A stretch of DNA of 62,028 nucleotides from Candidatus Gottesmanbacteria bacterium (GTDB lineage: Bacteria; Patescibacteriota; Microgenomatia; JAMCYU01). The stretch covers positions 1 through 62,028 of the forward strand of contig JAZDMI010000020.1 in NCBI GenBank assembly GCA_043801155.1, written 5' to 3'. Below the pieces are notes generated by a model that made no database searches, was not told where the DNA came from, and worked only from the letters and a program-made list of their open reading frames with translations. This document shows, in pieces, positions 1 to 62,028 of this stretch (positions within the stretch are counted from its first letter, which is position 1; each line of letters starts with the position of its first letter). Both the position numbers and the translations under genes were made by a program.

Positions 1-191
1 CCTTTAAGCGCAGCTTCAATACCTGCTTCGGCAGCAGCAAATGCTCGCGATGAATGTTCTAACTGGCTGGAAATCTTAACATCTGTAGCTGACCTGGTGG
101 CTAACGATAATCCCATGGTTAAACCAACGACCATAACTAATAGAACGATTAATAATATTTGACCGTTTTGTTTGCCAATATTATTTTTCAT
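1..191 (-). CDS. pilus-associated protein, PilX-N-like (N-terminal part only; ORF runs off the window)
   Basis: My translation of the minus strand from the ATG at 189-191 gives MKNNIGKQNGQILLIVLLVMVVGLTMGLSLATRSATDVKISSQLEHSSRAFAAAEAGIEAALKG. It has one N-terminal TM helix followed by an AFxAAEAG motif like PilX N-terminal domains. It lies at the end of the pseudopilin row. Confidence 0.45.
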   Translation of the reverse strand, partial: MKNNIGKQNGQILLIVLLVMVVGLTMGLSLATRSATDVKISSQLEHSSRAFAAAEAGIEAALK

Positions 192-241
192 ATTAAAACC
201 ATTGTATGCAATTTTAATGAATATTGTCAATCCTTCGACTT

Positions 242-727
242 TTAATATGTTCTTAAAGAAACTGTTGTCTGAAAATCAAGCGATGCTTTTTCTTCAGCCA
301 GAGTTGTTGTTAAATTTGCCTGCGTTACTGTAAAATTCATTTTAACAAACGGCGGTGCACCTTGCGGTTTAGTACAATTAAAAGTTAATCCACTAACAAC
401 CACTTTATCATTAGTCAAATAGTTACCAGTAGTAGTAGCACCTTCAGAAGCGATTTTATTACCGACTAAAGAAAATGTCGTTGTATATTTATCAGTATTT
501 AAAATCGTTAATTGATCTGCTCCATTGCAAGTAGCTGATTTAGCGCTTCGAATCATATTCTCCATCATTGAGATCGCATATTCGCCATTTTGCTTAACAT
601 CGCGCATCACATCGCCTTTATTTGCTCCTTTAATGGATGTAAATAAAATAATCATGGCAATACTGCCAACACTGGCCATTAAACCGATCGCGACTAACAT
701 TTCAATTAGACTAAATCCTTTTTTCAT
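242..727 (-). CDS. prepilin-type N-terminal cleavage/methylation domain protein (minor pilin/pseudopilin)
   Basis: N-terminus MKKGFSLIEMLVAIGLM matches the class III signal (G/FxLxE plus a hydrophobic helix). An alternative start lies at 733. Confidence 0.75.
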   Translation of the reverse strand: MKKGFSLIEMLVAIGLMASVGSIAMIILFTSIKGANKGDVMRDVKQNGEYAISMMENMIRSAKSATCNGADQLTILNTDKYTTTFSLVGNKIASEGATTTGNYLTNDKVVVSGLTFNCTKPQGAPPFVKMNFTVTQANLTTTLAEEKASLDFQTTVSLRTY

Positions 728-1197
728 TGCCAATTAGTAAAATATGATTCTAAATTTGATTTGTGATTACCACCAGCATCTGACCAGGAAACTGTAATAG
801 TAGCTTTAATTTTAATTTCTGGGAGTGTAGCAGGTTCGGTAAATAATAAGACTTCTCTTTTAAAGACTGTAGCAGAAGAAGGTCCGCTAATATAATCAGA
901 AGTACCGCACGCATTCGTTGATGGCCATGTAGATGTAGGTAACGTACTTATACAATATCTATTGCCTGGACTTGAGGTAGTAGATAATGGATAAAACGTG
1001 CTCCAATTTTGATCCCGCTGTGATCTTACCCACTCCATTCCTTCAGTGGCGTATTTAGTTGCCAAAGCTTGATTTTTAGAAAATTGCGCATTTTTAACCG
1101 CAGAAGTGACGGCAGTAACTAAACCGCTAATTATTAATATCGAAGCAGCCAAAGCAATCAGGGTTTCAATTAAAAATTGACCCTTATTTTTCTTCAT
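724..1197 (-). CDS. prepilin-type minor pilin/pseudopilin
   Basis: The internal start MKKNKGQFLIETLIALAASILIISG gives a prepilin leader plus a conserved Glu. The longer ORF-track start at 1236 would overlap the upstream gene. Confidence 0.7.
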   Translation of the reverse strand: MKKNKGQFLIETLIALAASILIISGLVTAVTSAVKNAQFSKNQALATKYATEGMEWVRSQRDQNWSTFYPLSTTSSPGNRYCISTLPTSTWPSTNACGTSDYISGPSSATVFKREVLLFTEPATLPEIKIKATITVSWSDAGGNHKSNLESYFTNWQ

Positions 1198-1204
1198 ACG
1201 AATA

Positions 1205-1729
1205 TTATGGGCAAACTGAAACTGCTCCACCGTCAATTATTTCTCCTGATCTTGTTACTTGAATTTTATAGTATTGAGTTCCAGTATTCCCATATCGTAA
1301 ACAAAATGTTCTTGGAGTCCTTACTCCTTGACCAAATATTTTAAACGCTACACGATTAAGATTAAAAGAATCACCGGCAAAATCTCCCGGATTATTAACT
1401 CGTACTGGGGATTTTAGGGATAGTCCACCTACTACCACCGGAAAAGTACCGCCTCCACCATTATCACATTGAGCACGAATTGAGTAGGTAGTTACATTTG
1501 AAAAATATACTTCATATCCGACTAATTTTTGACAGTTTAAAGAGGGTTTTTCAACAGCCATTGCTTTTTCCTGTGCCTGACGAATATGAGTTATTAAATT
1601 TAAGGCAGAGCTTTTTAGAATTTGCCGTTTATTAAAATCAGTGTACTTCGCATAACCGAAACTACTTAAAATAGAGACAATAACTATGGCTATTATCAAT
1701 TCAATAAAAGTAAAACCATTATTTTTCAT
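1205..1729 (-). CDS. prepilin-type minor pilin/pseudopilin (GspH/FimT-like)
   Basis: MKNNGFTFIELIIAIVIVSILSS prepilin motif. Confidence 0.7.
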   Translation of the reverse strand: MKNNGFTFIELIIAIVIVSILSSFGYAKYTDFNKRQILKSSALNLITHIRQAQEKAMAVEKPSLNCQKLVGYEVYFSNVTTYSIRAQCDNGGGGTFPVVVGGLSLKSPVRVNNPGDFAGDSFNLNRVAFKIFGQGVRTPRTFCLRYGNTGTQYYKIQVTRSGEIIDGGAVSVCP

Positions 1730-2230
1730 TTAAGGATTCGCAAGTTGATAGGCTTTACCTGAACTACACGCTGCCCCGATAAACCCTGATGATACAATGT
1801 CTAACCCAGTATCACCAGCAAACTCTATACACGCTTGCACTTTATAGGTTTTGTTAGTACTGTCATAATAATATCGGTAATTAGCAGCAGTATCGGTAGT
1901 ATTTGACGGTAGAACCATATACGTATTTGAGCTACAAGACCATGTATTACCCCAAGAACATGTTGCTGCAGAAGAACAAGTGGTACACCCAATAATTTCA
2001 TAACCGTCTGTGCTCGATGGGTAAGTATTATTATCGGCTCGATACATCTCTAAGGCGTTTTTTACCTGTTGCAGATTAGCTTTTCTTTTGGCATCGCGCG
2101 ATCTTTGTAAATATGCTGGTCCAAAACTAGCTAGCCCGATGGCTGAGACTACACCAATAATTACAATAACCATTAAAAGTTCAATTAATGTAAAACCTTT
2201 ATTTAATTTGCATTTATATATTTTCCACAT
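1730..2230 (-). CDS. type IV pilin-like protein
   Basis: MWKIYKCKLNKGFTLIELLMVIVIIGVVSAIG. The body is Cys-rich, typical of pilin disulfide loops. Confidence 0.75.
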   Translation of the reverse strand: MWKIYKCKLNKGFTLIELLMVIVIIGVVSAIGLASFGPAYLQRSRDAKRKANLQQVKNALEMYRADNNTYPSSTDGYEIIGCTTCSSAATCSWGNTWSCSSNTYMVLPSNTTDTAANYRYYYDSTNKTYKVQACIEFAGDTGLDIVSSGFIGAACSSGKAYQLANP

Positions 2231-2316
2231 AAAAATTTTCCTCCAATTCCAGTATGGCATTTACAAAGAATCATGTCAATCCTTGAGCTAAAAACGGAAT
2301 TTCTTTAAAAGATAGA

Positions 2317-2760
2317 TTAAGGAGTACAACTTGATAAAGATAGTTCAATCATTTTACCAGTGGCTGATCGCCAGCACCAAACATTCCCAGATCCAGATAT
2401 GCTGGGATCTTTTAGGGTCCCATAGATCGAAGCTTCACAGGCTCCAGCAACACAGACATTGCTCCGACTATATATATATGATCCACCTTCAGGTGGTATT
2501 GGATACGTTCTTAGGTCTCCCGATGTAACTAATGTGGTTTCTGGACTTGTAGGGAAAAGAGAATTTAGAACAAAATAGTTCTGTAAACCGGTGGCAATTT
2601 GACTGATATCGCTTTTAACTTTTGAATCTCTCGCCTGATTTATTCTTTTAATGGGATTAATTAAAACTATAATTGCTACAGCAAAAATACCAATCATAGC
2701 GATAACAAAAACTAATTCTATTATTGTAAAACCTAAAACACGAGCAGGATTTTTGACCAT
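2317..2760 (-). CDS. type IV pilin-like protein
   Basis: MVKNPARVLGFTIIELVFVIAMIGIF prepilin motif. Confidence 0.7.
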   Translation of the reverse strand: MVKNPARVLGFTIIELVFVIAMIGIFAVAIIVLINPIKRINQARDSKVKSDISQIATGLQNYFVLNSLFPTSPETTLVTSGDLRTYPIPPEGGSYIYSRSNVCVAGACEASIYGTLKDPSISGSGNVWCWRSATGKMIELSLSSCTP

Positions 2761-3491
2761 ATTAATTCCCCCCAAAATAATGCAATTATTGTTGATCCAA
2801 CTAGGAATGGACCAAAGGGAATATGACTTTTTAATTTTTTTCTGCCTACTAAAATTAGTATTACACCAAATAAAGCGCCTGTCAAGAAGGCTAGATATAA
2901 AGCAATTATAATCTTGGGAAATCCCAGGAATAATCCCATTAAGAGCGTTAATTTAATATCTCCGAAACCCATTCCCCGACCACGTGTTATTAAAAAAAGT
3001 AGTAGGAAAAGACCAGCGGCCAGTATACCTGACACCATGTAATTTAGTATTAAGTATTTAGTATTAAGTACTATGTATAAAACCGAAATAATTATCGCTG
3101 GATAAATAATTTGGTCGGGGATAATTTCATGTTCTAAGTCAATAAAGAAGATAACAATAAGGGCGTAGATAATGAGTAAGTAATAAGTAGTTAGCAGATA
3201 GTCTAAATTACTGAATACTGAATAGTGGATAATGAATAGTGTTAATATCGCAGTTATTAACTCCACCAGCGGATAACGCCAACTAATGGGGGAATGGCAA
3301 TGACGACATCGCCCGCGGAGAAAAAGAAAAGAGAGAAGAGGAATATTATTATACCAGAAAATCTTCTGTTTACACTTTGGACAAAATGATCGGCCAGTAA
3401 TTGACAATCCCAGAGGAAGACGATAAATTAAAACATTAAAAAATGACCCAAAACACAAACCAATAATAAAAAGAAAAATATAAATCATCAT
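2733..3491 (-). CDS. pilD: prepilin peptidase (A24 family)
   Basis: Zn-finger-like CPKC..CRHC in the first cytoplasmic loop, polytopic TM profile, and a GFGDIKL aspartyl motif. Confidence 0.85.
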   Translation of the reverse strand: MMIYIFLFIIGLCFGSFFNVLIYRLPLGLSITGRSFCPKCKQKIFWYNNIPLLSFLFLRGRCRHCHSPISWRYPLVELITAILTLFIIHYSVFSNLDYLLTTYYLLIIYALIVIFFIDLEHEIIPDQIIYPAIIISVLYIVLNTKYLILNYMVSGILAAGLFLLLFLITRGRGMGFGDIKLTLLMGLFLGFPKIIIALYLAFLTGALFGVILILVGRKKLKSHIPFGPFLVGSTIIALFWGELIWSKILLVF

Positions 3492-4745
3492 TTATAAATT
3501 GATAAAAGGGTATCCTCCCCAATAAGAGTACATATAAAAAAGGTTAATAAAAACACTATAAACTATTAATATTTTATGAGAAAAAAGTAGTTTACCATTA
3601 AAGGATTTTAATAATATTAGAAGTAAAAAAGGATAGAAATCCATTGCATAACGATAACCATATTGAATGTATCCGATACCATAATAAGTCATAATTGGTA
3701 TTGCGATTATGACAATAGTTAATATCTCATTAAAACTTTTTTTCAGTCCAGGTAAAAAGAAAGGTAATATAAATAATGGCGAGGTAAAAATTATACTTAA
3801 TCCCCAACCATCATGTCCCAAATAGGGAAAAGTCGCAATGTTAGTATTCGGTTCAACAAATATATCAAAACCTTTAAAAAATAAATAATAAAGATTTGTA
3901 GGTATATGATGAAAAGAAAATAATCCGTATCTTAGAGCCGCCTGGAAATCTGTACTTAAAGAAATTGCAGTGTTGTATCTAAATCCAGTTTCCAAAAAAT
4001 TTCCAAAGCGTACGAAATTGTAAAGAAATAAAATAATTAATATTAAGACTATGGGTGTTAATAATTTGACAAGGTTGATTAATTTCTGATTGATTGATTT
4101 TTTATCTTGAATTAAAGTCAAAATAAAAAAAATTAAGGTAAGAAAAAGATTAATCCTGGTAGCCATCGCCATTGATATATAGAAACCCATAAGAAAATAT
4201 CTTTTATTATTCAGGTATTCATTTATACTTAATAAGATAAAAAGCAGGCCGATAATTTGAGTTTGATAAGCAGAAAAAAATATTAAGGCTACTGAAGCAA
4301 CAAGAGTCCCAAAAACGAAAAATATTGCCAACCACCAAGAATCTGTTTTTTGAAATCGAAATTTTTTTGCAATTTTATAAACAAGTAAAAAACAGATAAT
4401 GGATGAAAACAGGGAGACAAGACTTGATGGATATCTATCTCCTTTCATTAAAACTCCTGGGATCGCCAAGATAGCTGGTAATGGTCCAAAATATACATAG
4501 TATTTTCCTTTATAAAGAGCCAAGTCGGCATTAGGGAAACGGTATGATCCAGGTTGTAAATCAAGTCTTCCTTTGATTAAGCTTTGAGCCAAAAGGGTAA
4601 AATGATTATCAATGGCTCTTGGTGTTGCGGTATTATAGAAATTAAATGCTATCGTAAGATATTTTAAAGAGAAAATTAAACAAAAAATTAAAATAGTCAT
4701 TAAAAATATATATTTTTTTATTAATAATTGCTTCTGTTTATTCAT
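3492..4745 (-). CDS. polytopic membrane protein, GT-C-like glycosyltransferase candidate
   Basis: 417 aa with at least 10 hydrophobic helices and an ArnT/PMT-like overall profile. No sharp motif was seen. Confidence 0.4.
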   Translation of the reverse strand: MNKQKQLLIKKYIFLMTILIFCLIFSLKYLTIAFNFYNTATPRAIDNHFTLLAQSLIKGRLDLQPGSYRFPNADLALYKGKYYVYFGPLPAILAIPGVLMKGDRYPSSLVSLFSSIICFLLVYKIAKKFRFQKTDSWWLAIFFVFGTLVASVALIFFSAYQTQIIGLLFILLSINEYLNNKRYFLMGFYISMAMATRINLFLTLIFFILTLIQDKKSINQKLINLVKLLTPIVLILIILFLYNFVRFGNFLETGFRYNTAISLSTDFQAALRYGLFSFHHIPTNLYYLFFKGFDIFVEPNTNIATFPYLGHDGWGLSIIFTSPLFILPFFLPGLKKSFNEILTIVIIAIPIMTYYGIGYIQYGYRYAMDFYPFLLLILLKSFNGKLLFSHKILIVYSVFINLFYMYSYWGGYPFINL

Positions 4746-4746
4746 A

Positions 4747-6261
4747 TTAGTTATTTAATAATTTGAATATTTTGTACGCTTGGTTATCAAATACTTTTTC
4801 CTTAGGTAACACCTTATCAAGATAGGAATAAATATCTGATGTCCATGGATTAGACATACCGTATGTTTGGTAAATAATATAATCGGCATTGTCATTTTCT
4901 GGATCACGGCCGATTGGTCTACCGGTTAAGTATGATATTTCAGGAGCTCTGTAAATTCCAATACCGGATATTTTTTTTACATAAGGTATAGATATATTGA
5001 CAAAATTTGCTGTTTCTTTTTGTTTTTTTAACAACAAATTTTCTTTAAAATATGGAGTTTTACTTTCTCCGACGAAGAGAAGATTTTGTTCTACAAGCTT
5101 GGTTAAATTAATAGCAGGATTATTTAATCTCTTTCTCTCGATAAAAGAATCAACTATAAAAATACTAATAAATAATAATAAAAGTACTATTTTATTCTTG
5201 TTTAATTTTTTTAAAAATACAGTTAAAAAATAGGGGATAATAATTATAAATGACAGAATCGAAGGAAAAAAATATCTATACCAATTAGTTGAACATATAA
5301 AGAGAAAGTATAAAGAGAAAAATAATTGAAAAAGGGCAACCATTTTAAAGAATATGATTTCTTTCTTACTCTTAGTAAATAGCACATATATACCAATAAA
5401 AAGCATGATTGTTATAAATAAAATTGGATTTAGGAAAAAAACATAATTAATCATTCTTAGACGATCATAGAACGCAAGAGGATTGGGATGTGATAATGAT
5501 CCATTAAATATTATGGTACTTGACCATATTTCTATGAATTTTGGCAAATTAAATTGGATAGAGATCAAAATATATAGATTCCATAATATTAAAATCATCA
5601 GCCCACCTGCTATAATTATTGACAGATTTTGAATTTGTTTATTATAATCTTTATTTGTAATAACCTGCATAAACCAAACTATTATAATTGGGATAATACT
5701 GATAAAAAAAATATTTTTTGTTAACACAGACAAGGCAATAAAAATACCTGTTAAAAAATATTTCTTTTTAGTAAAAAAGTAATAACTAAATATAAGCAGG
5801 GTAAGAGCAGGAATTTCTCCTAATACATGAGTCGAGAAAAAAAAGAATAATGGAGTAAATAATACAAGGACAAGAAATATAATTTTTTGATTATCCAAAA
5901 TGTATATATGTTTAAGCAATAACCAAAGTAACACTATTACATATATATTTATAACTAATCTTGGTAGGAATGGCAGAATAGTATTTACGAATAAAGATGC
6001 TGGGATTATAACAGTAGGGCCGGTCGTTATATTATAATCAAACAATCTTTCAAATGAGGCATATGTCAAATGGTAACGAAGATTTGTACTAACTTGAAGG
6101 AATACGCCTTCATCAAAATCATATGAAGCATTTATGGTTTGGGATATTAATACGATCAAAATATAGAAGAATAATAGGCGTATTAAAAATCGGATATTAT
6201 TATTAATAGATTGGTAATTTATTACTAAGTTATGTTTAAAAAAGTGACGATTTTCCATCAT
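4747..6261 (-). CDS. polytopic membrane protein, GT-C (GT39/83-like) glycosyltransferase candidate
   Basis: 504 aa and multi-TM. A YDFDEGVF motif directly after TM1 resembles the acidic DE motif in the first loop of ArnT/PMT-type enzymes. Confidence 0.45.
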   Translation of the reverse strand: MMENRHFFKHNLVINYQSINNNIRFLIRLLFFYILIVLISQTINASYDFDEGVFLQVSTNLRYHLTYASFERLFDYNITTGPTVIIPASLFVNTILPFLPRLVINIYVIVLLWLLLKHIYILDNQKIIFLVLVLFTPLFFFFSTHVLGEIPALTLLIFSYYFFTKKKYFLTGIFIALSVLTKNIFFISIIPIIIVWFMQVITNKDYNKQIQNLSIIIAGGLMILILWNLYILISIQFNLPKFIEIWSSTIIFNGSLSHPNPLAFYDRLRMINYVFFLNPILFITIMLFIGIYVLFTKSKKEIIFFKMVALFQLFFSLYFLFICSTNWYRYFFPSILSFIIIIPYFLTVFLKKLNKNKIVLLLLFISIFIVDSFIERKRLNNPAINLTKLVEQNLLFVGESKTPYFKENLLLKKQKETANFVNISIPYVKKISGIGIYRAPEISYLTGRPIGRDPENDNADYIIYQTYGMSNPWTSDIYSYLDKVLPKEKVFDNQAYKIFKLLNN

Positions 6262-6367
6262 ACTGCTTACCGTATATTGAAATTATTCTCATCTTATATT
6301 AAAGAGTTATTAATGTAAAGAATTATTAGAAAAATATTCAACTATCAATAAAAAATTTCGGCTATCT

Positions 6368-7999
6368 ATGAAAAAACTTTGGTTACTCACAATCATCATC
6401 TTTCTAATTTATTTTCATCCGTGGAATAAAGATTTTCCTCTTCCAGTCTATAATACTAAGGAGTCTTTTAACAAAACCTTCAGCAACTATTTTTATTATA
6501 GTTCTGAAATCAAACGCGGTAATCTCCCGTTTTGGAATCCTCTAGTCGCAAATGGCAGTACATTTTTAGCACAAACTGATTACTCCCTATTTAATCCTTT
6601 AACCCTGATCGTTTTAAGGTTTTTACCTTTCCCTTTAAATTTGAAGATTTTATATCTGATTAGTTTTTTAATAGCATCCACCGGTATGTTTCTTTTCTTA
6701 AAATCCCTCAAGCAGAAAGGAAATGCTTTTGCCGGTACTTGCATTTTCGTCTTTTTTGGTCCATTCTTGTCGATGGTAAGCGATCTGAATGTCTTACAAA
6801 CTCTAAGTTTAGTCCCTTGGATCTTTTTATTAGTCAATAAATCATTAGCTCTTGGAGGTCTCGTTATAGCTCTACAGGTTCTCTCTGGTCCATTTGAACT
6901 AACATTATTAACGCTTTTTTTTGTCCTAATCTATTATCGTTCCATAAGGGTTATTTGGACGATGATTGCCGGCTTATGTTTATCTTCTATCAAGCTTATA
7001 ACCTTTTTTGATATTTCTAGTTTAACCATTGCCCCTTTGCAGTATTTTTATGTAGCTTCTACAAACATAAATAGTATTCGATTCTTTTATCCAAGTATTG
7101 TTACAATTATTTCCGTTTTCTTTATAAGAAAAAATGTCATTTATTTATTTTTAGTTATTTTTTGTTTATTAATGGCGTTTCCGGCAATATCACCTCTCTA
7201 TATTCTGTACTTGACCCCGCCATTTTTTTGGATTAATCGCCCAGAAATATTTTTAAGTTTTGCCGGGTTTTTCCTTGGCGCTATAGTATCAATAAACTGG
7301 CGTCGATTATTTATAATCATCTTGTTTATCGAGCTTATCGTTTTTAACTTTCTCAATTTACCTAAGGAAACAGCTGGTCAAATTATGGTAAGTCTTGAAA
7401 AGAAATATCCGTTCATCAATAAAATACAGAAAGAAAAGGCTAAAATTTGGTTTAATGATAGTGTCTTAAGTACACAGATCGAGCCCTTAGAACCAAATAA
7501 TAATTTACTATGGGGTATAACCTCATTAAATAGCTACGAACCAGGAACCAAAAGACATCAAACATATCTATCATTACTTAATCCTAGTGCTAACAGACTT
7601 CTAAGTATACAATCAGTCAAATACCAAGTTAATCCGTTTAAAAGTATAAATAACCCCTTGCCTGAAGTGTATACCGCTAATAAAATTACGTTAGTCAAAA
7701 CTACTGAACAATTGATAGATCTTTTACTTGATAAGAAGTTTAGTCCAGAAAAAGAATCGTTAGTTGAAGAAAAACTTAGATCTACTAAAATTACTATTGT
7801 CACCCAAAGTTATTCCAAACTCTTTAAAAATGTTGTCCCGGTTAATCTTGATCAGCAAGGTATGGTCGGAGATAGAAAATCTTCATTAGATTTGCAGAGT
7901 TTAAAAATTGGGATAACCATTACTTTAATTTCGCTTATTTTTCTAATTCTTTTAAATTTCTCTCGCTGGCAGCTTTTTTTTCACCATAAATCTGGTTAA
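6368..7999 (+). CDS. large polytopic membrane protein (YfhO/GT-C-like)
   Basis: 543 aa with many TM helices and a soluble C-terminal region. Family assignment is tentative. Confidence 0.4.
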   Translation: MKKLWLLTIIIFLIYFHPWNKDFPLPVYNTKESFNKTFSNYFYYSSEIKRGNLPFWNPLVANGSTFLAQTDYSLFNPLTLIVLRFLPFPLNLKILYLISFLIASTGMFLFLKSLKQKGNAFAGTCIFVFFGPFLSMVSDLNVLQTLSLVPWIFLLVNKSLALGGLVIALQVLSGPFELTLLTLFFVLIYYRSIRVIWTMIAGLCLSSIKLITFFDISSLTIAPLQYFYVASTNINSIRFFYPSIVTIISVFFIRKNVIYLFLVIFCLLMAFPAISPLYILYLTPPFFWINRPEIFLSFAGFFLGAIVSINWRRLFIIILFIELIVFNFLNLPKETAGQIMVSLEKKYPFINKIQKEKAKIWFNDSVLSTQIEPLEPNNNLLWGITSLNSYEPGTKRHQTYLSLLNPSANRLLSIQSVKYQVNPFKSINNPLPEVYTANKITLVKTTEQLIDLLLDKKFSPEKESLVEEKLRSTKITIVTQSYSKLFKNVVPVNLDQQGMVGDRKSSLDLQSLKIGITITLISLIFLILLNFSRWQLFFHHKSG

Positions 8000-9911
8000 A
8001 TTTGATTTCTTTTTGTTTATTTTTATAACATTCCCTGGCATTCTCAGCCAAATAAAAATACGGTTCGGCTGCAGATTGATCATCATTAATGATTTTAAAT
8101 AATTCCTGTTCGGCTCTTAGGCAATTACCTTCTTTGGTGTAAATAAAACTTAGGTATAAACGCGAGTCAATATCTTGAGGGTTATATTTAAGTGCTTGCA
8201 GGAAAAAGGATTTTGCTTGAGAGACCTTATCTTCTGATAATAGATATAAACCCGTCCTCGAAGCTCCAATTTGATAGATATTAATTACCTCAGATAAAGT
8301 TGTTGGGCGAAACCATTTTAAAATACCAGCTAGAGGACTATGATATCTAGCCCAGGTTTTTTCGTTAACGGCAATTATTTGTTCGATTGGTGGCTTATCA
8401 TCTTCATGAGCATAAAATCTTACCAGCATACCCGTGGGTACGAGTACACCTGTTTTAAAAAAATCTACAGTATTACTAAAGATAGCTGAGCTTGAAGCAT
8501 TAAGTTCGATAATCTTGGTTAAAAGATTTTTTTCTACTTTTTGAGGCAAAACTAGATCTGGATATTTTTTCCTTATAGACTCTATACCCAATGTCATCGG
8601 TATTAGTCTGACTTTAGGATACTCTTTAAGACAAAAATAAACATATTCTGTATCAAATATTTCTGTATCTCCCGATAGTAATAGTATATCGCCCGGACTT
8701 ACGGTAGCCAATATATCACGTCCTAAGTTTTCAGCAGTAAAATCAGATCTTAAGGCCATAATTTTAGGTACATTACGAATAAAAAGACTCACCGGAATAA
8801 CAAATAAAGAAAGTGTAACAAGAAAACGTATAAATTTTATTTTCGAGAAATCAGCTACTCGTTTAATAAACCAAAATATACCTACTCCTAACAATATACC
8901 GCTAAAAATCAGTTCTGGCAGAACAAAACGACTATACATTCCTAAAATAAATAATTCAGTATTATTAATTGGAAAGCCTAAATAAAAGAGAAATAGTTCT
9001 TCAGCTAAAAGAAGAAGAAAAATCAAGAGGAAAAATTTTCTTTCATGGCGATATAAATAAATTAAACCCGTTATAATAAAAATTATCCACGGCCAACCAA
9101 AAAAACGCGGTATAAGTAGTAATCCATCAAGGATTAATATTCCACGAGGTATTAATCCCATCTGTAGGCTAACCGGGTGACTTAAAAATGTCCCATATCC
9201 CTGTCGAGTAATTAATTTCCAAAAATTTTCTAAGTTAACGGCATTATTCCAGCTAATAACCGGATAAGTTCGTGCAGCTAATAGGATATAAAAGTAGGGG
9301 ATTAAACCTAAGAAAAAAAGAGCAAAGCATTTAATAATTTTTTCTAATCTTTTTTTCTGCCAGTATTTAAAATTGTACTTATATATAAAAAAAATAAAAA
9401 CTGGATAGAACCAGAATGAAAAATGATGATGACTGGCAGACAAACCGGCAATAAAAAAAAATAGGAATACCTTTCTATTATCTATATTTTTCATGATTAA
9501 TATTGTCAGGTATAAAAGAATTATGATAAATAGATTATTAAGAGAAAATACTTCGGGGACAGAGGCATATAACCAAAAGAGATAAGAAAATGCCATAGTT
9601 GCTGCACCTATAATGCTGGCCAGTTTACTTTTTGTTAGTTGCCAAATTATAAGATATATTACGGTTATCGTCCCCGCTGCAGGTAATGATGATAGAAGAG
9701 ACACTCTCCATGCTGGGGTAAAAAGGGGAAGGCTATAAAAAAATCTTCCCAATAACATATAGAGAGGATACCCGGGAGGATGGGGGATACCGCCAACACA
9801 TATTGCTGATACTAAATCACCACCATCACCACCAAAAATACTTTGAGACTGAAAAAGAATAAAAAAAATTGCTGAAAATAAAAAAATAAGTAAGAAATAT
9901 TTCCTTACCAT
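7935..9911 (-). CDS. DUF2723-type GT-C membrane protein with C-terminal TPR repeats
   Basis: The N-terminal GGDGGDLVSAICVGGIPHPPGYPLYMLLG resembles the DUF2723/TMEM260-like signature. It has many TM helices and a TPR-like C-terminus (KAKSFFLQALKYNPQD...). Confidence 0.55.
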   Translation of the reverse strand: MVRKYFLLIFLFSAIFFILFQSQSIFGGDGGDLVSAICVGGIPHPPGYPLYMLLGRFFYSLPLFTPAWRVSLLSSLPAAGTITVIYLIIWQLTKSKLASIIGAATMAFSYLFWLYASVPEVFSLNNLFIIILLYLTILIMKNIDNRKVFLFFFIAGLSASHHHFSFWFYPVFIFFIYKYNFKYWQKKRLEKIIKCFALFFLGLIPYFYILLAARTYPVISWNNAVNLENFWKLITRQGYGTFLSHPVSLQMGLIPRGILILDGLLLIPRFFGWPWIIFIITGLIYLYRHERKFFLLIFLLLLAEELFLFYLGFPINNTELFILGMYSRFVLPELIFSGILLGVGIFWFIKRVADFSKIKFIRFLVTLSLFVIPVSLFIRNVPKIMALRSDFTAENLGRDILATVSPGDILLLSGDTEIFDTEYVYFCLKEYPKVRLIPMTLGIESIRKKYPDLVLPQKVEKNLLTKIIELNASSSAIFSNTVDFFKTGVLVPTGMLVRFYAHEDDKPPIEQIIAVNEKTWARYHSPLAGILKWFRPTTLSEVINIYQIGASRTGLYLLSEDKVSQAKSFFLQALKYNPQDIDSRLYLSFIYTKEGNCLRAEQELFKIINDDQSAAEPYFYLAENARECYKNKQKEIKFNQIYGEKKAASERNLKELEK

Positions 9912-9965
9912 ATAGTCTTAATACCCAATATAAGTAAATTTAGTTGATAATATCACACAATATAA

Positions 9966-9989
9966 GGATTCGGCCATACGGCCGAACCC
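9966..9989 (-). terminator. hairpin downstream of the major pilin gene
   Basis: GGATTCGGCC-ATAC-GGCCGAACCC has a GC-rich stem with one mismatch. The minus strand then reads TTATATT. It lies 28 nt after the pilin stop. Confidence 0.5.
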
Positions 9990-10016
9990 CTATATTCAAT
10001 CTTTGACTATTTATTG

Positions 10017-10436
10017 TTATGGACAGTTACCAGTAGCATTTACGGATCCAGCTTTACCGGTGCTTGAACACCACATCCACACACTATATCCTGCGGAAGT
10101 ATATCTTTTTGATTTTAAACTACCCCAGGTTTTTTGACTTAACGGAGTTCCTGAACCAGCAGATAGGCTATAGGCTCCTCCTCCGGGTGGTACAAATGTC
10201 ATTTTCAAATCACCATTGGTGACCAACTGCTCTTGAGATGTAGCATAAGTTCCCGTTTGAACGGTAGCATAAGCTTCCATTGCTTGAGCAATTTGACCAA
10301 TATCACTTTGAACTTTAGCATCATTAGCTGCATTAATCTTATCAATTGGGTCAAGGGCTACAAATATACCGGCGGCTAAAACAGCCAAAACGGCAATAAC
10401 TACTAGTAATTCAATTAATGTAAAACCTTTTTTCAT
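10017..10436 (-). CDS. type IV major pilin candidate
   Basis: MKKGFTLIELLVVIAVLAVLAAGIF, a strong SD (GGAGGGAGGTG), its own terminator, and a C-terminal Cys pair. Confidence 0.8.
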   Translation of the reverse strand: MKKGFTLIELLVVIAVLAVLAAGIFVALDPIDKINAANDAKVQSDIGQIAQAMEAYATVQTGTYATSQEQLVTNGDLKMTFVPPGGGAYSLSAGSGTPLSQKTWGSLKSKRYTSAGYSVWMWCSSTGKAGSVNATGNCP

Positions 10437-10560
10437 TTTTCACCTCCCTCCTTCGCTCGCCGTAACTTTAGTGAAGGCGAGTCGCGGATACTGTGTTTAT
10501 ATAAAATTATTATCTATATATTCTACTTTGGGCGAGCTTCGTAGGGCAAGCCCTTCGCTA

Positions 10561-11763
10561 TTAAAATGCACTTGTTAATTGATAGATTGGCATAATAATG
10601 GCAAAAATCAAAAATCCTACACCAACCCCTAATACAACCATTATTATTGGTTCAATGGCAGTTGTCAAGCCCTTGACGGTTTGGTCAGTTTGAAACTCGA
10701 AATAACTCGATAGTTTAAGAAGTGCTTCGTCTAATTTACCGGTCTCTTCGCCGACTTTTGTCATCTGGCTGACAATCGGCGGAAAATCAGGATTTTGACC
10801 TAATGGTATTCCTAATGGAAAACCTTTTTCTACTTCAGAAGCGGCATCTTTTAGAGCTTTCCTATAAGTAACGCTTTCCATCGAATTGGAAACAATATTT
10901 AAGGCTTCAAGAATCGGCAGTCCTGCCCCAACTAAAAGACCTAATGTTCGAGTAAATTCAACCATCATTGTTTCTCTTTTTAAGGGCCCGATTAATGGAA
11001 GGTTCAGAGTAAAAGAGTCCAGTAATTTTTCACCTACTTTAGTTTTGCTTCCATAAATAAAACCAATAACTGCACCGATTGTCCCGATAATTATCAACCA
11101 CCAAAAATTCACAAAAAAATCAGATACTGCCATTAACAAGAGTGTTGTCCATGGAAGATCAACATTAAAATCTTTATAAAGACCAGTCATTTTGGGTATA
11201 ACCATGGTCATCATAATAAAGAAAACTCCAATCATACCAATGATAATAATTACCGGATAAACCATGGCTCCCTTTATCTTGCCACGGAATTCTCTCTCTT
11301 TTTCTAAATTATCGGCTAACCGATTTAAAACCCGGTCGATCATACCGGCTGCCTCTCCCGCCTTTATCGATGATATATAAATCCTGGAGAAATATTGCGG
11401 ATATTTTTCTAAAGCCGAGGCAAAATTATTACCGGCTTCTATCTCATTTAAAATGTCATCAACCATATTAAGCATTGCCTTGTGTTTGGATTGCTGACCG
11501 AGAATTGACAGGGCTTCAGTTAAAGTTAAACCGGCAGCTACCATAGTAGCTAATTGCCTAGTAAAATTAACTATTTCGGAAAAACCAACTCGATCAAAAG
11601 TATATTTAAAAACATTTAACGGCGAATCAATAATTGGCTTTATATCAATTATTAAAAAATTTTGATCTCGAAGAACTTTAGCCGCATCTTTTATAGAACG
11701 TGCTTCGACTGTACCAATAAGCGATCTGCTTTTTTGATCTTTGACACGATATTTAAAAAACAT
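10561..11763 (-). CDS. pilC: type IV pilus platform protein PilC / GspF family
   Basis: 400 aa with two GspF-type repeats and three TM segments. It sits next to pilT and pilB. Confidence 0.9.
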   Translation of the reverse strand: MFFKYRVKDQKSRSLIGTVEARSIKDAAKVLRDQNFLIIDIKPIIDSPLNVFKYTFDRVGFSEIVNFTRQLATMVAAGLTLTEALSILGQQSKHKAMLNMVDDILNEIEAGNNFASALEKYPQYFSRIYISSIKAGEAAGMIDRVLNRLADNLEKEREFRGKIKGAMVYPVIIIIGMIGVFFIMMTMVIPKMTGLYKDFNVDLPWTTLLLMAVSDFFVNFWWLIIIGTIGAVIGFIYGSKTKVGEKLLDSFTLNLPLIGPLKRETMMVEFTRTLGLLVGAGLPILEALNIVSNSMESVTYRKALKDAASEVEKGFPLGIPLGQNPDFPPIVSQMTKVGEETGKLDEALLKLSSYFEFQTDQTVKGLTTAIEPIIMVVLGVGVGFLIFAIIMPIYQLTSAF

Positions 11764-11766
11764 ATT

Positions 11767-12828
11767 CTAACCCCTTCGACCTAGTAAAAGCCGATCTAGT
11801 TCATCAGGTCTTATGGCAAAATTTTGCGCGACAGTCTTTTCTATTTTGCCACTCTTTACTAACCGAGCAAGGGTATTTTCTAGTAAAAGCATCCCCAGCT
11901 CGCCTGATGTTTGAATAATATTGTCAATCAGATGTGACTTTCCATCACGAATAGTACTCTTGACAGCTGGCGTGGCAATGAGGATCTCACAAGCGGGAAT
12001 ACGTCCTCCATTAATAGCCGGTAGTAATCGCTGCGAGAAAATCCCTTCAAGTGTCCCTGCCAGTTGCATCCGGACTTGGGCTTTTGAATGTTCGGGGAAA
12101 ACGTCAACAATACGATCAACCGTTTGGGCAGCAGAATTGGTGTGTAAGGTTGCAAAAACAAGGTGTCCGGTTTCAGCAATCGTTAAGGCCGCCGCAATTG
12201 TCTCGTAATCACGCATTTCGCCAATTAAGACAACATCCGGGTCTTCACGTAAACAAGATCGTAAAGCCACATCCCAGGAATGAGTATCAAGGTGCATTTC
12301 TCGTTGTGAGATGATTGATTTCCCTCTCGGGTATACATATTCGATTGGATCTTCGATAGTAACAATATGGGTTGCTCTTGTCTGATTAATTTCATTTATT
12401 ATGGCTGACAGCGTCGTCGATTTCCCGTGACCGGTTGGTCCGGTTACTAATATAAAACCCTGGCGGAGTGAAGCAAAAGTATGACAAATAGCCGGTAAAT
12501 TAAGTTCATCAATTGCACGAATTTTAAGAGGTATTAACCTAAAAGCCGCCGTCATTCCCGCCTGTTGAAAATAAACATTGACCCGAAAACGCGCCTCTTT
12601 TGTTGCATAGGAAAAGTCTAATTCTTTATTGGCTAGATATAATTCTTTTTGTTCCGATGTTAAAATTGAAAAAATTAGGTGTTCCGCCTCTTCTGGCGTA
12701 ATGATATCTTTATCAATTAGTGCTACTAATTCACCATCAACTCTAAGTGTTGGTTTATTCCCGACAATAAGATGTAGATCCGAGGCATCTCTTCTATTAG
12801 TAATATCTAAAAGTTCAAGAATATCCAC
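11767..12828 (-). CDS. pilT: twitching-motility retraction ATPase PilT
   Basis: Walker A GPTGHGKST, Asp box, a His box-like region, and a PilT-type length of 353 aa. Confidence 0.9.
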   Translation of the reverse strand: MDILELLDITNRRDASDLHLIVGNKPTLRVDGELVALIDKDIITPEEAEHLIFSILTSEQKELYLANKELDFSYATKEARFRVNVYFQQAGMTAAFRLIPLKIRAIDELNLPAICHTFASLRQGFILVTGPTGHGKSTTLSAIINEINQTRATHIVTIEDPIEYVYPRGKSIISQREMHLDTHSWDVALRSCLREDPDVVLIGEMRDYETIAAALTIAETGHLVFATLHTNSAAQTVDRIVDVFPEHSKAQVRMQLAGTLEGIFSQRLLPAINGGRIPACEILIATPAVKSTIRDGKSHLIDNIIQTSGELGMLLLENTLARLVKSGKIEKTVAQNFAIRPDELDRLLLGRRG

Positions 12829-12853
12829 AGTAACCTCCTTTAAAATTTAAAAA

Positions 12854-14557
12854 TTAATCTTGGGCTACCCTAAGCACTTCACTAATCGTCGTTATTCCTT
12901 CAATCGTCTTAAGGTAACCATCTTGCTTCATAGTTATCATACCTTCAGCTACGGCTTGTTCTTCAACATTAGCAGCTGAAGCATGTTCTAATACTAGTCT
13001 AGCAATTTTTTCTGATACTGGCAAAACTTCAAATACACCAACACGTCCTAAATATCCAGTTTGATTACATTCCTGGCATCCTTTGCCTCGATAGAATTTC
13101 CCATTAAAGGAATTAGGAAATAATTTACCAAGAATGTTTTTAAAATCATCAATCATCTCTTTTGTCGGATCATAAGTTTCTTTACAGCTGGGACAAATTT
13201 TACGGCAGATTCGCTGACCAACAACAGCATTTAAACATGACGCAATCAGATATGGTTCGGCATTCATGTCAAGTAGCCGGGGTAGGGCAGTTGAAGAATT
13301 ATTAGTATGTAAAGTCGAAAAGACCAAATGTCCTGTTAGTGCTGCCTGAATTGCTAAGCCGGCTGTTTCACCATCACGAACCTCACCGACTAAAATAATA
13401 TTAGGATCTTGTCTTAAAAATGCCCGTAGTCCGGTGGCAAAGGTTAACCCGGCTGCGGGATTAATTTGGACCTGATTTACTCCGGCAATTTGATACTCGA
13501 CCGGATCTTCAAGAGTAACAATATTTACCTGAGTGGTATTTAATTTTGATAAAACAGCATATAGGGTTGTCGTTTTACCAGATCCAGTAGGTCCGGTTAC
13601 CAAAATAATGCCGTGAGGTCGAGAGATAGCCGTCTCTAAGTTTTTTAAGGCAATACCTCGCAACCCCAATTCAGGTAAAGATGGAATTCCGCCAGTTTTT
13701 TTAAGTAACCTCATGACTACCTTTTCGCCATTGGATGTGGGTAAAGTTGAAATACGAAGGTCAACTTCATCCTGTCCCATTTTGAAATTGAATCGTCCAT
13801 CCTGGGGAATCCGACGTTCATCAATCTTCATATTGGAAAGAATCTTTATCCGTGAAACAACTGCATCATGAACACTTTTAGGCAGAGCTAATTTTTCATG
13901 AAGAATACCGTCGATCCGGTAGCGGACACGGGTTTTCCCTTCTCCGGGCTCAATATGAATATCGGATGCTCGGCTTTTAACAGCAAATTCTAAAAGGGTT
14001 GAGACAATTTTAGCAATTGGAGCTTCTCTAATGATTTCACCTAACTTCCCGGCTTCAACAGTTCTGATTGTGGGGACGATTCTTTCTTTTAAGGCTGCAC
14101 TAACCTCGGTAGCTAAACTTTGACTATATTGTTCTTCAATTATTGTCTGAATTTCTTCAGGCATGGCTAAAAAGGGTTTGATTTTTTTAGCCGATTTTTT
14201 TTCAACAAATTCAATTACTTGTAGATCTAGAGGATCAGCCATCGCCACGCTTAGAACATTTTTTTGGCTATCTAAATCAAAAGGAACTAATACATAGCGA
14301 CGTGCTACCGCTTCAGGAATATAAGTTAATATATCAGGCGAAATACCTTTTCCCAGTAAAGAAACATAGGGGAATCCAAAAAGATGGGCTTTGGCTTGAG
14401 CTAATTGCTCGGGTGTCGCCAGTTTCTTACGAACAATGATTTCTTCAACCGATGCCCCGGTATTAATACTCTCAACGTTAGCCTGTGAAGCAATGTCATT
14501 ATCAATGACTCTATCTTGAACCAGAATATCAGCTAATGATTGAGCAGTTTTAACCAT
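12854..14557 (-). CDS. pilB: type IV pilus assembly ATPase PilB / GspE family
   Basis: N-terminal GSPII domain, Walker A GPTGSGKTT, and a tetracysteine CPSC...CQEC motif. Confidence 0.9.
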   Translation of the reverse strand: MVKTAQSLADILVQDRVIDNDIASQANVESINTGASVEEIIVRKKLATPEQLAQAKAHLFGFPYVSLLGKGISPDILTYIPEAVARRYVLVPFDLDSQKNVLSVAMADPLDLQVIEFVEKKSAKKIKPFLAMPEEIQTIIEEQYSQSLATEVSAALKERIVPTIRTVEAGKLGEIIREAPIAKIVSTLLEFAVKSRASDIHIEPGEGKTRVRYRIDGILHEKLALPKSVHDAVVSRIKILSNMKIDERRIPQDGRFNFKMGQDEVDLRISTLPTSNGEKVVMRLLKKTGGIPSLPELGLRGIALKNLETAISRPHGIILVTGPTGSGKTTTLYAVLSKLNTTQVNIVTLEDPVEYQIAGVNQVQINPAAGLTFATGLRAFLRQDPNIILVGEVRDGETAGLAIQAALTGHLVFSTLHTNNSSTALPRLLDMNAEPYLIASCLNAVVGQRICRKICPSCKETYDPTKEMIDDFKNILGKLFPNSFNGKFYRGKGCQECNQTGYLGRVGVFEVLPVSEKIARLVLEHASAANVEEQAVAEGMITMKQDGYLKTIEGITTISEVLRVAQD

Positions 14558-14596
14558 AATATGATCTATTATTAAGTATCTAGTATCTTTGATATA

Positions 14597-15298
14597 ATGT
14601 CAATATCATTTCACCCTATGAGTATTTTAATAATTGGCGGTAATTTAGACAAACGGAAACAAACGGTACAAGAGCTTATTAAAACAAAATATCAGGTCTC
14701 AAATTTCGATACGGTTCTTATCGAAGGAGAAACATCAATCGGTATCGAACAAATCCGGACACTAGAACACCAAGCGGCTCTTAAACCATATAATTCACCA
14801 TTTAAGGCGATCATTATTCATCCAGGAGAATTATTAACTATCGAAGCTCAAAATGCGCTGTTAAAAACATTAGAAGAAGCAAATGACTATACTATTATTA
14901 TATTAACAGCTTCGCATTCTGATATATTATTACCAACGATTGTCTCTCGTTGCCAAATTATTAAGCTGCCAACGATACCGGAAATTACCCTCGACGAAAA
15001 ATCCATTTCTGCTCACTGCTCACTACTCAAGGCTATCTTAAAAGCTGGGGTAGGGGAAAGGTTAAAAATTGCTAGCCAGATTGGAAAATCAAAAGAAGAT
15101 ATTGAATCCTGGTTGAACGAACAGTTATTTTTTTGGCACCATGTCCTAATCAAAAAAGTCAACATTAGTCTTAAACCATCTCAAATAATTAAAGTTATTC
15201 GGGATTTAGAAAAAACACGGATGGTAATTGAAAGCAATGTTAATCCGAGGCTGGCTTTGGAAATCTTTCTCCTTGATTTACCCAGGGTGTCAAGCTAA
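14597..15298 (+). CDS. holB: DNA polymerase III delta-prime-like clamp-loader subunit
   Basis: AQNALLKTLEE...LLPTIVSRCQ motif block. Confidence 0.7.
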   Translation: MSISFHPMSILIIGGNLDKRKQTVQELIKTKYQVSNFDTVLIEGETSIGIEQIRTLEHQAALKPYNSPFKAIIIHPGELLTIEAQNALLKTLEEANDYTIIILTASHSDILLPTIVSRCQIIKLPTIPEITLDEKSISAHCSLLKAILKAGVGERLKIASQIGKSKEDIESWLNEQLFFWHHVLIKKVNISLKPSQIIKVIRDLEKTRMVIESNVNPRLALEIFLLDLPRVSS

Positions 15299-15331
15299 TC
15301 AATTCTGCAGGTTAAATAGCCAAATTTGTGC

Positions 15332-15360
15332 TTGATTTAGATACTATTTCATGATAAAAT
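15332..15360 (+). promoter_or_regulatory. sigma70-like promoter upstream of gyrB
   Basis: TTGATT (15332-15337), a 17-bp spacer, then an extended -10 TGaTAAAAT (15352-15360). Confidence 0.4.
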
Positions 15361-15375
15361 CATAGTATAAATATA

Positions 15376-15410
15376 CCTTTTCTAGCCTTAGAAAAGGGTG
15401 TTTTTCTTTT
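15376..15410 (+). terminator. intrinsic-terminator-like hairpin in the holB-gyrB gap (possible gyrB leader attenuator)
   Basis: CCTTTTCTA-GCC-TAGAAAAGG is a perfect 9-bp stem followed by GTGTTTTTCTTTT. It ends one nt before the gyrB SD AAGGAG. Confidence 0.5.
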
Positions 15411-15412
15411 AA

Positions 15413-17353
<1,941 letters not shown>

Positions 17354-17391
17354 GTAACTTAAGATACCTAGGTTACTTAGAAAGGAATATT

Positions 17392-19419
17392 ATGGATATT
17401 CAAATAATCGCCTTAACATTTGCGCCTTTAACGGCTATATGTGCCCTATTATATGGGGGATATTTAATTAAAAAAGTTGTTGCGGCAGATCCCGGGTCAG
17501 AAAAAATGCAGGAGATTGGCAAAGCCATTGCTGATGGTGCTATGGCCTATTTAGCCAGACAATTTAAGGTGGTAGGAGTTTTTCTTGGTTTATTAACGAT
17601 ATTCTTAGGGATTGTTTTAGGTTGGGGTACGGCGGCTACATTTGTTTTAGGGGCAGTATTTAGCGCGATTACCGGTTATGTCGCTATGTGGATTGCGGTC
17701 AAGGCTAATATTAGAACTGCCCAGGGAGCTACCCTAGGCTTAAATCCGGCCTTAAAAGTTGCTTTTGGGGCGGGTACTGTTAATGGCATGTTAATTGTTG
17801 GCTTAGGGCTTCTAGGTGTCTCGATTATTTATGCTGCTTGTTACTTTTTAAAAATTACTGAAGGACCTGCTGCCGTAGCTAAACTAGCCACCACAGTTCT
17901 AGTTGGCTATGGCTTTGGCGCCGCTCTTTTAGCCTTGTTTATGAGGGTTGGCGGTGGAATTTTTACCAAAGCCGCTGATGTCGGTGCTGATTTGGTCGGT
18001 AAAGTTGAAAAGGGAATTCCCGAGGATGATCCGAGAAATCCGGCGGTTATCGCTGACCTAGTTGGTGATAATGTCGGTGACTGCGCGGGGATGGGTGCGG
18101 ATGTTTTTGAAAGTTATGCATTAACAATTGTCGCGGCAATGATTTTGGGCGGAACCATGTTTGGATTAAGTGGAGTAGTGTTCCCGCTCTTGGCTAGATC
18201 AGGAGCTATCTGGGCATCAATTTTAGGCACTCTAATTGTCAAGGCTAAAAATGATCAGGAAAATCCCTTAAATCCTTTAATCAGAGGCTTTATCTTATCA
18301 GCGGTAGCGTCCATTATCATTTTTATGGCTTTGGCAATTTTTCTTTTAGGTGAACCAAAGGCCGGCTATGCGGCCGTCTCGGGAATCTTGGCCATGCTGG
18401 CTCTTCTTTATATCACAAAATATTATACTGGGCCAGGTGAAAAACCGGTCGTTGAAATTGCCAAATCGTCAACTACTGGCGCTGGTACTAACTTAATATC
18501 CGGTTTGTCTATTGGAATGGAATCAACTATTCCTTCTGTTCTTGTCGTTGCTGCTGCCATTTTAACTGGGTATCACTTTATGGGCTTTTACGGTATAAGT
18601 TTAGCCGGTATGGGTATGCTGGCAACGACCGGAATTATTATGTCTTTGGATACCTTTGGCCCAATATCGGATAATGCTCAAGGGATTACCGAAATGGCCG
18701 GCTTAACTGAAGGGAAAGCAGCTAAAGTTACCGGAGCATTAGATGCTGTTGGTAATACCACCAAAGCCTTAACTAAAGGTTTCGCCATTGGTTCGGCCGC
18801 CGTGGCCGCCTGTTCTTTATATGCTACATATTTTGAAGCTACAGGACTATCAGTAATTAATATTGCTGATCCAAAAACCTTTGTTGGACTATTACTTGGA
18901 GCAGCTGTTCCATTCTTGTTTTCATCAAGATTAATTTCTGCTGTCGGCCGGGCGGCTTTTGAAATGGTCGAAGAGGTCCGTCGCCAATGGAAATCGATTA
19001 AAGGGATTATGGAAGGAACAGCTAAACCGGATTACGCCAGATGTGTAGAAATATCTACTGTCGCGGCGCAAAGAGAATTGGTTATTCCTGCAGCTTTAGT
19101 AATCGGTAGTCCAATTTTAGCCGGACTTCTAGGCGCCCAAGCACTTGGAGGCTTTTTATCAGGAACTATTGCTTCAGGGCTTCTTTTGGCCTTCTTTATG
19201 GCCAATACCGGCGGAGCCTGGGATAATGCCAAAAAATATATTGAAGACGGTCATTTCGGCGGTAAAGGCTCAGAAACGCATAAAGCCGCGGTTGTCGGAG
19301 ATACAGTGGGAGATCCTTTAAAAGATACTGCTGGCCCAGCGATTAACCCGATGATAAAAATCATTAATATTGTTGCTTTATTAATAGCACCGTTCGTTAT
19401 GTCAATGATTGGTAAGTAA
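17392..19419 (+). CDS. hppA: membrane-bound ion-translocating pyrophosphatase
   Basis: DVGADLVGKVE, DNVGDxAG and GGAWDNAKK signatures in a 675-aa polytopic protein. Confidence 0.93.
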   Translation: MDIQIIALTFAPLTAICALLYGGYLIKKVVAADPGSEKMQEIGKAIADGAMAYLARQFKVVGVFLGLLTIFLGIVLGWGTAATFVLGAVFSAITGYVAMWIAVKANIRTAQGATLGLNPALKVAFGAGTVNGMLIVGLGLLGVSIIYAACYFLKITEGPAAVAKLATTVLVGYGFGAALLALFMRVGGGIFTKAADVGADLVGKVEKGIPEDDPRNPAVIADLVGDNVGDCAGMGADVFESYALTIVAAMILGGTMFGLSGVVFPLLARSGAIWASILGTLIVKAKNDQENPLNPLIRGFILSAVASIIIFMALAIFLLGEPKAGYAAVSGILAMLALLYITKYYTGPGEKPVVEIAKSSTTGAGTNLISGLSIGMESTIPSVLVVAAAILTGYHFMGFYGISLAGMGMLATTGIIMSLDTFGPISDNAQGITEMAGLTEGKAAKVTGALDAVGNTTKALTKGFAIGSAAVAACSLYATYFEATGLSVINIADPKTFVGLLLGAAVPFLFSSRLISAVGRAAFEMVEEVRRQWKSIKGIMEGTAKPDYARCVEISTVAAQRELVIPAALVIGSPILAGLLGAQALGGFLSGTIASGLLLAFFMANTGGAWDNAKKYIEDGHFGGKGSETHKAAVVGDTVGDPLKDTAGPAINPMIKIINIVALLIAPFVMSMIGK

Positions 19420-19434
19420 CCTAAGTTATCTAAT

Positions 19435-22005
19435 ATGGATATCGGTAAAATACAACCAACGGAAATAACCACTGAGATGCAGTCGTCATACCTTGACTAT
19501 GCCATGTCGGTTATTGTGTCACGGGCTTTACCTGACGTTAAAGACGGTCTAAAACCAGTCCACCGCCGAATTCTTTATGCCATGCATCAACTGGGTTTAA
19601 CCCATCAAGCTCATTTTTCTAAATCAGCCAAAGTGGTTGGTGAGGTCTTAGGAAAATATCATCCTCATGGAGATATGTCTGTTTATGATGCCTTGGTCAG
19701 ATTAGCCCAAGATTTTAGTATGCGTTATCCCTTAGTTGAAGGCCAAGGTAATTTTGGTTCAGTTGATGGTGATCCACCGGCGGCGATGAGGTATACCGAG
19801 GTTAGATTGGCAAAAATCAGCCAGGAGATGCTGATTGATATTGATAAAAAAACTGTTGATTTTATCCCAAATTTTGACGCGACATTAGATGAACCGGTCT
19901 TTTTACCGGCTAAATTGCCCAATTTACTGCTGATGGGTTGTGAGGGCATTGCGGTTGGTATGGCGACCAAGATTCCAACTCACAATTTAGGCGAAGTTAT
20001 TGATGCTTTAGTTTTCATGATCGATAAAGCCAAGATAGACAGTGGTACACAGATAGCTGAAAGCCAAAATAAAAACAGAACAAAAGATAACCCTGTCACC
20101 GCTAACAGCTCACTACCGACAGCTGTCTCATTTGATATTACCATCGAAGATTTAGTGGAGTTTATTAAGGGTCCAGATTTCCCAACCGCCGGTACTATTT
20201 ATAATATTACGGAAATTATTGCCGCTTATGCTACTGGAAGAGGCCGAATAGTTATCCGTGGAAAAGCAGAAATTGAGGATGTCGGTCAAGGTAAATCAGC
20301 AATTATTATAAATGAATTGCCATATCAAGTTAATAAGGCATTATTAGTGGCCCATATTGCCGATTTAGTTAAAGACAAGAAACTAGAAGGAATTTCCGAC
20401 CTTCGAGATGAATCTGATCAGCGAGGTATTCGAGTTTATATCGAGCTTAAACGAGACGCCCGACCTCAATCAGTGTTAAATAACTTATATAAGCATACTG
20501 AATTGCAAACGGTTTTTCCGGTTAATATGGTAGCTCTGGTTGATGGAACGCCGCAAACATTGACTTTAAAGATGATCCTCGAAGAATATTTAAAACATCG
20601 CCAGAATGTGGTCAGAAAAAGATCAGAGTTTGAGTTAGCCCAAGCCAAAGCCCGCGCCCATATTCTTGAAGGTTTAAAAATCGCTGTCGACCATATTGAT
20701 GAAGTTATCCAAACGATTAAAAGAGCCAAAGATGCGGATGAGGCTAAGATTAATTTGATGACAAAGTTTAAATTGACTGAAATTCAGGCAACAGCAATTT
20801 TAGATATGCAGCTTCGCCGTCTGGCAGCCCTTGAACGACAAAAGATTGAAGATGAATATCAAATGGTCAAAGAAACAATTATCTATCTTGAGGATTTGCT
20901 AGCTCATCCGGAAAAAATTCTCAAAGTTATCAAAGATGAGTTGAATTATATTAAAGAAAAATATGCTGATCCAAGAAAAACTCGCGTGGTTAAAAGCAAG
21001 GTCGGCGAATTTAGTGACGAACAGTTAATCCAAAAAGAGACAACTATTATTACGATTACGACCAGTGGCTATATTAAGAGACTCTCACCTCTCTCATTTA
21101 AAACACAAGGCAGGGGTGGTAAGGGTGTTATAGGCATGACAACAAAAGAAGAAGATAATATTGATCACTTTTTGTTTACAAATACTCATGAAAATATCCT
21201 ATTTTTCACCAATAAAGGTAAAGTTTATCAGTTAAAGGTGTGGGATATCCCTGAAGGAACAAGAATCAGTAAAGGTCAGGCAATTGTGAATTTAATCAAT
21301 GTCGAACAAGGAGAAAAAGTTTCCTCTGTTTTAACTTACAACGAAAAATCTAATGTAAATAAATTTATCTTCTTAACCACAAAAGGCGGAACCGTCAAAA
21401 AGACAGATATTAATGACTTCACTAATATCAGACGTAATGGACTCACGGCCATTAAATTAATTTCCGGCGATGAACTCTGTTGGGCTAAATTAACTGATGG
21501 TAACTCCGACGTTATTTTAATTACCAATGACGGAAAAGGCATCAAGTTTAATGAAAAGCAAGTCCGACCAATGGGCCGGGACACCATGGGAGTGAGAGGA
21601 ATCCTGATTAAGAAACCTGCCCGCCAGCCTAGTGCAGGCTTGGCAGGCGGGAATGATCGAGTTATTGGTATGGATGTTATAGGTGATCCAAAGGCAAATC
21701 TTTTAGTAATTATGGATAAAGGAATTGGGAAACGAAGTCCTTTATCTGATTTCCCTAAACAGGGCAGGGGAGGAATGGGAGTAAAAGCATGTGAGGTAAC
21801 TGCGCGTACCGGAAAGGTTGTCTCGGCACAAATTATTCCAGAAGAAACAGATACCTGTATTTTGACTTCGTGTAAAGGTCAAGTAGTCAAGGTGAATATT
21901 AATCAAATTCCCAAACTATCGCGAGCAACACAAGGGGTTATTCTGATGAGATTTGCCGACCCCAAAGACTCATTAGCGGCGGCTACTTGCATGACAAAAG
22001 AATAA
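19435..22005 (+). CDS. gyrA: DNA gyrase subunit A
   Basis: [12 protein letters not shown], a QRDR-like HPHGD, the active-site region AAMRYTE, and C-terminal beta-pinwheel repeats. Confidence 0.97.
21616..21651 (+). repeat. GC-rich palindromic element inserted in frame in gyrA
   Basis: CCTGCCCGCCAGCCTAGTGCAGGCTTGGCAGGCGGG pairs CCCGCC/GGCGGG and AGCCT/AGGCT. It encodes [12 protein letters not shown]. The same termini occur at 49254-49294 and 53612-53653. Confidence 0.8.
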
Positions 22006-22041
22006 ACTTTCTTCATTATTCATCATCTATTGACATACTTG

Positions 22042-22067
22042 TATATGATATATTAATATATCATATA
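22042..22067. promoter_or_regulatory. perfect 26-bp palindrome (operator candidate) over the promoter and start codon of the TrpR-like gene
   Basis: TATATGATATATTAATATATCATATA equals its own reverse complement. It overlaps a putative -10 TAATAT (22054-22059), and its last base (22067) is the A of the ATG at 22067-22069. TTGACA lies at 22030-22035. Confidence 0.55.
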
Positions 22068-22456
22068 TGACCCACGTATCGAAGAAAAAATTGTCCGAAC
22101 AGACTTTCGAAGAAATAAAGAATACCTTTCTTCTTGTCCTTACCGAAATTAATAATAAACAGGCAATGAGTGAATTTTTAGATGTCTTTTTATCTACGAC
22201 CGAAAAAGAGATGCTGGCCAAAAGATTAGCGATAATTTATCTATTAGACAATGGTATTCCTGAAACAAATATTGCTCAATTACTTCATGTAACCCAATCT
22301 ACAGTCTCGTTAATGAAATTAAAATATGAAAACAATCAGCCGGGTTTTCAATGGGCAATTAGCCAAATAAAAAAACAAAAGTTATTACAGAATATCGAGA
22401 TATTAGCATTGCGCTTCGCCAAATACGCCGTCCGTGCTTCCGGTGGAAGAATATGA
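22067..22456 (+). CDS. TrpR-related YerC/YecD-family DNA-binding protein
   Basis: LSTTEKEMLAKRLAIIYLL..GIPETNIAQLLHVTQSTVS looks like a helix-turn-helix of the Trp repressor family. Confidence 0.6.
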   Translation: MTHVSKKKLSEQTFEEIKNTFLLVLTEINNKQAMSEFLDVFLSTTEKEMLAKRLAIIYLLDNGIPETNIAQLLHVTQSTVSLMKLKYENNQPGFQWAISQIKKQKLLQNIEILALRFAKYAVRASGGRI

Positions 22457-22464
22457 TATAGTTA

Positions 22465-22490
22465 TATATGATATATCGATATATCATATA
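22465..22490. promoter_or_regulatory. second perfect 26-bp palindrome, 8 nt after the TrpR-like stop
   Basis: TATATGATATATCGATATATCATATA has the same 11-nt arms as 22042-22067; only the central 4 nt differ (TCGA vs TTAA). An extra half-site ATATGATATA lies at 22451-22460. Confidence 0.55.
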
Positions 22491-22570
22491 ATAATAATTC
22501 ACCTCAATTTACGAGAAACTAAACTATCTTCTAGAAGAATATTTTTTACTCAACTAAGTTGCATTTTAAG

Positions 22571-22599
22571 TTGATATTGCGCCTAATTTATCATATAAT
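22571..22599 (+). promoter_or_regulatory. near-consensus promoter directly in front of ORF 22606
   Basis: TTGATA, 17 bp, then TATAAT. The GTG of the ORF lies 7 nt after the -10. Confidence 0.4.
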
Positions 22600-22605
22600 C
22601 TCGGT

Positions 22606-22851
22606 GTGAAAACTATTGCTGAAAGACTACGTCAGGGAGCTCGAATAATTAGTGACCAAGAAGCAATCGATCAAACAAATAGAGGTATCCCTTTTGGTCG
22701 GTTCATGAATGCATTGTGTAAATATAGACAAGATCAATACTCGGCCCATAAAATATTGGTGGCTAAACAGGCTTTAATAAAATTTACCGGTTCTGGAAAA
22801 GAAGCCAACCTGGCTGAAAAACTTTGGAATAAAGCGATTCATCGCCAGTAA
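22606..22851 (+). CDS. hypothetical small protein (81 aa, GTG start)
   Basis: Open frame only. There is no SD and no recognisable motif. Confidence 0.3.
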   Translation: MKTIAERLRQGARIISDQEAIDQTNRGIPFGRFMNALCKYRQDQYSAHKILVAKQALIKFTGSGKEANLAEKLWNKAIHRQ

Positions 22852-22856
22852 AAATA

Positions 22857-23786
22857 CTATTTATTACCGCTGTGAAAGGTGTCATGGATGTCTTTTAATC
22901 GTTTGTTAGTTACATGGGTATAAATAACGGTGGTACTGATACTTGAATGACCTAACATCTCCTGAACGCTGCGGATGTCAGCTCCGGCAATAAGAAGATC
23001 GGTGGCAAAACTATGTCTTAGAGTGTGCGGTGTTGCCTGGATTGGTAAACGTGCTTTGATAACATATTTTTCCACCAAACGTTCCACTGATCTGGCAGTC
23101 AACCGTAAAGTTTCACCGTCTTTCCCGGGATCTAATGTTTTACCGCTGTAGCGGATAAACAATGGTTTGTAGAGGTCCTGGCGAGCTGCTAGATATTTTT
23201 TAATCCAGCCAGCCGACCCGGATGACAAATAAACAACTCTGGATTTTCTACCTTTTCCAATAACACCAAATTCACGACGGTCTAAATTTATTTGATCTTT
23301 ATTCAACGAAGTCAGTTCTGATACCCGTAAACCAGTTGAGAATAATGTTTCCAGTATGGCTTTATCACGAAGCCCTGGCGGTGTACTTATATTAGGCTGA
23401 TTAAGTAATCTTTCAATTTGCTCATTATCGAGAAATTTTATTTGCACTGATTGGTCTTTTTTTGGCAATTCAATTCTTTTTGGCGCTAAGCTCTTTATTT
23501 CTTGCCTTTCCAAATAGCCTAAAAAGGCTCGCAGAATTATTACATGATAAACTTGGGTTCTTTTTGATAAAGGTAAATTATGAACGATTAAGCGGGCTAA
23601 ATAAATCCGGTATTTTTGGACCATATCCAGTGATAAATCAGTAATGGTTATTTTAGGATAGTTAGTCTCAAGCCATCTCTGGAATCGGGCCAGATATAAG
23701 CGATAATTTCTTATTGTCAGTTCCGAACAGCTTCGTTCAATTTCTAAATATTCTAAATATTTATCTATAGCTTCAGTAAAATTCAT
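22857..23786 (-). CDS. xerC: tyrosine recombinase, XerC/XerD type
   Basis: N-terminal SAM-like domain, HTLRHSFATDLL, and the C-terminal catalytic block GHSSISTTVIYTHV. Length is 309 aa. Confidence 0.85.
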   Translation of the reverse strand: MNFTEAIDKYLEYLEIERSCSELTIRNYRLYLARFQRWLETNYPKITITDLSLDMVQKYRIYLARLIVHNLPLSKRTQVYHVIILRAFLGYLERQEIKSLAPKRIELPKKDQSVQIKFLDNEQIERLLNQPNISTPPGLRDKAILETLFSTGLRVSELTSLNKDQINLDRREFGVIGKGRKSRVVYLSSGSAGWIKKYLAARQDLYKPLFIRYSGKTLDPGKDGETLRLTARSVERLVEKYVIKARLPIQATPHTLRHSFATDLLIAGADIRSVQEMLGHSSISTTVIYTHVTNKRLKDIHDTFHSGNK

Positions 23787-24972
23787 ATTATATTATAAAT
23801 AGGGGAGTCTTCCAGGAATAGGCATATAAAGATCAGGTATTAGGCAATAGGGATTAGGCCTTATATAAACATGCATAATTATTTAATTTAAATTAATTAC
23901 ATTAAATAGTGCAAATATAATATTAACAGATTTGACCTCTTCTCCGGAACCAGCCTTGCCTGACGTCGTAAAAGCTTGGTTATACGACATCATAGATAAT
24001 TTATCCTCCGTTGTCAAGTATCAATAAATAACAAGTTTTTACCTGGGTTCCGTAAGAACACGATAAATGTTTATATTCCCGGGAAGAAGATGAAGGTCTT
24101 CTCCAAGACCACGATCATGATTAATGAAACATTCATAATCGTTCTTTACCGAATATAAGATAACATTAGTGTCTTATCCAATATACTTAGGTTTCTAGAA
24201 GCTTACACGACCTTGTGTATTTAGATTGTTAATATGCTCTAAATATATAATTTCGTGCGTAGATAAGTATGTCATTAATAAGGAAATATTCAATAGCTAG
24301 AGCATAATGGCAACTTAAACTTGTATAATTGTGGCCAATTATTATCGTTATACTGTAATTAATTATATATCCTGGTTATAGAGAGGTTTCGGTTTTTTTA
24401 TGGTCTAGTACTAAGAATGAATTTAGAGCATAACAATGCCATAAATTAATATTTTTGAGGCTAACGTAAAATATAATGACATATGGAAATTATACGAATA
24501 TAGAGCGTATTAGCGTGATAAGCAACTAGTTTCGAGGTCACAAATATAACGCCGATATAATTATCCCCAGCACCCGAAGCATGTAATTGCTGACTAAACT
24601 ATGTTTTTTAATATCAAGCTTATTTAGCTTGTCAGGACAAGATAAATTATCGTTTTTGTGGCTAATATATTTGGAAAATAATAATGGTATGAAGATGCAG
24701 AGCATAATAACGAGCTATATTAATATTTTTATGCGTAAATTTGGTGTTCATTTCATCGCAAGGTCAGAAGAGTGCGCTTGCGGTGAACGTAGAAACCGTG
24801 AAAACAATTCCCGAATCCCGTGAAAAGAGTAGTAAGAAGTTATTCCGCGTGAGTTATCCACAACGCGTCTAAATTACTATAGGTTAGTATATTCAAATGA
24901 CTTAACTATATCAAACTATATCTTGCCACTTCCCTCTTCCCCACCACCAAGTCCAATTTTTTTGATATGATC
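23787..24972. other. ORF-free AT-rich region with DnaA-box-like words and an iteron-like motif (candidate origin, or dif/terminus locus, or RNA gene)
   Basis: No credible ORF. A perfect TTATCCACA lies at 24854-24862, with several one-mismatch boxes. The AGAGCATAA-type word occurs five times. Confidence 0.3.
24233..24707. repeat. cluster of five AGAGC(A/G)TA(A/T) words
   Basis: Copies at 24233-24243 (minus), 24298-24307, 24422-24433, 24501-24510 and 24698-24707. Confidence 0.7.
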
Positions 24973-25788
24973 TTATCCCCATATTGTTGTTATTAATACC
25001 AGGATAAAAACGACAACCGATACTGAAATAAATTCAGTAACTGTTCTATGGAAAAGCCTTTCGACCAGATATTGCTGAATCATACCAACCAGGCTATAAA
25101 AAATAGTCGTTAGGAAAAGAGATTCGATGATTGTCTGAATCGGCCAGAATGAAAAGATTATGGCCAATTCGCCGCCGATAAGCGATATTATTAAACAATA
25201 AATGAACAATTGCCAAGAAATTTTTGGTTCTAGCTTCATTGCCCATAAACATTGAAGGCTTAATAAACTATAGATAATAAAAATTAAAATAAAATTTTCT
25301 GCAAAAGGAAGATGAAGTGAAAAAATAATATTTAAGAGTAAAAATAAAGTAAATAAAGTGAGAAATAGACCGACTGAATGAGCTGCTCTTAATAACTGAA
25401 TCGTTCTCTCAGCCGCCACATTATAGATATTTTCAATAAGGAGAATTGCATAAATTCCCACAGCAAAAATAATGTCTATTGGTAGTCTAGTCAACCAACG
25501 AACTGGTAACAAAAAATAAAATAACGGCATGGCAATAACGTACGTAATTGGTAAGATAAATAATGTTAGCCATTCAATACCATTAAGGTCTTCCCATAAA
25601 CCCCAAACAAAAAGCACGTATGTTAAAACAGCTAATCCAATAATAAGATGGTAGCGAAAATTCGGGCCTAGAACTTGAATTAATAAGAGACCGCCTGTTA
25701 AAACACCTACAATTAAACCAAATTTTTCTCTTTTGGTTAAAAATAATTTATGGCTTAGATGGGTATAAAATTTTTTAATCCTTTTTAT
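24973..25788 (-). CDS. polytopic membrane protein, unknown function
   Basis: Multi-TM profile. The start at MIKRIKKF avoids a long overlap with ruvC. Confidence 0.5.
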   Translation of the reverse strand: MKRIKKFYTHLSHKLFLTKREKFGLIVGVLTGGLLLIQVLGPNFRYHLIIGLAVLTYVLFVWGLWEDLNGIEWLTLFILPITYVIAMPLFYFLLPVRWLTRLPIDIIFAVGIYAILLIENIYNVAAERTIQLLRAAHSVGLFLTLFTLFLLLNIIFSLHLPFAENFILIFIIYSLLSLQCLWAMKLEPKISWQLFIYCLIISLIGGELAIIFSFWPIQTIIESLFLTTIFYSLVGMIQQYLVERLFHRTVTEFISVSVVVFILVLITTIWG

Positions 25789-26293
25789 CATGGATTGAAA
25801 AACAGATGGCCAGGGCAAGAGCATCAGCGGCATCATCTGGTCGAGGGAGTTTATAAAGCCCTAAGGTTCTTCTGACAAATTGTTGGATTTGATGTTTAGA
25901 AGCATGGCCGTCGCCTACCAACTTCTTTTTAACCCAAAGTCCCTGGTATTCACAGGTGGTGATTTTCTGCTCGGCGGCTGTTACCATTACTACTCCCCTT
26001 GCCTGACCAACAGTCATGGCTGTTTTGGCATTTCTTCCAAAAAATAATTGTTCAATTATGATTGTCTGTGGCTTATATAGGCGAATTATTTTTCGTAAAT
26101 TTTGCCGAAGCATTAATAGTCTCTCCCCCATTATCATACCTACTGGTGTTTTAATAGTTCCATGGGCTACATAAACTAATCCGTCATTTTTAACCTTTGT
26201 GTTTCGACAATTCATTTTTATCACACCAAAGCCGGTAGTGGCTGTTCCGGGATCAATACCGAGAATAGTTTGCATGTTTGTTTGAATTTTCAT
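25775..26293 (-). CDS. ruvC: Holliday junction resolvase RuvC
   Basis: ILGIDPGTATTGFGVI, and a C-terminal DAADALALAI. Confidence 0.9.
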   Translation of the reverse strand: MKIQTNMQTILGIDPGTATTGFGVIKMNCRNTKVKNDGLVYVAHGTIKTPVGMIMGERLLMLRQNLRKIIRLYKPQTIIIEQLFFGRNAKTAMTVGQARGVVMVTAAEQKITTCEYQGLWVKKKLVGDGHASKHQIQQFVRRTLGLYKLPRPDDAADALALAICFSIHDKKD

Positions 26294-27048
26294 TTTTGTG
26301 TAATATTCCTTAATATCTCATCCGGTATATCAAAATTAGCAAACACATGTTGAACATTGTCATTATCCTCTAATTTATCGATTAAGTTTAACACTTTTTG
26401 CGCTGTTTCTGGTGAGGTAATAGAAATTGTTGAAGTCGGTCGTAAAGTTAGCTCTGATTCAATGATCGCGATACCCTGTTTTTCAAGAGTTTCTCTTGTC
26501 TTATGAAGATCTTCATGTTTGGTATAAACAATTATTTCGTCTCCAGCTTCTTCTAAATCTTGTGCTCCTGCTTCGATAACCTTATCCATAATTTCATCGC
26601 TTGTTTTTCCATGTTTTGATATAGTAATTGTACCGATATTTTGAAAAAGATAAGCAGTTGCTCCGGGGCCGGCTAAAGTTCCACCAAAGCTTTCCAAAAT
26701 ATTTTTAATTTCTTGTACTGTTCTCTGGCGGTTATCGGTAGCTGTTTGAACTAAAAACGCAATTCCTCCCGGCCCGAAGCCTTCATAATTTATTTCCACC
26801 AATTCTCCGGCCTCTGATCCTTTAGCTCTTTCAATTGCCCGTTGGATATTTTCTTTGGGCATATTAGCTGACCGGGCTTTTTCTATAGCTAACCGAAGTT
26901 TAAAATTGATATTAGGATCACTAATTTCCCCTCCAGCACGAACAGCTAATGTAATTGCAAATCCAAGTTTAGTAAACGCTTGACCTCTTTTTTGATCGGC
27001 TACGCCTTTTTGGTGTTTAATCGTACTCCACTTCGAATGTCCTGACAT
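26290..27048 (-). CDS. yebC: YebC/PmpR-family protein
   Basis: MSGHSKWSTIKHQKG...KRGQAFTKL. Confidence 0.9.
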   Translation of the reverse strand: MSGHSKWSTIKHQKGVADQKRGQAFTKLGFAITLAVRAGGEISDPNINFKLRLAIEKARSANMPKENIQRAIERAKGSEAGELVEINYEGFGPGGIAFLVQTATDNRQRTVQEIKNILESFGGTLAGPGATAYLFQNIGTITISKHGKTSDEIMDKVIEAGAQDLEEAGDEIIVYTKHEDLHKTRETLEKQGIAIIESELTLRPTSTISITSPETAQKVLNLIDKLEDNDNVQHVFANFDIPDEILRNITQK

Positions 27049-27147
27049 ATTAGTGATTATAACATAAATATTACCCTTGATAATACAATTACGGCGAACT
27101 ACCTATTGACAATTTCAGGTAAAACTCATATAGTTTTTGCTAAATTT

Positions 27148-27888
27148 ATGTCGCCTGATTTGACTACCCAAGCTGTAAATGCTGCCCTGTCAAGTGATTG
27201 GCCGCAAGCAATAAAAATTAATCGTGATATTTTAAAAGACCATCAAGAAGATGTCGAAGCTCTTAATCGTCTTGCTCGGGCCTATAAAGAATCAGGAGAT
27301 TATAAACAAGCATTAAAAATCTACCGAAAAGTTTTATCACTGGACCGTTATAATCCGATCGCTCAAAAAAATCTTAGTCTTCTGGAAAAACTTCCCAAAA
27401 GCTATAAAAAAAAGATTTTAAATAATAGCATAACTATTAACTCATGCCATTGCCAACCTCACATGTTTCTCGAGGAACCAGGCAAAACAAAAATAGTTAA
27501 TCTCGTTAACCTAGCTCCTGCTTCAAATCTACTTCCTCTTAGCTGTGGCGATCAAGTCAACCTTTTAATTAAAAGACGCGCTGTAATTGCCACCAATGAC
27601 GGTACATATCTAGGAGCAATACCCGATGATATGTCAATTAAACTAATTAAAAGAATTACGGTCGGTAATCGGTACGAAGCCTTTATTAAAACTGTCGATC
27701 ATAATTCTTTAGCGATATTCATTAGAGAAATATATCGTGCTTCTCGATATAAAAATCAACCAACCTTTCCCGGAGCCGGCGGTGAATTTTATAGCGATAA
27801 TAAGGGTGATGGTTACTCAGGTGATGAGGATAATTTATCTGAGGATGGACAAGATCAGGTCTCGGATGATGATTCTCAGCTCGTATAA
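27148..27888 (+). CDS. TPR-repeat protein with an acidic tail
   Basis: ALNRLARAYKESGDYKQALKIYRKVLSLDRYNPIAQKNL is TPR-like. The ATG at 27148 is preferred over the TTG at 27106. Confidence 0.5.
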   Translation: MSPDLTTQAVNAALSSDWPQAIKINRDILKDHQEDVEALNRLARAYKESGDYKQALKIYRKVLSLDRYNPIAQKNLSLLEKLPKSYKKKILNNSITINSCHCQPHMFLEEPGKTKIVNLVNLAPASNLLPLSCGDQVNLLIKRRAVIATNDGTYLGAIPDDMSIKLIKRITVGNRYEAFIKTVDHNSLAIFIREIYRASRYKNQPTFPGAGGEFYSDNKGDGYSGDEDNLSEDGQDQVSDDDSQLV

Positions 27889-27896
27889 TGCTTATC

Positions 27897-28916
27897 CTAT
27901 CTAGTAAATAATTTTTTCCAATAATTATTGCCAATAACTAATTGTAAATCTACACGTAAATTGTCAATTGCCTTACCTTTTTGACAACCATATATTTGCA
28001 GTAATCTTTGGCTAGTATAGCTTACTAATATATTATCATTACCATTAATTGAACAATTATTCTGTTCTTCGGCATTATTACTAATACTAATAACTGTCCC
28101 ACCCATATTGGTAATTAATCGACTAATACGATTGGCCATCCCATTTTTACTGGAACTATTGACTACTTCAATCACTAATTTGTCGTCAATAATTTTTTTA
28201 TCTTTGAATAAGTCCTTTATAGTAATATCAATAAGATTGATATCACTATTTAAGCCTTGGCTGCCATCAATAAAATTAAAAGGTTTTAGAGATGACGATT
28301 CTCCTAAATTAATATAGTTAATTTTATCAAAACGAATATTCTTAATTGAATACCAAAGTCTGGTAATATCCAAGATATTTAAGTTCGTATCGATATTTTT
28401 ATATTGAGCAAGTAAATTTTTAAAATTGAAAAACATATTCCATGAGGTTAGTGAATTCTTTAAACTTATTACTTCCTGCTTAGTCATGCCAATGTTCCAG
28501 GTTTGATCACCACTAGAAGGCCCGATCCAGCCATCAATCGGGACTGCCAAATACTCTTGAATTGTATCAGCCAAAAGTGTTCCGCCTAATTTTTCCTGTT
28601 TTCCTAAAGACCAGACTGCTCCCACGCGATATGAACCAAAACCATGGATTGTTTCCAGATAAGTATTTTTAGGAATCGACAAAATTGTCATTTCGCCTTG
28701 AGGAGTTAAGGAAACGACCATTATTGGCTGTGTTGCCAGAACAATAGTAACCCGACTATCCTTTAGCAATTGGGAATTCTTTTTAGCTTTTAATAGCGAT
28801 ATCGAGCTAAATAAGATTAAAGTTAATAAAATAATTAATATAAATAATCGTACGAAGAAAACAAATTTACGGTGTCGCCGTTGTTTTTGTGGATGTCTCC
28901 ATGTGGGCAGATACAT
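27897..28916 (-). CDS. LytR-CpsA-Psr (LCP)-like envelope protein with a LytR_C-like C-terminus
   Basis: N-terminal TM anchor, an LCP-like core, and a C-terminal IEVVNSSSKNGMANRISRLI segment. Confidence 0.5.
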   Translation of the reverse strand: MYLPTWRHPQKQRRHRKFVFFVRLFILIILLTLILFSSISLLKAKKNSQLLKDSRVTIVLATQPIMVVSLTPQGEMTILSIPKNTYLETIHGFGSYRVGAVWSLGKQEKLGGTLLADTIQEYLAVPIDGWIGPSSGDQTWNIGMTKQEVISLKNSLTSWNMFFNFKNLLAQYKNIDTNLNILDITRLWYSIKNIRFDKINYINLGESSSLKPFNFIDGSQGLNSDINLIDITIKDLFKDKKIIDDKLVIEVVNSSSKNGMANRISRLITNMGGTVISISNNAEEQNNCSINGNDNILVSYTSQRLLQIYGCQKGKAIDNLRVDLQLVIGNNYWKKLFTR

Positions 28917-29124
28917 GTTCTATCACTCTTCCCTTTTATTACTCTTCTTTTTTCTTTTTGCTTATAATTTCCACCTTTGGTAAAACAAAAGGTTTCTGAA
29001 AAGAAAGAACTCGAGACTTTTTTTCCAGTTCTTCTTTCTTTCTTTTCCTTTTTTCTCCAGAATAAAAACCACCAAAGCTTCCCATATATCTATATTATAA
29101 CAAATCAAAATGGATTGATCTAGT

Positions 29125-29439
29125 CTAGAGAGGAATTGGCACGGTGGAAAGTTGAGTAACTTTATTAAAATCGTCGTCACCAGCAATACGGTTATAGCGT
29201 TCCAATCCACATTTATGACATTTATGGACTAAAACATACTCCCCTGTTCTTCTGGTAAAAACTCCAATTGGCTTCATCATTCCTTGGCAGAGTGATTTTC
29301 TGTCTCCTGGTTCTTCGCCATCTACGTGCTTACTCCACAAACAATTTGGACAATGGTTACGATAAGAACCACCATACTTGATCGGCTTAACTTTTTTTCT
29401 ACAATTATCACATTTAAAAGGATCATTCCGAGCAATCAT
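29125..29439 (-). CDS. RNHCP domain protein
   Basis: The literal YRNHCPNCLWSKHV motif plus further CxxC pairs. Confidence 0.7.
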   Translation of the reverse strand: MIARNDPFKCDNCRKKVKPIKYGGSYRNHCPNCLWSKHVDGEEPGDRKSLCQGMMKPIGVFTRRTGEYVLVHKCHKCGLERYNRIAGDDDFNKVTQLSTVPIPL

Positions 29440-29448
29440 ATTAATATA

Positions 29449-31170
29449 TTACATTCCGTGTTCAATCTTGAGTCTTTTTATTTTACCGTCAATCTCTTCA
29501 GAATATAATCCATATTCATGTAGTATTTTATTGACAATTGATAAGGCGGCTTCAAATTCCGGTTGAATTATCGTGTCTACTTGTAGTGCCTTGAGCTTAG
29601 CATGGTCTTCCTCGTGATGTGAACGACAAATAATTTTTATTCCCGGCCGAAGGCTTTGGGCATTGGTAATAACCATTTCCTGTGTTTGCCTATCCGGAAT
29701 GGCAATGATAATTGCCCTGGCTTTATCTACTTGAGCATAATCGAGAACATCAATTTCGGCTGGATCTCCATAAACAACATTTAATCCCTTATCCTGTAAT
29801 TGTTTAATTATTTGATGATTATAATCAACAACGACAAAATTTATTTTAGCCATTTCCAGAGCCCGACCAATATACTTACCCACTCTACCAAAACCACAAA
29901 TGACCACATGATTTTCAAAAGGTAATTCTTCTTTAATTGGTTGTTTATCGAATTTATTAAAAAACTTAGCCAGAGTCTGCCAATTTAAACTGGCAGATTT
30001 TAATTTACGGTAAGCAATGGGGGCAATACTAATCATCCATGGGGAAACGACTAAGGTAAAGAGTGTTACGGAAATTATAATTAAATTTACGTCCGTGGAA
30101 ATTATTCCTTTTGATAGTCCCATTTGGGCTAAAACAAAGGCAAATTCTCCTACAGACGTTATAGAAAAACCGGTTAAAAATGCTGTTTTTGTATGGTAGC
30201 CTAAATATAGAATTAAGACAAAAACAATAAAAAACTTTAATAATATAATTAATAATGATATCAAAATTATAGTTATACTATGATTCAGTAAAAAAAGAGG
30301 ATTAACTAAAAAACCAAGCGTAACAAAGAAAATCACCGCAAAAATATCACGAAGCGGCCTCATTTCTGCAAATACCGATGCTGATATACCTACCTCGGAA
30401 ATTAAAAAACCAGCTAAAAAAGCACCCATGGCAAAGGAAAAACCTAATGATGCCATAGTGAATGACATAATCAAACAAAAGGCTACCACCCATAAAAGCA
30501 ACAGTTCTCGAGAATGTGTTTTCAGAATTTTATCGGTGACGATCGGTACTAAGCGTTTACCTAAAAAGAAGATTATAACAAGTAGAATTATAGCTTTAAC
30601 AACTGCCTGAATAAAGGTTGTTAATGATAACAATATTTTTGTACTAATAAAATCAGTCGAGAGAACCGGCAAAATAATAATCATTGGTAACACAGCCAAA
30701 TCCTGAAGCAATAACCAACCCAAAGATATTTCTCCGGATAATGTTTCTAGTTCTCCCCGATCAGAAAGAATTTTTACCACTACTGCCGTTGAGGAAAGAG
30801 ACAAACAGCATCCTAAAAATAAAGATGTATAAAAATCAAATCCAAATCTAGGAAAAATAAGACAACAAAATATTATGATAAATAAAATTTGTGAAATTGT
30901 AGCTAATACTATATTTCTACTTATATGCTTAAATTTTGACCAGGAAAATTCCAGCCCTAAAGTAAACATTAAAAAAACTACTCCAATCTCTGCCAAACTG
31001 ACCAAATTTTCACTTGGTTGAAAAAACCGCGATACAATAGCGCCAACAATAACTCCTCCGAGGATATAACCAGTTAACAGAGGTTGCCGAAGTTTCTTAG
31101 CTATAAAACCGCCCAAAAAAGCAGTTCCTAATACCAATATTAAATCACGGGTAAAACTAAAATTATCCAT
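29449..31170 (-). CDS. CPA2-family cation:proton antiporter with a C-terminal RCK/TrkA-N domain
   Basis: Kef-type membrane domain, then VVICGFGRVGKYIGRAL (a Rossmann GxGxxG). Confidence 0.8.
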   Translation of the reverse strand: MDNFSFTRDLILVLGTAFLGGFIAKKLRQPLLTGYILGGVIVGAIVSRFFQPSENLVSLAEIGVVFLMFTLGLEFSWSKFKHISRNIVLATISQILFIIIFCCLIFPRFGFDFYTSLFLGCCLSLSSTAVVVKILSDRGELETLSGEISLGWLLLQDLAVLPMIIILPVLSTDFISTKILLSLTTFIQAVVKAIILLVIIFFLGKRLVPIVTDKILKTHSRELLLLWVVAFCLIMSFTMASLGFSFAMGAFLAGFLISEVGISASVFAEMRPLRDIFAVIFFVTLGFLVNPLFLLNHSITIILISLLIILLKFFIVFVLILYLGYHTKTAFLTGFSITSVGEFAFVLAQMGLSKGIISTDVNLIIISVTLFTLVVSPWMISIAPIAYRKLKSASLNWQTLAKFFNKFDKQPIKEELPFENHVVICGFGRVGKYIGRALEMAKINFVVVDYNHQIIKQLQDKGLNVVYGDPAEIDVLDYAQVDKARAIIIAIPDRQTQEMVITNAQSLRPGIKIICRSHHEEDHAKLKALQVDTIIQPEFEAALSIVNKILHEYGLYSEEIDGKIKRLKIEHGM

Positions 31171-31227
31171 CCAAAATCATTATACATAATTCAATGGAAA
31201 TATAAAAAACGTAATCCTGAATGAGAT

Positions 31228-32025
31228 TTAATTTTTGATCTTATTTAGAGTTTCCTCTAGCTCTTGTGGTAACGGCGAGTCGAATTCAATCTTGCCACCA
31301 GTTATCGGATGAGTAAATTCTATATGGCTGGCGTGTAAAAAAACACGAGGACAAAATTTCCTGTCTTCGTTTGCCTGTTTCCGACCAGCGTAAAAACTAT
31401 CACCAACGATCGGGAAACCTATATATTTTAAATGAACACGTATTTGATGGGTTCGACCAGTTTGTGGATAAAGCTCTATCAGGGTATAGGGTTTGAGGTC
31501 TAGGGTATAGTATTTAACGATTTTATATTTTGTCAGTGCTTCACGACCACCAGGAACCACACCAAATCTTTCGCGATTCCATGGTAATCGGCCAATCGGC
31601 GCGTTGATTTCGCCCTCCTCTGGTATAACTTTTCCATGCACCAAAGCTAAATACTTCTTCTTCACTTCTCTATTTTTAAATTGTGCTTGCAGATTTACGA
31701 AAGCCGCTGGGGTCTTGGCAATTAATAATAATCCGGACGTTTCTTTATCCAGACGATGAACAATCCCCCCTCGTTTATAAAAATCCAAACCAGCGTCATT
31801 GCGAGGAGCTTGCGACGAAGCAATCTCTGTATCATCGTCATTCTGAACTTGTTTCAGAATCTCTTGAGATTGCTTCGCTTCGCTCGCAATGACGGGCATG
31901 TATTTTTCCACCCAGTCTTGTACTGTTTCAATATCTTTAGTTGTATCAGCCTTATTTACCACCATTCCGGAAGGTTTATCAATGACTAAAAGAGATTCGT
32001 CTTCAAAAACAATTTGTGGTTTCAT
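31228..32025 (-). CDS. rluD: RluA-family pseudouridine synthase carrying an internal repeat-derived insertion
   Basis: VFEDESLLVIDKPSGM and GIVHRLDKETSGLLL catalytic Asp motif. The start is taken at MKPQIVF. Confidence 0.85.
   Translation of the reverse strand: MKPQIVFEDESLLVIDKPSGMVVNKADTTKDIETVQDWVEKYMPVIASEAKQSQEILKQVQNDDDTEIASSQAPRNDAGLDFYKRGGIVHRLDKETSGLLLIAKTPAAFVNLQAQFKNREVKKKYLALVHGKVIPEEGEINAPIGRLPWNRERFGVVPGGREALTKYKIVKYYTLDLKPYTLIELYPQTGRTHQIRVHLKYIGFPIVGDSFYAGRKQANEDRKFCPRVFLHASHIEFTHPITGGKIEFDSPLPQELEETLNKIKN
31794..31894. repeat. 101-nt nested palindrome inside the rluD CDS
   Basis: 12-bp termini CGTCATTGCGAG/CTCGCAATGACG, an 11-bp inner pair GAAGCAATCTC/GAGATTGCTTC, and an 8-bp central stem ATTCTGAA/TTCAGAAT. 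Confidence 0.8.
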
Positions 32026-32094
32026 ATAACGATTAGGCGTACGGGGAGGCACAAAATTTTTGAGGAACGAAAAGTAATATTTTTTGTGCCGACC

Positions 32095-32457
32095 TCATTT
32101 TTCTTTCTTCTTCTCACACTCGAGACATAATTCGGCCGCGGGCATGACGGCTAAACGATCAGTGTCGATCATCTTTCCACATCTTTCACAGATTCCATAC
32201 TTACCTATCTTAATTTTGGTCAAAGCTTTTCTTATTCTGACTAAATTTTTTGACAATTCAAGTTTTATTGCCTCAACCCTTTCATGACCTTCTTGCTCTT
32301 TTACTTCGGTATCAATAGATGCATTATCAATTAATCTGTCAGTGTCATTGAACGGGTCTTCAACCGATATTTGCGCCATTTTCTTTTCGGTATCGGCCTT
32401 TTGATGCTTAAGATAATCTTCAATTGGTTTTAGTAAATTTATGGGAAATTTAAACAT
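32095..32457 (-). CDS. DksA/TraR-family C4 zinc-finger protein
   Basis: CERCGKMIDTDRLAVMPAAELCLEC. Confidence 0.7.
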   Translation of the reverse strand: MFKFPINLLKPIEDYLKHQKADTEKKMAQISVEDPFNDTDRLIDNASIDTEVKEQEGHERVEAIKLELSKNLVRIRKALTKIKIGKYGICERCGKMIDTDRLAVMPAAELCLECEKKKEK

Positions 32458-33250
32458 ATTTTGTTGGTCTTACTTTTTGTAAAATCGCCAGTAAGTCTTC
32501 TTTTAGCGATCTGCCTAATCTAATATATAACAAAATAACTGAGAATAAAATGAGAAACAAACAAATAATCTGCGTTAGACGATAACCGTAAAAGTATACA
32601 CTATCTCCCCTTAATATATCAAGGAGATAATGCGTTACCCCCCAGCATAATACATAGATTAAAAAAATCAGACCATGGGGAAAATTCCTACCGGATAACC
32701 ATTTGTCTACCTTTATTAGAAATAGAAAGATGAACAATAAAATTAAGGCTTGGTATATTTGTACCGGATGACGGAGTTCAGGAAGGCCAATTACCGGAAC
32801 AGCCCATGGTAAATTAGTAGTAATTCCGTATGCAGATCCCGAGAAAAACGCACCAATGCTGGCAATTGCTTCCGCTAAACTAATGCCTAATACCGAAATA
32901 TCAGCGATCTGCCAAAATGGCCAATTTTCCTTACGGGAAAAGTAAATCATGCCTATTAATCCTCCCAGGAGTCCACCAATAAAGGTCAGTCCGGGAAAAT
33001 GATAAATTAATAACCAGCGAAAAAAATTAAAACCAAAATCTTGAAAATGGAAGAATATATGAAAGATTCGCGCTCCTATTAAGCCAAAAATCATTTCTAC
33101 CAAAAGTAGGTCGATTATTTTTTCTTCATCAAATTTAAGGTTTTTTCCTACTCGCCAAACCACAAAACTGCCTATAATGATTGCTAATACAAGAAACAGA
33201 CCAAATGAATATATTCTAATTGATCCTAATGAAATTAAGATTGGATACAT
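32450..33250 (-). CDS. lgt: prolipoprotein diacylglyceryl transferase
   Basis: Lgt-like N-terminus, RHPVQIYQ (compare HPxQLYE), and a multi-TM profile. Confidence 0.85.
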   Translation of the reverse strand: MYPILISLGSIRIYSFGLFLVLAIIIGSFVVWRVGKNLKFDEEKIIDLLLVEMIFGLIGARIFHIFFHFQDFGFNFFRWLLIYHFPGLTFIGGLLGGLIGMIYFSRKENWPFWQIADISVLGISLAEAIASIGAFFSGSAYGITTNLPWAVPVIGLPELRHPVQIYQALILLFIFLFLIKVDKWLSGRNFPHGLIFLIYVLCWGVTHYLLDILRGDSVYFYGYRLTQIICLFLILFSVILLYIRLGRSLKEDLLAILQKVRPTKYV

Positions 33251-33269
33251 AAGATTTTACGTTTAAGAT

Positions 33270-34499
33270 TTAATATTTAACATTCCTATTATATCTTTCC
33301 TTTGATAACCTGTAAATTCCAAATAAAAGTATCAAGATTGAAATAGTAAAAATGACTTTTTCGATTCCAAATAAATCAGCGGCAACACCGGTAAATATTA
33401 CCGGTAAAATTGCCGCTCCACCGACAAGTGAAGTCAGAACACCATAGACCCGTCCCCGAAGTTCTGCTGGTGCGTGTTCCTGTAAATTGGTATTGGCCGG
33501 GACATCAATTAAGGCGTTAGCAGCTCCAATAAGAAATAAAATTGTTACCGCCAGATAAAGATTTCGTGCTTTTACAATAATAAAAACTAAAGCAAAAAGG
33601 AAAAGACCAGCCGAGAAAATACCCCAACTAATTAATTTGCTTTTTTCAGTTTTTCTACCAAACTGTCCAACTAATAATGCGCCGAATATCATTCCCAAAG
33701 CAGCCGGACCAAGAATTGTATAAGATGCGTCAGCGACATCGATTTGTAGAATCCGATGAGCAAATCCGGGCGCCAAGGAAGCCAGTGCCGCAATAAGTGC
33801 TTGGGATGCCGTCAATAAAATTAATGATTGAAAAACAATCGTATTTCTTTTAATGAAACGTAAACCATTAAGAAATTCCTGATATATTTTAATAATTTCC
33901 AGTTTACCATGAGATATTACTTTTGGCTTATCTTCACGAGATATTTGGGCGACAAAATAAGCAGCTAGACCTAAAAGAGCGCTAATAAATAAAAAGACAT
34001 TCCTTGGTCCAAAGAATTTTAAAGCTGGCCCGGATAATATAAAACCAGATATCATTGAGATATAATAGGTAAAAGTAAAAAGTGAATTTGCCGTTAAGAG
34101 GTATTCTTCAGGAACAATACGAGGAATTGTTGGTGCTTCAGCCGGAACGAAAAATTGAGTACTTATAGAAATAGCTACCACTAATATATATACCCATATC
34201 GGTGCTTCCGATGAGATAAAAAATCCTAATAACAAGACCATTCTTACTAAGTTAGTGACTACTAAAACATCCCTTTTATCCCAACGGTCAACTAAGGTTC
34301 CGGAAATGGCGCCAAAGATAATGGCCGGTAAACCAATCATTAAAATTAATAGAGAAACGGCGGTATTTGAAGACGTTGTCTGATAAATCCGTAAAATTAA
34401 AACGAATGCCATCATGTTAATCGCTACCTGAGACGTTATTTGACCCAGCCAGAGGCTACGGAAGTTACGATTTAAGATAACAGCCAAAAACGGCAACAT
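33270..34499 (-). CDS. MFS transporter
   Basis: 12-TM profile with a GTLVDRWDKR-like loop motif. Confidence 0.7.
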   Translation of the reverse strand: MLPFLAVILNRNFRSLWLGQITSQVAINMMAFVLILRIYQTTSSNTAVSLLILMIGLPAIIFGAISGTLVDRWDKRDVLVVTNLVRMVLLLGFFISSEAPIWVYILVVAISISTQFFVPAEAPTIPRIVPEEYLLTANSLFTFTYYISMISGFILSGPALKFFGPRNVFLFISALLGLAAYFVAQISREDKPKVISHGKLEIIKIYQEFLNGLRFIKRNTIVFQSLILLTASQALIAALASLAPGFAHRILQIDVADASYTILGPAALGMIFGALLVGQFGRKTEKSKLISWGIFSAGLFLFALVFIIVKARNLYLAVTILFLIGAANALIDVPANTNLQEHAPAELRGRVYGVLTSLVGGAAILPVIFTGVAADLFGIEKVIFTISILILLFGIYRLSKERYNRNVKY

Positions 34500-34620
34500 A
34501 GGGAAATATTACATCATTCTTGTTCTTTTGTCACCTTGATACTTCGATTATTTCAGTATCAAGCCTGATTATTTCGCAGGCTTGACATTATCTGTTAAAC
34601 TGTTCAGTATTAATTTATAC

Positions 34621-34703
34621 CGCCCCTCAAGATGTCGAGCTTACAGCGAGACCGAATTGAGGAAAGGTAAAAGGAGCATTCGCCGAAGGCGAAGCGGACT
34701 TAT
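34621..34703 (+). repeat. structured intergenic element, copy A
   Basis: CCTCAA-GAT-GTCGAGCT-TAC-AGCGAGAC-CGAA-TTGAGG, then an A-rich linker, a TTCGCC-GAA-GGCGAA hairpin, and GGACTTAT. Confidence 0.75.
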
Positions 34704-34709
34704 AAACAT

Positions 34710-35150
34710 ATGACAGCCACCACGCATTCATTAGTTGGAGTTTCTTTAGGTCGATTAATCCCTAATCCAATTGTTGCTTTAACAGTAGTTTTTTTGTCCA
34801 ATTTTATTCTTGATGCGGTTCCCCATTGGGATACCGGTACCGGGTGGCATAACCGGCCAAAAAAAATTACTTTTATAATGTCTGCTGTTGATGTTAGCCT
34901 TGGTTTAGTATTGGCTTGGGTATTTTTTCACTCTAAACTTAATCCTCTTTATCTTTTTAGTCTTGTTTTTGCATCAACCCTGGCTGATTGGACAGAAGCA
35001 CCATATATTTTCTTAAATTGGAATTTTCCGCCATTTAACTGGTTTTATAAAATCCAATCAAAATACCATGCCCGCAATGGTAGTCTTTGGGGAATTGTAA
35101 CCCAGCTAGTTATTGTTATTCCACTTGTATTAGTAGCCTACTATTTGTGA
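34710..35150 (+). CDS. small membrane protein, unknown function
   Basis: 146 aa with four hydrophobic helices. Confidence 0.4.
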   Translation: MTATTHSLVGVSLGRLIPNPIVALTVVFLSNFILDAVPHWDTGTGWHNRPKKITFIMSAVDVSLGLVLAWVFFHSKLNPLYLFSLVFASTLADWTEAPYIFLNWNFPPFNWFYKIQSKYHARNGSLWGIVTQLVIVIPLVLVAYYL

Positions 35151-35161
35151 ATCTTTTATTT

Positions 35162-35282
35162 CGCGCCTCAGAATGTCAACTTTACAAGTTGACCTGAATG
35201 AGGCAAGAAAAAAGGAGCACCTGCAGGAGCGAACTTATTCGAACATCGTGAGAAAAAGGAGCACCTGCAGGAGCGGACTTAT
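35162..35282 (+). repeat. structured intergenic element, copy B (tail module duplicated)
   Basis: CCTCA-GAAT-GTCAACTT-TAC-AAGTTGAC-CTGAA-TGAGG, then two copies of AAAAAGGAGCACCTGCAGGAGCG(A/G)ACTTAT with a 44-nt period. The end overlaps the efp stop codon. Confidence 0.8.
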
Positions 35283-35842
35283 TTATTGATCCTCTGAACA
35301 TATTCTCCGGTACGAGTATCGATTAACACCATATCGCCAATTTCAACAAACAAAGGAACTCTAACTTTAACTTTATTATCCAAAACTGCATCCTTGAATA
35401 TATTAGTTGCCGAATTACCACGATAACCAGGTTCAGTTTCTGCAATTGTAAATTCCATTTTAATCGGTAATTCAATTGTTAATGGTTCATCTTGATAAAA
35501 AACTACTTTAATATTCATTCCTTCTTTAAGATACGAGGCTTGATCTCCTATTTTATCGTTAGATAATTCAAACTGCTCAAAGGTATTTGGATCCATAAAA
35601 ACGAAGTTATTACCGTTTTTATAGAGATATTGTGATTCTTTCTTATCTAAATTTGCTTCCTGAACTTTGGCTCCTGATATAAAAACTTTTTCAACAATTG
35701 AACCACTGCGAAGGTTTTTGATTTTTGTTTTTATTGTCGCTGTGCCGCGGCCGAGCTTAACAAACTCATAATTTAAAACCTGGAAGAGATTATTATCTTC
35801 AGTAAAATAAGCTCCGGCTCGTAAATTTGTAACTGAAATCAT
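35279..35842 (-). CDS. efp: elongation factor P
   Basis: 187 aa with an EF-P-like N-terminus and a KLGRGTATIKTK loop. Confidence 0.93.
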   Translation of the reverse strand: MISVTNLRAGAYFTEDNNLFQVLNYEFVKLGRGTATIKTKIKNLRSGSIVEKVFISGAKVQEANLDKKESQYLYKNGNNFVFMDPNTFEQFELSNDKIGDQASYLKEGMNIKVVFYQDEPLTIELPIKMEFTIAETEPGYRGNSATNIFKDAVLDNKVKVRVPLFVEIGDMVLIDTRTGEYVQRINK

Positions 35843-37278
35843 AAATTTTGTAAAAAATTTAATATTGTTCTTACTCCAAATCCGGTTCCGCCCCTGGGTA
35901 TTAGATCATTGCCTTTTTCTTCCCAGGCCGGACCGGCAATATCTATATGCGCCCATGGTATATTTCCGACAAATTCCTCTAGGAATAAGGCAGCCGTTAT
36001 CGCTCCTCCATATCTTTTACCGCTGACGTTTTTAAGATCAGCAACACTTGATTTAATCAATTCCTTATATGTTTTTTCCAACGGCATAGGCCAGATTTTT
36101 TCACCAGCTGTATCAGCCGCAACTTTAATCTTTTCAATAAGATTATTATCTTTGGAAAACAATCCAGCGATTTCTTCACCTAACGCAACGATACATGCCC
36201 CGGTCAAGGTTGCCAAATCAATTATCAGATCTGGTTTTATCTCAACTCCATATGATAATGCATCAGCCAGAATAAGTCTGCCTTCGGCATCGGTGTTGAT
36301 AACCTCGATCGTTTTTCCATTATAAGCCTTAACTATGTCTCCCGGTTTTATCGCCTTACCTGAGGGCATGTTCTCGGTGACCGGGATTAAACCAATCAGG
36401 TGAATTTTGGGCCTTAATTTATCGATAACAGAGAAAATCGCGAGAACGCTGGCAGCGCCAGCCATATCCATTTTCATTGTCTCCATCCCCTCTTGTGGTT
36501 TTAGAGACAAACCGCCGCTATCAAAAGTTATCCCCTTACCGGCTAAAACAATTTTCTTCTTACCATTGCGGTAATCCAGTCTAATAAATTTAGCCGATTC
36601 ATCTGATCCTCGGGCAACACCAGCTAATGCTCCTAAGCCTAATTTTCCGAATTCAGATTCGTCATATATTTTACTGGAAAATTTATCTTTTTTAGCTAAT
36701 TTTTCTGCCATATCCGCCAAATATGTCGGGGTTGTTACCGAAGAGGGCTCATTGACTAAATTTCGGGTAAAAATTGTTGCTTCGCAATATATTTCAGCTC
36801 GGGTAATATATTCTCTAACTTTCACCAGCTCTTTAGCATCCTTGACTAAAATTGTGATTTCAAGTGGTTTAATATCATCCTTCTTATCGGTTTTGTATTT
36901 CTTAAAATCATAAGTACCAAGTAAAAATCCTGTAACAAAAGCCTCGATATTCTCTAATCCGAAGTTAGAACAATCTAATACCACTGATAACAATTTTTCT
37001 TCTTTAATTTTTTGATAAAGCTTGGCACAAGTTAATTGCAGATCAAAAGTTGTTAATTCACTGATTTTTCCAAGACCAACCAGAAAAACATTCTGTACTT
37101 TTAATATTTTTCCTACAGCAAATTTAAATTCTTTTCTGTCTGATTCTTTTTTGAGGATTCCGCCTAATTTTTTATCTAAATCCAGCAATTCTTTTGGCCA
37201 CTCGGTTTCCCAAACAAAAAAAACAAGTGATTCGGACTTTTTTTCATCGAAAATTCCAATTTTTATATTAAATTTCAT
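35839..37278 (-). CDS. pepA: leucyl aminopeptidase (M17)
   Basis: NTDAEGRLILADAL signature and 479 aa length. Confidence 0.9.
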   Translation of the reverse strand: MKFNIKIGIFDEKKSESLVFFVWETEWPKELLDLDKKLGGILKKESDRKEFKFAVGKILKVQNVFLVGLGKISELTTFDLQLTCAKLYQKIKEEKLLSVVLDCSNFGLENIEAFVTGFLLGTYDFKKYKTDKKDDIKPLEITILVKDAKELVKVREYITRAEIYCEATIFTRNLVNEPSSVTTPTYLADMAEKLAKKDKFSSKIYDESEFGKLGLGALAGVARGSDESAKFIRLDYRNGKKKIVLAGKGITFDSGGLSLKPQEGMETMKMDMAGAASVLAIFSVIDKLRPKIHLIGLIPVTENMPSGKAIKPGDIVKAYNGKTIEVINTDAEGRLILADALSYGVEIKPDLIIDLATLTGACIVALGEEIAGLFSKDNNLIEKIKVAADTAGEKIWPMPLEKTYKELIKSSVADLKNVSGKRYGGAITAALFLEEFVGNIPWAHIDIAGPAWEEKGNDLIPRGGTGFGVRTILNFLQNL

Positions 37279-37365
37279 AATTAGGCTGATTTTAGCATAA
37301 AAAGCCTTTTATTTACAAGGCTGGGTATGATAAAATAGTTATGTTTATCTTAAGTTTATCGAAGG

Positions 37366-37450
37366 GCCGAGGTGCTGAAATGGCAGACAGGCTAGTCTCA
37401 AAAACTAGTGAGGATAAAACCTCGTGAGGGTCCGACTCCCTCTCTCGGCA
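37366..37450 (+). tRNA. tRNA-Leu(CAA), class II with a long variable arm; CCA not fully encoded
   Basis: Hand fold: acceptor GCCGAGG/TCTCGGC, D stem CTG/CAG, anticodon stem CTAGT/ACTAG with loop CTCAAAA, variable arm GAGG/CCTC, and T stem GAGGG/CCCTC. The T loop reads TCCGACT. Confidence 0.85.
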
Positions 37451-37465
37451 CCGAAAAAATAAGGG

Positions 37466-38248
37466 TTAGAGAGACTCTTGAAGAAGAGGTTTTTCCCACA
37501 ATATCATTTCTCCTTTTCTCAAAAATGATGTTTTAGGATATCTTCCCTCATTAACACTTTTTTGATATTCCTGCTCAGTCATTCTCTTCATTTTGGAACC
37601 CTTAATTACAACGGTTGTAATCCAATCGATTAATGTCGGGTTTTCAATACCTCTTTCTCTTAATAGTTTTTCTTTTACTCTACTGGGGGTATTATCTAGT
37701 GGAACAATTCCTTTCTCTATTGCTTCGACCGTTCCAGAATCTAAAACAATAAGACATCCGCCCTTGGTTTTGGCAATGGTTGCATTGATCATCCTTTCTG
37801 TATCTTGAGTATCCGGAGAAATAAGTTGCGCATAAATGGCTAATCTGTCTTCTATTTTATTACTAAAGACTCCGAAAAGGTCCTTTATTCTACTATCTCC
37901 CCATCCATCACCTTTAAGTAAAATTATTGTCGGTTTAATTTTAGATACAAGTTGAGTTTTGATTTGGGTAATTTTTTCAAAATCAAAATTAGGATCAATA
38001 CCTATAACAATATCAGCCTCTGTTTTTTGCGATGCAAACAAAAGGCTGTCCAATTGATTCCCTGGTCCTATTTCTATGGCAACTTTATGGTTCTTAAGTA
38101 TTTCCTTTAGTTGGGAAACTGATTGAGTAGAAGGTTCTTTATCCGTAAAGTTGAGTGTATAGAACGGTAATCCGCATGAGTTTTCTTTATTTAATCCAAG
38201 TAATTCTAGTTGATCTGGTTGTATTTGTTCTGATGATTGGATATCCAT
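37466..38248 (-). CDS. hypothetical protein, possibly Rossmann/methyltransferase-like
   Basis: VAIEIGPGN resembles SAM-binding motif I. Otherwise unrecognised. Confidence 0.3.
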   Translation of the reverse strand: MDIQSSEQIQPDQLELLGLNKENSCGLPFYTLNFTDKEPSTQSVSQLKEILKNHKVAIEIGPGNQLDSLLFASQKTEADIVIGIDPNFDFEKITQIKTQLVSKIKPTIILLKGDGWGDSRIKDLFGVFSNKIEDRLAIYAQLISPDTQDTERMINATIAKTKGGCLIVLDSGTVEAIEKGIVPLDNTPSRVKEKLLRERGIENPTLIDWITTVVIKGSKMKRMTEQEYQKSVNEGRYPKTSFLRKGEMILWEKPLLQESL

Positions 38249-38368
38249 ATATCTACTCTGATCTTATCATATTTATTAGTCTTTTTCAGTTTTGATCTAG
38301 CCTCCGATGAACTCTATCTCTTGACTATCGTATGTATAATAGAATTAATATAAATAGTCTATAAGGAG

Positions 38369-38680
38369 ATGAAATATATGTTTCCTACACACGAACTACT
38401 TATTTCTCTTGACGATGCCCAGAGGGACCATATTAAGGGAATTCCCCAACCAGACGGCGTATTGAATACGTATGATCAAAATGCAGGCAGACGTATTGTA
38501 GTAATTCATACTGAAAATCCACCAAGATTCCTTAAATATCCAATAACGAAATTAGAGGATGTAAATGAAGCAATACCTATTGCAGCTAAATATGTTACCG
38601 AGTTAAAAAACCCTTCTCCCGATGGGAGAAAAATTAAAATGTTCCATAATCAACTTTGCCAGTTTTCACCAGATTTTTAA
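38369..38680 (+). CDS. hypothetical protein
   Basis: Open frame with an AAGGAG SD upstream. No motif. Confidence 0.35.
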   Translation: MKYMFPTHELLISLDDAQRDHIKGIPQPDGVLNTYDQNAGRRIVVIHTENPPRFLKYPITKLEDVNEAIPIAAKYVTELKNPSPDGRKIKMFHNQLCQFSPDF

Positions 38681-38684
38681 ATAT

Positions 38685-39158
38685 CTAAAACCACGTAGGA
38701 ATTATTTTCCAATCCATGAGTAGCAAAACTAGAGCGGCTAGGAAAAAAGTTGTAATCACTTGGTGAAATACCTGCATTATAATAAATGTTTGCTGCAATG
38801 AGACTTTTCCGGTTAAGAAATGCATTCTTTTGAATCCAGCATATTGATTATGAGGATAAACCGATGGTTGCCCAAATTGCTGCAGGAACCAATATATTGT
38901 TTCACCGCTACCGCGTACTATCCAAAATAATATCCAGATTAAAAGACCAAGACGTAAATCTTTAGCTAAATAGGTTATAAATAGGAATATTATGTCAAAA
39001 AGACTAAAAACCAGCAGATCTTCCCAGGTAAAAGCACCTAAAAGAAATCCCCAATGATATATAAATTCGATTTTTTTACGGCTGTGCCTTAATTTGTTGA
39101 TGGACAGAATAAAAAGAAATAGATTTATAACGACTAACCACCCGATAATCGAAATCAT
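38685..39158 (-). CDS. small membrane protein
   Basis: Four or five hydrophobic helices, immediately downstream of dnaB. Confidence 0.4.
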   Translation of the reverse strand: MISIIGWLVVINLFLFILSINKLRHSRKKIEFIYHWGFLLGAFTWEDLLVFSLFDIIFLFITYLAKDLRLGLLIWILFWIVRGSGETIYWFLQQFGQPSVYPHNQYAGFKRMHFLTGKVSLQQTFIIMQVFHQVITTFFLAALVLLLMDWKIIPTWF

Positions 39159-39159
39159 G

Positions 39160-40524
39160 TTATTCTTTTTCCCGTTTCTTTTCGACGCCGAAGAATTTTA
39201 TGCGGTCGCCTTTAAAAAGCATGTCAATTTCACCTAATGGTCCATTTCGATGTTTGGCGATTAATAATTTAGTGAGGATACTATCGCCCCATTTTTCTGG
39301 CTCCTCCTGTCGATAAAGAAACATAACCACATCTGCGTCTTGTTCAATGGCACCAGACTCACGAAGATCAGCCAATTGTGGAATCTTACTACCGCGTGAC
39401 TCAACCGCCCGTGACAATTGTGAAACGGATAGAACAGGGATTTTAAGTTCACGAGCCAAATTTTTAAGAGAGGCTGAAACCATTGAGACTTCTTGTACCC
39501 GGTTATCGTATCGACGACCGCAATCAACTAATTGTAGATAGTCAACAATTAATAACTGGACTCCGTGTTGGACTTGTAAACGGCGAGCTTTAGTCCTAAT
39601 TTCCAAAATATTGGCTCCGGGGGTATCATCAATATATAATGGCGCTTCGGCCAATTCACCCATAGCCGTTGACAACTTAGTAAAATCTTCGTCAGCTAAT
39701 TTCCCTGTTTTAAGGCGCCACGCATCAACGTCAGCCTGCGATACTAACAATCTGTCCACCAGCTCTTCCTTGCTCATTTCTAAAGAAAAAATCCCGACCG
39801 GGATTTTTTGTTGAACTGATGCATTTTGAGCCATGTTTAAAACTAAAGCCGTTTTTCCTTGACCGGGCCGGGCAGCTAAAATTAATAGATTTGAAGGCTG
39901 CATACCAGCTAATCGATTATCTAGATCAATAAAGCCGGTCGGTACTCCCCGCAGCCCTCCGGCGCGCTTATGTAACTCATCAAGCCGGTCAAAGGATTCA
40001 GCTAAAGCGTCTTTTATAGGGATAAAGTCTCGCCGAGCATGGATTTGCGCAATGGAAAAGATTTCTGACTCGGCCACATCTAAGATTCCTTTAACGTCTC
40101 CCTTGCCGGAAGTGGCTTCTGCGGAGATTTTGGCTGCTGTAGAAATAAGCGTTCGACGAGTAAAATTATCTTGGATAATCCGGCCATAATTTTCGGCATT
40201 AGCACTGGTTGGAACAGCATTAAGAATATCAGTTAAATATGAAGCACCGCCGATTTTTTCGAAGTCGCCGCTTTTTTTGAGTTCAGCTGTAATAGTAACA
40301 ATATCAATTGGTTCATGTTTTTCAAAAAGATAAATCATCGCCTGAAATATTTTGCCATTACTTTCCTTATAAAAATGATTCGGGCGGAGGAATTCAACAA
40401 TATCAACAATAGCATCCTTATCAATAAGGATTGCCCCTAAAACAGAAAGCTCGGCCTGGTCATCATGTGGAGGAACTTTGAGATCTGTCATATTTGATGA
40501 AAAGGAATACTTGGACTCACTCAA
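39160..40524 (-). CDS. dnaB: replicative DNA helicase
   Basis: PHDDQAELSVLGAIL, Walker A ARPGQGKTA, and 454 aa length. No intein. Confidence 0.95.
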   Translation of the reverse strand: MSESKYSFSSNMTDLKVPPHDDQAELSVLGAILIDKDAIVDIVEFLRPNHFYKESNGKIFQAMIYLFEKHEPIDIVTITAELKKSGDFEKIGGASYLTDILNAVPTSANAENYGRIIQDNFTRRTLISTAAKISAEATSGKGDVKGILDVAESEIFSIAQIHARRDFIPIKDALAESFDRLDELHKRAGGLRGVPTGFIDLDNRLAGMQPSNLLILAARPGQGKTALVLNMAQNASVQQKIPVGIFSLEMSKEELVDRLLVSQADVDAWRLKTGKLADEDFTKLSTAMGELAEAPLYIDDTPGANILEIRTKARRLQVQHGVQLLIVDYLQLVDCGRRYDNRVQEVSMVSASLKNLARELKIPVLSVSQLSRAVESRGSKIPQLADLRESGAIEQDADVVMFLYRQEEPEKWGDSILTKLLIAKHRNGPLGEIDMLFKGDRIKFFGVEKKREKE

Positions 40525-41149
40525 GAACTATAATTTCTAACTGTTCTGGCAGTTTATCTTTAGTAATTGATAATTTTGGTTGAGGTTGACAATCTTCTTT
40601 CCCCATCTCTTTTAAGAAGTTAGTTACCGGATTAATATCAAATTTAAGACCATCGACATAATAATGCATTGGAATAACAATACGTGGGTCAAGTTGAGCG
40701 ATAACTTCGGCTGCCTGCTTAGCGTCAAGAACATGAATACCGCCTACGGGTACCATAACAATATCAGCACCGTTCAATCTCTCAACCTGCTCGGTTGTTA
40801 GTTTATTTCCAAGATCACCAAGATGAACTATAGTTAAATTATCCATTTTAAATTGGTAAACAGTATTTAACCCTCTTTCCGATCCGCCGGATTGATCATG
40901 AAAAGTCGTGAGGCCTAAGATTTTTATACCCTTGACTTCATACTCACCGGGACCGGTAAATATTATTGGATTATTACCTACAAGATTAGCTTGATTATGA
41001 TCTTGATGATCATGCGAAATTGTCACGATATCCGCGTCAACTTTAGGAAATTTTAAACCGATTAAGTCGGGAGCAAAAGGATCAGTAATAACTGATGCTT
41101 GACGAGAACGTATTTTAAATGATGAATGGCCTAAATGGATTATGTCCAT
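40517..41149 (-). CDS. MBL-fold metallo-hydrolase (UPF0173-like)
   Basis: LGHSSF...SHDHQDH motif. Confidence 0.8.
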   Translation of the reverse strand: MDIIHLGHSSFKIRSRQASVITDPFAPDLIGLKFPKVDADIVTISHDHQDHNQANLVGNNPIIFTGPGEYEVKGIKILGLTTFHDQSGGSERGLNTVYQFKMDNLTIVHLGDLGNKLTTEQVERLNGADIVMVPVGGIHVLDAKQAAEVIAQLDPRIVIPMHYYVDGLKFDINPVTNFLKEMGKEDCQPQPKLSITKDKLPEQLEIIVLE

Positions 41150-41217
41150 GGTGAATTTTTTATATCACATATGTTAGGTATTGACAAGAGGAAAATGCAT
41201 AATATATTATATAGGAT

Positions 41218-41652
41218 ATGAATCTGGGGAAGGAAACGATTTTTGCTGCTATTGTTGGATTCGCCATCGGGATAGTAGCTGCTTGGGCCATACTGGGCTT
41301 ACCTCAATTTTTACCTAAAAAAGAAACGACCATTACGACAACCAATGAATTCAAGCAAACTCAACCATCGCCAACCCCACAAATTTCACTACTGACACTA
41401 ACCGCTCCGGAAAATGATATTATTGTTCAAACACCACGAGTTGATATTTCTGGTAAAACTTCCATCGGAAGTACTGTGGTTATTAATGGACCGTTAGCCG
41501 ATGAGGTAATCGAGGCTACCGGAGATGGTAGCTTTGTTGTAAGTCTTGATCTCGAGGAAGGTTCAAACGACATTCAGGTTACTGCATATGGGGTAAATGG
41601 ATCTGAAAAAACGGAAACAAGAATGGTCAACTATACTAAAGAAGAATTTTAA
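41218..41652 (+). CDS. membrane-anchored protein with an Ig-like domain
   Basis: N-terminal TM helix, and VDISGKTSIGSTVVINGP...DGSFVVSLDL is typical of bacterial Ig-like folds. Confidence 0.4.
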   Translation: MNLGKETIFAAIVGFAIGIVAAWAILGLPQFLPKKETTITTTNEFKQTQPSPTPQISLLTLTAPENDIIVQTPRVDISGKTSIGSTVVINGPLADEVIEATGDGSFVVSLDLEEGSNDIQVTAYGVNGSEKTETRMVNYTKEEF

Positions 41653-41659
41653 ATTGGCG

Positions 41660-42487
41660 ATGCAAATGAAAAAAATAATTTTTTTTATCATTACTTTTAT
41701 TTTATATACAACAATTTATTCGTCAACTGTCATGGCGGTTCCGGCTACTGATTCCGCCCAACAAGCAGAGAATCGCCAAGAACAGATAGAACAACTTAAA
41801 GACCGGGTAGCCACTAGAGTTGCCGAAATGAGACAACTAATGCGGCGAGCTTGGTCAGGTAAAATTAAAAGTATCTCCGAAAGTAATATTATCTTTTATA
41901 CAAAACTGGGAGATAAAACTGTAATTACCGATGACCAAACTATTTTTATCGAAGTCGGAGCTGGTGGTCGAAAGAAAATTAATTTTAATAACTTAAAAGT
42001 AGATCAACAAATTACGGTCTTTGGACTTTATGATGAAGAAAAAGGCCAATTAACAGCCAAGGTTATTATTGTTCGGGTACTACCGATGAATATCAACGGA
42101 AAAGTTCTTGAAGTAAGTTCAACAAATGGTACGCTAACAGTCCAGACTCCTAATCAAAGTTCTTATATTGTTGATATTGAAACAGCAACTAAGATTCGGG
42201 TTTGGGATAAAGAAAAAGGGATCCAACAATCCGGGCTATCAAAGATAACCGTTGGTGATCGGGTTCATATAAACGGTACAGTTCCATCAAAAGTAACAGA
42301 AACTAATCAACTTACAGCTATTCGCATTCTGGTTTTGCCAGGTAAAGCATTAGGAATTGTTGGTTCACCAAAGCCACTCGTTAATACTTCGCCGTCTCCA
42401 TCAGCATCAGTCAGTCCGTCAACAAAGGCTTCACCAGTATCCTCTCCGAGCGGATCCCCTGTCTCCTCTCCAAAATCTACCCCGTAA
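41660..42487 (+). CDS. secreted protein with a Ser/Pro-rich tail
   Basis: Signal-like MQMKKIIFFIITFILYTTIYSSTVMA, and a C-terminal SPSPSASVSPSTKASPVSSPSGSP. Confidence 0.45.
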   Translation: MQMKKIIFFIITFILYTTIYSSTVMAVPATDSAQQAENRQEQIEQLKDRVATRVAEMRQLMRRAWSGKIKSISESNIIFYTKLGDKTVITDDQTIFIEVGAGGRKKINFNNLKVDQQITVFGLYDEEKGQLTAKVIIVRVLPMNINGKVLEVSSTNGTLTVQTPNQSSYIVDIETATKIRVWDKEKGIQQSGLSKITVGDRVHINGTVPSKVTETNQLTAIRILVLPGKALGIVGSPKPLVNTSPSPSASVSPSTKASPVSSPSGSPVSSPKSTP

Positions 42488-42520
42488 TAAATTTTGATTT
42501 GACAAGGAATATTTATTTGT

Positions 42521-42593
42521 GATATAACATTCTTCGAATGTTTTTCCTTGCCTCAATTCACCTTTGATGTAATCAAAGGATCTTGAGGGGCAG
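42521..42593 (-). repeat. structured intergenic element, copy D (opposite orientation)
   Basis: CCTCAA (42551-42556)/TTGAGG (42583-42588), inner stem CCTTTGAT-GTA-ATCAAAGG, and a CATTC-TTC-GAATG hairpin followed by TTTTT. Confidence 0.75.
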
Positions 42594-42608
42594 AATAAAA
42601 ATTATCAT

Positions 42609-42761
42609 GTTAAGTTTAGTAAATAGAATCCATCATTACCAGCCAGCTTAAAGTTGGTTGGTTTTGACGTGGATTAAACTTAACAGTAAATACTAAAAAC
42701 TAAATACAAATAAGTAGGACCAGCCAAACTTTAGGCAAAAAGCTTAAGAGGCTGGTTTTTT
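42609..42761 (+). promoter_or_regulatory. structured leader with mutually exclusive hairpins ending in a terminator, upstream of the radical SAM gene
   Basis: A 76-nt three-tier hairpin spans 42609-42684. The terminator ACCAGCC...GGCTGGT plus TTTTTT spans 42719-42761. Segment 42650-42661 is complementary to 42720-42732. Confidence 0.45.
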
Positions 42762-42794
42762 AGTGGGAAAAATTAATGAAAGGAGGTGAAAAAT

Positions 42795-43916
42795 ATGAGT
42801 ATTAACGTAGAACAACGTTATGAAACAGCAAGAGACGTAAGTCGAAATAATAAGGTTCCAGCAATAATTCTGGAAACTAGCGGTGAATGCCCGCTGGCTT
42901 GTAAAAGATGTTACATGATAACTGGAGATCGCACAGCTTCCTTATCTGGCAAACCCCAAATGATTGACAGTCGAAAAGCCGTAGAAATTTTTGACCTGAT
43001 AAAGGCACAGAATAGCGGCCAGGAAGCGCAATCAGTTGATTTGGTTGGCGGTGAACCGATGTTACCAAGAGTTTGGCAGGAAGTTAAAAAGACTATTGAA
43101 ATAGCATCTGATCGCGGAATTGTACCATGGCTTTTTACTAACGGAATGTTTATGACGCCGGAAGATGCCAAATGGCTTCTAGATAAAAAAACATTTATTA
43201 CTATGAAGCTTAATATCGGTAACCCTAATGATCCCAAACAAATGGAATTACAGGCCAAAATGGTCGGCAGAAATATTAACGCAGCTAAACAGTTGGCGCG
43301 CGGATTATATATTGCTCTTGACGCCGGATTAAAGAATCCACAACTTAGCGTTGAGAACTTAATTCGGGCTGAAAATGCCCCCTTGGTTGGTGAATTCTAC
43401 GAGCTGGGGTTGAAATTAGGATTTAAACCGGATGTTGAAATTACGGGCAACGGACAAAAAGATAATTGGGGATTCTTTGCTGAAGCTCCAAGTATTGAAC
43501 AAATCCGCTCGATAATGGGACAAATAAAAAGTGTAAGAGAAAAACAAGGACTAGAACCAATCACTTTTTTAATGCCTCACATTACCGGCAGTTGTTCATT
43601 CTTTGATACGGCTTTATATTTCCGGCCGAACGGAGATATCCAACCGTGTAGTGGCAACCCAACGGTTCTGGCCAATGTTAATCAAGAAAATGCCATTGGG
43701 AATGCAATAGAAAGCCCAGTTATCCAAGTACGAAGGAATTTGACTCAAAGTCAACTTTCCGGACCATGTGGTAATTGTGGAACCTGGAGTCTGTGTCGAG
43801 GCGGATGCCGGGCAACTGTTGAATCATTTGGTAATCCTTATGGTTCTTATCCTTTATGCGGAATTCAGAAAGAATTCAATAACGCTAAAGATATAGCTTT
43901 GTCTAATAAGAAATAA
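42795..43916 (+). CDS. radical SAM enzyme with a C-terminal SPASM-like Cys cluster
   Basis: CPLACKRCY (CX3CX2C), and a C-terminal CGNCGTWSLCRGGCRA. The SD AGGAGG lies 8 nt before the ATG at 42795. Confidence 0.8.
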   Translation: MSINVEQRYETARDVSRNNKVPAIILETSGECPLACKRCYMITGDRTASLSGKPQMIDSRKAVEIFDLIKAQNSGQEAQSVDLVGGEPMLPRVWQEVKKTIEIASDRGIVPWLFTNGMFMTPEDAKWLLDKKTFITMKLNIGNPNDPKQMELQAKMVGRNINAAKQLARGLYIALDAGLKNPQLSVENLIRAENAPLVGEFYELGLKLGFKPDVEITGNGQKDNWGFFAEAPSIEQIRSIMGQIKSVREKQGLEPITFLMPHITGSCSFFDTALYFRPNGDIQPCSGNPTVLANVNQENAIGNAIESPVIQVRRNLTQSQLSGPCGNCGTWSLCRGGCRATVESFGNPYGSYPLCGIQKEFNNAKDIALSNKK

Positions 43917-43922
43917 GTTAGA

Positions 43923-43949
43923 GCTCCGGGGAAAGTACACCCCCGGGGC
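43923..43949 (+). terminator. GC-rich hairpin after the radical SAM gene
   Basis: GCTCCGGGG-AAAGTACAC-CCCCGGGGC is a 9-bp stem with one G-T pair. Only a weak T tract follows. Confidence 0.4.
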
Positions 43950-43963
43950 TTAACTTTAAAAAT

Positions 43964-44488
43964 ATGAACAAGAAAATATTAAACATAGCGATTAAAAAAT
44001 TCAAGAAACTTAAACCTGAATACAAGGGTTTTATTAATGTGGGAGTCGATAATTGGCGAGGTTTCAGATTTATTTTCGATACACAAGATGTGAGGAATTG
44101 TAAAAACAATTGTTCTGTATGTCCGCTGTATCAAGCATTACGGGTAGAAAAAAAGGGTTTATTTTCTGCCGGTCTATATCCGGCCAGTAAAGAAGATAAA
44201 AAACTGTTTGGTAAGCAAAATTATTTAAATTGTAAAACTTTAAAACAATATCAGAACTGCTATGTTAGTTGGTTAGTCAAAAAAGCAAAAACGAGAAAAA
44301 AAATTGAAGATGAGATAAAGTTAATAAAGAATTTTAGAATTATTTATTCAAATAAGAAAACAAATATAATCAAACAAGAGGTGAGATTTAGACAGGAAAT
44401 AATAAATAAAGTCCTGCAAAATGTTTCCATCAAAAGAAGCAAGCTACTTAAAAATTTATGGTATACTAAAAAAGGAGGAATTTTATGA
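43964..44488 (+). CDS. basic Lys-rich protein with a CX3CX2C motif, unknown function
   Basis: 174 aa containing NCKNNCSVCPLY. Its stop overlaps the start of the HisRS-like gene (ATGA). Confidence 0.4.
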   Translation: MNKKILNIAIKKFKKLKPEYKGFINVGVDNWRGFRFIFDTQDVRNCKNNCSVCPLYQALRVEKKGLFSAGLYPASKEDKKLFGKQNYLNCKTLKQYQNCYVSWLVKKAKTRKKIEDEIKLIKNFRIIYSNKKTNIIKQEVRFRQEIINKVLQNVSIKRSKLLKNLWYTKKGGIL

Positions 44489-45396
44489 AAAGAGGGCCAA
44501 CAACACCAAAAGGCTTTCGTGATATCGATCCGGAGTTAGCCAAAAAAAGACGAACTGTTATAAACAAGATTGCTGAAGTATTAGAGACTTTCGGCTTTGT
44601 TCCTATTGAGACCCCTACTCTTGAATTTGAGGAAACACTTATGGGTAAATATGGCGACGAGGAAAAATTGATTTATCAATTTACTGATCGCGGTGGAAGA
44701 AAGTTAGCTTTAAGATATGATTTAACCGTTCCCCTAGCACGATTTGTAGCCAATAACCTGGGTCTTCTTAAACCATCTTTCTCACGTTTTCAAGTCGGTC
44801 AGGTTTTCCGCGGAGAAAATCCGCAAAAAGGCCGATTTAGAGAGTTTACCCAATTTGACTTTGATACTGTTGGTTCTACCAGTTTAGAAGAAGATGCCAA
44901 AATAATATCCGCCTCAATCACATCAGTCAGAAATTTAGGGCTTAACGAAGCAAAAATGTTAATTAATGACCGACTTGTTTTTAAGGATCTTAAACCAGAA
45001 TATATAAGAGCGATCGATAAATTTTATAAAATTGGCAAGGAGGGAGTAATAACCGAAATGATTGCCAATGGCGCTGATAGTACTTGGGCTAAAAATTTTA
45101 TGTCTTCATTTGATGAATTACAGCTTACTCCAAATTTAAAAATTCTTTTTGATTATCTAAATAATATTGGTTTGGCTAAAGGAAAAGATTATGACTTTGA
45201 CCCTACCTTGGCTAGAGGTTTGGATTATTATACCTCCACCATTTTTGAACTGAAACCAACGGGGAAACCAGACGAGTTATCGATTGGCGGCGGCGGAAGA
45301 TATGATAATTTAATCGGTGTGTTTAGCGGCCGGCAAATTCCCGCCGTCGGTTTTTCTTTTGGTCTAGATAGGTTAATTGAATTTCTAAACAACTAA
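44485..45396 (+). CDS. hisS: histidyl-tRNA synthetase-like catalytic core (no anticodon-binding domain)
   Basis: Motif 2 FRGENPQKGRFREFTQ, ARGLDYYT, GGGGRYDNL and GFSFGLDRL are present. The protein ends 6 aa after the last motif, at 303 aa. Confidence 0.75.
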   Translation: MKRGPTTPKGFRDIDPELAKKRRTVINKIAEVLETFGFVPIETPTLEFEETLMGKYGDEEKLIYQFTDRGGRKLALRYDLTVPLARFVANNLGLLKPSFSRFQVGQVFRGENPQKGRFREFTQFDFDTVGSTSLEEDAKIISASITSVRNLGLNEAKMLINDRLVFKDLKPEYIRAIDKFYKIGKEGVITEMIANGADSTWAKNFMSSFDELQLTPNLKILFDYLNNIGLAKGKDYDFDPTLARGLDYYTSTIFELKPTGKPDELSIGGGGRYDNLIGVFSGRQIPAVGFSFGLDRLIEFLNN

Positions 45397-45407
45397 GAGA
45401 ACAATTT

Positions 45408-46310
45408 ATGTCTGCCCGGAAAAAAGCTATTCTGGCTTTAATAATTGCCAATATCATTTGGGGTGGTGCTTCGCCAATTTTCAAATGGGGGCTAACTAAT
45501 ATTGCTCCATTTACTCTTGCTTTTATTCGTTTTGCTGGGGCTGCTATTATCATTTTACCGTTTACTTATAAAAAAATATTTAATATCAACAAACAATATA
45601 TCAATAAAATTATATTATTTGGATTTTTAGGTGTCACTCTTAATATCTCCTTTTTCTTTGCCGGTCTTAAACTATCGCCGTCAATTAATGCGTCGATTAT
45701 TGCGGCAACAGAACCATTGATTTTACTTCTGATCGGTGCCTTTCTTCTTAAAGAAAATGTTGAACGTCATGAAATTGTTGGCACACTAATTTCCTTATTT
45801 GGAGTTTTTACTATTATTTTATTGCCTATTTTATCTAATGGTTTAAGCGGTGAACTAATGGCTTTGGGAAATTTTTTCTTTATTATCGCGGCGCTTGGTG
45901 CTGTTGGACAAGCTTTTTTTGGTAAACAACTTTTTAAATATAATGATACGTTACCGATAACATTCTGGTCGTTTTTAATCGGAGCAGTATCTTTTTTACC
46001 GGTATTTATTATTGAATTAATTGATAATCCTTTGTGGTATCAACATTTAGATAAACCAGGATTAACGGCAATTTTTTATGGAATATTTTTCTCATCTGCC
46101 TTAGCATATTTTCTTTATGATTGGGGCTTATCCAAAATTGAAGCCTCGGAAACCGGTATATTTACCTATATCATGCCGATTACGGCTCTGTTGATCGCTG
46201 TTCCCTTTTTTGGCGAGAAAATTACTTGGCAATTTATATTAGGCACATTATTTATTGTAACCGGAATTATTATTGCCCAGATACATCTTCACAAAAAGCC
46301 ATCATTCTGA
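45408..46310 (+). CDS. EamA/DMT-family transporter
   Basis: Ten TM helices in two EamA-like halves. Confidence 0.8.
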   Translation: MSARKKAILALIIANIIWGGASPIFKWGLTNIAPFTLAFIRFAGAAIIILPFTYKKIFNINKQYINKIILFGFLGVTLNISFFFAGLKLSPSINASIIAATEPLILLLIGAFLLKENVERHEIVGTLISLFGVFTIILLPILSNGLSGELMALGNFFFIIAALGAVGQAFFGKQLFKYNDTLPITFWSFLIGAVSFLPVFIIELIDNPLWYQHLDKPGLTAIFYGIFFSSALAYFLYDWGLSKIEASETGIFTYIMPITALLIAVPFFGEKITWQFILGTLFIVTGIIIAQIHLHKKPSF

Positions 46311-46322
46311 TATAATCAGTAC

Positions 46323-46631
46323 ATGAAATCAGACATTCATCCCCAATGGTATCCGAACGCCAAGGTCACCTGTGCCTGTGGTAATACTTTTACGATTGGT
46401 TCAACTAAACCAGAAATCAGAGTTCAGATTTGTAGCAAGTGCCACCCTTTTTTTACTGGTCAAATAAAATATGTTGATACGGCCGGTCAGGTCGAGAAAT
46501 TCCAGAAAAAACAGGCAATTGGCCAGGCAAAAGCATCAGATTTAGCAGCTAAAAAGGCTAAAAAACAACAGAAACTTCAGGAAGAAAAAGAAGGACCAAA
46601 GTCATTAAGAGAAATGCTACTTGGTAACTAA
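46323..46631 (+). CDS. rpmE: ribosomal protein L31 (Zn-ribbon type) with a Lys-rich C-terminal extension
   Basis: [10 protein letters not shown]...CACGN...[10 protein letters not shown]. Confidence 0.9.
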
Positions 46632-46648
46632 CTACTTAAGACTTAAAT

Positions 46649-47353
46649 ATGAATCCTAATATAATTATCATTGAAATTCGTGGTGCTGCCGGCGGTGATG
46701 AAGCCAAGATCTGGGCTGATGATCTTGTTCGGATGTATACAAGATATGCCCAAGCGCAAGGCTGGAAAGTTGAATTAATAGATCAGGGAACAATCAAAAT
46801 TTCCGGGACAGATGCTTTCAGTAAATTAAAAATGGAGGGTGGTGTACACCGCGTACAGCGTATACCGGAAACTGAACGCCGGGGTAGAATCCACACATCA
46901 ACCGCTACTGTGGCTGTCTTACCGGAAATTCCGGAAACTCAAGTGTATATTGATCCGGCTGATATTGAGATGCAGGTTTTTCGAAGTGCAGGCCATGGCG
47001 GCCAAAATGTGCAAAAGGTTTCTTCTGCAGTCAGGATTATTCATAAACCAACTGGTGTTATCACAACTTGCCAAACCGAAAGAGACCAATGGCAAAATCG
47101 ACAAACCGCTATGAGTATGCTGCGGGCAAAACTATGGGAGTTAGAAGAAGAAAGAAAAAGATTACGACTATCAGATCTTCGTCAGGTCATTGGCCGAGGT
47201 ATGCGAGCCGAAAAAATTAGGACATATAATTATCCGCAGGATAGAGTTACTGATCACCGAATCAATAAAAGTTTTAGATTGGCTGACGTAGTTGAAGGAA
47301 GACTTGATAAACTTTTATCCTCATTACTCAATCAAATAAATAAACAAATTTAA
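46649..47353 (+). CDS. prfA: class I peptide chain release factor, RF1-like, lacking N-terminal domain 1
   Basis: IEIRGAAGGDEA, RIPETERRGRIHTS (PxT-type tripeptide) and the GGQ motif SAGHGGQNVQK. Only 234 aa. Confidence 0.8.
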   Translation: MNPNIIIIEIRGAAGGDEAKIWADDLVRMYTRYAQAQGWKVELIDQGTIKISGTDAFSKLKMEGGVHRVQRIPETERRGRIHTSTATVAVLPEIPETQVYIDPADIEMQVFRSAGHGGQNVQKVSSAVRIIHKPTGVITTCQTERDQWQNRQTAMSMLRAKLWELEEERKRLRLSDLRQVIGRGMRAEKIRTYNYPQDRVTDHRINKSFRLADVVEGRLDKLLSSLLNQINKQI

Positions 47354-47425
47354 ACCTATTTCAATAATTTTCTAGGTTCTTCTTAACGTATTTTGCTCTA
47401 TCAAACTCATATTTTTATATTTAAC

Positions 47426-47929
47426 TTATCTCTGGAAAACTTCTGATAATACTCGATTTACCAAATCAAGTTTTTCAGAAAAATCAGTCATAATATGTTG
47501 CTGATCAAAGGGTACACCTCCGATAACAGTACCATCGGTATTTTCATTTAAAGAGTCGTTAGATCGCTTACCTACTTTCAAACTCGCAATCGTAACCCAA
47601 TCTCTATTATCTGGATCTGGTTTGTTAGTAGAATGCCATCTGATATCCATATGATGATATTGTCCATATCTTTCCAATTTATCTTCTTGATTACGTAACT
47701 CAACCGATACCTCGTACATTATTGGTCCTTTTATTTGATGTACTGCTCTCCTCCAGCGGCTTATGGGGTTTCCAGGCGTGGCGATGACATTTGTCCCTTT
47801 TTCTTCTACCAAATCGAAACCACGATCATAGAGTTCGCTTATTCTGTCGGCCTCTATTTGATGACGAATAATCATCTCAGCAAATTCTTGACTTAAATCT
47901 TTTTCGGTTTCTAGCTGGCTTTGTCCCAT
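47426..47929 (-). CDS. hypothetical protein
   Basis: Open frame with a GGAGG SD upstream. No motif recognised. Confidence 0.35.
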   Translation of the reverse strand: MGQSQLETEKDLSQEFAEMIIRHQIEADRISELYDRGFDLVEEKGTNVIATPGNPISRWRRAVHQIKGPIMYEVSVELRNQEDKLERYGQYHHMDIRWHSTNKPDPDNRDWVTIASLKVGKRSNDSLNENTDGTVIGGVPFDQQHIMTDFSEKLDLVNRVLSEVFQR

Positions 47930-47942
47930 TCTGCCTCCTTAT

Positions 47943-47968
47943 AAAAAAATACTGCCTTAATCGGCAGC
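47943..47968 (-). terminator. terminator-like hairpin after htrA
   Basis: The minus strand reads CTGCC-GATTAA-GGCAG followed by TATTTTTTTAT. Confidence 0.5.
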
Positions 47969-48013
47969 ACGTATAGATCTTACATCTAATCAAAATAAAT
48001 TACAAGGATATTT

Positions 48014-49168
48014 TTAACTGCTTGATTCGCCTAACGTTACATTAATCTTTAATTCCTTACCGTTTCTCCAGACAGTTAATTCGAGTGTGTCCCCTACTTT
48101 TTTGCTACTGATAATTTTTGAGACGGCATTATCATCGTCACCAGAAAGTTTTTGATTATTAATTTTAGTCACGATATCTTCTACCTGTATACCTGCTTTT
48201 TCTGCCGGAGAGCCGGTAATTATTTGTACGATATATGCTCCTTCAGGTAAATCGTTCATTAAAGCTAAATCGCGACTAATCATTTTGTAACGTATTCCCA
48301 AATATGGACGACTGAATTGGCCGGTTTTATTAAAATTGCTTAATGAATCCTTGATAACATTAATTGGTAAGGCAAAACCGATATTTTGGCTTCCCTGGGC
48401 CACCGCGACATTTATACCAATTGCCTGCCCCGCGGAATTAAGAAGCGGTCCCCCGGAGTTACCCGGATTAATAGCTGCATCCGTTTGAATCACATTATCC
48501 AACTGTTCGGCGTAGCCTTCAACAGGCGAACCGGCGGTTATTCCTCTGCCTAATCCAGAAACAACTCCGGTCGTAACCGTATTTCTAAATTCTCCCAAAG
48601 CTGTACCAATAGCAATAACAAACTGACCAACTTTTAGATTTGACGAGTCTCCCATTTCAATTGGTTTTAATCCCGAAGCGCTTATTTTAATTATAGCTAC
48701 ATCATTAGCTGGATCACGATAAATTTTTTCGACATCATATTTTTTATTATCTTTAGTAATAACACGATATTTTACCTCTGTTTCAGAAACAACATGTTTA
48801 TTCGTAACGATCAAACCGTCAGCGGTAACAATAAATCCAGTCCCGATATCTTGTTCAATTTTCTGTGGCTGTTGTTCTTGTGGTTGTCCAAATATTGAAT
48901 AGGGGTCGTATGGATCTATCTGGAAAATTTTGCCAACACTTCTTGTCTGGCTAATACCAACAGTCACTACTGACGGCGATACTTTGTCAACAACGTCAAT
49001 CACCATTGATTCTTCATTAACTATCTTTACGGTCTGCCTTTCAAGCCCGGTAGTAGGAGTAGAAAATTTTAGTTTCGACCAGTTCAGGCCTAAAAGACCG
49101 GAAGAAATACCAATACCTATAAGAACTATTAAAACCGATAGTAAAATGGGAGCTTTTTTAAACGTCAT
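48014..49168 (-). CDS. htrA: HtrA/DegP-family serine protease with a PDZ domain
   Basis: TNKHV, DVAIIKI and GNSGGPLLN catalytic triad contexts, plus a C-terminal PDZ. Confidence 0.9.
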   Translation of the reverse strand: MTFKKAPILLSVLIVLIGIGISSGLLGLNWSKLKFSTPTTGLERQTVKIVNEESMVIDVVDKVSPSVVTVGISQTRSVGKIFQIDPYDPYSIFGQPQEQQPQKIEQDIGTGFIVTADGLIVTNKHVVSETEVKYRVITKDNKKYDVEKIYRDPANDVAIIKISASGLKPIEMGDSSNLKVGQFVIAIGTALGEFRNTVTTGVVSGLGRGITAGSPVEGYAEQLDNVIQTDAAINPGNSGGPLLNSAGQAIGINVAVAQGSQNIGFALPINVIKDSLSNFNKTGQFSRPYLGIRYKMISRDLALMNDLPEGAYIVQIITGSPAEKAGIQVEDIVTKINNQKLSGDDDNAVSKIISSKKVGDTLELTVWRNGKELKINVTLGESSS

Positions 49169-49218
49169 AACAGAGAATATTTTTTCAAATAAACCTGAGA
49201 TAATACTTAGAATTATTC

Positions 49219-49328
49219 CGCGCCTCAGAACGTCAATTTCACAAATTGACCTGCCTGCCCGCCGGCGGCATTGCCGCAGGCAAATGCAGGCGGGAATGAG
49301 GCAAGGAAAAAGGAAAACTTGGACTTAT
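49219..49328 (+). repeat. structured intergenic element, copy C, carrying a nested GC-rich palindrome
   Basis: CCTCA-GAAC-GTCAATTT-CAC-AAATTGAC-CTG, then a 41-nt insert at 49254-49294, then AATGAGG and a tail ending GGACTTAT. The end overlaps the ctpA stop codon. Confidence 0.8.
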
Positions 49329-50539
49329 TTTAATAATTCTATGGCTTTCTCAAGTTGAGTGTCTTTTGTCAAATCTTTTTCATCCATAGCTACCTCATAA
49401 TCAGGTTTAATTCCGGTCCCATTAATCCATAATCCTTTTGGTAAAATCCATTTAGCCGTGGTTACGTGTAAACCTGCACCTCCGGGTAAATCTTGGGCTT
49501 CTTGGATTGTACCTTTACCAAATGATGTTTCCCCGACTAATTTTGCCCGATTATGATCTTTAAGTGCTCCGGCGACAATTTCTGATGCCGAGGCTGAACC
49601 TTTATTAATAATGATTATCATGGGAATTGTTAATTGTTTTCCTTGACGATCTACGTTATAGGGTGTTTGTGTACCGCCTGTCTGTTCCTGAAGTACGACT
49701 AATGTCCCTGGTGGTAAAAATTCTCCAGCAATAAAAACTGCTCCGGAAAGATAACCCCCGGGATTATTTCGTAAATCTAGAACTAATCCCTTAATTTTCC
49801 CGGACTTATATTCTAGATCGATTTCATTAATGGCATTTTCCCATTCGGTATTAGTTTGGTCACCAAATTGAGACAATTTAAGGTAAGCGGTATTGTCTTT
49901 TTTTTGCCATTCTACTGATTTGACTGATATTGTATCCCGAGTAACCGAGATATCGATTGCCTTATCTTGACCTTGATGGACAATCGATAAGGTAACTTTT
50001 GAATTACGAGGTCCGCGAATCTTATTAACGGCTTCCGGTAATGTCCAGTTACTAGTTTCTTGACCGTCAACTTTAGCAATCCAATCACCGTTTTTAATTC
50101 CGGCTTTTTCAGCCGGAGAATTTTTTAAAGGAGCGATAACAACAATTTTATTATTTTTAATGCCAAGCTGGGCTCCGACACCGTCAAATTGCCCTCCCAA
50201 ATCTTCTTTTGTTTGCTTTTGTTGTTCCGGGGTTAAAAATACCGTATAGGGATCGTTAAGCGATTGCACCATGCCTGATATGGCACCCCAAACCATTTTC
50301 TGTGGATCTAATGCTTTCTTATCAATATAACTTTTCTCTAATCTTGTCCAAACGTCCCAGAATAAAGAGAAATCAATCTGTCGATTAAGTGGGGCGGTGA
50401 CATTGGTAACCGACATTTTCGGTTTAAAGTTTTGCCAAGATAAAGTAACATCGTTTTTCCCTAAATTGTAACCAATACCACCGATTAAAATTGTAAAAGC
50501 GATTAGAAGAATAATATTTCTAACAAGTCTTAAGGGCAT
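49325..50539 (-). CDS. ctpA: carboxy-terminal processing protease (S41)
   Basis: PDZ region, then GSASASEIVAGALKD. Confidence 0.88.
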   Translation of the reverse strand: MPLRLVRNIILLIAFTILIGGIGYNLGKNDVTLSWQNFKPKMSVTNVTAPLNRQIDFSLFWDVWTRLEKSYIDKKALDPQKMVWGAISGMVQSLNDPYTVFLTPEQQKQTKEDLGGQFDGVGAQLGIKNNKIVVIAPLKNSPAEKAGIKNGDWIAKVDGQETSNWTLPEAVNKIRGPRNSKVTLSIVHQGQDKAIDISVTRDTISVKSVEWQKKDNTAYLKLSQFGDQTNTEWENAINEIDLEYKSGKIKGLVLDLRNNPGGYLSGAVFIAGEFLPPGTLVVLQEQTGGTQTPYNVDRQGKQLTIPMIIIINKGSASASEIVAGALKDHNRAKLVGETSFGKGTIQEAQDLPGGAGLHVTTAKWILPKGLWINGTGIKPDYEVAMDEKDLTKDTQLEKAIELLK

Positions 50540-50550
50540 ATAAATGAAAA

Positions 50551-50931
50551 TTATTTATCGGTTAGAGTCAGCTTTTCTTCTTGCGGATCTAGTGTTACTT
50601 CCTTGCCATTAAAATCCTTTATGGTATTAAAAGAGGTTTTATCCACAACCAGAAGCGGTAGTTTTATACACAAACTTTCACCTATCTCCCAATTTGTTCC
50701 GTGTTCCAATGCTTCGAAAAGCTCACTCTCAATATCAGTAACAACCAATCCGACAATACTTAGGGCTTTAACTTTCATTAGGGCCGCTCGGCCAAGTTTT
50801 CCAACGGCAATAATCTTCCCGCTTACTTCTTTAGTCAAAGCCAAAATTGGGAGTTCTTCTTTGCCTAAAAATATTAGTTCTGCTTTAACTTTATTTCCAG
50901 TGGCTTTTATTCCAATAATTTCTTGGCTCAT
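50551..50931 (-). CDS. hypothetical protein in the slot normally occupied by rplI
   Basis: 126 aa with no L9 motifs. It overlaps the rpsR stop by 4 nt. Confidence 0.4.
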
Positions 50932-51173
50932 CTTAATTTTGCCACGAAGGGCAGTAAAGCTAAAATCCTCGCCCGTTTAATTGCTATCGTTAATAACCGT
51001 TGATGTTTGTGACAAATCCCGGTTCGTGCTTGTCCGGAAATTTTCCCACGCTCGGTAACGAAACGGCGTAGTTGATCTACGTTCGTATAATCAGGAATAA
51101 TTTTTTCCTTACAGAAATAACAAGACGTTGGTACTCGCAGCATCCTTGATCTATGTTGATTTCTTCTCATCAT
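50928..51173 (-). CDS. rpsR: ribosomal protein S18
   Basis: CYFCKEK...[18 protein letters not shown]...[10 protein letters not shown]. Confidence 0.9.
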
Positions 51174-51178
51174 AATAG

Positions 51179-51769
51179 TTAAAAAGGAATGTCGTCGGGA
51201 TTTATTTCATCTTCCTTTGTATTATCGTTTGGTTTTACCTCTTCGGTATTTTTTGTTTCCTCGGTTGCTTCAGTTGCTTTTTTCTTTTTTTTAGATGTAT
51301 CATCTATTGATGGTGTTACCGGACTGGTTTGATTTGGAACAACGGGAACAACATCGGCTGACGGTGCGGTTACTCCGGTAGCTGTCGGAGTAACATTTCC
51401 TATACCTACAACTGGAGATTCTTCACCCATTCTTCGACTGTCTAAAATAATCATATCGTCAATGACAATCTCGGTAGTCGTCCGTTGATTTCCATCCTGA
51501 CCCTGCCAGGTACGAGTTTGCAGTCTCCCTTCAACAAAAACTTTTCTTCCTTTGGTTAAAAGTTGAGAACAAAGCTCGGCTAGCTTATTCCAAGCAACGA
51601 TACGATGAAATTCTGCTTCTTCTCTTTTTTCACCACTTTCCGTGGTCCATGCTCGATTAGTGGCTAAACCTAATGAACAAACAGCTGTTCCTTGGGGTGT
51701 ATAGCGAAGTTCCGGATCCCGGGTTAAATTTCCGATTAACATAACTTTATTTAAAGAACGTGTAGACAT
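51179..51769 (-). CDS. ssb: single-stranded DNA-binding protein
   Basis: [21 protein letters not shown] fold and an acidic tail ending DDIPF. Confidence 0.92.
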
Positions 51770-51773
51770 ACTC

Positions 51774-52058
51774 TTACTCCTTTCTCACAAGTAAATGGCG
51801 TAATAAATTTTGTTCAATTCTTAATCTAGCTTCAAGTGGTTGAGCTTCTTTTTCTGCAAATTCCAGATCTAAATGATAATATATTCCCTGATCTTGTTTT
51901 TTAATTTTATAGGCTAAATTCTTTTTTCCCCATTCATTAACTGAACTGATTTTCCCGCCACTATCGGTGATTGACTTTTTAATTTTATCCAGTGTTTTAT
52001 CCACACTAGTTTTGTCTAGATTAGTACTTAATATTAATGTTAAATCATAACTTCGCAT
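51774..52058 (-). CDS. rpsF: ribosomal protein S6
   Basis: MRSYDLTLIL start, and rpsF-ssb-rpsR synteny. Confidence 0.85.
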   Translation of the reverse strand: MRSYDLTLILSTNLDKTSVDKTLDKIKKSITDSGGKISSVNEWGKKNLAYKIKKQDQGIYYHLDLEFAEKEAQPLEARLRIEQNLLRHLLVRKE

Positions 52059-52107
52059 AGATTGTATAATAGCAAAATTAGTGAAATTTAACAAGTAGGA
52101 GGGAAAG

Positions 52108-53163
52108 TTAAACTATCAAACAAGCTCTTTTTATTCTTTGTTCTCTAAACATTTTACTTTCCTCGCTTGATATACCAAGAATTCCTTCTAAATCATCGCT
52201 GTTTTTAGATTTATCATCCAATATGACAGTACCGCTCATACGCCAAACAAGTTGGAATAAACGATAAGTGTCGTGCTGTAAAAAGGTATTTATTCTGTCC
52301 TTATTTATTCTTATAACTAGTATCGGCGGTTTGGTTGGAGGATTTTTAACCAACTCACTATATGCCCAATAAGATCTAATATCGTCGGCAAAAATGATAT
52401 TTTCTTTTCCAAAATCACCTATTTTTTTCCTGGTTTCTTCTTTAGTCGTCTTGGATAAAAATAAAAGGCCTTCATGGGGTAATGGAGCAACAATTCTAGT
52501 TTGAACAATATAAAATTCCGTTGTTACTGAAGTCCTTACATCATATCTGCCAACAAATTCCATTTGATAAGCATAACTTTGTCCTTGTTTATTAAAAAGC
52601 TCTTTTGCTTGCTGGTGCATGTTAAAAGCTTTTAAAAGACATTCTCTGTCAACACCTTCGTACGAACTATAATCATTAGTAACCTCGAAATCTAAACCAA
52701 AAGAGGCATACCCTCTTCTGGGTAAGTGTATACCTTGGGCTAAAACCATTTCTTGTCCGTTATCCATGGTAATAACCCTAAAATTGGCATGTCTTATCAT
52801 TCTTTGAAGAAAAAAGTCAGCTTTCAATTTGTTTGGATGAATACCACTGGCTTTACAATAATTCCCTATCTCGTCATTGGTATACGGATGGAATGGGTTT
52901 TCTCTTCTCGTTTTTAAAAATTTTTCCCAGCCTTTTTTCGAATAGATATCGTCTGTCGACAGAACATTAATTAAATAATTATCATTTATACCTATGACCC
53001 TTCCTCGTGCTACGACAGCTTCACCTCTATTGATATGTCCTTCCGCTATTTCCCAATCGGTAAAAATTTCAGGAACAGGAAAACCGTGACTGGCCAAAAA
53101 CTGTTGGCCTGTAAGTTTATCCAACTCTCCAAAAGGGGTTTGTAATACTTCGTGGCTGTTCAT
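52108..53163 (-). CDS. hypothetical protein (weak ATP-grasp-like N-terminus)
   Basis: LTGQQFLASHGFPVPE resembles ATP-grasp N-terminal segments. Otherwise unrecognised. Confidence 0.35.
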   Translation of the reverse strand: MNSHEVLQTPFGELDKLTGQQFLASHGFPVPEIFTDWEIAEGHINRGEAVVARGRVIGINDNYLINVLSTDDIYSKKGWEKFLKTRRENPFHPYTNDEIGNYCKASGIHPNKLKADFFLQRMIRHANFRVITMDNGQEMVLAQGIHLPRRGYASFGLDFEVTNDYSSYEGVDRECLLKAFNMHQQAKELFNKQGQSYAYQMEFVGRYDVRTSVTTEFYIVQTRIVAPLPHEGLLFLSKTTKEETRKKIGDFGKENIIFADDIRSYWAYSELVKNPPTKPPILVIRINKDRINTFLQHDTYRLFQLVWRMSGTVILDDKSKNSDDLEGILGISSEESKMFREQRIKRACLIV

Positions 53164-53216
53164 GTTGAAGAATATAACATTAAGAGGCTATAAATTCAAT
53201 AATTTCTTCAGAGGAG

Positions 53217-54359
53217 TTAAACATTAAACTTAAATTCCACTACATCCCCATCTTGCATTATATAATCTCTACCCTCTTGCCTAACTTTGCCGGCCTCGGT
53301 ACACTTCTTTTCTCCGCCAAAATTTATATAGTCATCGTAGGAAATTACATCCGCCATGATAAATCCTTTGGTAAAATCGGTATGAATAACTCCAGCAGCC
53401 TGGGGAGCTGACATTCCTTTTTTAATCGTCCAAGCCCTAACTTCCTTTTCGCCGGCAGTTAAAAAAGTCATTAAACCTAGTGTCGAAAATGCTTTTTGAA
53501 TTAGTCTTTCCAGGCCGCTTTTTTCAACTCCCAATTCTTTAAGATAGGATTTCTGTTCCTCCAAAGATAACTCGGCTAATTCAGCTTCTGTCTTGGCCGA
53601 AATCGTAACCACCTGCCCGCCAGTCGCTTGCGCTCTGGGCGCATGCAGGCGGGTCTGATTCTCTAATCCTAATTCTATTGAATACTTTTTTTCAATTTCT
53701 TCGCCTTTTTTTAAATCATTTTCATCTACATTTAAAACGACCAAAATAGCTTTATCTGTTAATAGGCTTAATTGTTTACTGGCTGTTTTTTCTTCATCAG
53801 ACAGGGTAATATCTCTAGCCGTTATCCCTTTGGCTAAACCCTCTCTTAACTTAATTACCGCTTGCCAACGAAATTGATCACTCTTAGTGATAGTTCCCCG
53901 TGGTTCACTTTGTTTTTCCAGAGTTTGTAAATCCGCTAACATAAGTTCAGTTTCCACTGTTTTGAAATCACTTTTCGGCTCAACACTTCCATGTCTGACT
54001 ATGTTGGAGTCAGTAAAGTCGCGGACAACATGAGCAATGGCGTCAGTTTCTCTTATATGTGATAAAAATTTGTTGCCTAAACCCTCGCCTTTTGATGCAC
54101 CGGCAATCAGCCCAGCAATATCCAGAAATTGAACCGTGGCCGGAACCTCGGGAGGAAGATGATCCAATCCTTCGGCCTTCTTTATTACTTCTGCTAACTT
54201 TGCCAGTCGTTCATCAGGAACTGGCACGATACCAATATTGGGTTCTATCGTGGCAAAGGGAAAATTAGCCACATACGCCTGCTGTTTTTTAAGAAGAGCG
54301 TTAAATAATGTAGACTTACCTACGTTTGGAAGACCAACAATTCCTACAGACAAAGACAT
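53217..54359 (-). CDS. ychF: ribosome-binding ATPase YchF
   Basis: GIVGLPNVGKSTLFNAL, and a TGS-like C-terminus. Confidence 0.93.
   Translation of the reverse strand: MSLSVGIVGLPNVGKSTLFNALLKKQQAYVANFPFATIEPNIGIVPVPDERLAKLAEVIKKAEGLDHLPPEVPATVQFLDIAGLIAGASKGEGLGNKFLSHIRETDAIAHVVRDFTDSNIVRHGSVEPKSDFKTVETELMLADLQTLEKQSEPRGTITKSDQFRWQAVIKLREGLAKGITARDITLSDEEKTASKQLSLLTDKAILVVLNVDENDLKKGEEIEKKYSIELGLENQTRLHAPRAQATGGQVVTISAKTEAELAELSLEEQKSYLKELGVEKSGLERLIQKAFSTLGLMTFLTAGEKEVRAWTIKKGMSAPQAAGVIHTDFTKGFIMADVISYDDYINFGGEKKCTEAGKVRQEGRDYIMQDGDVVEFKFNV
53612..53653 (+). repeat. GC-rich palindromic element inserted in frame in ychF
   Basis: CCTGCCCGCCAG...ATGCAGGCGGG is 42 nt. Read on the minus strand it encodes TRLHAPRAQATGGQ. 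Confidence 0.8.
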
Positions 54360-54426
54360 ATTAAAGTATTATAGCAAAAATATATGATTGGTTACTATGG
54401 GGTTTGTCAAGACTAAAACTAAATAT

Positions 54427-55818
54427 CTAGAACTCTCTTGGTTGAACTGGAATAGCAGCTAAACGGTTAATTATAGCTTGCCCTTTATATTCCTGAACTT
54501 TTCCCGTCCATTTATCGGGCCTTTCCAGATAGCTATTTAACATATAGGCTGAACGATGATGACAATTTGCTTCCGTTGGTTTGAACTCCCATACATTAGT
54601 AAACTCAAATAGACTTATTGCTTCTTCAGTTTCTTCAACCATAGCTAAAAAACATTTTTTTGTGACTTCTGCCTGATAATCATCTTCCCAAAGATTACTA
54701 GAAGTCTGTGGTTCTAATAACTTACCCCATAATCTATTAAATTGCTCGTCTGATAATTTCATCAATCGCATCTCATCCTTTTTTCTAAAAGCTCTGTAAT
54801 CAGCAAAATCTCTGAAACACAGATAATATAACGTTGGATCCATACGGTCTAATAGTTCGTAATCCTGGGAATTTTTGGCTTTTTTGATATAAGGAACGAA
54901 TTTAGGTTTTTCTACTAACCCTACATGGGAAATTTCATCTAGGGTAAAGTGTGTTTCTCTTGGAACAATTAAAGGAGCTTCTAAGGTTATGGCTAAAGTA
55001 GGAATTCCATAGGCTGCACCTTGGTAAGGATGTGCAGAAGTAAAATATACATCTTGACGGCTTGCTCCCGTTGCAGCTCGTTCTCCCGAACCATGAGTTC
55101 CAGTTGTAAAACCATAAGGCAAAGGAATTCCCCAAGTCGTACTTAATTCTCTTCCTTGGGCAATATGAACTTTTTGTAATTGGGTAAAATAATAACGGTT
55201 ATAATCATGACCAAATGTATCTTCAAAGGCTCTAGTATTTTTTTCTGCTTTAGGGTCAATTACTATTTCTACTCCTTTTGCTAAATGGGGGAAAAGATAA
55301 ATAGCCCTGTTTAAAAGGTCATTAAGTTTTTCTTCTATTTCCTGTATCCCTTTATCTGTTTTATCCCTTGTTTTGAGCTCGGAAAATAACTCTCCGATGC
55401 GTTCATTGATTCCGTGAAGACCTTTTCTTTCAACAATGTCTATATATTGTAAATCAAGAATTAAGTCTCTTAACCTATCTGTAGCCCCAAAACCTACTTG
55501 TTCAGCTTTAAATGGTTCTAATTTTTCATGAAGTTGAGCTGCACTAACTGTTTTTCCCCCGTCATAAACTAATTTTTGTCCTGACCAATCGCCCACAGTA
55601 TCAAGAACTTCTGCAAGTCTAAGTCTAGTCTGAATAACTGATTGAGAAGTTGAGGGATATTTATCTGAATCATCAACAGCCTCTTTACGAATTTCACTAA
55701 CTCTCGCATTTACTGAAAGAGTTAAAGGTGAAACCTCAGAAATAGGTAATGGTTCAAAATCTTTTGGTCTTATCATATAATATTGCCGATTATAGGCTAA
55801 ATTATTGATATAAGTCAA
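54427..55818 (-). CDS. hypothetical protein (463 aa from the TTG; alternative ATG at 55776)
   Basis: Long open frame with no recognised motif. Confidence 0.4.
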   Translation of the reverse strand: MTYINNLAYNRQYYMIRPKDFEPLPISEVSPLTLSVNARVSEIRKEAVDDSDKYPSTSQSVIQTRLRLAEVLDTVGDWSGQKLVYDGGKTVSAAQLHEKLEPFKAEQVGFGATDRLRDLILDLQYIDIVERKGLHGINERIGELFSELKTRDKTDKGIQEIEEKLNDLLNRAIYLFPHLAKGVEIVIDPKAEKNTRAFEDTFGHDYNRYYFTQLQKVHIAQGRELSTTWGIPLPYGFTTGTHGSGERAATGASRQDVYFTSAHPYQGAAYGIPTLAITLEAPLIVPRETHFTLDEISHVGLVEKPKFVPYIKKAKNSQDYELLDRMDPTLYYLCFRDFADYRAFRKKDEMRLMKLSDEQFNRLWGKLLEPQTSSNLWEDDYQAEVTKKCFLAMVEETEEAISLFEFTNVWEFKPTEANCHHRSAYMLNSYLERPDKWTGKVQEYKGQAIINRLAAIPVQPREF

Positions 55819-55934
55819 ATAGTATAAAATAAAGATTCGTGAGTTATGGTATGGGGTACTTAAAAGTTATTCAATAATTTCAGGAAGATTTTTTGAACAA
55901 AAATTCAAAAGTCCTTCGACTGTGCTCAGGACAT

Positions 55935-55962
55935 GTTGGGATAGTGAAAAGACTATCCCAAC
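55935..55962. promoter_or_regulatory. perfect 11-bp-stem hairpin/palindrome in a divergent intergenic region
   Basis: GTTGGGATAGT-GAAAAG-ACTATCCCAAC. Confidence 0.4.
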
Positions 55963-56034
55963 TGATAAAGACATGCAATGATTATATCAAAAATAATTTC
56001 GATATTTTATTTTCATAGTGTATAATGCCAAAAT

Positions 56035-56814
56035 ATGTTAGATAAAGACCAGCAAAACACCCACTTGTCCAATGAAACTCTTATTTATTCACTTCTTAAA
56101 CGGTTGCAAGACCCTGTTTATTTACCAGCCTTAGCAGAAGTAAACGAACTTTTGGAATTGAATAAGGCAGTAAAAGTAAGTATGGGAAAATTTGAACAGG
56201 AACATTCTATATATGAATTTTGGACAAGGGAATATATAGAAACACTTAGTGGATATCTTAAAGAACGAATAATCTCCTTGCGTTTAAGAGATAAAAAAAT
56301 CATAACGATTCTGGATACAGGAGCAGGAGACGGACGGTTGTGTTATTTCTTAAGAATGAGTAAGAATTTATCCCCCTTATTGGACATCTGTAGAATTATA
56401 GCGAGTGATAACGGATCTTGGAAAATCACTCCACAATTCCACGTAGAAAAATTAGATTATAAAGAAGCTCTAGAAAAATGTAAGCCGGATATAGTCTTAT
56501 GTTCATTTATGCCTCGTGGAGAGGACTGGACGGCAGCATTTCGAGAACAGCCAAGCGTAAAAGAGTACATCATAATTGGCGATACCGATTGTACTGGAAA
56601 TGATGATACTTATGGGTATGGGGAAGGTTGTTCGGCAAACTATGATAATGGAAGTTTTGAGATTACTAACCTAAATTATACACCCCCACACGAAAGAGAT
56701 GGCTTTACTCGAACTAATCTGTTTTTTAGTAGACTAAATCATTGTGTATATGATAACGATTTTATCCCCGATCGCTCAAGGACACTTTCTTTCAGAAGAA
56801 CAGAATCAGCATAA
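56035..56814 (+). CDS. hypothetical protein, class I methyltransferase-like
   Basis: ILDTGAGDGRL resembles SAM motif I. Confidence 0.4.
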   Translation: MLDKDQQNTHLSNETLIYSLLKRLQDPVYLPALAEVNELLELNKAVKVSMGKFEQEHSIYEFWTREYIETLSGYLKERIISLRLRDKKIITILDTGAGDGRLCYFLRMSKNLSPLLDICRIIASDNGSWKITPQFHVEKLDYKEALEKCKPDIVLCSFMPRGEDWTAAFREQPSVKEYIIIGDTDCTGNDDTYGYGEGCSANYDNGSFEITNLNYTPPHERDGFTRTNLFFSRLNHCVYDNDFIPDRSRTLSFRRTESA

Positions 56815-57002
56815 TACTCTACTTTGTAACAAATTTTAATTATAAAAGGATGAATTTTTTGGTAAGATGGATGAAGTAATGGGAGAATTGAAAGCAATCC
56901 GCGGAGAACGAACCTCTAATTAAAATCCTTGGTAAGGGTATAAAGGAAAATATATAACTATATGCAGGTCCTACTATTCCAATATATAGTGTCAAAAGAA
57001 GA

Positions 57003-57569
57003 TTATAGCATCTCTTCAACTTTTACGAGAGCTATTAGGGTATTAGGATCCCTAATTAGTTTTCGAGCATTTAGTATAGATTTCCAACCAATCTGGTAAA
57101 ATTCTTTGGCTAGTAGATTATTGTCAGGTAAAAATTGATTTTTATTAAATGAAAAGAAGTACCAAATGTCATAATGATACCTGCATATTTGTTTTTCCGG
57201 ATGTTCTATTTTTGTTAAAGTCATAAGTTCTGGTTTAGGAATTTTAGGAAAGTTTACATTTGTCCCCCACTCTTCTTTTATTTCTCTTTTTAATGCCTCT
57301 TTGGGATTTTCTCCTTTTTCAAAATGACCACCATTAAATAACCAAAGACCGGATTTAATATGATGACCAATAAAAACCTGCTTCGCAGAAGGATCGTAGG
57401 CGGCGAAATAAACACAAAAATGAGATAAAGGATTTTCCTCACGGCTTAAATTCCCCCCTTGGGTCCTTTCAAGAAATTTATCCTTTTCTTTCTTTTCTGT
57501 CGGAATAGAAGAAATAACTTTTTTTAAAGTGATAACCAGATTATTTGAGTGAAATATGAGAAGATTATA
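57003..57569 (-). CDS. Nudix hydrolase; the open frame is much longer than the ORF-track call and lacks an ATG/GTG/TTG start
   Basis: My translation upstream of 57224, in the same frame, gives ...SHFCVYFAAYDPSAKQVFIGHHIKSGLWLFNGGHFEKGENPKEALKREIKEEWGTNV... This contains a complete Nudix box GGHFEKGENPKEALKREIKEEWG. The frame is open from 57569. Confidence 0.6.
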   Translation of the reverse strand, partial: YNLLIFHSNNLVITLKKVISSIPTEKKEKDKFLERTQGGNLSREENPLSHFCVYFAAYDPSAKQVFIGHHIKSGLWLFNGGHFEKGENPKEALKREIKEEWGTNVNFPKIPKPELMTLTKIEHPEKQICRYHYDIWYFFSFNKNQFLPDNNLLAKEFYQIGWKSILNARKLIRDPNTLIALVKVEEML

Positions 57570-57651
57570 CTAGAAATTAAAAGATTAAGAAATTAGAAAA
57601 AACGAAGATGATCTAGTTTGATATGTTGATTCCCGGAATCGACAGACTCAT

Positions 57652-57987
57652 TCACTCAAGTTTTATTTTTCTACTAGGTTGAGTGAAACAATCATAAGGA
57701 AGATATTCGTCACTTCTGAACTGAACGCCATTAACTTCTGTCAACGCAATTAGATCATTCATTATCTGCCGAGGGGTAAGCCCAATAAATTCCATTTGAG
57801 GTGTGTGCAAGCAAACAGCCCCGTTTATAATTACTCCAACTCCAGTGGGTTTCCCTTTAAACCACGGTCCGTAGGTTACGATTTCATATCTCGGAATAGA
57901 AACACCACTAGTATCTATTAACCTAACAATCCGAAGTGATGCCTGAGATTTCGAGTCGATTTCTGCTGTTTTGTTTTCTACTGACAT
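57652..57987 (-). CDS. hypothetical protein
   Basis: Open frame only. Confidence 0.35.
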   Translation of the reverse strand: MSVENKTAEIDSKSQASLRIVRLIDTSGVSIPRYEIVTYGPWFKGKPTGVGVIINGAVCLHTPQMEFIGLTPRQIMNDLIALTEVNGVQFRSDEYLPYDCFTQPSRKIKLE

Positions 57988-58055
57988 ACCCGGAAGTATA
58001 CAACGTTACATACTATAGGTCAAACTGCAGGATCGGAAGATATCAAATTTGATCT

Positions 58056-58083
58056 TTTTCCATATCAATTACCCAATCCTCTA
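58056..58083. repeat. 28-bp direct repeat, copy 1 (remnant of a GNAT gene 3-prime end)
   Basis: TTTTCCATATCAATTACCCAATCCTCTA is identical to 58857-58884. Confidence 0.85.
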
Positions 58084-58110
58084 AGCTCCTTTTCAAACCT
58101 ATTTAACTTT

Positions 58111-58839
58111 CTAATCTGTTACCGGAACTCTTACAAACATATCTCCAGAATCCTTAGAGGACAGATATAAAGTCATACCAAATTCTATACATACCTGTTT
58201 ATTAAAATCTACGAGTCTTTCTCTGAAACTCCCTCTTTTCTTGCGCATAAATTCATCACGTAAGCTATCTAAACGTTTCGTTAGTTTTTCCTCACTCATA
58301 TTGTTCGGTGTTGCCGCCGTCTTCAAGGCTAACAAGGCCGTTTCACCATATATTAAGAGAAAAAATTGCATATTTTGATTTACAAGTAAATTAAAATAAT
58401 CTTTTCCTGAAAAACTTAATTGACCAGTTTTTGTCTCCGCTTTCGCATCTTTTGGTACATTATGAGAATGTAACAAACCAATATTTTTTTGAAACTGATC
58501 TCTTCCTGGTTGATATTTAACTTCTAATGTTACACTATGACCAGTACCTTCCACTGATTTTGTTACAAATAAAGTAGAACTTCGAGGGTCAGTATCCGCG
58601 ATAACTAACATACCCCATTCATGATGAGTTCTGTCAGTATTATCTCTTAATTCATTTCTATAAGTTCTAAACGGACCTAAATTAATAAAGTCAGGACGAT
58701 TATAAGCAGGAAGATAACTATCAGTGGCAGCAAGTACAATCTCTATATTTTTAAAACGTTGAAAATCCCAATATTTAGGAGCTGTTAATTGTTCTATATA
58801 ATTACTTAAAGAGGAACTTTCATTTTTGTCAGTATACAT
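58111..58839 (-). CDS. hypothetical protein with a possible JAB/MPN-like motif pattern
   Basis: HHEWGMLV ... LHSHNVP ... SFSGKDY loosely fits E..HxH..SxxD, but the spacing is atypical. Confidence 0.3.
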   Translation of the reverse strand: MYTDKNESSSLSNYIEQLTAPKYWDFQRFKNIEIVLAATDSYLPAYNRPDFINLGPFRTYRNELRDNTDRTHHEWGMLVIADTDPRSSTLFVTKSVEGTGHSVTLEVKYQPGRDQFQKNIGLLHSHNVPKDAKAETKTGQLSFSGKDYFNLLVNQNMQFFLLIYGETALLALKTAATPNNMSEEKLTKRLDSLRDEFMRKKRGSFRERLVDFNKQVCIEFGMTLYLSSKDSGDMFVRVPVTD

Positions 58840-58846
58840 ATTTTAA

Positions 58847-59470
58847 TTATATTCCCTTTTCCATATCAATTACCCAATCCTCTACCTCGTTATAAACTCC
58901 ATCTATATATTTTTCCTTCCCGTCATGTTTATATCCTAACTCCTCATACATTTCCATTGCTCTTGGGTTTTCGGATGGGTTTACGGCCATGCCGATCTTT
59001 TTAAACCCGCGATCTTTGGCTAACCGCTCACATTCATTTATTAATAGTTGACCATATCCTAAGCCGCGTTTGCTTTCTTCTATATATAAATCTTCCATAT
59101 CCGGATATTCCGGATGGGTTGGTTTACCTTCCCATTTTAGTAATACAAAACCCACTATTTCATTCTCAAGTTCCATTACAAGATAAGCTGCTTTACCAGC
59201 ATTTTGCAAATCTATTCTTTTCTTAATCATTTCATCGGTTAAAAAGGGCTTAATCCCTTTTATACTTTCTGAGTCAGAGGGGTTAACTGGTCTTATAATT
59301 TCCTGTTTCATTCTCTTGATTTTATCATAATTCAAAAACTCATCCTCCTTTAATAGAAAAGTCATTAAATACACATATTTATAAGCGTATCGAAGAAGTT
59401 TTTGGTTGGAAAATGCAGCAGTAGGGCAATGACGATGAGCTTTCCGATCCTGGATCGGAAAGTTGTTCAT
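58847..59470 (-). CDS. GNAT-family N-acetyltransferase (true start probably internal, about 59311-59335)
   Basis: IVGFVLLKWEG and RGLGYGQLLINECERLAKDRGFKKIGMAV acetyl-CoA binding motif. A hairpin at 59440-59462 lies inside the maximal ORF. Confidence 0.8.
   Translation of the reverse strand: MNNFPIQDRKAHRHCPTAAFSNQKLLRYAYKYVYLMTFLLKEDEFLNYDKIKRMKQEIIRPVNPSDSESIKGIKPFLTDEMIKKRIDLQNAGKAAYLVMELENEIVGFVLLKWEGKPTHPEYPDMEDLYIEESKRGLGYGQLLINECERLAKDRGFKKIGMAVNPSENPRAMEMYEELGYKHDGKEKYIDGVYNEVEDWVIDMEKGI
58857..58884. repeat. 28-bp direct repeat, copy 2 (within the real GNAT 3-prime end)
   Basis: Identical to 58056-58083. Confidence 0.85.
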
Positions 59471-59498
59471 CTATATAAATTATAATTAAAATACCTTT

Positions 59499-60713
59499 TT
59501 AGGCTAGAGCTTCAAGAGAAGAACTGGGAAGAGATTTCATTTTCCATAATAAAAAACCCAAAATTAAAGGTAAAAAAGGCAGGAAATAAAGCCAGATACG
59601 AGCTAGTTGTATTTGGTCTCCAAATTGCAGAAATATTAATAGAAAAATATAGCTTAACATCCTGGGTATTCCTAAAGCAATATCTCTTTCGATAAGAAAA
59701 TGGTATTTTTCTTTCCAGGAAGTGTCAACTGAATCCATTACTCTAAAACCGGTCGCCGACAGCATGTTATATAAAAACGGAGAAAAAAGACCGTATAAAA
59801 TAACAAACAATATTAACCCATAGGTATTCTGAAATAATGCAAATGAAGTCATTCCCAGAGCCACTCCGACAACCCCGAACCAATAAGATTGTCTGTTTTT
59901 AGTCAAAATTCTGATGGAGATTAAACTACCCACTGCCGAGAGTAAAAAAATGGCCGTTTGCGATGCTCCGAGTATAATTTCATTCTTAAGAATCAGGAAA
60001 AAAAGTATCCCTAAAACCGTGCTCATCGCCACATCAAAGGAACCCCAAACTGCCTGCTGACAAAGAACAAACTTCCAATTTCTTGATCTCTGGTGTGAAG
60101 TAATATGAGCATAAGAGAAATTTGGCATTTCGTGGTTTGGGAGTTTACCAACAACCAAAATCATTAAGAATAGTAAGATAAAAACAATTAAAAACAAAAT
60201 TGCATAACCAGCTTGAGGACTTAGCAAATCAGACGACTTGGCCAGGATGATAATTCCACCGCCTATCAAGGGTGAAACGGACTGAAGAATATTGAGAATG
60301 GTATTCATTGATCCAAAATACTCAAGACGCTTCTTCTTGTTTGTAAATATATACTGATTTAAATTTAACCCAGCCCAATAATTTCCAGCTCCAAATCCGC
60401 TAAATATTCCCAAAGGAATAACATAATAAATAATGTTTTCTTTCAACAAAAACAATAATAAGTAAAAAATTGCGGCTATGAATATTCCAAACTTAATTAA
60501 GAATGCTGATGAAACTTTTTTTAGAGTCCAGCCGGAAGCTATATAAACAATCAATAATGTAGTATAGAACAATAGATTGTAGAAAATGGTGGTCTTTAAA
60601 TCACTATGAGAATAAAAATATACCGTGACGAAAATACCGGCTAAACCAGCACTAAAATAATTCATTGACTGAATAAACATTAGGTTTCTTTCTTCGGTAT
60701 TAAAGATCGACAT
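59499..60713 (-). CDS. MFS-like polytopic membrane protein
   Basis: 404 aa with about 12 TM helices. Confidence 0.55.
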   Translation of the reverse strand: MSIFNTEERNLMFIQSMNYFSAGLAGIFVTVYFYSHSDLKTTIFYNLLFYTTLLIVYIASGWTLKKVSSAFLIKFGIFIAAIFYLLLFLLKENIIYYVIPLGIFSGFGAGNYWAGLNLNQYIFTNKKKRLEYFGSMNTILNILQSVSPLIGGGIIILAKSSDLLSPQAGYAILFLIVFILLFLMILVVGKLPNHEMPNFSYAHITSHQRSRNWKFVLCQQAVWGSFDVAMSTVLGILFFLILKNEIILGASQTAIFLLSAVGSLISIRILTKNRQSYWFGVVGVALGMTSFALFQNTYGLILFVILYGLFSPFLYNMLSATGFRVMDSVDTSWKEKYHFLIERDIALGIPRMLSYIFLLIFLQFGDQIQLARIWLYFLPFLPLILGFLLWKMKSLPSSSLEALA

Positions 60714-60737
60714 GGGGGAATTATAGCACTTTAAGAG

Positions 60738-61925
60738 TTAATCTGATTTTACAGCAAGCAGTGTTTTTCTTTTTGCTTCTTTTAATATTTCAGCGGTATT
60801 TTGATTAAGTATCTTAAAATTCAATTCTAGTCCCCTATGGACAAGAACATTTTCTAAAAATTTTATCCCTGCCCAATCCAAGCTTTTTCTCCAATTATCA
60901 CTATATACTTCATCTGGATGAGAGAAAATATGAAAAATTCGTTTCTTTTGAGATAATCCTTTTATATACTGTAAAGCATAATTTCGTATGCTTGATGGAC
61001 AATATTCTTCTTGAGCAAAAATTTCATAACATCTTTTTATATCTAGATCCCACCGATTTTGCGCTGGATTTCCGTCTTTTCTTGGAAAACAATTAATTAT
61101 TCCATCTTTTTCCCCTTTAAAATTCGTGATGGTATTATCAAATTCTTGGCGCATCATCTCGGCCAGAAATGTTTTTATCATGTTAATTCTAACCTGTTCC
61201 TGTAATTTAAGACGCGGACCTTTGTATGCGTAAAGAAAACCAGCTGCCCGAGCGACAAGCCTATCTCCCCCATCTATAGAAAAAGTATTTTGACCCCTTA
61301 ACCAAAGCGCTAATGAGAATCGCGTTGCTAGGGTTGTAATACCGTCCAATGATTCTTCCGGGCTTGATGTCATCAGGAACCTGTAAACTGATCTAAGCTG
61401 GTAGGATGTATAAGGAATTCCTAAATCATCGAGTAAATATTTTACTGTCCCCCATTTTAAAAAATAATCAATTAAATAACTTACATGGGGTACTTTTTTT
61501 AAGGCCCGGGTAAGGACATTACTTTGTCTGATAGTCAAAGCTTTGACTAGTTTTTCTTCAATTCTCTTTAAATCTGTAATTCTTTTATTAATGTCTATAC
61601 TTATTTTGGATTGGTCGTATTGTTCCTGTAAACAAATTGCCGAAGCAATTGTGTCTCGGACAGTCCTTTCAACAGTATGAAAATTTAATCCATGATTATA
61701 TGCAACTGTAGCAGTATTTTTATCACTGACCTCTAATGCAAGTTCCAGACGTTTTTGAGGAGTTAGACTTGTTGGGCCAGGACCAGACGCTAATAGAGAA
61801 AGACCTCTGGTAATTTTCTCTCTTCCTTCATCCGTATTAAAAATACTATCCTTCTCAACAAAATGTCTTAGTACCTCTCGAGCTTTTAATATACCTATCT
61901 GTTCCCCTGTTTCTTTGTTTGCCAT
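60738..61925 (-). CDS. hypothetical protein (395 aa)
   Basis: Long open frame with no recognised motif. Confidence 0.4.
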   Translation of the reverse strand: MANKETGEQIGILKAREVLRHFVEKDSIFNTDEGREKITRGLSLLASGPGPTSLTPQKRLELALEVSDKNTATVAYNHGLNFHTVERTVRDTIASAICLQEQYDQSKISIDINKRITDLKRIEEKLVKALTIRQSNVLTRALKKVPHVSYLIDYFLKWGTVKYLLDDLGIPYTSYQLRSVYRFLMTSSPEESLDGITTLATRFSLALWLRGQNTFSIDGGDRLVARAAGFLYAYKGPRLKLQEQVRINMIKTFLAEMMRQEFDNTITNFKGEKDGIINCFPRKDGNPAQNRWDLDIKRCYEIFAQEEYCPSSIRNYALQYIKGLSQKKRIFHIFSHPDEVYSDNWRKSLDWAGIKFLENVLVHRGLELNFKILNQNTAEILKEAKRKTLLAVKSD

Positions 61926-62028
61926 TGTTAATATTATCTATAAATTTATAATTTGTGGTATTTATACCTGCTAAACATCATTATTCTAATGAAAAAATAT
62001 TATAACACATAGGGATTATTTTTAGATT

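Follow-up and report, generated by a model that had tools for sequence, protein, structure and literature searches.

A short REP-like palindrome, probably mobile, inserted in frame in gyrA and ychF of a Gottesmanbacteria-like lineage

Our results showed that a short GC-rich palindrome has entered two genes of a Microgenomates/Gottesmanbacteria-like lineage, inserted precisely and without target-site duplication, as 36 nt in gyrA and as 42 nt in ychF. The element is probably a mobile palindrome of the REP-like, non-autonomous type, which would be translated together with its host gene and be neutral or slightly costly to the host, and it may move as single-stranded DNA by means of an HUH-type enzyme. 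As REPs inserted in frame and Rickettsia palindromic elements (RPEs) are already known, the element represents a new family within a known kind, and the family is apparently undescribed.

The window analyzed in this study was a whole contig of 62 kb, in which the pattern CCTGCCCGCC-N(10-30)-GCAGGCGGG had exactly three matches (Table 1). They were the same three places at which the initial annotation had recognized shared termini, including the 36-nt block that adds 12 residues to the translated gyrA reading frame. The pattern was absent from each of 100 dinucleotide-preserving shuffles, and three copies exceed the chance expectation of none. The 10-nt and 9-nt termini were identical in all three copies, which were all on the forward strand, and the actual spacing between the termini was N(17-23). 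The GC content of the blocks was at least 70%, compared with about 36% for the contig average. Moreover, each copy was predicted to form a nested hairpin with a DNA minimum free energy of -12 to -18 kcal/mol and folding z-scores of -2.4 to -2.9 relative to shuffles. The intergenic copy, whose hairpin was predicted at -18.3 kcal/mol, is flanked by two reverse-strand genes, with the stop of the S41 peptidase gene (49325-50539) on one side and the start of the HtrA-like protease gene (48014-49168) on the other, and no T-run terminator signature was found at this copy. The flanking sequences were AAGAAA and AATGAT for copy 1, AATTGA and AATGAG for copy 2 and TAACCA and TCTGAT for copy 3. A scan of the contig that allowed up to two mismatches per arm yielded no convincing diverged copy. 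The sample of the source genome is three copies from one 62-kb contig, two of which are coding.

Table 1. Copies of the palindromic element, their host genes and adjoining motifs in the 62-kb window
Feature	Positions	Strand	Description
Copy 1	21616-21651	+	36-nt palindromic element CCTGCCCGCCAGCCTAGTGCAGGCTTGGCAGGCGGG, in frame in gyrA, GyrA residues 728-739
Copy 2	49250-49294	+	Intergenic; 41-nt element (49254-49294) plus an extra CCTG unit (49250-49253)
Copy 3	53612-53653	+	42-nt element, in frame in ychF; antisense to the gene
Host gene gyrA	19435-22005	+	GyrA ORF of 856 aa
Host gene ychF	53217-54359	-	380 aa
AATGA directly 3' of copy 1	21652-21656	+	Host sequence (codons N-D)
AATGA directly 3' of copy 2	49295-49299		
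TCTGA directly 3' of copy 3	53654-53658		

The 10-nt arms of the element, CCTGCCCGCC and GGCAGGCGGG, are constant and pair to form a stem of 10 bp, in which a T.G and a C.A mismatch are fixed. The hairpin proposed initially was therefore borne out, but its arms pair over 10 positions including these two mismatches and not as CCCGCC/GGCGGG alone. The core between the arms is variable, ranges from 7 to 30 nt and is often a hairpin itself. Across the family, the length of the element ranged from 27 to 51 nt, with dominant subfamilies of 27, 30, 33, 36, and 42 nt, and the arms are free of stop codons in all frames. A conserved inner structure was rejected, as RNAalifold analysis of 22 copies of the 42-nt subfamily supported the outer stem and one extra A-T pair only. 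Flank composition tables of the family copies did not reveal any GTAG or CGTC tag, and some intergenic copies were flanked by direct or tandem repeats of 6-8 nt. The AATGA previously noted 3' of the gyrA and intergenic copies is present at both, but it is not a family-wide feature: NNTGA followed all three contig copies and a polA copy described below, but in a sample drawn without regard to the motif, it followed only 6 of 109 copies. Locally, it may mark a preferred target. A K-turn or box C/D-like RNA, considered for the GA...NNUGA flanks, was rejected because of the rarity of NNTGA in this unselected sample and the occurrence of both orientations in genes.

In gyrA, the element adds exactly 12 codons in frame between ...VRGILIKK and NDRVIGMD. 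These 12 residues were missing from the 119 closest GyrA homologs, whose identities were at most 83-85%, as well as from GyrA of E. coli and from solved structures, and no homologous residues were found at this position, in agreement with the lineage-specific insertion suggested at first. At the DNA level, the empty site of relatives reads GTTAAAAAG^GAAGAC (the caret marks the junction), compared with ATTAAGAAA-(36 nt)-AATGAT in the contig, of which the element-free junction would read ATTAAGAAA^AATGATCG. Comparison with the empty site of the relatives revealed no target duplication, and no copy of the element was found in the 20-kb gyrA neighborhoods of three relatives (loci L215-L217). In an AlphaFold model, GyrA residues 728-739 are a coil between beta strands with pLDDT below 50. 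By this model, the insert is predicted to sit in a loop of the C-terminal beta-pinwheel, where the initial annotation had also placed it. Similar to the gyrA copy, the ychF copy keeps the reading frame and contains no stop codon. It adds 14 codons, encoding (T)RLHAPRAQATGGQ, which were missing from the 119 closest YchF homologs and were opposed by gaps in the solved YchF structures. This copy belongs to the same 42-nt subfamily as copies from metagenomes, such as those of loci L397 and L421.

Copies with the same arms were found well beyond the contig, in low-GC genomes and metagenomes of Patescibacteria, Bacteroidota, Ignavibacteria, Dehalococcoidia, and Desulfobacterota as well as in viral contigs. 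At least 89 copies were in genome loci with less than 56% GC, labelled with many phyla, and at least 109 distinct copies were in metagenome contigs, while a rough estimate from composition gives about one or fewer by chance in low-GC DNA. Related copies elsewhere in genomes and metagenomes number in the hundreds. Identical copies at separate positions in one contig stretch (loci L168 and L193) are taken as evidence of recent copying. A copy was also found on a contig labelled 'Pacearchaeota' (locus L103), but its PheS is of bacterial type, and cross-domain spread to archaeal hosts is thus not established. No Rfam match was obtained at the gathering threshold for the whole contig or with permissive settings around two copies, except for an unrelated tRNA and noise. 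BLAST searches of annotated phages and plasmids with the common 33-nt variant returned only partial chance matches in GC-rich replicons. In line with the initial remark that such an element was not known to have been characterized for this kind of genome, no description of it was found in the literature, in which full-text matches to the arm sequences were unrelated eukaryotic primers only.

Tabulation of the family copies by location and by length modulo 3, as proposed initially, showed that about 82-85% of copies were non-coding by an ORF criterion and about 15% were inside genes, including uvrB, dnaG, pheS, polA, and dus. The coding copies occurred in both orientations and in five of the six possible frames. 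The length was a multiple of 3 in 27 of the 31 copies called coding, and the copies spanned by long ORFs contained no stop codon. Orientation relative to the host gene was approximately even (21 same, 17 opposite). A generic GC hairpin was also considered as an identity and rejected. Among the matches listed, the two perfectly complementary arm variants were about as frequent in viral contigs as the mismatched type (94 and 76 vs. 95 stretches). In the low-GC context, however, the mismatched type was commoner (24 vs. 13 and 8, among the matches listed), and its lengths alone fell into multiples of 3 (22/24 vs. 6/13 and 1/8).

Presence/absence polymorphism between strains, for which the initial annotation had advised looking, was observed in polA of Dehalococcoidia. 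A 30-nt copy was precisely present or absent among 119 homologs with 87-100% identity, including strains that are 88-94% identical. The empty allele is CTGCCCCA^AATGAAGG, in which AATGA (CTGCCCCA^AATGAA) is already there without the element; in filled alleles, AATGA is directly 3' of the copy. No target duplication was found at this insertion. A neighbor-joining tree indicated at least 11 gains or losses at this one nucleotide position, for which allelic recombination is a possible source. The same site was filled in different species from independent studies (loci L161, L102, and L379-L381). Within the element, 3 of the 30 sites were variable, compared with 27% of sites in the whole gene and 32% in the sequences flanking the element locally (P about 0.02). 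The polA site also bears two different hairpin inserts, which come and go among strains of 88-94% identity.

The slower evolution of the polA copy than of its gene also bears on another explanation, in which the hairpin is a functional motif, such as a DNA- or RNA-binding site, an mRNA-stabilizing or pausing hairpin or a recombination site, that is maintained by the host or some widespread protein and was spread by selection for its function. The arms are identical across phyla with the same two mismatches, most copies are intergenic and often downstream of ORFs like REPs, and in mid-GC genomes the hairpin is embedded in larger conserved multi-hairpin modules, all of which would fit such a motif. 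In genes, however, the two orientations relative to transcription are about equally frequent, essential genes of the closest relatives work without the insert, and presence and absence change frequently at a single site. Furthermore, the neighboring genes of the copies are unrelated to each other, no Rfam family was matched and the intergenic contig copy lacks a terminator signature. A functional motif is therefore considered unlikely, although arm conservation above neutral decay, together with exact 10-nt arms across phyla, which REPs do not usually show, leaves room for a host-level function or gene conversion.

A REP-like mobile palindrome remains the preferred explanation. Its genic copies would be transcribed and translated with the host gene to give flexible surface loops rich in Pro, Ala, Gly, and Arg. 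We infer this translation from the precise insertions, the intact frame and the absence of stop codons, and frame-breaking copies would be removed by selection. The element itself may move as a single-stranded DNA hairpin that is cut and rejoined in trans by an enzyme encoded elsewhere, either of the HUH/Y1 type (RAYT or IS200/IS605-like) or another. Such movement would account for the imperfect hairpin, the missing target duplications and the clean empty alleles; the approximately even orientation relative to host genes, however, lends no support to a mechanism in which single-stranded DNA moves in a strand-specific manner. For its host, a copy would probably be a neutral or slightly costly passenger.

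No candidate enzyme was identified in the sequences searched. A phmmer search with approximate IS608 TnpA and E. coli YafM sequences as queries found no Y1/HUH-like ORF in the contig and, elsewhere, one weak match in locus L165, which was flanked by a different hairpin. No protein family was enriched among the 144 ORFs adjoining copies. An Avd-like gene fragment ending at a hairpin (loci L118 and L122) raised a link to diversity-generating retroelements, which was rejected because the contig contained nothing comparable and only 2 of the 144 neighboring ORFs matched 23S_rRNA_IVP.

Among known systems, in-frame intragenic REPs with GTAG or CGTC tags have been documented, often in replication and repair genes, and their hosts include uvrB, polA, and dnaE; the short RPE-4 and RPE-6 were also classified as CGTC REPs (Di Nocera et al., 2013; PMC3733652). 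Similar to REPs, which are imperfect GC-rich hairpins of 20-45 nt whose stem is conserved and whose loop varies, the element is dispersed, sometimes clustered and mainly intergenic downstream of ORFs, with a minority of copies in frame in genes, and it also occupies replication and repair genes (gyrA, uvrB, dnaG, and polA). Different from REPs, it carries neither the GTAG nor the CGTC tag, its conserved part is the 10-bp stem with the fixed T.G and C.A mismatches, and this stem is shared by many phyla, whereas a REP family is usually restricted to one species or genus. Moreover, no linked RAYT was found in the contig or among the 144 neighboring ORFs.

RPEs, reportedly described by Ogata and coworkers in 2000, are the system to which the element had been likened initially. 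The likeness holds for a selfish palindrome in a reduced, AT-rich genome that is tolerated in frame as an extra surface segment. It does not extend to size and architecture, which are closer to those of REPs: RPE-1 is about 100-150 bp long and confined to Rickettsia, whereas the element is 27-51 nt long and shares no sequence similarity with RPE-1. Among RPEs, the short types RPE-4 and RPE-6 resemble it more closely than RPE-1 does.

IS200/IS605 transposons, as well as the miniature elements derived from them (PATEs), rely on HUH Y1 enzymes for single-stranded 'peel and paste' transposition. The element resembles them in its imperfect hairpin, the lack of target-site duplication, the precise empty alleles in gyrA relatives and polA, and a short motif on one side of each contig copy, TCANN^ on the complementary strand. 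In contrast, its whole insert is a single hairpin instead of two different subterminal hairpins, its flanking motif is not family-wide, no TnpA was found in the contig, and the short direct or tandem repeats around many intergenic copies are atypical for IS200/IS605. The element, whose arms act as 10-nt imperfect inverted repeats, is also not a MITE, given the lack of target duplication in gyrA and polA and a size well below 70-300 bp, and the absence of R-box (GTTRRRY) motifs rejects an integron attC site.

Finally, the mobile GC clusters of yeast mitochondria and the 'byp' elements reportedly described by Lang and coworkers in 2014 are GC-rich palindromes of 30-50 nt found as invaders of protein genes in a genome that is very rich in AT. 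Both are organellar, and byps are skipped by the ribosome, so that preservation of the frame is needless. The element preserves the frame, which implies translation through it, unlike byps. The likeness to these elements, as a GC hairpin of compact size within an AT-rich gene, would nevertheless agree with an intervening sequence that is missing from the protein, either spliced as a mini-intron or skipped by ribosomes. This explanation is very improbable, as the prevalence of multiples of 3 and the stop-free long-ORF copies would be needless if the block were removed, no known self-splicing RNA is as short as 36-42 nt, Rfam yielded no match, and take-off and landing codons do not match (AAA before and AAT after the gyrA copy). 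A self-splicing intron or intein was rejected on the same lack of an Rfam match and because inteins are far longer than an insert of 12 aa. It is scarcely credible that the block is an artefact of assembly or library preparation, or that local slippage produced three GC hairpins unrelated to each other: the source and almost every other host are represented by metagenome assemblies, but a copy is present in the isolate Zunongwangia mangrovi DSM 24499 (locus L097), independent studies recovered the filled polA site, genic copies keep the frame, and shuffles never reproduced the identical termini.

REP/RPE-type selfish palindromes thus probably also colonize the tiny, gene-dense genomes of the candidate phyla radiation (CPR), including the essential genes gyrA and ychF, and a single hairpin design recurs in many uncultivated lineages. 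Tentatively, the CCTGCCCGCC/GGCAGGCGGG stem might even define a superfamily of micro-transposons in many bacterial phyla and some viral contigs that is adapted to gene-dense genomes, inserted and excised precisely at single positions by a putative enzyme, with arms kept by turnover or selection. If so, no other coding-tolerant mobile element known in prokaryotes would be as small or as widely distributed. Such inserts may inflate the apparent count of lineage-specific insertions in CPR proteins and can mislead alignments and phylogenies, and they are usable as strain-level presence/absence markers. The polA site of Dehalococcoidia provides a natural system for studying how short palindromes move.

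Three matches to the arm pattern CCTGCCCGCC-N(10-30)-GCAGGCGGG, every one on the + strand, were found in the window, and no match was found in any of 100 dinucleotide-preserving shuffles. The initial annotation had described a 36-nt palindrome in frame in gyrA that adds 12 residues, with the same termini in ychF and in an intergenic repeat, and both statements were confirmed. The GC content of the window is ~36%, and the three element blocks were among just 14 stretches reaching 70% GC over 30 nt. Each copy was predicted to fold as a nested hairpin (z-scores of -2.4 to -2.9). Scanning the window with up to two mismatches per arm yielded no further convincing copy. Read in the direction of the neighbouring genes, the intergenic copy follows the stop of a gene for an S41 peptidase by 31 nt and precedes an HtrA-like gene of that same strand by ~80 nt; the T-run signature of terminators was absent from this copy. 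Directly after an ORF ending at 43916 there is another GC-rich hairpin, perfectly paired, GCTCCGGGG...CCCCGGGGC at 43920-43950; it is not related to the element family and resembles a terminator.

Coordinates of the element copies and of the gyrA reading frame in the window
Feature	Position	Strand	Description
gyrA copy	21616-21651	+	CCTGCCCGCCAGCCTAGTGCAGGCTTGGCAGGCGGG; encodes 12 residues
gyrA ORF	19435-22005	+	856 aa; contains the 36-nt copy in frame
intergenic copy	49254-49294	+	arm pattern match
ychF copy	53612-53653	+	arm pattern match; 42 nt, antisense to ychF

The ten-position arm pairing, 5'-CCTGCCCGCC with GGCAGGCGGG-3', contained two mismatches, T.G at position 3 and C.A at position 7. 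Both arms were out-of-phase sections of a periodic (CCTGCCCG)n sequence, and the intergenic copy had one extra CCTG unit. The cores of 16–23 nt were wholly different among the three copies and self-complementary in each. The AATGA reported previously after the gyrA and intergenic copies was present, and TCTGA followed the ychF copy, so that all three had NNTGA. NNTGA also followed the polA copy described below, yet only 6 of 109 metagenome copies, a sample not selected for NNTGA. The AATGA observation thus holds for the window and not for the family.

The closest relatives of the window GyrA, at 83% identity, were from metagenome-assembled genomes (MAGs) named Candidatus Gottesmanbacteria or Microgenomates. 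Alignment with GyrA of E. coli left a gap of exactly 12 residues at the element, between L726 and G727 (counted from the alignment), and none of the 119 closest homologs had residues in the 12 insert columns. At the DNA level, GTTAAAAAG|GAAGAC of relatives corresponded to ATTAAGAAA[36 nt]AATGAT of the window, without target duplication. Modelling with AlphaFold2 from 44 sequences gave a mean pLDDT of 70, although blocks of 10 residues in the C-terminal domain mostly averaged ~75–90. Residues 728–739 were modelled as coil with pLDDT <50, flanked by beta strands within a single pinwheel blade. A variable N-terminal-domain segment of 36 residues (~200–235, window 20035-20140), whose length varies among the closest homologs, also had pLDDT <50. 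The ychF copy adds (T)RLHAPRAQATGGQ to YchF; this insert was absent from 119 homologs (≤78% identity) and aligned to gaps in solved YchF structures. Judged from these alignments, the gyrA and ychF blocks are insertions. Given that other Microgenomates YchF (P0247 and P0251) have different insertions, such as GLEDQARLAEDGESR, a few residues upstream of this point, the YchF loop (gene 53217-54359) is an indel hot spot.

The family is much larger than this contig. When a genome collection in which each species is represented by a single genome was scanned for the arms followed by NNTGA, at least 119 loci matched. At least 89 copies were in loci with <56% GC, where ~1 or fewer were expected by chance from our own composition estimate. 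Among the matches listed were MAGs labelled as Patescibacteria (Saccharibacteria, Gottesman-, Taylor-, Komeili-, Magasanik-, Lipton-, Peribacteria, and SR1), Bacteroidota, Ignavibacteria, Dehalococcoidia, and Desulfobacterota as well as one isolate, Zunongwangia mangrovi DSM 24499. At least 109 distinct copies were found in a metagenome collection, in which only an A/T run 9–15 nt downstream of the arms was demanded, and copies also occurred in viral contigs. A claim of archaeal hosts would be unwarranted: PheS of the 'Pacearchaeota' contig L103 (JBAZOZ010000028.1) is of bacterial type. The best solved-structure matches of this alpha subunit were bacterial PheS, and the contig is either mis-binned or carries a pheS acquired from bacteria.

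Subfamilies of 27, 30, 33, 36, and 42 nt were recognisable; the ychF copy is a member of the 42-nt one (cf. L397 and L421) and the gyrA copy resembles L406. In genomes of intermediate GC, the hairpin sits within larger conserved multi-hairpin modules. Two perfectly complementary arm variants were, overall, about as frequent in viral contigs as the mismatched type. In low-GC viral context, however, the mismatched type was commoner (24 versus 13 and 8), and it alone favoured lengths that were multiples of 3 (22/24 versus 6/13 and 1/8).

By a conservative ORF criterion, ~15–18% of the copies listed were inside genes, including uvrB, dnaG, pheS, polA, and a tRNA-dihydrouridine synthase gene, and 27 of 31 coding copies had lengths that were multiples of 3. 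Gaps fell exactly at the element in UvrB and PheS structures. The typical peptides were PAR..AGG, xLPA..QAG, xRLP..GGQ, and PPA..RAG. As five of six reading frames and both orientations were in use, conservation is at the nucleic-acid rather than the protein level. Multiples of 3 also made up 66–70% of non-coding copies, largely because subfamilies of such lengths dominate, and we give this little weight.

The best case for mobility was polA of Dehalococcoidia. The 30-nt element, encoding LPAVQLWQAG, was present in 19 of 119 homologs of the polA product (87–100% identity) and absent from the rest. Empty alleles read CTGCCCCA|AATGAAGG and filled ones CTGCCCCA[30 nt]AATGAAAG, a precise junction without duplication and with AATGA directly after the element. 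The closest relative of one filled allele was the empty allele L382 (91.7% nucleotide identity), while filled alleles span ~85% identity. On a neighbour-joining tree from which the linker was left out, at least 11 gains or losses were required. Only 3 of 30 element sites varied among five filled alleles, compared with 27% gene-wide and 32% in local flanks (P ~0.02); one of the three changes, T-to-C in an arm, restores pairing at the T.G mismatch.

Six codons downstream, a second, different GC-hairpin insert, PSVGAGLVPA (10 aa), was present in 24 homologs and was patchier, with at least 21 changes on such a tree. It belongs to another hairpin family, whereas LPAVQLWQAG belongs to that of the window element. 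Both lie ~870–900 nt into the gene, in the DNA polymerase I linker (L161, L102, L379-L382; P0121-P0240), and are independent, each being present or absent among strains 88–94% identical; P0136, P0175, and P0196 have both, or extra copies. Elsewhere, copies that are identical yet occupy separate positions within a single contig stretch (L168 and L193) point to recent copying.

In the Zunongwangia-like stretches L097 and L201, flanks were ~95% identical and the core differed by an indel (42 versus 45 nt) through which a perfect complement to the left arm arises; this resembles the remodelling of a quasi-palindrome by template switching. Many intergenic copies were within tandem arrays of 6–8-nt units extending on both sides, and direct repeats in the flanks (at least 6 of 7 positions matching) numbered 22 versus 4.9 expected from shuffles. 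Units such as (GAAAATT)n, (GATAACC)n, and GAGTGCG were seen in L383-L502 (e.g., L426, L449, L463, L488, and L412). These repeats could stem from duplication of the target, from recurrent rounds of insertion and excision, or from a preference of the element for entering microsatellites or their chance occupation. A Deltaproteobacteria MAG (L118:445-640) and an 'archaeon' MAG (L122, reverse strand) had ~190 nt in common, starting exactly at the hairpin and flanked by (GGAAATT)n; this shared segment encodes the initial ~30 codons of a gene of Avd-like type (23S rRNA intervening-sequence, four-helix-bundle), truncated at the element.

Taken together, the results show that a conserved imperfect hairpin has been inserted precisely and without breaking reading frames, and that its presence or absence changes often. 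Imperfect hairpins, lack of target duplication and precise excision characterise IS200/IS605 elements and the systems of repetitive extragenic palindromes (REPs) and their Y1 transposases (RAYTs). The hairpin would move as single-stranded DNA, on which an HUH/Y1-type enzyme would act in trans. The roughly even orientation of copies within genes weighs against this mechanism. No Y1/HUH-like gene was found in the window, and no protein family was enriched among 144 ORFs adjoining copies. A single ORF with weak RAYT/IS200-like similarity (L165:61-804, - strand, Patescibacteria MAG) matched Pfam Y1_Tnp with E = 0.005, which does not reach the curated cut-off, and was bracketed by a hairpin different from the element, CTCCTCGACCTGCCAGGTCGAGGAG. 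This ORF suggests that the candidate phyla radiation (CPR) has REP/RAYT-type systems; no paper connecting the two was found.

REPs of 20–40 bp located within ORFs, many of them belonging to genes for replication and repair, have been described, and the short Rickettsia palindromic elements RPE-4 and RPE-6 are counted among them (Di Nocera et al., 2013; PMC3733652), so the kind is already known. Different from those REPs, the window element is without GTAG or CGTC tags; its defining feature is a constant stem with mismatches, and the organisms in which it occurs belong to many phyla and are mostly uncultivated. No Rfam family matched it and no paper describing it was found, in agreement with the initial annotation, whose reading of a selfish in-frame palindrome is supported. 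The element is a new family within a known kind.

Follow-up and report, generated by a model that had tools for sequence, protein, structure and literature searches.

A conserved non-coding locus of Candidatus Gottesmanbacteria with a candidate dif-type site, a 43-bp repeat array and a single DnaA box

The largest intergenic gap (positions 23787-24972) of the analyzed DNA, a stretch of 62,028 bp from a Candidatus Gottesmanbacteria genome referred to here as the window, contains a conserved DnaA box, an array of 43-bp direct repeats and a 28-bp imperfect palindrome next to a Xer-family recombinase gene. On the minus strand the gap runs from AT-rich tandem 10-mers and a -10-like box through the DnaA box, a pair of TTTCACG motifs and the 43-bp units to the palindrome at the xer-proximal end. 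The same order of motifs, separated by spacers of variable length, was present in 10 genomes. Judged from sequence, the gap may be a conserved, lineage-specific cis-acting DNA locus which acts through bound proteins, with a xer/dif-type module joined to an array of binding sites. We hold this reading tentatively, at somewhat below an even chance.

Size and conservation of the gap

The gap had initially been described as the largest non-coding stretch of the window, and with 1186 bp it was indeed the longest of the 50 intergenic gaps, which had a median length of 54.5 bp; the second longest measured 837 bp (56815-57651). The description as AT-rich held only to a slight degree, as the GC content was below that of the window (32.6% compared with 36.1%) by a small amount. 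In eight genomes compared, the GC content of the gap was 3 to 11 points under that of the locus, and the gap region was also lower in the loci L054 and L057. The longest open reading frame in the gap comprised at most 78 codons under the standard code, and comparison of the gap DNA with plasmids and phages revealed no similarity.

A syntenic gap of 0.9 to 1.5 kb, free of open reading frames, was kept in nine related Candidatus Gottesmanbacteria loci. It followed the gene of a polytopic membrane protein with a DUF5656 domain (24973-25836, minus strand), and the gap element was always directly downstream of this gene, even where other genes part the element from xer. The 5' boundary of the element is formed by the purine run TGGTGGTGGGGAAGAGGGAAGTGG (24926-24949, minus strand) just past the DUF5656 stop codon, and GGGGAAGTGG-like runs were aligned with it in all relatives. 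Toward the other end, a purine-pyrimidine inverted repeat (GGAGAAG / CTTCTTCC, 24081-24112, minus strand) gave a terminator-like match. This repeat is capable of forming a hairpin without a proper U-tail; it was present throughout the close clade and folded in seven genomes.

Identity within the gap was 54-58%, compared with 30-41% at the saturated fourfold degenerate sites of xer. The Xer proteins were 64-81% identical among loci retrieved via a Xer relative, and the DUF5656 proteins, measured for L001, L002, L020, L054 and L057, were 49-70% identical to the window protein. The Xer protein, searched against a genome collection, and a Xer alignment, searched against a metagenome collection, retrieved only distant relatives of at most 60% identity without the array. 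These served as outgroups, and three of them (L013, L014 and L016) have a related palindrome upstream of xer. CPR genomes are tiny and tightly packed, with a median gap of about 55 bp in this case. A non-coding locus of 1 kb whose order and orientation are kept across a class-level lineage of such compact genomes must therefore do something important.

The recombinase gene, the palindrome, the repeat array and the DnaA box

The gene at 22857-23786 (minus strand) was assigned by Pfam to the Xer family of tyrosine recombinases and encodes 309 amino acids. The initial annotation as a XerC/D-type recombinase was borne out: the best NCBIfam models were XerC (243 bits) and XerD (231 bits), both under the equivalog cut-offs, XerS and XerH scored weakly, and the closest PDB entry was XerD (1a0p, E = 4e-40). 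It was the sole Xer HMM match and the sole tyrosine recombinase in the 62-kb window.

A dif-like locus had been suspected next to this gene before any site was located. A candidate dif-type Xer core site was found at 23963-23990 (minus strand) in the form of a 28-bp imperfect palindrome with an 11-6-11 layout, ATGTCGTATAA-CCAAGC-TTTTACGACGT, the arms of which are symmetric at 9 of 11 positions. The site is intergenic, 177 bp upstream of xer, and lies at the xer promoter (TTGACA-17-TATGAT, 23989-24017, minus strand; 11 of 12 matches in the promoter scan), which is kept as TTGACA-17-TAATAT in L001, L002, L005, L006, L020 and L022. The palindrome was unique in the 62-kb window even at three mismatches, with zero matches expected, and was kept in every relative whose xer end of the gap was retrieved. 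The invariant motif CCGGAGAAG-GG (23936-23947, minus strand) follows about 15 nt downstream. In L013, L014 and L016 the related site is found 45 nt upstream of xer and is followed by the related sequence AAGAAGTGG.

The arms carry a symmetric change from T-A to C-G in L023, L054 and L057. The central 6 bp (CNANNC in the close clade, TAATAC in these three loci) were more variable than the arms. The symmetric changes and the steadier arms, together with the 11-6-11 layout and the uniqueness, counted for the core-site reading. By eye, the arms (G)TCG(T/C)A(T/C)AA and TTTT(A/G)CGAC matched XerC arms in a published table, such as AAGTCGCATAA, and the right arm resembled that of the near-palindromic Magnetospirillum dif site in the same comparison. 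In L023, L054 and L057 the array still ends in the full palindrome, one to three genes lie between this site and xer (within 2 kb), and a left-arm half-site covers the -10 region of xer. In L023, three inserted genes are bordered by an exact 12-nt duplicate of the left arm, the kind of trace expected from integration at such a site. A scan of a viral collection for the palindrome gave four matches; one lies in a temperate phage, about 370 bp from an integrase that is 29% identical to Xer, and this may be due to chance.

We infer that the palindrome is a core site bound, and probably recombined, by the neighboring Xer-family recombinase, which would make a genetically linked xer/dif module comparable to XerS/difSL and XerH/difH. 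The two arms both belong to the XerC-arm type, which would suit binding of each by a single recombinase. Since the site starts at about +1 of the xer promoter here and the left-arm half-site lies over the xer -10 region in distant relatives, Xer probably also represses its own gene. However, the left arm overlaps a -10-like sequence (TATAAT, CACAAT), so the recurrence at xer promoters could partly reflect the promoter, and the single covarying arm position fits a 5' RNA hairpin of the xer mRNA equally well.

The dominant feature of the gap, which the initial annotation had overlooked, is an array of six direct units of about 43 bp (24217-24741, minus strand) with the pattern (T)AGCCTY-AAAAT-N8-TTTAGNGC-N8-GCNCTAAAT. 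The copies lie at 24692-24741, 24621-24668, 24500-24545 (degenerate), 24418-24467, 24296-24340 and 24217-24262, all on the minus strand, and a conserved inter-unit block, ACCATAAAAAAACCGAAACC, lies at 24385-24404 on the same strand. Each unit consists of a TAGCCTC motif, an A-tract and a 24-bp dyad (TTTAGNGC-N8-GCNCTAAA). Three to six units were present per genome, giving 29 units in eight genomes with a single shared orientation. The spacing of the units was irregular (73-210 bp), with the U1-U2 interval kept at 72-78 bp. In about 250 kb searched the units were confined to this gap, and the 26 single matches to the dyad in the viral collection were consistent with chance.

No pairing covariation was detected in the 29 units, as hairpin tests with 8 and 10 pairs gave the same result as shuffle controls. 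The sixth position of the dyad was unpaired in 18 of the 29 units, and G-U and A-C counts were equal, so that there was no strand asymmetry. A CRISPR array was rejected because of the irregular spacing and because the inter-unit DNA is conserved between species; no cas family was found among the Pfam-scanned genes of the window or the called genes within 10 kb in the relatives. Integron attC sites, type III toxI repeats, transposon ends and an invertible switch were rejected as well: the partner genes were absent, all 10 assemblies showed one orientation, and there were no consistently placed flanking inverted repeats.

All DnaA-box-like 9-mers reported initially were found in place and with the mismatch counts given. 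The perfect DnaA box (24854-24862, reading TGTGGATAA on the minus strand) was confirmed, and it is the sole conserved high-affinity DnaA box, at the same position in the relatives. It was perfect in 8 of 10 genomes, once in inverted form and a few bases away (L002); L020 and L022 read TGTGGAAAA, and the box position was occupied in all 10. The one-mismatch boxes did not stand up to comparison with the nine relatives. The word at 24561 was kept only as TGCTGGGGA and not as a box, that at 24657 forms the 5' portion of a 43-bp unit, and the word at 24973 represents the final codons and the stop codon of the neighboring DUF5656 gene. The enrichment of such words was modest: three words with at most one mismatch were present in the gap, where shuffles predict 0.48 and the window average is 0.55 per 1186 bp, and only one of them was conserved. 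The whole 62-kb window contained 29 words with at most one mismatch, four of them perfect, and in the relatives words with up to two mismatches were at or under the shuffle expectation. Judged by this conservation, the gap has one genuine DnaA box and no cluster. Beside the conserved box, TTAGCCNCA is a further candidate DnaA-target word.

Several other motifs were aligned in the 5' block of the element, all on the minus strand. Tandem AT-rich 10-mers, GATATAGTTTGATATAGTTAAGT (24900-24923; Tandem Repeats Finder), formed near-invariant columns in 10 genomes, 38 bp from the DnaA box here and 35-60 bp from it across genomes. The conserved CCTATAGTAA (TATAGT/TATAAT, 24874-24884), which resembles a -10 element and may serve as a promoter, was located 5-26 nt upstream of the box, and the promoter scan detected a promoter-like TTGATA-17-TATACT (24914-24886; 10 of 12 matches). 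A pair of TTTCACG motifs in direct orientation, spaced by about 23 bp (TTTTCACGGGATTCGGGAATTGTTTTCACGG, 24796-24828), was present in most relatives; the second copy reads TTTCACAGCCTC in L054 and L057. The stretch at 23875-23930 (minus strand), which had been described as nearly pure A/T and as a possible unwinding element, was 89% A+T, belongs to the xer leader of about 200 nt and was AT-rich in all close relatives. As it is about 900 bp away from the DnaA box, it is not a DnaA-adjacent unwinding element.

The array travels with the palindrome and not with xer. It would constitute an architectural or accessory region, as in cer and psi, or a regulatory platform, and DnaA would bind at one fixed position within it. 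Among the proteins encoded nearby, a TrpR-like and an 81-aa protein would be the prime candidates for binding the 43-bp units. A box that keeps one position and tolerates inversion (L002), with no covariation and no strand asymmetry in the units, argues for a function at the DNA level. The bound proteins, the recombination and the function of the array (accessory architecture, DnaA-linked regulation or other) are all deduced from sequence patterns. Against the proposed combination, the half-sites of the 43-bp units do not resemble the palindrome arms and nothing ties the units to Xer; an accessory region of about 700-800 bp would exceed those of cer and psi severalfold; and a pure recombination model leaves the role of the DnaA box unexplained.

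Alternative explanations

An unannotated RNA had been put forward initially. It would take the form of one or more weakly structured non-coding RNAs transcribed from the minus-strand promoter-like box, with DnaA as an operator-bound regulator and the units as binding modules (a sponge) or small RNA genes. The position of the DnaA box 5-26 nt downstream of the TATAGT/TATAAT box is operator-like, and all units have one orientation. In L006 eight sigma-70-like promoters were found compared with 2.7 expected, seven of them on that strand and three of these within units. All close relatives have a hairpin ahead of the xer promoter, the fold z-score was -2.2 for the minus strand and -1.5 for the plus strand, and in L054 and L057 there is no protein-coding target downstream of the promoter. 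On the other hand, Rfam searches of the window and two relatives at gathering and permissive thresholds (E = 10) gave no relevant match, and a tRNA/tmRNA scan found only a tRNA-Leu at 37366. Consensus folding with alifold yielded energies of -0.4 kcal/mol for the 5' block and -9.9 kcal/mol for the whole element of about 1 kb, which is essentially unstructured. The 29 units showed neither covariation nor an excess of G-U over A-C, the GC content of the gap was under the coding level in every genome, the -35 region and spacing of the putative promoter were not conserved, and there was no U-tailed terminator. The inverted box in L002 indicates that at least this motif acts as DNA. An RNA is therefore unlikely, although it retains some weight.

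Gene blocks had been noted to converge on the gap; the convergence is real, but its point lies at 22851/22857, downstream of xer. A local maximum of the cumulative GC skew was also found here. It tracks gene orientation and results from purine-rich coding strands. Bulk GC skew and convergent genes can thus mimic a terminus, and decomposition by third codon position separates the two. GC skew at third codon positions and fourfold degenerate sites gave one leading strand on both sides of the gap in five relatives, and the window had the same sign with a weaker signal. On both sides, locus-plus genes had a coding-strand GC3 skew of about +0.05 and locus-minus genes one of about -0.13 to -0.15 in five genomes with partly different gene sets. 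No polarity switch was found within about 10 kb on either side in the five relatives or within 23 and 37 kb in the window. The shared leading strand argues against an origin and a terminus alike.

In a true terminus, the palindrome would be the dif site of the chromosome, as in XerS/difSL, and the directional array would act as a fork trap or terminus organizer. A dif-type site adjoining a Xer gene, the converging gene blocks with the local skew maximum, and units that share one direction, as polar Ter sites would, are consistent with this, and published dif sites can sit tens of kilobases off the skew maximum. However, the majority gene classes of the two flanks, which would both be leading at a terminus and should then share their third-position skew, differed by 0.18 in the relatives and by 0.10 in the window. 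The plus-strand genes on the xer side (xer, pilB, ddl and others) all had values of at least about 0 in five genomes, compared with about -0.13 for minus-strand genes, and further left, at 242-14557, genes are again on the minus strand. The terminus-like part of the initial description thus found no support in the skew, while the dif-like part gained a site, and a true terminus is distinctly unlikely. The skew also weighs on the Xer module itself, as dif sites are usually found close to the shift in GC skew and here the leading strand is the same on both sides. If the palindrome is the dif site of the chromosome, it is off-terminus, or the terminus is located outside the sequence analyzed.

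An unconventional oriC or iteron-type origin, in which DnaA at the strong box and a further factor on the 43-bp repeats open the AT-rich 10-mers, is improbable. The perfectly conserved box 35-60 bp from the tandem 10-mers fits this well; in E. coli the 13-mers and box R1 have the same order and orientation. The direct repeats are iteron-like, the 5' part of some units (TTAGCCACA, TTAGCCTCA) corresponds to a DnaA box with one or two mismatches, and gyrB, gyrA, holB, ruvC and dnaB are located in the neighborhood. In another CPR lineage the origin was not evident from gene content and was marked by short repeats and DnaA-box-like words (PMC4736985). Nevertheless, each genome had only one conserved box with at most one mismatch, two-mismatch words did not exceed chance in the relatives, and a unit spacing of 73-116 bp is unsuited to a DnaA filament. 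There is no adjacent initiator gene; no dnaA signature was detected in six frames of the window, and neither dnaA nor dnaN was among the called genes within 10 kb in seven relatives. The flanking genes both aim at the gap, and by GC3 and fourfold skew the genes on the DUF5656 side behave as leading-strand genes running into it. The origin-like interpretation was consequently not upheld, and box conservation in the relatives, proposed initially as a check, was found for 24854-24862 and not for the other boxes.

A centromere-like or chromosome-organizing site, with the 43-bp repeats bound by a partition or condensin-loading protein, is highly improbable. The size of the units and their internal dyad, the array at a single locus and the partial helical phasing with a U1-U2 spacing of 72-78 bp would suit such a site, and sopC of F has 43-bp repeats with an inverted-repeat core and thus a formal likeness to the units. 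However, the units are not contiguous, and no parA, parB or other partition gene was found within 10 kb at any locus.

Decay of a coding sequence, or a neutral spacer whose motifs arose by chance, has practically no probability left and is, on the sequence comparison, effectively refuted by conservation: several units are degenerate in the window's own copy, but the gap without open reading frames and its motif order are shared by 10 genomes with saturated synonymous sites, no consistent reading frame appeared in this genome and seven relatives when TGA, TAG or TAA was reassigned, the mini-ORFs had no Pfam match, and the indel lengths are not multiples of three.

Comparison with known systems and implications

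The closest parallels are XerS/difSL of streptococci and lactococci and XerH/difH of Helicobacter and Campylobacter. There, as here, one Xer gene is linked to an imperfect-palindrome core with similar arms, tens to hundreds of base pairs away, and reviews state that the dif sites of single-recombinase systems sit beside the recombinase gene. The recombinase described here, however, is XerC/D-like in size and sequence (309 amino acids) and not of the XerS/XerH type of about 355 amino acids, and the central region of 6 bp compares with 11 bp in difSL and 6-10 bp in difH. XerS/XerH systems lack a repeat array of about 0.8 kb, and the site here shows no skew switch. With the classical dif of XerCD, including alpha-proteobacterial sites, the palindrome shares the 28-bp 11-6-11 layout, the variable central hexamer, the intergenic location and a left arm, (G)TCG(C/T)A(C/T)AA, close to published XerC arms (AAGTCGCATAA, TAATCGCATAA). 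It differs in that the right arm is the palindromic partner TTTTGCGAC and not the conserved XerD arm TTATGTNAANT, that the window has no second Xer, and that it does not occupy a terminus position.

The plasmid sites cer and psi (a Xer core plus PepA with ArgR or ArcA) also have a conserved non-coding region on one side of the core, and a PepA-family (M17) aminopeptidase gene is present in the window at 35839-37278. Their accessory regions measure about 160-180 bp, whereas the locus here is chromosomal and lineage-wide, and its region of about 700-900 bp includes a DnaA box besides the 43-bp repeats. Iteron origins (pSC101, P1, F, RK2 and Vibrio chromosome 2) share AT-rich repeats, one DnaA box and direct repeats, followed ahead of the next gene by a promoter and an inverted repeat that overlaps it. 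Here, in contrast, the downstream gene is a tyrosine recombinase, the neighbors include no initiator gene, the repeats are 43 bp long with an irregular spacing of 73-116 bp instead of about 20 bp at intervals of about 22 bp, and by skew the locus lies within one replichore. The OLE, GOLLD, ROOL, HEARO and raiA RNAs share with the gap a size class of about 0.8-1 kb, conservation within a single lineage and the absence of an open reading frame, but the gap has no Rfam match, conserved structure or covariation, and its GC content is below that of coding sequence. A literature search on dif sites or origins of CPR or Gottesmanbacteria found nothing specific.

Taken together, array, DnaA box and dif-type site could represent an undescribed chromosome-maintenance locus, though we consider this rather unlikely. 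It would be an off-terminus chromosomal Xer site that is controlled by an accessory nucleoprotein array of about 0.8 kb instead of by terminus position and is coupled to replication through DnaA, or alternatively an iteron-plus-DnaA replication-control element comparable to datA or DARS.

With the palindrome, a 28-mer beside its recombinase gene with a plausible autoregulatory half-site, this group gains its first concrete Xer core-site candidate. The gap also introduces a new family of 43-bp repeats restricted to one locus, and a single DnaA box that is clearly selected outside any recognizable origin. If the site serves dimer resolution, its location in mid-replichore would conflict with the rule of a dif at the terminus; should the array prove to be a platform for accessory or regulatory functions, Xer recombination or DnaA would be controlled in a new way.

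Conservation and anatomy of the xer-DUF5656 gap

The gap at 23787-24972 lies in a CPR/Patescibacteria contig of low GC content (36%). It is bordered by xer (22857-23786, minus strand), encoding an Xer-family tyrosine recombinase, and by the gene of a DUF5656 membrane protein (24973-25836, minus strand), the final gene of a yebC-ruvC-DUF5656 run. The initial annotation was confirmed in part. At 1186 bp the gap was indeed the largest non-coding stretch, ranking first of the 50 intergenic gaps in the window (median, 54.5 bp; second, 837 bp), and the AT-rich stretch at 23875-23930 had an A+T content of 89%. No ORF was found in the gap under any stop-codon reassignment, and its mini-ORFs matched no Pfam family. 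The ruvC ORF (25775-26293) and the DUF5656 ORF overlap by 62 nt as listed (25775-25836); because the DUF5656 genes of the relatives are 15-40 codons shorter, the true start is probably downstream of the first ATG. The second-largest gap (56815-57651; 837 bp, 32% GC) contained only short, unconserved ORFs of up to 73 aa and a pair of 18-nt inverted repeats 608 bp apart, and had no Rfam match.

Exact-protein look-ups and homologue searches yielded nine further syntenic loci. Xer was 75-80% identical to that of the window in L001, L002, L005, L006, L020 and L022 and 64% identical in L023, while DUF5656 was 49% identical in L054 and L057 (contigs of 1.07 and 1.29 Mb). All nine relatives had an ORF-free gap of 0.9-1.5 kb immediately 3' of the DUF5656 gene; L007-L019, whose Xer proteins are at most 60% identical, had no comparable gap. 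One to three genes separate the gap from xer in L023, L054 and L057; it is thus the DUF5656 side that the element accompanies. The four-fold sites of xer were saturated between the window and the relatives (30-41% identity), while the gap aligned at 54-58% identity with invariant blocks; purifying selection thus acts on the gap. Assembly GCA_040960625.1 yielded both L001 and L005 (contigs of 229 and 788 kb; identity to the window Xer, 80% and 75%). As these are two different genomes with the same syntenic locus, the assembly must be mixed or of metagenome level. In the distant relative L054, a Y1 (IS200/IS605-type) transposase gene (18328-19005) lies inside the otherwise syntenic xer-gyrA interval.

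Motif order and orientation in the element were identical across all genomes. Read on the minus strand, a purine run (24926-24949) is followed by AT-rich tandem 10-mers, GATATAGTTTGATATAGTT (24900-24923), a TATAGT/TATAAT box (24874-24884), the DnaA box TGTGGATAA (24854-24862), a pair of TTTCACG motifs (24796-24828) spaced by about 23 bp and a block TGAACAC...TACGCATAAAA. Then comes an array of direct units of about 43 bp (24217-24741), (T)AGCCTY-AAAAT-N8-TTTAGNGC-N8-GCNCTAAAT, with six copies in the window, some degenerate, and conserved inter-unit blocks such as AAAAACCGAAA. The array is succeeded by an inverted repeat, GGAGAAG/CTTCTCC (24081-24112), the promoter of xer (TTGACA-17-TATGAT, 24017-23989), a 28-bp palindrome, ATGTCGTATAA-CCAAGC-TTTTACGACGT (23963-23990), the invariant motif CCGGAGAAG-GG (23936-23947) and an AT-rich leader before the xer ATG. 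A profile of the unit detected 29 copies in eight genomes, all in a single orientation, and no copy elsewhere in the roughly 250 kb of window and loci covered. In the distant Xer relative L018 (49% identity) a TTTAG-N14-CTAAA dyad (3956-3979) with the outline of the unit core precedes the xer ATG by 4 nt; this is one isolated instance and may be due to chance.

The DnaA-box words quoted in the initial annotation all lay at the coordinates given there, but the statistical case for the cluster that it had proposed was weak. The window contained 4 perfect words and 29 with up to one mismatch in 62 kb, or about 0.55 per 1186 bp; the gap contained 3 of the latter, compared to 0.48 in gap shuffles. 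Only the box at 24854-24862 was conserved, being perfect at the equivalent position in 8 of the 10 genomes. L020 and L022 carried TGTGGAAAA at this position, and in L002 a perfect box of reversed orientation, a few bases off, takes its place. This inversion shows that selection acts on the motif as double-stranded DNA. The word at 24973 forms the end of the DUF5656 reading frame, that at 24657 forms the start of a unit, TTAGCCNCA, and that at 24561 was conserved as TGCTGGGGA only; the latter two were not boxes in the relatives. Words with up to two mismatches were at or under expectation in the relatives.

A putative dif-type site at the xer promoter

Even when up to three mismatches are permitted, the window has no second copy of the palindrome, whose 11-6-11 layout is that of dif. 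In the different clades its arms read (G)TCG(T/C)A(T/C)AA and TTTT(A/G)CGAC, with a symmetric change from T-A to C-G in L023, L054 and L057, and the central hexamer differs by clade (CNANNC versus TAATAC). A related site, GGTTCGCATAA-GAAACC-TTTTGCGAACC, was found 45 nt upstream of xer, behind the TTGACA-17-TAATAT promoter also present in L001, L002, L005, L006, L020 and L022, in L013, L014 and L016 (Xer 60%). Published XerC arms such as AAGTCGCATAA and TAATCGCATAA are closely similar to the left arms, and the whole near-palindrome resembles the Magnetospirillum dif (PMC2731167, table). Linkage to a single recombinase gene is described for both difSL and difH (PMC5357621, PMC2731167). The gene xer was the only tyrosine recombinase gene in the window; its product scored under the XerC, XerD and XerA equivalog cut-offs, and its closest solved structure was XerD.

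In L023, L054 and L057 the complete site is kept at the distal end of the array, and the -10 of the xer promoter is overlapped by a left-arm half-site. This arrangement suggests that Xer binds both the full site and the promoter half-site, for recombination and autoregulation. An exact 12-nt direct repeat of the left arm, ATGTCGCACAAT, flanks about 1.85 kb in L023 (3040-3051 and 4894-4905) with genes for a Trans_reg_C protein and two unknowns. The segment looks like an insertion at the Xer site, and the flanking copies are those expected after integration there. A third variant at the L023 xer promoter (4949-4985) has its arms 17 nt apart. Four palindrome-like matches were obtained in the entire viral collection. 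One of these, GTCGTATAA-CCATAT-TTTTACGAC, is intergenic at 5488-5511 of L027 (IMG/VR, 36.5 kb), about 370 bp from an integrase gene; the contig is a temperate-phage fragment with integrase (29% identical to Xer), Erf, replication organiser and endolysin. The L027 site could be an attP mimicking the host site, or chance.

Transcript, terminus and origin readings

An unannotated RNA had also been proposed. Rfam searches of the window gap and two relatives gave nothing at E values up to 5-10. RNAalifold on 10 genomes gave -0.4 kcal/mol for the 5' block and -9.9 kcal/mol for the whole element, practically no consensus structure, hairpins being confined to one unit and the terminal palindrome. In the dyad of the units, the paired-cell fraction and all covariation measures equalled those of shuffled controls; the sixth pair was unpaired in 18 of 29 units, and G-U and A-C mismatches were equal in number (12 of either). 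The GC content of the gap was 3-11 points under that of the locus in eight genomes and was also lower in L054 and L057, and fold z-scores were modest on either strand. For these reasons a highly structured RNA is unlikely. An unstructured DnaA-regulated transcript or small-RNA array is a possible rival reading, in line with the -10-like box immediately upstream of the DnaA box and with several L006 units that score promoter-like.

The bulk GC skew had a local maximum at the gap, yet it followed gene orientation throughout the window. To tell replication effects apart from coding effects, coding-strand skew at third codon positions and four-fold sites was split by gene orientation and side of the gap. 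An origin or terminus predicts equal skew in both majority classes (genes facing the gap on either side), and a single fork passing through predicts different skews. In five relatives, in locus orientation, GC3 skew on the DUF5656 side was +0.046 for plus-strand genes (43 genes) and -0.149 for minus-strand genes, and on the xer side +0.057 (13 genes, at least six families) and -0.132 (32 genes), respectively; the DUF5656-side minority class is dominated by a single TPR gene, and the codon usage of strongly expressed genes may add to these values. The corresponding four-fold skews were -0.01, -0.20, +0.01 and -0.26. The pattern was identical in each genome, including L054 and L057, whose xer-side genes are mostly of different families, and the window majority classes (+0.059 versus -0.040) had the same sign but were weaker. 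As the majority classes differ, the DUF5656/xer-bearing strand has the behaviour of a leading strand on either side, with no polarity switch at the gap in the five relatives or the window.

Of the proposed dif/terminus-like locus, the dif-type site gained support and the terminus did not. The origin-like reading was not supported either. A true terminus and an unconventional origin are kept as rival readings. In all four long contigs, locus orientation relative to contig position was as expected if contigs start near the origin, which would place the locus about 4-22% of the genome from the start, a weak consistency check. By third-position skew, the essential-gene block at 14597-22851 (holB, gyrB, H+-PPase, gyrA and two small genes) showed lagging-strand (head-on) behaviour in the window and five relatives. 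In the window, and in every relative covering this stretch (L001, L002, L005, L006), gyrB and gyrA are separated by the inserted gene of the membrane H+-pyrophosphatase.

A proposed composite cis-acting locus

The most economical reading is that the gap is a composite cis-acting DNA locus; a centromere-like site is a rival. Its better supported part would be the xer promoter with a dif-type Xer core site. The palindrome is somewhat more likely than not an Xer binding or recombination site; that it is the chromosome's dimer-resolution site is less probable. As a rule, dif sites are found at the skew shift point (PMC3025954), and the main difficulty for the dif reading is that this coincidence is not seen here.

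The upstream array of about 0.8 kb and the single DnaA box would be lineage-specific putative protein-binding sites, which always accompany the core site. An accessory, architectural or regulatory role of the array is favoured, by analogy with the accessory sequences of cer and psi; a PepA-family gene is also present. This M17 aminopeptidase gene (35839-37278) and dnaB (39160-40524) are located at a distance of 11-16 kb from the gap. In E. coli, PepA acts as the accessory factor when Xer recombines cer and psi, but it is also an ordinary peptidase. The region immediately downstream of xer varies between genomes (window 22067-22851; L021, L022, L001, L005, L006) and contains a TrpR-like HTH gene, a family-less 81-87-aa ORF, GerE-type HTH genes or nothing; the small DNA-binding proteins encoded there are candidate binders of the array.

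An xer/dif-type module in CPR would add a new member to a known kind. For such a module joined to a large, ordered array of repeats that includes a selected DnaA box, apparently at mid-replichore, no published counterpart was found in the literature searched.

Follow-up and report, generated by a model that had tools for sequence, protein, structure and literature searches.

The 62,028-bp window, which is the whole stretch of DNA analysed here, contains a 1.2-kb non-coding locus between a DUF5656 gene and the gene of an Xer-family tyrosine recombinase (xer), and in this locus a 42-nt unit built around a 28-bp dyad is repeated six times. We tentatively read the units as accessory sites of an xer-linked recombination locus with a dif-like core, the latter probably being a second, unrelated dyad that is present once. 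Based on sequence comparison, a probability of about 0.38 is given to this reading. Across Microgenomates a conserved non-coding locus of 0.6-1.2 kb lies between DUF5656 and xer, and it has apparently not been described so far.

Repeat Units in the DUF5656-xer Gap

The word AGAGCRTAW, of which five copies had been pointed out in an earlier note on this DNA, has exactly 5 matches in the window, all of them inside the 476 bp from 24232 to 24707. Their coordinates and strands were read directly from the sequence and are correct. The word is clustered, though not over-represented across the window (5 matches vs. 2.06 expected; at least 5 in 6 of 100 shuffles). AGAGCATA is the sole 8-mer with at least three G/C having at least four copies inside 500 bp, and a comparable cluster of any word was found in 2.7% of whole-window shuffles and 3.3% of 1.2-kb block shuffles, which results in a family-wise p of ~0.03. 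The strongest support for the word being real is the comparative evidence described below.

AGAGCRTAW is the best-kept part of the 42-nt unit and forms one half of its dyad. The unit consists of AGCCTYAAAA, 7 nt and the 28-bp dyad, which has 11-bp arms (consensus ARTTTAGNGCR) and an A+T-rich 6-bp centre (TNNNNA). All six units (Table 1) are oriented xer-sense, and a unit search of the whole window gave matches in the DUF5656-xer gap only. Successive unit starts are 78, 124, 77, 124, and 73 bp apart, and this alternation of 73-78 and 124 bp divides the array, which spans ~520 bp, into three two-site modules of ~200 bp each. The distances of 126, 77, and 197 bp between the plus-strand copies of the word hold; they had been called irregular, the sixth, degenerate copy (unit B) having been overlooked, and with this copy added the alternation is regular.

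Table 1. Features of the DUF5656-xer locus and its flanking genes in the window.
Feature	Position	Strand	Basis	Word copy
DUF5656 gene, always the upstream neighbour; RuvC and YebC come next	24973..25836	-	synteny	
Proximal conserved blocks beside the DUF5656 stop codon	24876..24949	-	conserved in 31 loci	
DnaA-box cluster	24796..24862	-	sequence match and conservation	
Unit A, odd site of module 1	24695..24736	-	nhmmer 24734..24699, minus strand; two alignments	24698-24707
Unit B, even site of module 1	24622..24663	-	weak nhmmer match	
Unit C, odd site of module 2	24498..24539	-		24501-24510
Unit D, even site of module 2	24421..24462	-	nhmmer E=6.3e-9 vs. whole window	24422-24433
Unit E, odd site of module 3	24297..24338	-	two alignments	24298-24307
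Unit F, even site of module 3, last unit	24219..24260	-	nhmmer 24258..24220	24233-24243 (minus strand)
Length-constrained spacer, last unit to single-copy dyad	23991..24218	-	211-235 nt in 13 genomes	
Single-copy 28-bp dyad	23963..23990	-	conserved palindrome	
Xer-family tyrosine recombinase gene (xer), 309 aa	22857..23786	-	Pfam Phage_integrase 5e-41	

Compared with its relatives, the window has the more degenerate units. Units differ from the consensus at up to 16 of 42 positions, and the mean column identity of aligned two-unit modules is 52%. In the window, unit D is the best copy (AGCCTCAAAAATATTAATTTATGGCATTGTTATGCTCTAAAT; dyad pattern with 1 mismatch); unit F, in which the word is the 5′ half-site, has 2 mismatches and 8/11 arm pairs. 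In unit A, ACGCATAAAA replaces AGCCTCAAAA, and the 5′ arm has degenerated, in contrast to the conserved 3′ half TTATTATGCTCT. Unit B is degenerate in the window genome (AGCCACAAAAACGATAATTTATCTTGTCCTGACAAGCTAAAT), and strong orthologous B units are present in five relatives (L001, L002, L005, L006, and L090). Units C and E have a common downstream flank including GGAAAT; this hexamer had been reported correctly at both places, its distance to TAGAGC being 10 nt and not 11 nt. The intervals between the units (31-82 bp) are without genes and are conserved between genomes, and no tandem repeats were found on the locus by TRF. The earlier view that the array is neither a tandem repeat nor a CRISPR is thus borne out, the units being diverged, their spacing alternating and the DNA between them being kept.

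Conservation of the Locus in Relatives

The loci of relatives were gathered by homology search with the flanking proteins. The DUF5656-xer gap is conserved in them both in position and in sequence, the latter with 64% mean column identity, and units occur in the same syntenic gap of 7 other close and 10 distant genomes. In total, units occur in at least 18 genomes, and the 49 ungapped ones obtained from 18 genomes are all xer-sense. Their conservation profile is mirror-symmetric about positions 29/30, with T27 in 45 and A32 in all 49 units. The number of units per locus is 6 in the window and in L001, 5 in L005 and L006, and 1-2 in Levybacteria-type genomes. Between the lineages the inner arms switch together, being GATTG/CAATC in the Levy-type and GNGCR/YGCNC in the others, and a perfect Levy-type site reads AGTTTAGATTG TTAAAT CAATCTAAACT. 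The unit-pair spacing of 73-77 bp is seen again across lineages. The third unit of L002 combines a C-type left flank with a D-type right flank, as expected from recombination between units, through which the number of units may shift. In many genomes another gene sits between the locus and xer, and the array then stays with DUF5656; the linkage to xer may therefore partly reflect general synteny.

The end of the locus next to DUF5656 carries further motifs. Two TTTTCACGG boxes (24796-24804 and 24818-24826) agree with TTWTNCACA at 8/9 positions, and a perfect DnaA box, TTATCCACA, is located on the plus strand at 24854-24862. Within ~15 kb, none of the close relatives has another perfect box, and the position of this one is kept across distant Microgenomates. 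The proximal blocks comprise CCTATAGT (24876-24883), the direct repeats GATATAGTTTGATATAG (24906-24922) and a G/A-rich tract (24927-24949). The GATATAG direct repeats have a 10-bp period, and a CCTATAAT/TATAGG motif is found in the same locus. A ATATGATAT cluster at 22040 is a separate operator and unrelated to the GATATAG repeats.

The Single-Copy Dyad and the Recombinase

The second dyad, ATGTCGTATAA-CCAAGC-TTTTACGACGT, lies ~270 bp downstream of the array, with all units on its upstream side. The -10 hexamer (TATGAT, 23994-23989) of the predicted xer promoter, which has its -35 TTGACA at 24017-24012 (score 11/12), ends inside this dyad. Of 89 loci, 58 contain the dyad, each a single time and in one orientation only, 171-3774 bp upstream of xer, and 16 of its 28 positions are invariant. 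Palindromes with at least 10/11 arm pairs appear at 0.02 per locus in shuffles. No viral matches to this dyad were found, and mobile elements were discarded as carriers of the sites, the seven unit-type matches being palindromes that arose by chance in unrelated contigs.

In 13 of 16 genomes, 253-277 bp separate the single-copy dyad from the last unit. The sequence of the spacer is not conserved between lineages and no conserved small ORF was found in it; a GGAGAAG purine block faces a pyrimidine tail and forms a terminator-like hairpin (24110..24095). The layout of the units is thus that of accessory sites: all of them lie upstream of the single-copy dyad and point the same way, and the distance between array and dyad is kept.

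The xer product is encoded by the sole Xer-family recombinase gene of the window. It scores 243 bits with the NCBIfam model of XerC, 231 with XerD and 199.5 with XerA, all under the equivalog cut-offs, and matches XerD in the PDB (1a0p) at 4e-40. The protein has XerC/D size, bears a XerC-type motif and is not an orthologue of XerS or XerH.

Comparison With Known Xer Sites

Xer core sites have an 11-6-11 geometry (PMC5357621), and systems with a single recombinase keep dif beside its gene: xerS directly adjoins difSL (PMC5357621) and difH is found 16-282 bp from xerH in many species (PMC2731167). Like xerS/difSL of streptococci and lactococci and xerH/difH of Helicobacter and Campylobacter, which are inherited as a module of gene and site, the locus combines one xer gene with a nearby intergenic near-palindrome of low G+C content and ~28-31 bp. 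Unlike them, it has 28-bp dyads of two unrelated families, of which one is represented by a single copy and the other by 1-6 copies, a conserved non-coding region of 0.6-1.2 kb and a recombinase of XerC/D size. With canonical dif sites (XerCD, XerA) it shares 11-bp arms of partial dyad symmetry around a 6-bp centre in intergenic DNA of low G+C content.

By its 28-bp 11-6-11 layout, its intergenic position, its single occurrence per locus and its linkage to the single xer gene, we infer that the single-copy dyad is the best candidate for a dif-like core; 13 of its 28 positions match E. coli dif. The units have the arm symmetry of a dif core, whereas they are multi-copy, as counted per locus, and are without the near-universal ATAA/TTAT inner arm ends of canonical dif. 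The earlier note had likened GCATAA to the XerC arm of E. coli dif; this hexamer is out of register with that arm, and what stands of the resemblance is the 11-6-11 layout of the full site. A likeness to the dif site of P. abyssi (outer TTTAG/CTAAA) was also dropped, being out of register with 14 nt vs. 18 nt between the motifs. As the single-copy dyad is the better dif candidate, the adjacent recombinase may not bind the AGAGCRTAW word. A terminus location would be expected for an FtsK-dependent dif; no skew switch was detected here by tests of low power (see below). Archaeal dif sites are located off the terminus (PMC5357621) and have conserved flanks with inverted repeats nearby (PMC2958812).

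Extra sites on one side of a core in fixed geometry are likewise known from cer/psi and from the res/IRS sites of transposons, where they are thought to impose a defined synapse. The array of ~520 bp and the locus of 1.2 kb are large compared with the cer/psi accessory regions of ~180 bp, which speaks against an accessory reading, and unlike cer/psi the locus is chromosomal and class-wide and its array is made up of repeated 28-bp dyads. In cer, a 30-bp core is accompanied by accessory DNA bound by ArgR and PepA (PMC5357621).

On this model, or on that of the res accessory subsites, the 28-bp dyad of each unit would be bound in duplex DNA by a dimeric protein and the single-copy dyad would be the Xer core (dif-like) site. 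The repeated units would then act as accessory or architectural sites: with the protein bound, they would fold the DNA into a complex of defined shape, which would govern the timing and manner of Xer action at the core.

An alternative that we consider unlikely takes the units as the recombinase's own substrates, i.e., as several dif-like cores in direct repeat, with the single-copy dyad as operator of xer. Beside the 11-6-11 geometry, which is perfectly palindromic (11/11 arm pairs) in L011, L020, and L031, the arm AGTTTAGATTG agrees with the XerD arm of B. subtilis, AGTTTACATAA, at 8/11 positions in register (PMC3025954), while the Xer protein carries a XerC-type motif. The low unit number of the Levy-type genomes is dif-like, whereas the single-copy dyad fits better in being present once and far more conserved, and its inner arm ends ACAA...TTTT are near the ATAA...TTAT of dif. 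Except for a recently duplicated pair in L087, the central hexamers differ among the units of one genome; such differing 6-bp centres would keep direct repeats stable, but random drift would yield them as well. In the hybrid unit of L002 the junction lies in the dyad centre. Of 10 columns of the Xer alignment that separate the two site types, 6 fall in the N-terminal domain; this co-variation of protein and site is weak and confounded with phylogeny. A precedent is given by Acinetobacter, in which several 28-bp Xer-type sites occur per replicon and modules are gained or lost between them (PMC12907356, PMC10132070). The pdif modules share with the present locus the presence of several such sites in one replicon; they carry genes and alternate in orientation, whereas the intervals here are gene-free and all units are direct repeats.

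Equally doubtful is a reading in which the units are operators or sites of some unrelated protein, either a transcription factor or a nucleoid-associated one, by which the region would be organised or silenced, the link to xer being one of gene order only. The sites are dyad-symmetric with independent half-sites, the array goes with DUF5656 where genes are inserted, the DnaA box, the GATATAG repeats and the CCTATAAT/TATAGG motif share the locus, and the order of its blocks is permuted in L045, L057, and L082. A 28-bp 11-6-11 site is long for a typical helix-turn-helix operator, however, and the fixed spacing to the single-copy dyad ties the units to the latter. A search for a conserved neighbouring regulator found none, the TrpR-like and GerE-type genes being non-conserved neighbours. 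Likenesses to CIRCE and to the KorA operator have the wrong spacing.

The accessory-site reading does not account for three features of the far end of the locus, namely the GATATAG repeats, the TTTTCACR boxes and the conserved DnaA box. A wider version, which we regard as rather improbable, would include them in a compound chromosome-maintenance locus of ~1 kb next to the single xer gene, with fixed order and spacing of a dif-like core in the xer promoter, an expandable array of the second dyad type and a DnaA-box cluster with 10-bp direct repeats. Chromosome dimers would be resolved through a topological filter formed by the accessory sites, independently of the terminus and coupled to DnaA and thereby to the replication cycle.

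DNA Sites or RNA Structure

It is very unlikely, in our view, that the array is transcribed xer-sense, whether as an ncRNA of its own or as a long 3′UTR belonging to the DUF5656 operon, and that its units are hairpin modules binding or titrating an RNA-binding protein. All units lie on one strand, and species-specific G+C-rich hairpins with GAAA- or UUCG-type loops are correct on that strand only. The stems of the units contain 42 G-T vs. 17 A-C pairs, an excess that is explained by the marginal base frequencies. Over the 49 units, no covariation was found at the variable symmetric pairs: the Watson-Crick counts are at or under the expectation for independent halves, with 19 vs. 20.0 for pair 23-36 (Fisher p=0.74), 28 vs. 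27.3 for pair 24-35 and 12 vs. 18.7 for pair 26-33, and pair 23-36, in the middle of the stem, is unpaired in 23 of 49 units. The RNA hairpin was rejected on this basis. Symmetric positions without covariation look like the sites of a dimeric DNA-binding protein instead, and the data fit two half-sites read by a putative protein, with no stem. Given also the dyad symmetry and the conservation across genomes, the earlier proposal of repeated sites for one protein is probably right.

One large structured RNA was rejected as well, as the folding z-scores vary from 0.0 to -6.1 among the genomes and do not agree on a strand. L060 favours the sense strand (z=-6.1 vs. -3.9 antisense), whereas z is 0.0 for L001, and for the window and L005 it is the antisense strand that is favoured. 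A search of the gap with Rfam gave nothing, neither at the gathering thresholds nor at E up to 10. The terminator-like hairpin with its T/C-rich tail after the array would agree with transcription; such hairpins were discarded as proof of it, their stems being weak and not clearly compensatory between genomes. In a search of public sequencing runs for the gap of the window, no run containing it was found.

Each unit had also been considered as a sigma-70 promoter, as its loop resembled a -10 hexamer at a distance of 17 bp from TTAAAA. This was rejected because the near-invariant T27 and A32 do not fit A2 and T6 of TATAAT, and because AGCCTC, which is conserved best, does not resemble a -35 element.

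Tests for a Replication Origin

Arrays of regulator sites include plasmid iterons, the five CtrA sites of the Caulobacter origin and sopC of plasmid F, with twelve 43-bp repeats and an inverted repeat in each. The locus resembles them in having a repeated binding site in one non-coding region with DnaA boxes nearby. It differs from iterons in its 28-bp dyads (vs. direct repeats of 17-22 bp), in the lack of an initiator or partition gene beside the array and in that neither skew nor gene orientation points to an origin.

No dnaA or dnaN gene was found within 24-37 kb in the window by Pfam scans of its ORFs, which are the firmer evidence; a search with B. subtilis queries hints that both genes are also missing within 4-7 kb at ~85 loci. 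A rep gene was not found either. Over the window the number of DnaA boxes is at chance (7 found vs. 7.4 expected). The flanking genes converge on the gap, and over the 37 kb on its right-hand side ~80% of the genes are oriented towards it. The pooled skew at four-fold sites does not switch (+0.19 and +0.16 on the two sides; paired difference -0.008 ± 0.034), gene identity being confounded with side and strand in this test; a skew test and a k-mer polarity test on the window alone had no power.

A replication origin in this gap is therefore not supported, and neither is the earlier suggestion that the word may be an iteron for a replication initiator. That the gap is a chromosomal origin or a DnaA-control locus of the datA/DARS type, with the units as initiator iterons or CtrA-like sites of an origin regulator, is most improbable: one perfect and two or three 8/9 DnaA boxes stand class-wide at one end of the locus, several repeated motifs share one long intergenic region, and gyrB and gyrA are nearby, but only a single box is strong, the A+T-rich tract at the other end is ~900 bp away from the boxes, the flanking genes converge, and no initiator gene and no skew switch were found.

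Significance for Microgenomates

The genomes of Patescibacteria are small and tightly packed, and a conserved non-coding stretch of 0.6-1.2 kb must therefore matter to them. If the locus is an xer-dif module with an accessory array, it would give a first view of chromosome dimer resolution in these uncultivated, reduced bacteria. With defined 28-bp sites and one recombinase, it would be testable in vitro without culture, and it would serve as a landmark to orient and check assembled genomes of the group. It would also offer a way to ask whether accessory sites control Xer recombination on chromosomes as they do on plasmids. The conserved DnaA box in the locus raises a possible link to the control of replication.

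Repeated word and 42-nt unit

The five copies of the word AGAGCRTAW reported in the earlier note were verified at their positions by direct reading of the sequence. The word has exactly five matches in the whole 62,028-bp window, all inside 24232-24707, and with 2.06 matches expected it is not over-represented, yet clustered. AGAGCATA is the sole 8-mer with at least three G/C that reaches four or more copies within 500 bp in the window. Dinucleotide-preserving shuffling, of the whole window or within 1.2-kb blocks, produces a comparable cluster of some word in about 3% of cases, so the word alone is modestly significant; the finding owes its solidity to the comparative evidence.

By alignment, the word could be placed in a 42-nt unit, which reads in xer-sense AGCCTYAAAA, seven variable nt, TTTAGNGCRT, four nt, AYGCNCTAAA and T. 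The plus-strand word corresponds, as reverse complement, to the 3′ arm together with the end of the centre, and the lone minus-strand copy is the 5′ arm of a different unit. An iterated nhmmer profile identified 49 ungapped units in 18 genomes, all 49 in xer-sense, and its matches in the window are confined to the gap between xer and DUF5656. The 197-bp interval described earlier is explained by the overlooked degenerate unit B. Successive unit starts in the window are 78, 124, 77, 124 and 73 bp apart, which corresponds to three modules of about 200 bp, each pairing an odd site, which has TTATTATGCTCT as its conserved 3′ half, with an even site that is a full unit. The common GGAAAT flank was confirmed as a property of the paralogous units C and E. 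TRF detected no repeat in the array, as the identity between modules is too low.

In the related locus L087, a two-unit module of about 193 bp was recently duplicated (2401-2790); the copies have long identical stretches in common, among them CTATTCACCATACGCTATTCGCTATCATTAGCC, which shows how the array expands. The third unit of another related locus, L002, resembles a C/D hybrid with the junction inside the dyad. Both cases point to a copy number that changes through recombination between units.

Features of the locus and of the remaining window
Feature	Position	Strand	Remarks
ORFs at or beside the right end of 3001-6000	4747-6261, 6368-7999		large; no Pfam match
TTGACA promoter and inverted repeat	22031-22066		TATATGATATAT-TA-ATATATCATATA, perfect, 12 bp
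TrpR-like gene	22067-22456
Xer-family tyrosine recombinase gene	22857-23786	minus
Gap	23787-24972		1,186 bp, no long ORF; xer on one side, DUF5656 on the other
Single-copy dyad	23963-23990	minus	overlaps end of -10 hexamer, 176 bp before xer start codon
Promoter at single-copy dyad			TTGACA, 17 bp, TATGAT; near-consensus, 11/12 matches
Unit F	24219-24260	minus
Unit E	24297-24338	minus
Unit D	24421-24462	minus
Unit C	24498-24539	minus
Unit B	24622-24663	minus	degenerate
Unit A	24695-24736	minus
Far-end block	24796-24949		directly 3′ of DUF5656, conserved class-wide; equivalents in at least 31 loci, e.g., L036:1740-1846, L060:1744-1850
G/A-rich tract in block			conserved in at least 31 loci
GATATAGTNT direct repeats in block			2-4 copies, 10-bp period
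CCTATAAT/TATAGG in block
Perfect DnaA box TTATCCACA in block	24854-24862
Two TTTTCACR boxes in block			8/9 positions of DnaA-box consensus
DUF5656 gene (longest ORF)	24973-25836	minus	followed by RuvC and YebC, both minus
RuvC longest ORF	25775-26293	minus
ORFs of 242-463 aa	52108-53163, 54427-55818, 56035-56814, 58111-58839, 60738-61925		no Pfam family at E up to 1e-5
Opposite-strand gene before xer (examples)	L028:2549-3253, L036:2903-3826, L060:2992-3918

Genomic setting and conservation

GyrA, H+-pyrophosphatase and GyrB are encoded on the plus strand at the opposite side of the gap from DUF5656, and Rfam and ARAGORN gave no match in the gap. By the homologues of its recombinase, the organism belongs to the class Microgenomates of the Patescibacteria. 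Four relatives, the Xer proteins of which are 75-80% identical, have the same gene order with a gap of 961-1,200 bp in the same place; the mean column identity of the aligned gaps is 64%. Three further close loci extended the comparison. At greater distance, the order YebC-(RuvC)-DUF5656-non-coding locus-...-Xer-...-GyrA is still seen in 80 Xer loci of 52-61% identity, from Levy-, Curtiss-, Woese-, Shapiro-, Gottesman- and Daviesbacteria.

The longest ORFs of RuvC and DUF5656 overlap by 62 nt (25775-25836); the overlap is shorter or absent in relatives, so DUF5656 probably starts further downstream than its first ATG. In several lineages the non-coding locus and xer are separated by one opposite-strand gene, which encodes about 230 or, depending on the lineage, about 305 aa. 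The assembly GCA_040960625.1 contributes two differing versions of the syntenic locus on separate contigs (L001 and L006, Xer 80% and 75% identical to that of the window) and therefore mixes at least two related organisms. Furthermore, a Microgenomates Xer (about 55-61% identity) occurs in many species-representative records titled 'uncultured Gammaproteobacteria', 'Pseudomonadales', 'Dehalococcoidia' or 'Chloroflexi' (L012-L016, L021, L023, L024, L026, L028, L030 and others), most of the named ones also with the DUF5656-locus-xer synteny, and these taxonomic labels look wrong.

Elsewhere in the window, the strongest k-mer cluster (22031-22066) is unrelated to the units; its inverted repeat reaches the TrpR-like start codon and is probably the operator of this regulator itself. 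The region 3001-6000 has a very low G + C content (0.24-0.30) and, unlike the remaining window, a positive GC skew despite minus-strand genes; it may have been acquired horizontally or be a surface-polysaccharide region.

Protein site or RNA hairpin

Because the two arms of the unit are inverted repeats, a covariation test was run on the 49 units. At the variable symmetric pairs, Watson-Crick counts are equal to or below the expectation for independent halves: 19 vs. 20.0 for pair 23-36 (Fisher p = 0.74; unpaired in 23/49), 28 vs. 27.3 for pair 24-35 and 12 vs. 18.7 for pair 26-33. The conservation profile is mirror-symmetric (T27 in 45/49, A32 in 49/49), and TTTAGNGCRT is kept as sequence in each half independently. 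Such a pattern is expected where a dimeric protein contacts two half-sites in duplex DNA, and it does not fit a stem. The inner arms change jointly between lineages, with GATTG/CAATC replacing GNGCR/YGCNC in Levybacteria-like loci (one or two units), which would fit a candidate binding protein with co-evolved specificity. Repeated binding sites for one protein, as the earlier note had suggested, are supported by the independently conserved dyad halves.

An RNA role of the array, transcribed on the sense strand, stands as a less favored alternative. Such transcription is favored by loops of the GAAA and UUCG types, which occur in species-specific hairpins, and by a hairpin resembling a terminator 3′ of the array, whereas the unit stems lack an excess of Watson-Crick pairs and whole-locus folding z-scores (sense and antisense) are inconsistent among genomes: -6.1 and -3.9 in L060, 0.0 and -0.3 in L001, -2.2 and -4.0 in the window.

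Resemblance to dif and the single-copy dyad

With flanking bases included, the unit dyad measures 28 bp, two 11-bp arms around a 6-bp A+T-rich center; this 11-6-11 layout is canonical for Xer core sites (PMC5357621). All 11 arm positions are paired in the related loci L011 (AGTTTAGATTG TTAAAT CAATCTAAACT), L031 (ATTTTAGCGCG TCAATA CGCGCTAAAAT) and L020. Either L011 arm matches the XerD arm of B. subtilis dif (ACTTCCTAGAA TATATA TTATGTAAACT; PMC3025954) at 8/11 positions in register; the likeness of GCATAA to the XerC arm of E. coli dif (GGTGCGCATAA TGTATA TTATGTTAAAT; PMC3025954), pointed out previously, is out of register. P. abyssi dif (ATTGGATATAA TCGGCC TTATATCTAAA; PMC2958812) has the outer TTTAG/CTAAA in common with the unit, but with 18 instead of 14 nt between them.

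Scanning the DNA upstream of xer for any 11-6-11 palindrome revealed a second dyad family, ATGTCG(C/T)ACAA TAATAC TTTT(A/G)CGACGT (0.02 matches per locus in shuffles). Of the 89 loci, 58 carry it, always once and in one orientation, at a distance of 171-3,774 bp upstream of xer and with 16 of 28 positions invariant. At its one variable symmetric pair all four combinations occur, so this dyad, too, behaves like a protein-binding site. Toward the center, its arms end in ACAA and TTTT, close to the ATAA and TTAT of bacterial dif. In loci such as L028, L036 and L060 it yields spurious ORFs starting with MSYNNTFAT. No copy was found in the viral contigs searched; the seven unit-type matches there, all in unrelated contigs, are chance palindromes.

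The only tyrosine recombinase of the window has an XerC-type recognition motif (classes as defined in PMC2958812), scores 243, 231 and 199.5 bits with the XerC, XerD and XerA models, all under the equivalog cut-offs, and has XerD as best solved-structure relative; it is a generic Xer. As a single-copy, class-wide and xer-linked 28-bp dyad, the second site is a better candidate for a dif-like core than the repeated units, and a dif kept beside a single xer gene has precedents in xerS/difSL and xerH/difH (PMC5357621, PMC2731167). Binding of the adjacent recombinase to the repeats, as proposed earlier, is plausible, but the enzyme more probably acts at the neighboring single-copy dyad. Ten alignment columns, six of them in the N-terminal domain, distinguish the Xer proteins of the two site types, which is weak evidence because the two groups are also separate clades.

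Architecture of the locus and the origin question

In 13 of 16 genomes, 253-277 bp separate the last unit from the single-copy dyad (270 bp in the window). The number of units varies from two to six, all on one and the same side of the dyad. The intervening 211-235 nt diverge in sequence between lineages, and no conserved ORF was found in them. The within-pair spacing of 73-77 bp recurs across lineages. Distances that stay fixed although the sequence changes suggest that protein and DNA assemble into a single structure, and on this ground the units may be accessory or architectural sites of an xer-linked recombination locus, with a role comparable to that of the accessory sequences of cer/psi or of accessory subsites in the resolution sites of transposons.

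The far-end block, the order of which is permuted in L045, L057 and L082, includes a perfect DnaA box with no other within about 15 kb in each close relative. A replication origin, to which these motifs had pointed, is unlikely, and the idea of replication iterons is not supported: dnaA and dnaN are absent from the window and all loci examined, the flanking genes converge on the gap, and the pooled four-fold-site GC skew has an equal strand-independent component on both sides (+0.19 and +0.16; paired difference -0.008 ± 0.034, n = 15, a test weakened by each gene always being on the same side and strand). Archaeal dif is not located 180 degrees from the origin and is FtsK-independent (PMC5357621).

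The literature searched contained no account of dif in Patescibacteria, nor of their origins or conserved non-coding loci. As a whole, the locus resembles a xer-dif module of a new form, with an expandable accessory array and a DnaA-box block, and it is shared throughout a class of bacteria whose genomes are very compact.

Follow-up and report, generated by a model that had tools for sequence, protein, structure and literature searches.

The 62-kb window, that is, the whole stretch of DNA that was analysed (62,028 nucleotides), contains four copies of one element family, three of them on the + strand (A, B and C) and one on the - strand (D). The genes that flank copies of this family are functionally unrelated (efp, and genes for a C-terminal processing protease, HtrA, a DNA ligase, VanW, a cytidylyltransferase and a CsoR-like repressor). 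The element folds into three nested helices, P1, P2 and P3. Read in the orientation common to all copies, it consists of a TTAT flank, P1, a small GC/AA loop, P2, an internal loop, P3, an A run and a tail ending in GGACTTAT, so that a copy begins directly after one TTAT and ends with another. Read in the gene direction, the same parts are ATAA, a tail of ~13 nt (GTCCAAGTATTCC), sometimes with a small GC hairpin, a T run, an imperfect palindrome of ~55 nt (P1-P2-internal loop-P3-triloop) and the terminus CGCGAAATAA. The simple form is ~71-85 nt long. The copies, their parts and their covariance-model scores are as follows.

34619-34703, + strand: copy A (81.6 bits), after the flank TTAT at 34615-34618
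34618-34621 and 34666-34669, + strand: P1 of copy A
34625-34630 and 34657-34662, + strand: P2 of copy A (CCTCAA and TTGAGG)
34634-34641 and 34645-34652, + strand: P3 of copy A, with loop TAC and a tandem GA mismatch
34679-34693, + strand: tail hairpin of copy A (TTCGCC-GAA-GGCGAA)
34696-34703, + strand: end of copy A (GGACTTAT)
35160-35282, + strand: copy B as a whole, a complete unit and a second, tail-only unit
35160-35238, + strand: complete unit of copy B (90.4 bits), after the flank TTAT at 35156-35159
35166-35170 and 35199-35203, + strand: CCTCA and TGAGG of copy B
35175-35182 and 35186-35193, + strand: P3 of copy B, loop TAC
35235-35238, + strand: terminal TTAT of the first tail of copy B, which contains CCTGCAGG
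35239-35282, + strand: second unit of copy B, tail only, core deleted
42528-42598, - strand: copy D (75.1 bits), after ATAA at 42524-42527 on the + strand, which is the gene direction
42528-42540, read on the + strand: tail hairpin of copy D (CATTC-TTC-GAATG), followed by a T run
42551-42556 and 42583-42588, read on the + strand: P2 of copy D (CCTCAA and TTGAGG)
42561-42568 and 42572-42579, read on the + strand: P3 of copy D, with the terminal ATAA at 42595-42598
49217-49328, + strand: copy C (72.6 bits), after the flank TTAT at 49213-49216
49223-49227 and 49297-49301, + strand: CCTCA and TGAGG of copy C
49232-49239 and 49243-49250, + strand: P3 of copy C, loop CAC
49251-49293, + strand: extra GC-rich hairpin of copy C (~43 nt), 3' of P3
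49321-49328, + strand: end of the standard tail of copy C (GGACTTAT)

An earlier note on this DNA had described four copies, all of which are present, and its inner stems, loops, GA/GA mismatch in copy A and CAAGGAAAAA run are exactly as it gave them. Its two-stem layout is right for the outer CCTCA stem and the inner stem but lacked a third, outermost covarying helix, P1. Copy D is indeed present, but its end had been set 5 nt short and is revised to 42528-42598; the distance of 40 nt between an ORF stop and the start of this copy stands, but the ORF is 41597-42487 and not 41660-42487. The second GC hairpin, which had been taken for a family feature, is restricted to A, B, D and the copies of one related locus (L016), and the standard tail (AAAAAAGGAAYACTTGGACTTAT) is hairpin-free in C and in most copies outside the window. 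Copy A is located between a -10 box (TATTAA) and the ATG of ORF 34710-35150. In the gene direction, the second unit of copy B reads ATAA followed by GTCCGCTCCTGCAGGTGCTCCTTTTT-CTCACGATGTTCG-AATAA. Short GC-rich palindromes are nested in the copies at differing positions (49251-49293; CCTGCAGG at 35220-35227 and 35262-35269; 34679-34693) in a genome of 36% GC, and they look like secondary insertions or palindrome growth.

The strict family pattern matched three times in the window, against 0.00 matches in 100 shuffles; copy C has a longer gap than this pattern allows and was recovered by a regular expression and by the covariance model. The regular expression CCTCA...TGAGG returned the four copies and one unrelated coding match, and the covariance model (R1), run over the 62 kb, found no fifth copy in the window. 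A weak match of the model at 28949-29015 was rejected as a copy and corresponds to a small lysine-rich ORF (MGSFGGFYSGEKRKRKKEELEKK..., ~28940-29084, - strand). This ORF lies right after a TATAAT box and upstream of a gene with a LytR_C domain, and its counterparts are 45-48-codon genes called in L012, L021 and L023 (loci outside the window are cited by L numbers).

EF-P homologues place the window in the Microgenomates. Eleven further copies were found outside it, in related Microgenomates genomes and in one sediment metagenome. In syntenic loci of species with ~80-86% EF-P identity, R1 detected one copy in L018 and two in L016, and no copy in L012, L021, L023, L024 and L042-L045. The metagenome scan gave eight true copies (L003-L005 and L007-L011), all from sediment sample Ga0315281. 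In L003, three tRNA-Ala genes are encoded within 1.6 kb (737-2346), the last of which ends ~12 nt before the element, the flank TTAT being counted. In L008, the stretch 1669-1735, inside a DNA-ligase-like ORF, attracted contigs, in each of four metagenome runs, at 30-70 times the depth of its surroundings, and is either another kind of repeat or a lysine-rich stretch of low complexity.

Species whose orthologous proteins share 66-82% identity have element cores, and even certain P3 variants, that agree at ~95% (protein identity is 66-73% for the window and the Ga0315281 organisms, with cores again at ~95%). This requires either recent horizontal spread, with the element moving among co-resident species, or a real constraint on sequence that goes beyond what the helix model suggests. 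Copy density is modest, with 4 copies per 62 kb and ~230 kb examined in all. Two pattern matches in reference genomes (Chlorobiaceae and Anaerolineaceae contigs) were without the inner hairpin and were discarded as chance matches. Neither the core pattern, run over viral, plasmid and phage collections, nor a BLAST search of plasmids and phages with the element produced a match, and the 17 viral matches of the 17-nt tail are about the number estimated for chance. A search of the literature for repeats or miniature elements of CPR bacteria returned nothing relevant.

P1, the outermost helix, has 4 bp and covaries between copies (UUUC/GAAA in B, UUCC/GGAA in C, UACC/GGUA in A and UUCG/CGAA in L016), with one U-G pair in copy D (UUCU/GGAA). 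P2 is GCCUCA/UGAGGC. The internal loop between P2 and P3 is conserved and purine-rich (GAAY / YUGAA or GAU / YGAA), and P3 is a variable 8-bp helix closed by a UAC or CAC triloop. In an alignment of 15 distinct copies, namely the 4 of the window and the 11 outside it, standard pairing is kept in 93% of cells and 11 of the 19 pairs show two-sided change, a value reached by none of 500 shuffles (7.7 +/- 1.1); when the partners are slid by 1-3 columns as a control, pairing falls to 32-50%. RNAalifold independently predicts P1-P3, and folding of single sequences yields the same structure for either strand, at z-scores between -3 and -6. These data support the view, argued in the earlier note from four copies, that the shape is under selection while the sequence turns over.

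The earlier note had left open whether this structure acts as a 3' RNA element or as a DNA hairpin. Both strands fold equally well, and one-sided (G-U) change is found in 1 cell versus 51 two-sided changes; many pairs switch from G-C to C-G or from A-U to U-A, for which no wobble-pair route is possible. A DNA hairpin therefore fits the near-absence of G-U intermediates and the equal folding of the strands better than an RNA does. In a palindrome, a switch of template from one arm to the other can also restore complementarity, for which selection on RNA is not needed. It is on the antisense strand of the genes that the purine-rich loop and the tandem G-A pairs read best, whereas the orientation of the copies tracks the sense strand.

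No known RNA was recognised. Rfam 15, searched over the whole window at the gathering threshold, returned only a tRNA (37366-37450), and a permissive search of 34560-35330 (E up to 10) gave unrelated noise matches only. By-eye comparison showed that the cores of the hammerhead, the K-turn, the sarcin-ricin motif and group II domain V do not fit the element fold. The description of an intrinsic terminator followed by a double hairpin applies to A, B and D only, in which the tail hairpin precedes a U run, and the terminator scan flags only that of A; it does not extend to the standard tail, which has no hairpin, nor to the core, whose stem is preceded by the U run and followed by the A run in either orientation. 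Promoter and terminator scans gave match counts at the level of shuffles. An outward promoter formed by a TTGACA in the P3 arm and the terminal ATAA was considered and rejected: TTGACA occurs in some type-1 copies only, and the spacing is short.

ATAA is present at both junctions, in one polarity, in all 15 copies, with ATAG and ATGA as minor variants, and the flanks are unrelated right up to TTAT. When L010 was compared with contigs of other loci from sediment and wetland metagenome runs, similarity was confined to ~1161-1237, which in the gene direction reads ATAA|GTCC...CGCGAAATAA|. The two ends (GTCCAAG... and ...CGCGAAATAA) are not inverted repeats, and the foot of the hairpin is separated from the left boundary by ~15-22 nt and from the right one by 9-10 nt. 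Filled and empty sites are compatible with a 4-bp duplication of ATAA or with an element that itself ends in ATAA.

This ATAA explains the overlap with stop codons. As the earlier note had stated, efp stops at the TTA of GGACTTAT in the second unit of copy B (35279-35281), and ctpA at that of copy C (49325-49327). The overlap arises because the insertion site and the terminus are both ATAA, and no 3'-end function is needed to account for it; with TAA inside the left ATAA, the frame stays closed whether a copy inserts at a stop codon or supplies an ATAA of its own. Of 65 genes in the window, 17 end in ATAA; many genes have a TATAAT box 5-9 nt before the ATG, and most spacers are below 60 nt in length. 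The main ATAA-bearing sites in spacers are thus promoters and stop codons, and insertion at the ATAA of a TAA stop or at a -10 box regenerates the signal with little harm, which is why copies are found at gene boundaries; their non-random placement relative to genes, claimed in the earlier note, can be traced to ATAA in this way. The genes with a TATAAT-like box include those starting at 27048, 31170, 54359, 56035, 59470 and 60713, and these boxes suggest that leaderless or near-leaderless mRNAs may be widespread in this genome; clear AGGAGG sites are present in a minority of the window genes.

Occupancy of orthologous sites varies between relatives. Site A is empty in L012, L016 and L018; the L018 promoter of this gene, which encodes a small membrane protein, is ...CAGTATTAATTTAT followed by GACC, with the ATG almost at the -10 box, whereas in the window 85 nt of element and AAACAT separate TTTAT from the ATG. 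Among ~10 relatives examined, L018 alone shares with the window a filled efp site, and the downstream neighbours of these two sites differ; the spacing between efp and the convergent gene is 0-14 nt in L042, L043 and L012, and the efp site of L016 has no element. Site D is filled in the window and in L016 (4168-4237), with no element in L018 and L012. In the ctpA-htrA spacer of L018, two tails, separated by GCTAGCGC, are found in place of the full core of the window. At strain level, a related strain in metagenome run X3 has 20 unrelated bases in place of the L008 element. Both L016 copies share P2 CUUCAA/UUGAAG and P1 UUCG/CGAA, variants absent from every other genome, which fits within-genome spread or homogenisation.

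Decayed forms are also present in the window:

24840-24857, - strand: relic consisting of ATAA, CTCA and CGCGGAATAA, which keeps the 5' end of P2 and the 3' terminus of the element
40502-40518, - strand: solo tail without core, TGA followed by GTCCAAGTATTCCTT, then TTCATCAAAT and ATG

The relic directly adjoins a DnaA box without mismatches (TTATCCACA, + strand, 24854-24862). The locus L007, syntenic with 24985-26853 of the window, has a full element at this very site, inserted after the DnaA box TGTGGATAA. The relic belongs to a noncoding stretch of ~1.2 kb (23787-24972) on which the neighbouring genes converge; it contains DnaA-box-like 9-mers at 24561, 24657, 24854 (perfect) and 24973, shares conserved blocks with L007 (e.g. 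TTTTCACGGGATTCGG) and may be an origin or a terminus/dif region. The solo tail fills the spacer between the stop of a gene for a metallo-beta-lactamase-fold protein and the start of dnaB. The tail AAGTCCAAGTATTCCTT without a core was found there, at 2657-2673 of L008 and at 174-190 and 204-220 of L018, and extra tail-only units stand in tandem in B, L003 and L004, with tandem tails in L018 as well. We infer that tail-only units are copies that lost their unstable palindrome, combined with re-insertion at the element's own ATAA end; the converse could also be considered, namely that the core is a second module that targets the tail. In L018, the spacer between the beta-lactamase-fold gene and dnaB contains, at 7029-7045, the tail-like TAAGTAATATTTGGACTTATG in inverted sense with 3 mismatches, whose TTAT runs into the ATG; its likeness to the tail could be due to chance.

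In all 9-10 copies located between co-directional genes, the direction from tail to core is that of transcription. The informative copies are C, D, L004, L005, L008, L009, L011, L018 and the first of L016, probably with L007 and L010; A, B and the second copy of L016 are uninformative, with divergent or convergent genes or a tRNA beside them. The supply of targets (88 ATAA versus 77 TTAT in co-directional spacers) was rejected as a cause of this orientation, and a single direction of replication found no support, since D has the opposite orientation to B and C on either side of it and GC skew simply follows the gene strand. The transcription-linked orientation is the best argument for some transcript-level constraint, so a role at the RNA level may still exist.

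No transposase, RAYT or HUH gene was detected among 40 of the ~66 window ORFs (Pfam), in the gene tables of the syntenic loci or among the ten ORFs beside the metagenome copies. The sole recombinase in the annotated window ORFs is a XerC/D-like tyrosine recombinase (22857-23786), which adjoins the 23787-24972 noncoding stretch and is 11 kb from the nearest full copy. A pilin-like gene cluster (242-4745, - strand) encodes proteins with N-terminal methylation motifs and a prepilin peptidase, and one of its pilins has a sub-threshold match to the domain of the DNA-uptake-sequence receptor ComP. Just past copy D starts a 14-codon ORF (MLSLVNRIHHYQPA, 42607-42651, + strand), which is resembled by a small ORF of L018 (MSGLSLYCTHKRLPA); a conserved CCAGCC...GGCUGG stem with a U run follows at ~42700-42760, upstream of a radical SAM/SPASM gene (42786-43916). 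The ORF could encode a precursor or a leader peptide with an attenuator.

Taken together, the element is best explained as a mobile DNA repeat, small and non-autonomous, whose range is limited to a narrow group within the Microgenomates (CPR), a reading to which we give a probability of roughly 60%. The variable occupancy of orthologous sites and the decayed relics favour a mobile repeat over a conserved 3' RNA element, so that, of the two options in the earlier note, the DNA hairpin is preferred, as part of such a repeat. As the junctions show, the element sits beside 5'-ATAA-3' in fixed polarity; it would carry its own terminal ATAA. Its fold would be kept through recognition of the folded single DNA strand by a mobilising enzyme acting in trans, possibly, by analogy, a transposase of the Y1/HUH class that acts on single strands, as in IS200/IS605 or REP systems; correction of one arm of a palindrome by the other may help to keep the arms complementary. 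Repeated insertion at the element's own ATAA end would generate the tandem units, and decay appears to proceed by loss of the palindrome, with tail-only units and short relics left behind, as seen in the window. Transcripts crossing a copy should contain a stable stem-loop, and in A, B and D the tail hairpin and U run could act as a terminator, which is regarded as a side effect.

Several known systems resemble this mobile repeat in part. REP/REPIN elements, which are mobilised by RAYT (TnpA-REP) transposases (PMC3333891, PMC8266576), are, like the element, extragenic just past stops, imperfect palindromes with compensatory change and non-autonomous, and are probably recognised as a folded single strand. 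However, the element lacks GTAG and has TTTC/GAAA feet with covarying variants, its palindrome is ~55 nt long versus 20-40 nt in REPs, and it occurs as single copies and not as inverted doublets, with a larger, three-tiered hairpin, a conserved internal loop and a non-palindromic tail. Furthermore, its copy number is low. The gene for RAYT, a Y1 HUH protein, is typically flanked by REPs; no RAYT gene was found among the annotated ORFs of the window, of the syntenic loci and beside the metagenome copies.

With IS200/IS605 and their miniature derivatives (palindrome-associated transposable elements), the element shares the absence of terminal inverted repeats and strand-specific insertion beside a fixed tetranucleotide. 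IS608 is cleaved 19 nt 5' and 10 nt 3' of its subterminal hairpins, at sites read by a guide sequence at the hairpin foot (PMC3597680); the corresponding distances in the element are 15-22 nt on the left and 9-10 nt on the right. The unlike ends, the tetranucleotide-specific strand placement and these distances recall, by geometry only, IS200/IS605 and the related REP/RAYT systems, and the covariation of P1 could, by analogy, reflect pairing of a guide with the ends. The element differs from IS200/IS605 in having one large hairpin, seemingly serving both ends, instead of two subterminal palindromes, and the same ATAA at both junctions (a 4-bp duplication being possible); no TnpA/TnpB partner is present among the ORFs annotated, and orientation follows transcription and not one replication direction.

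Other families of small repeats are more distant. Mycobacterial MIRUs are intergenic in operons, oriented in the gene sense, overlap the upstream stop and form partial tandem units, all as in the element; they are not hairpins and are thought to carry short coupling ORFs, whereas the element is a hairpin without a convincing small ORF. Correia, ERIC and RUP elements are likewise small repeats whose transcripts fold into long hairpins, and they can provide neighbouring genes with terminators or promoters. These have terminal inverted repeats, symmetric target duplications and either orientation, in contrast to the unlike ends of the element and its fixed polarity versus the non-palindromic ATAA. 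A classical DDE-type miniature inverted-repeat element is not supported either, as the element is asymmetric, its tail having no counterpart, and the polarity of ATAA is constant.

It is rather unlikely that the element is a cis-acting RNA module of mRNAs, read in the gene direction and copied around the genome because it is useful, for example in protecting against 3' exonucleases, in marking processing or termination, or in keeping stop and start close for re-initiation. Such a module would account for the orientation with transcription in all 9-10 informative copies, for next start codons often 5-20 nt past the hairpin, for tail-only units directly before ATGs, for the tail hairpins with U runs of A, B and D (that of A being flagged by the terminator scan), for strong sequence conservation between species and for covarying helices. 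It is difficult to reconcile with sister species whose same junctions have no element and spacers of 0-14 nt, with the tolerance of relics, with the scarcity of G-U pairs, with a core that is a terminator in neither direction (U run 5' and A run 3' of the stem) and with copy A, which lies in a 5' leader in the opposite sense.

A quite unlikely variant of the mobile reading is that the element represents an undescribed, minimal single-hairpin, strand-specific module, whose ATAA cleavage sites would be read through the P1 guide and which would also serve as a portable gene-boundary cassette, with P3 specificity subfamilies kept across species. If so, it would be selfish DNA and at the same time a boundary element that functions as RNA or DNA; it would be kept in the sense of transcription because of this cassette role, in which it would supply very compact, largely leaderless CPR genomes with a stop codon, a stem-loop and an AT-rich start region.

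Very unlikely is a folded-DNA site without transposition of its own, used for recombination or binding by a host protein, either as the substrate of a tyrosine recombinase (of the integron attC or Xer-site type) or as a site for a nucleoid protein. The asymmetric, conserved internal loop and variable stems recall the recognition of attC by shape, attC sites also conserve shape more than sequence and have an internal unpaired spacer and variable apical structure, copy C has a variable extra hairpin, and a XerC/D-like recombinase is encoded at 22857-23786. Many attC sites contain a stop codon, as does the element. Against this, the R'' RYYYAAC and R' GTTRRRY boxes are absent, the copies are scattered and form no cassette arrays, the flanks are housekeeping genes in conserved synteny, no integron integrase is adjacent, and the recombinase is of ordinary XerC/D size and domain content and adjoins no copy. 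Finally, an independently transcribed small RNA gene at each copy, in the common orientation, antisense and pairing with the stop-codon region, is highly improbable: the GAAU/CUGAA loop, the tandem G-A pairs (of one subfamily) and the U-G pair of D read best on the common-orientation strand and the tail is complementary to mRNA 3' ends by construction, but no upstream promoter is conserved and promoter-like matches are at chance level, L011 has the opposite wobble (C-A on that strand), and the pattern of presence, absence and relics argues against it.

In summary, the element matches no Rfam family and is probably a new example of a familiar type of selfish element, and not clearly a regulatory RNA. 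Small repeats of this type have hardly been described in CPR bacteria, whose tiny genomes are usually thought to be poor in mobile DNA. The family provides a clean marker of strain-level variation in Microgenomates and shows how an element can live harmlessly at stop codons and -10 boxes by regenerating ATAA. It also cautions against taking strong covariation of helices in a repeat family, on its own, as a sign of a regulatory RNA. Should a partner enzyme come to light, the mechanism behind the single-hairpin layout and behind the link of orientation with transcription would merit study.
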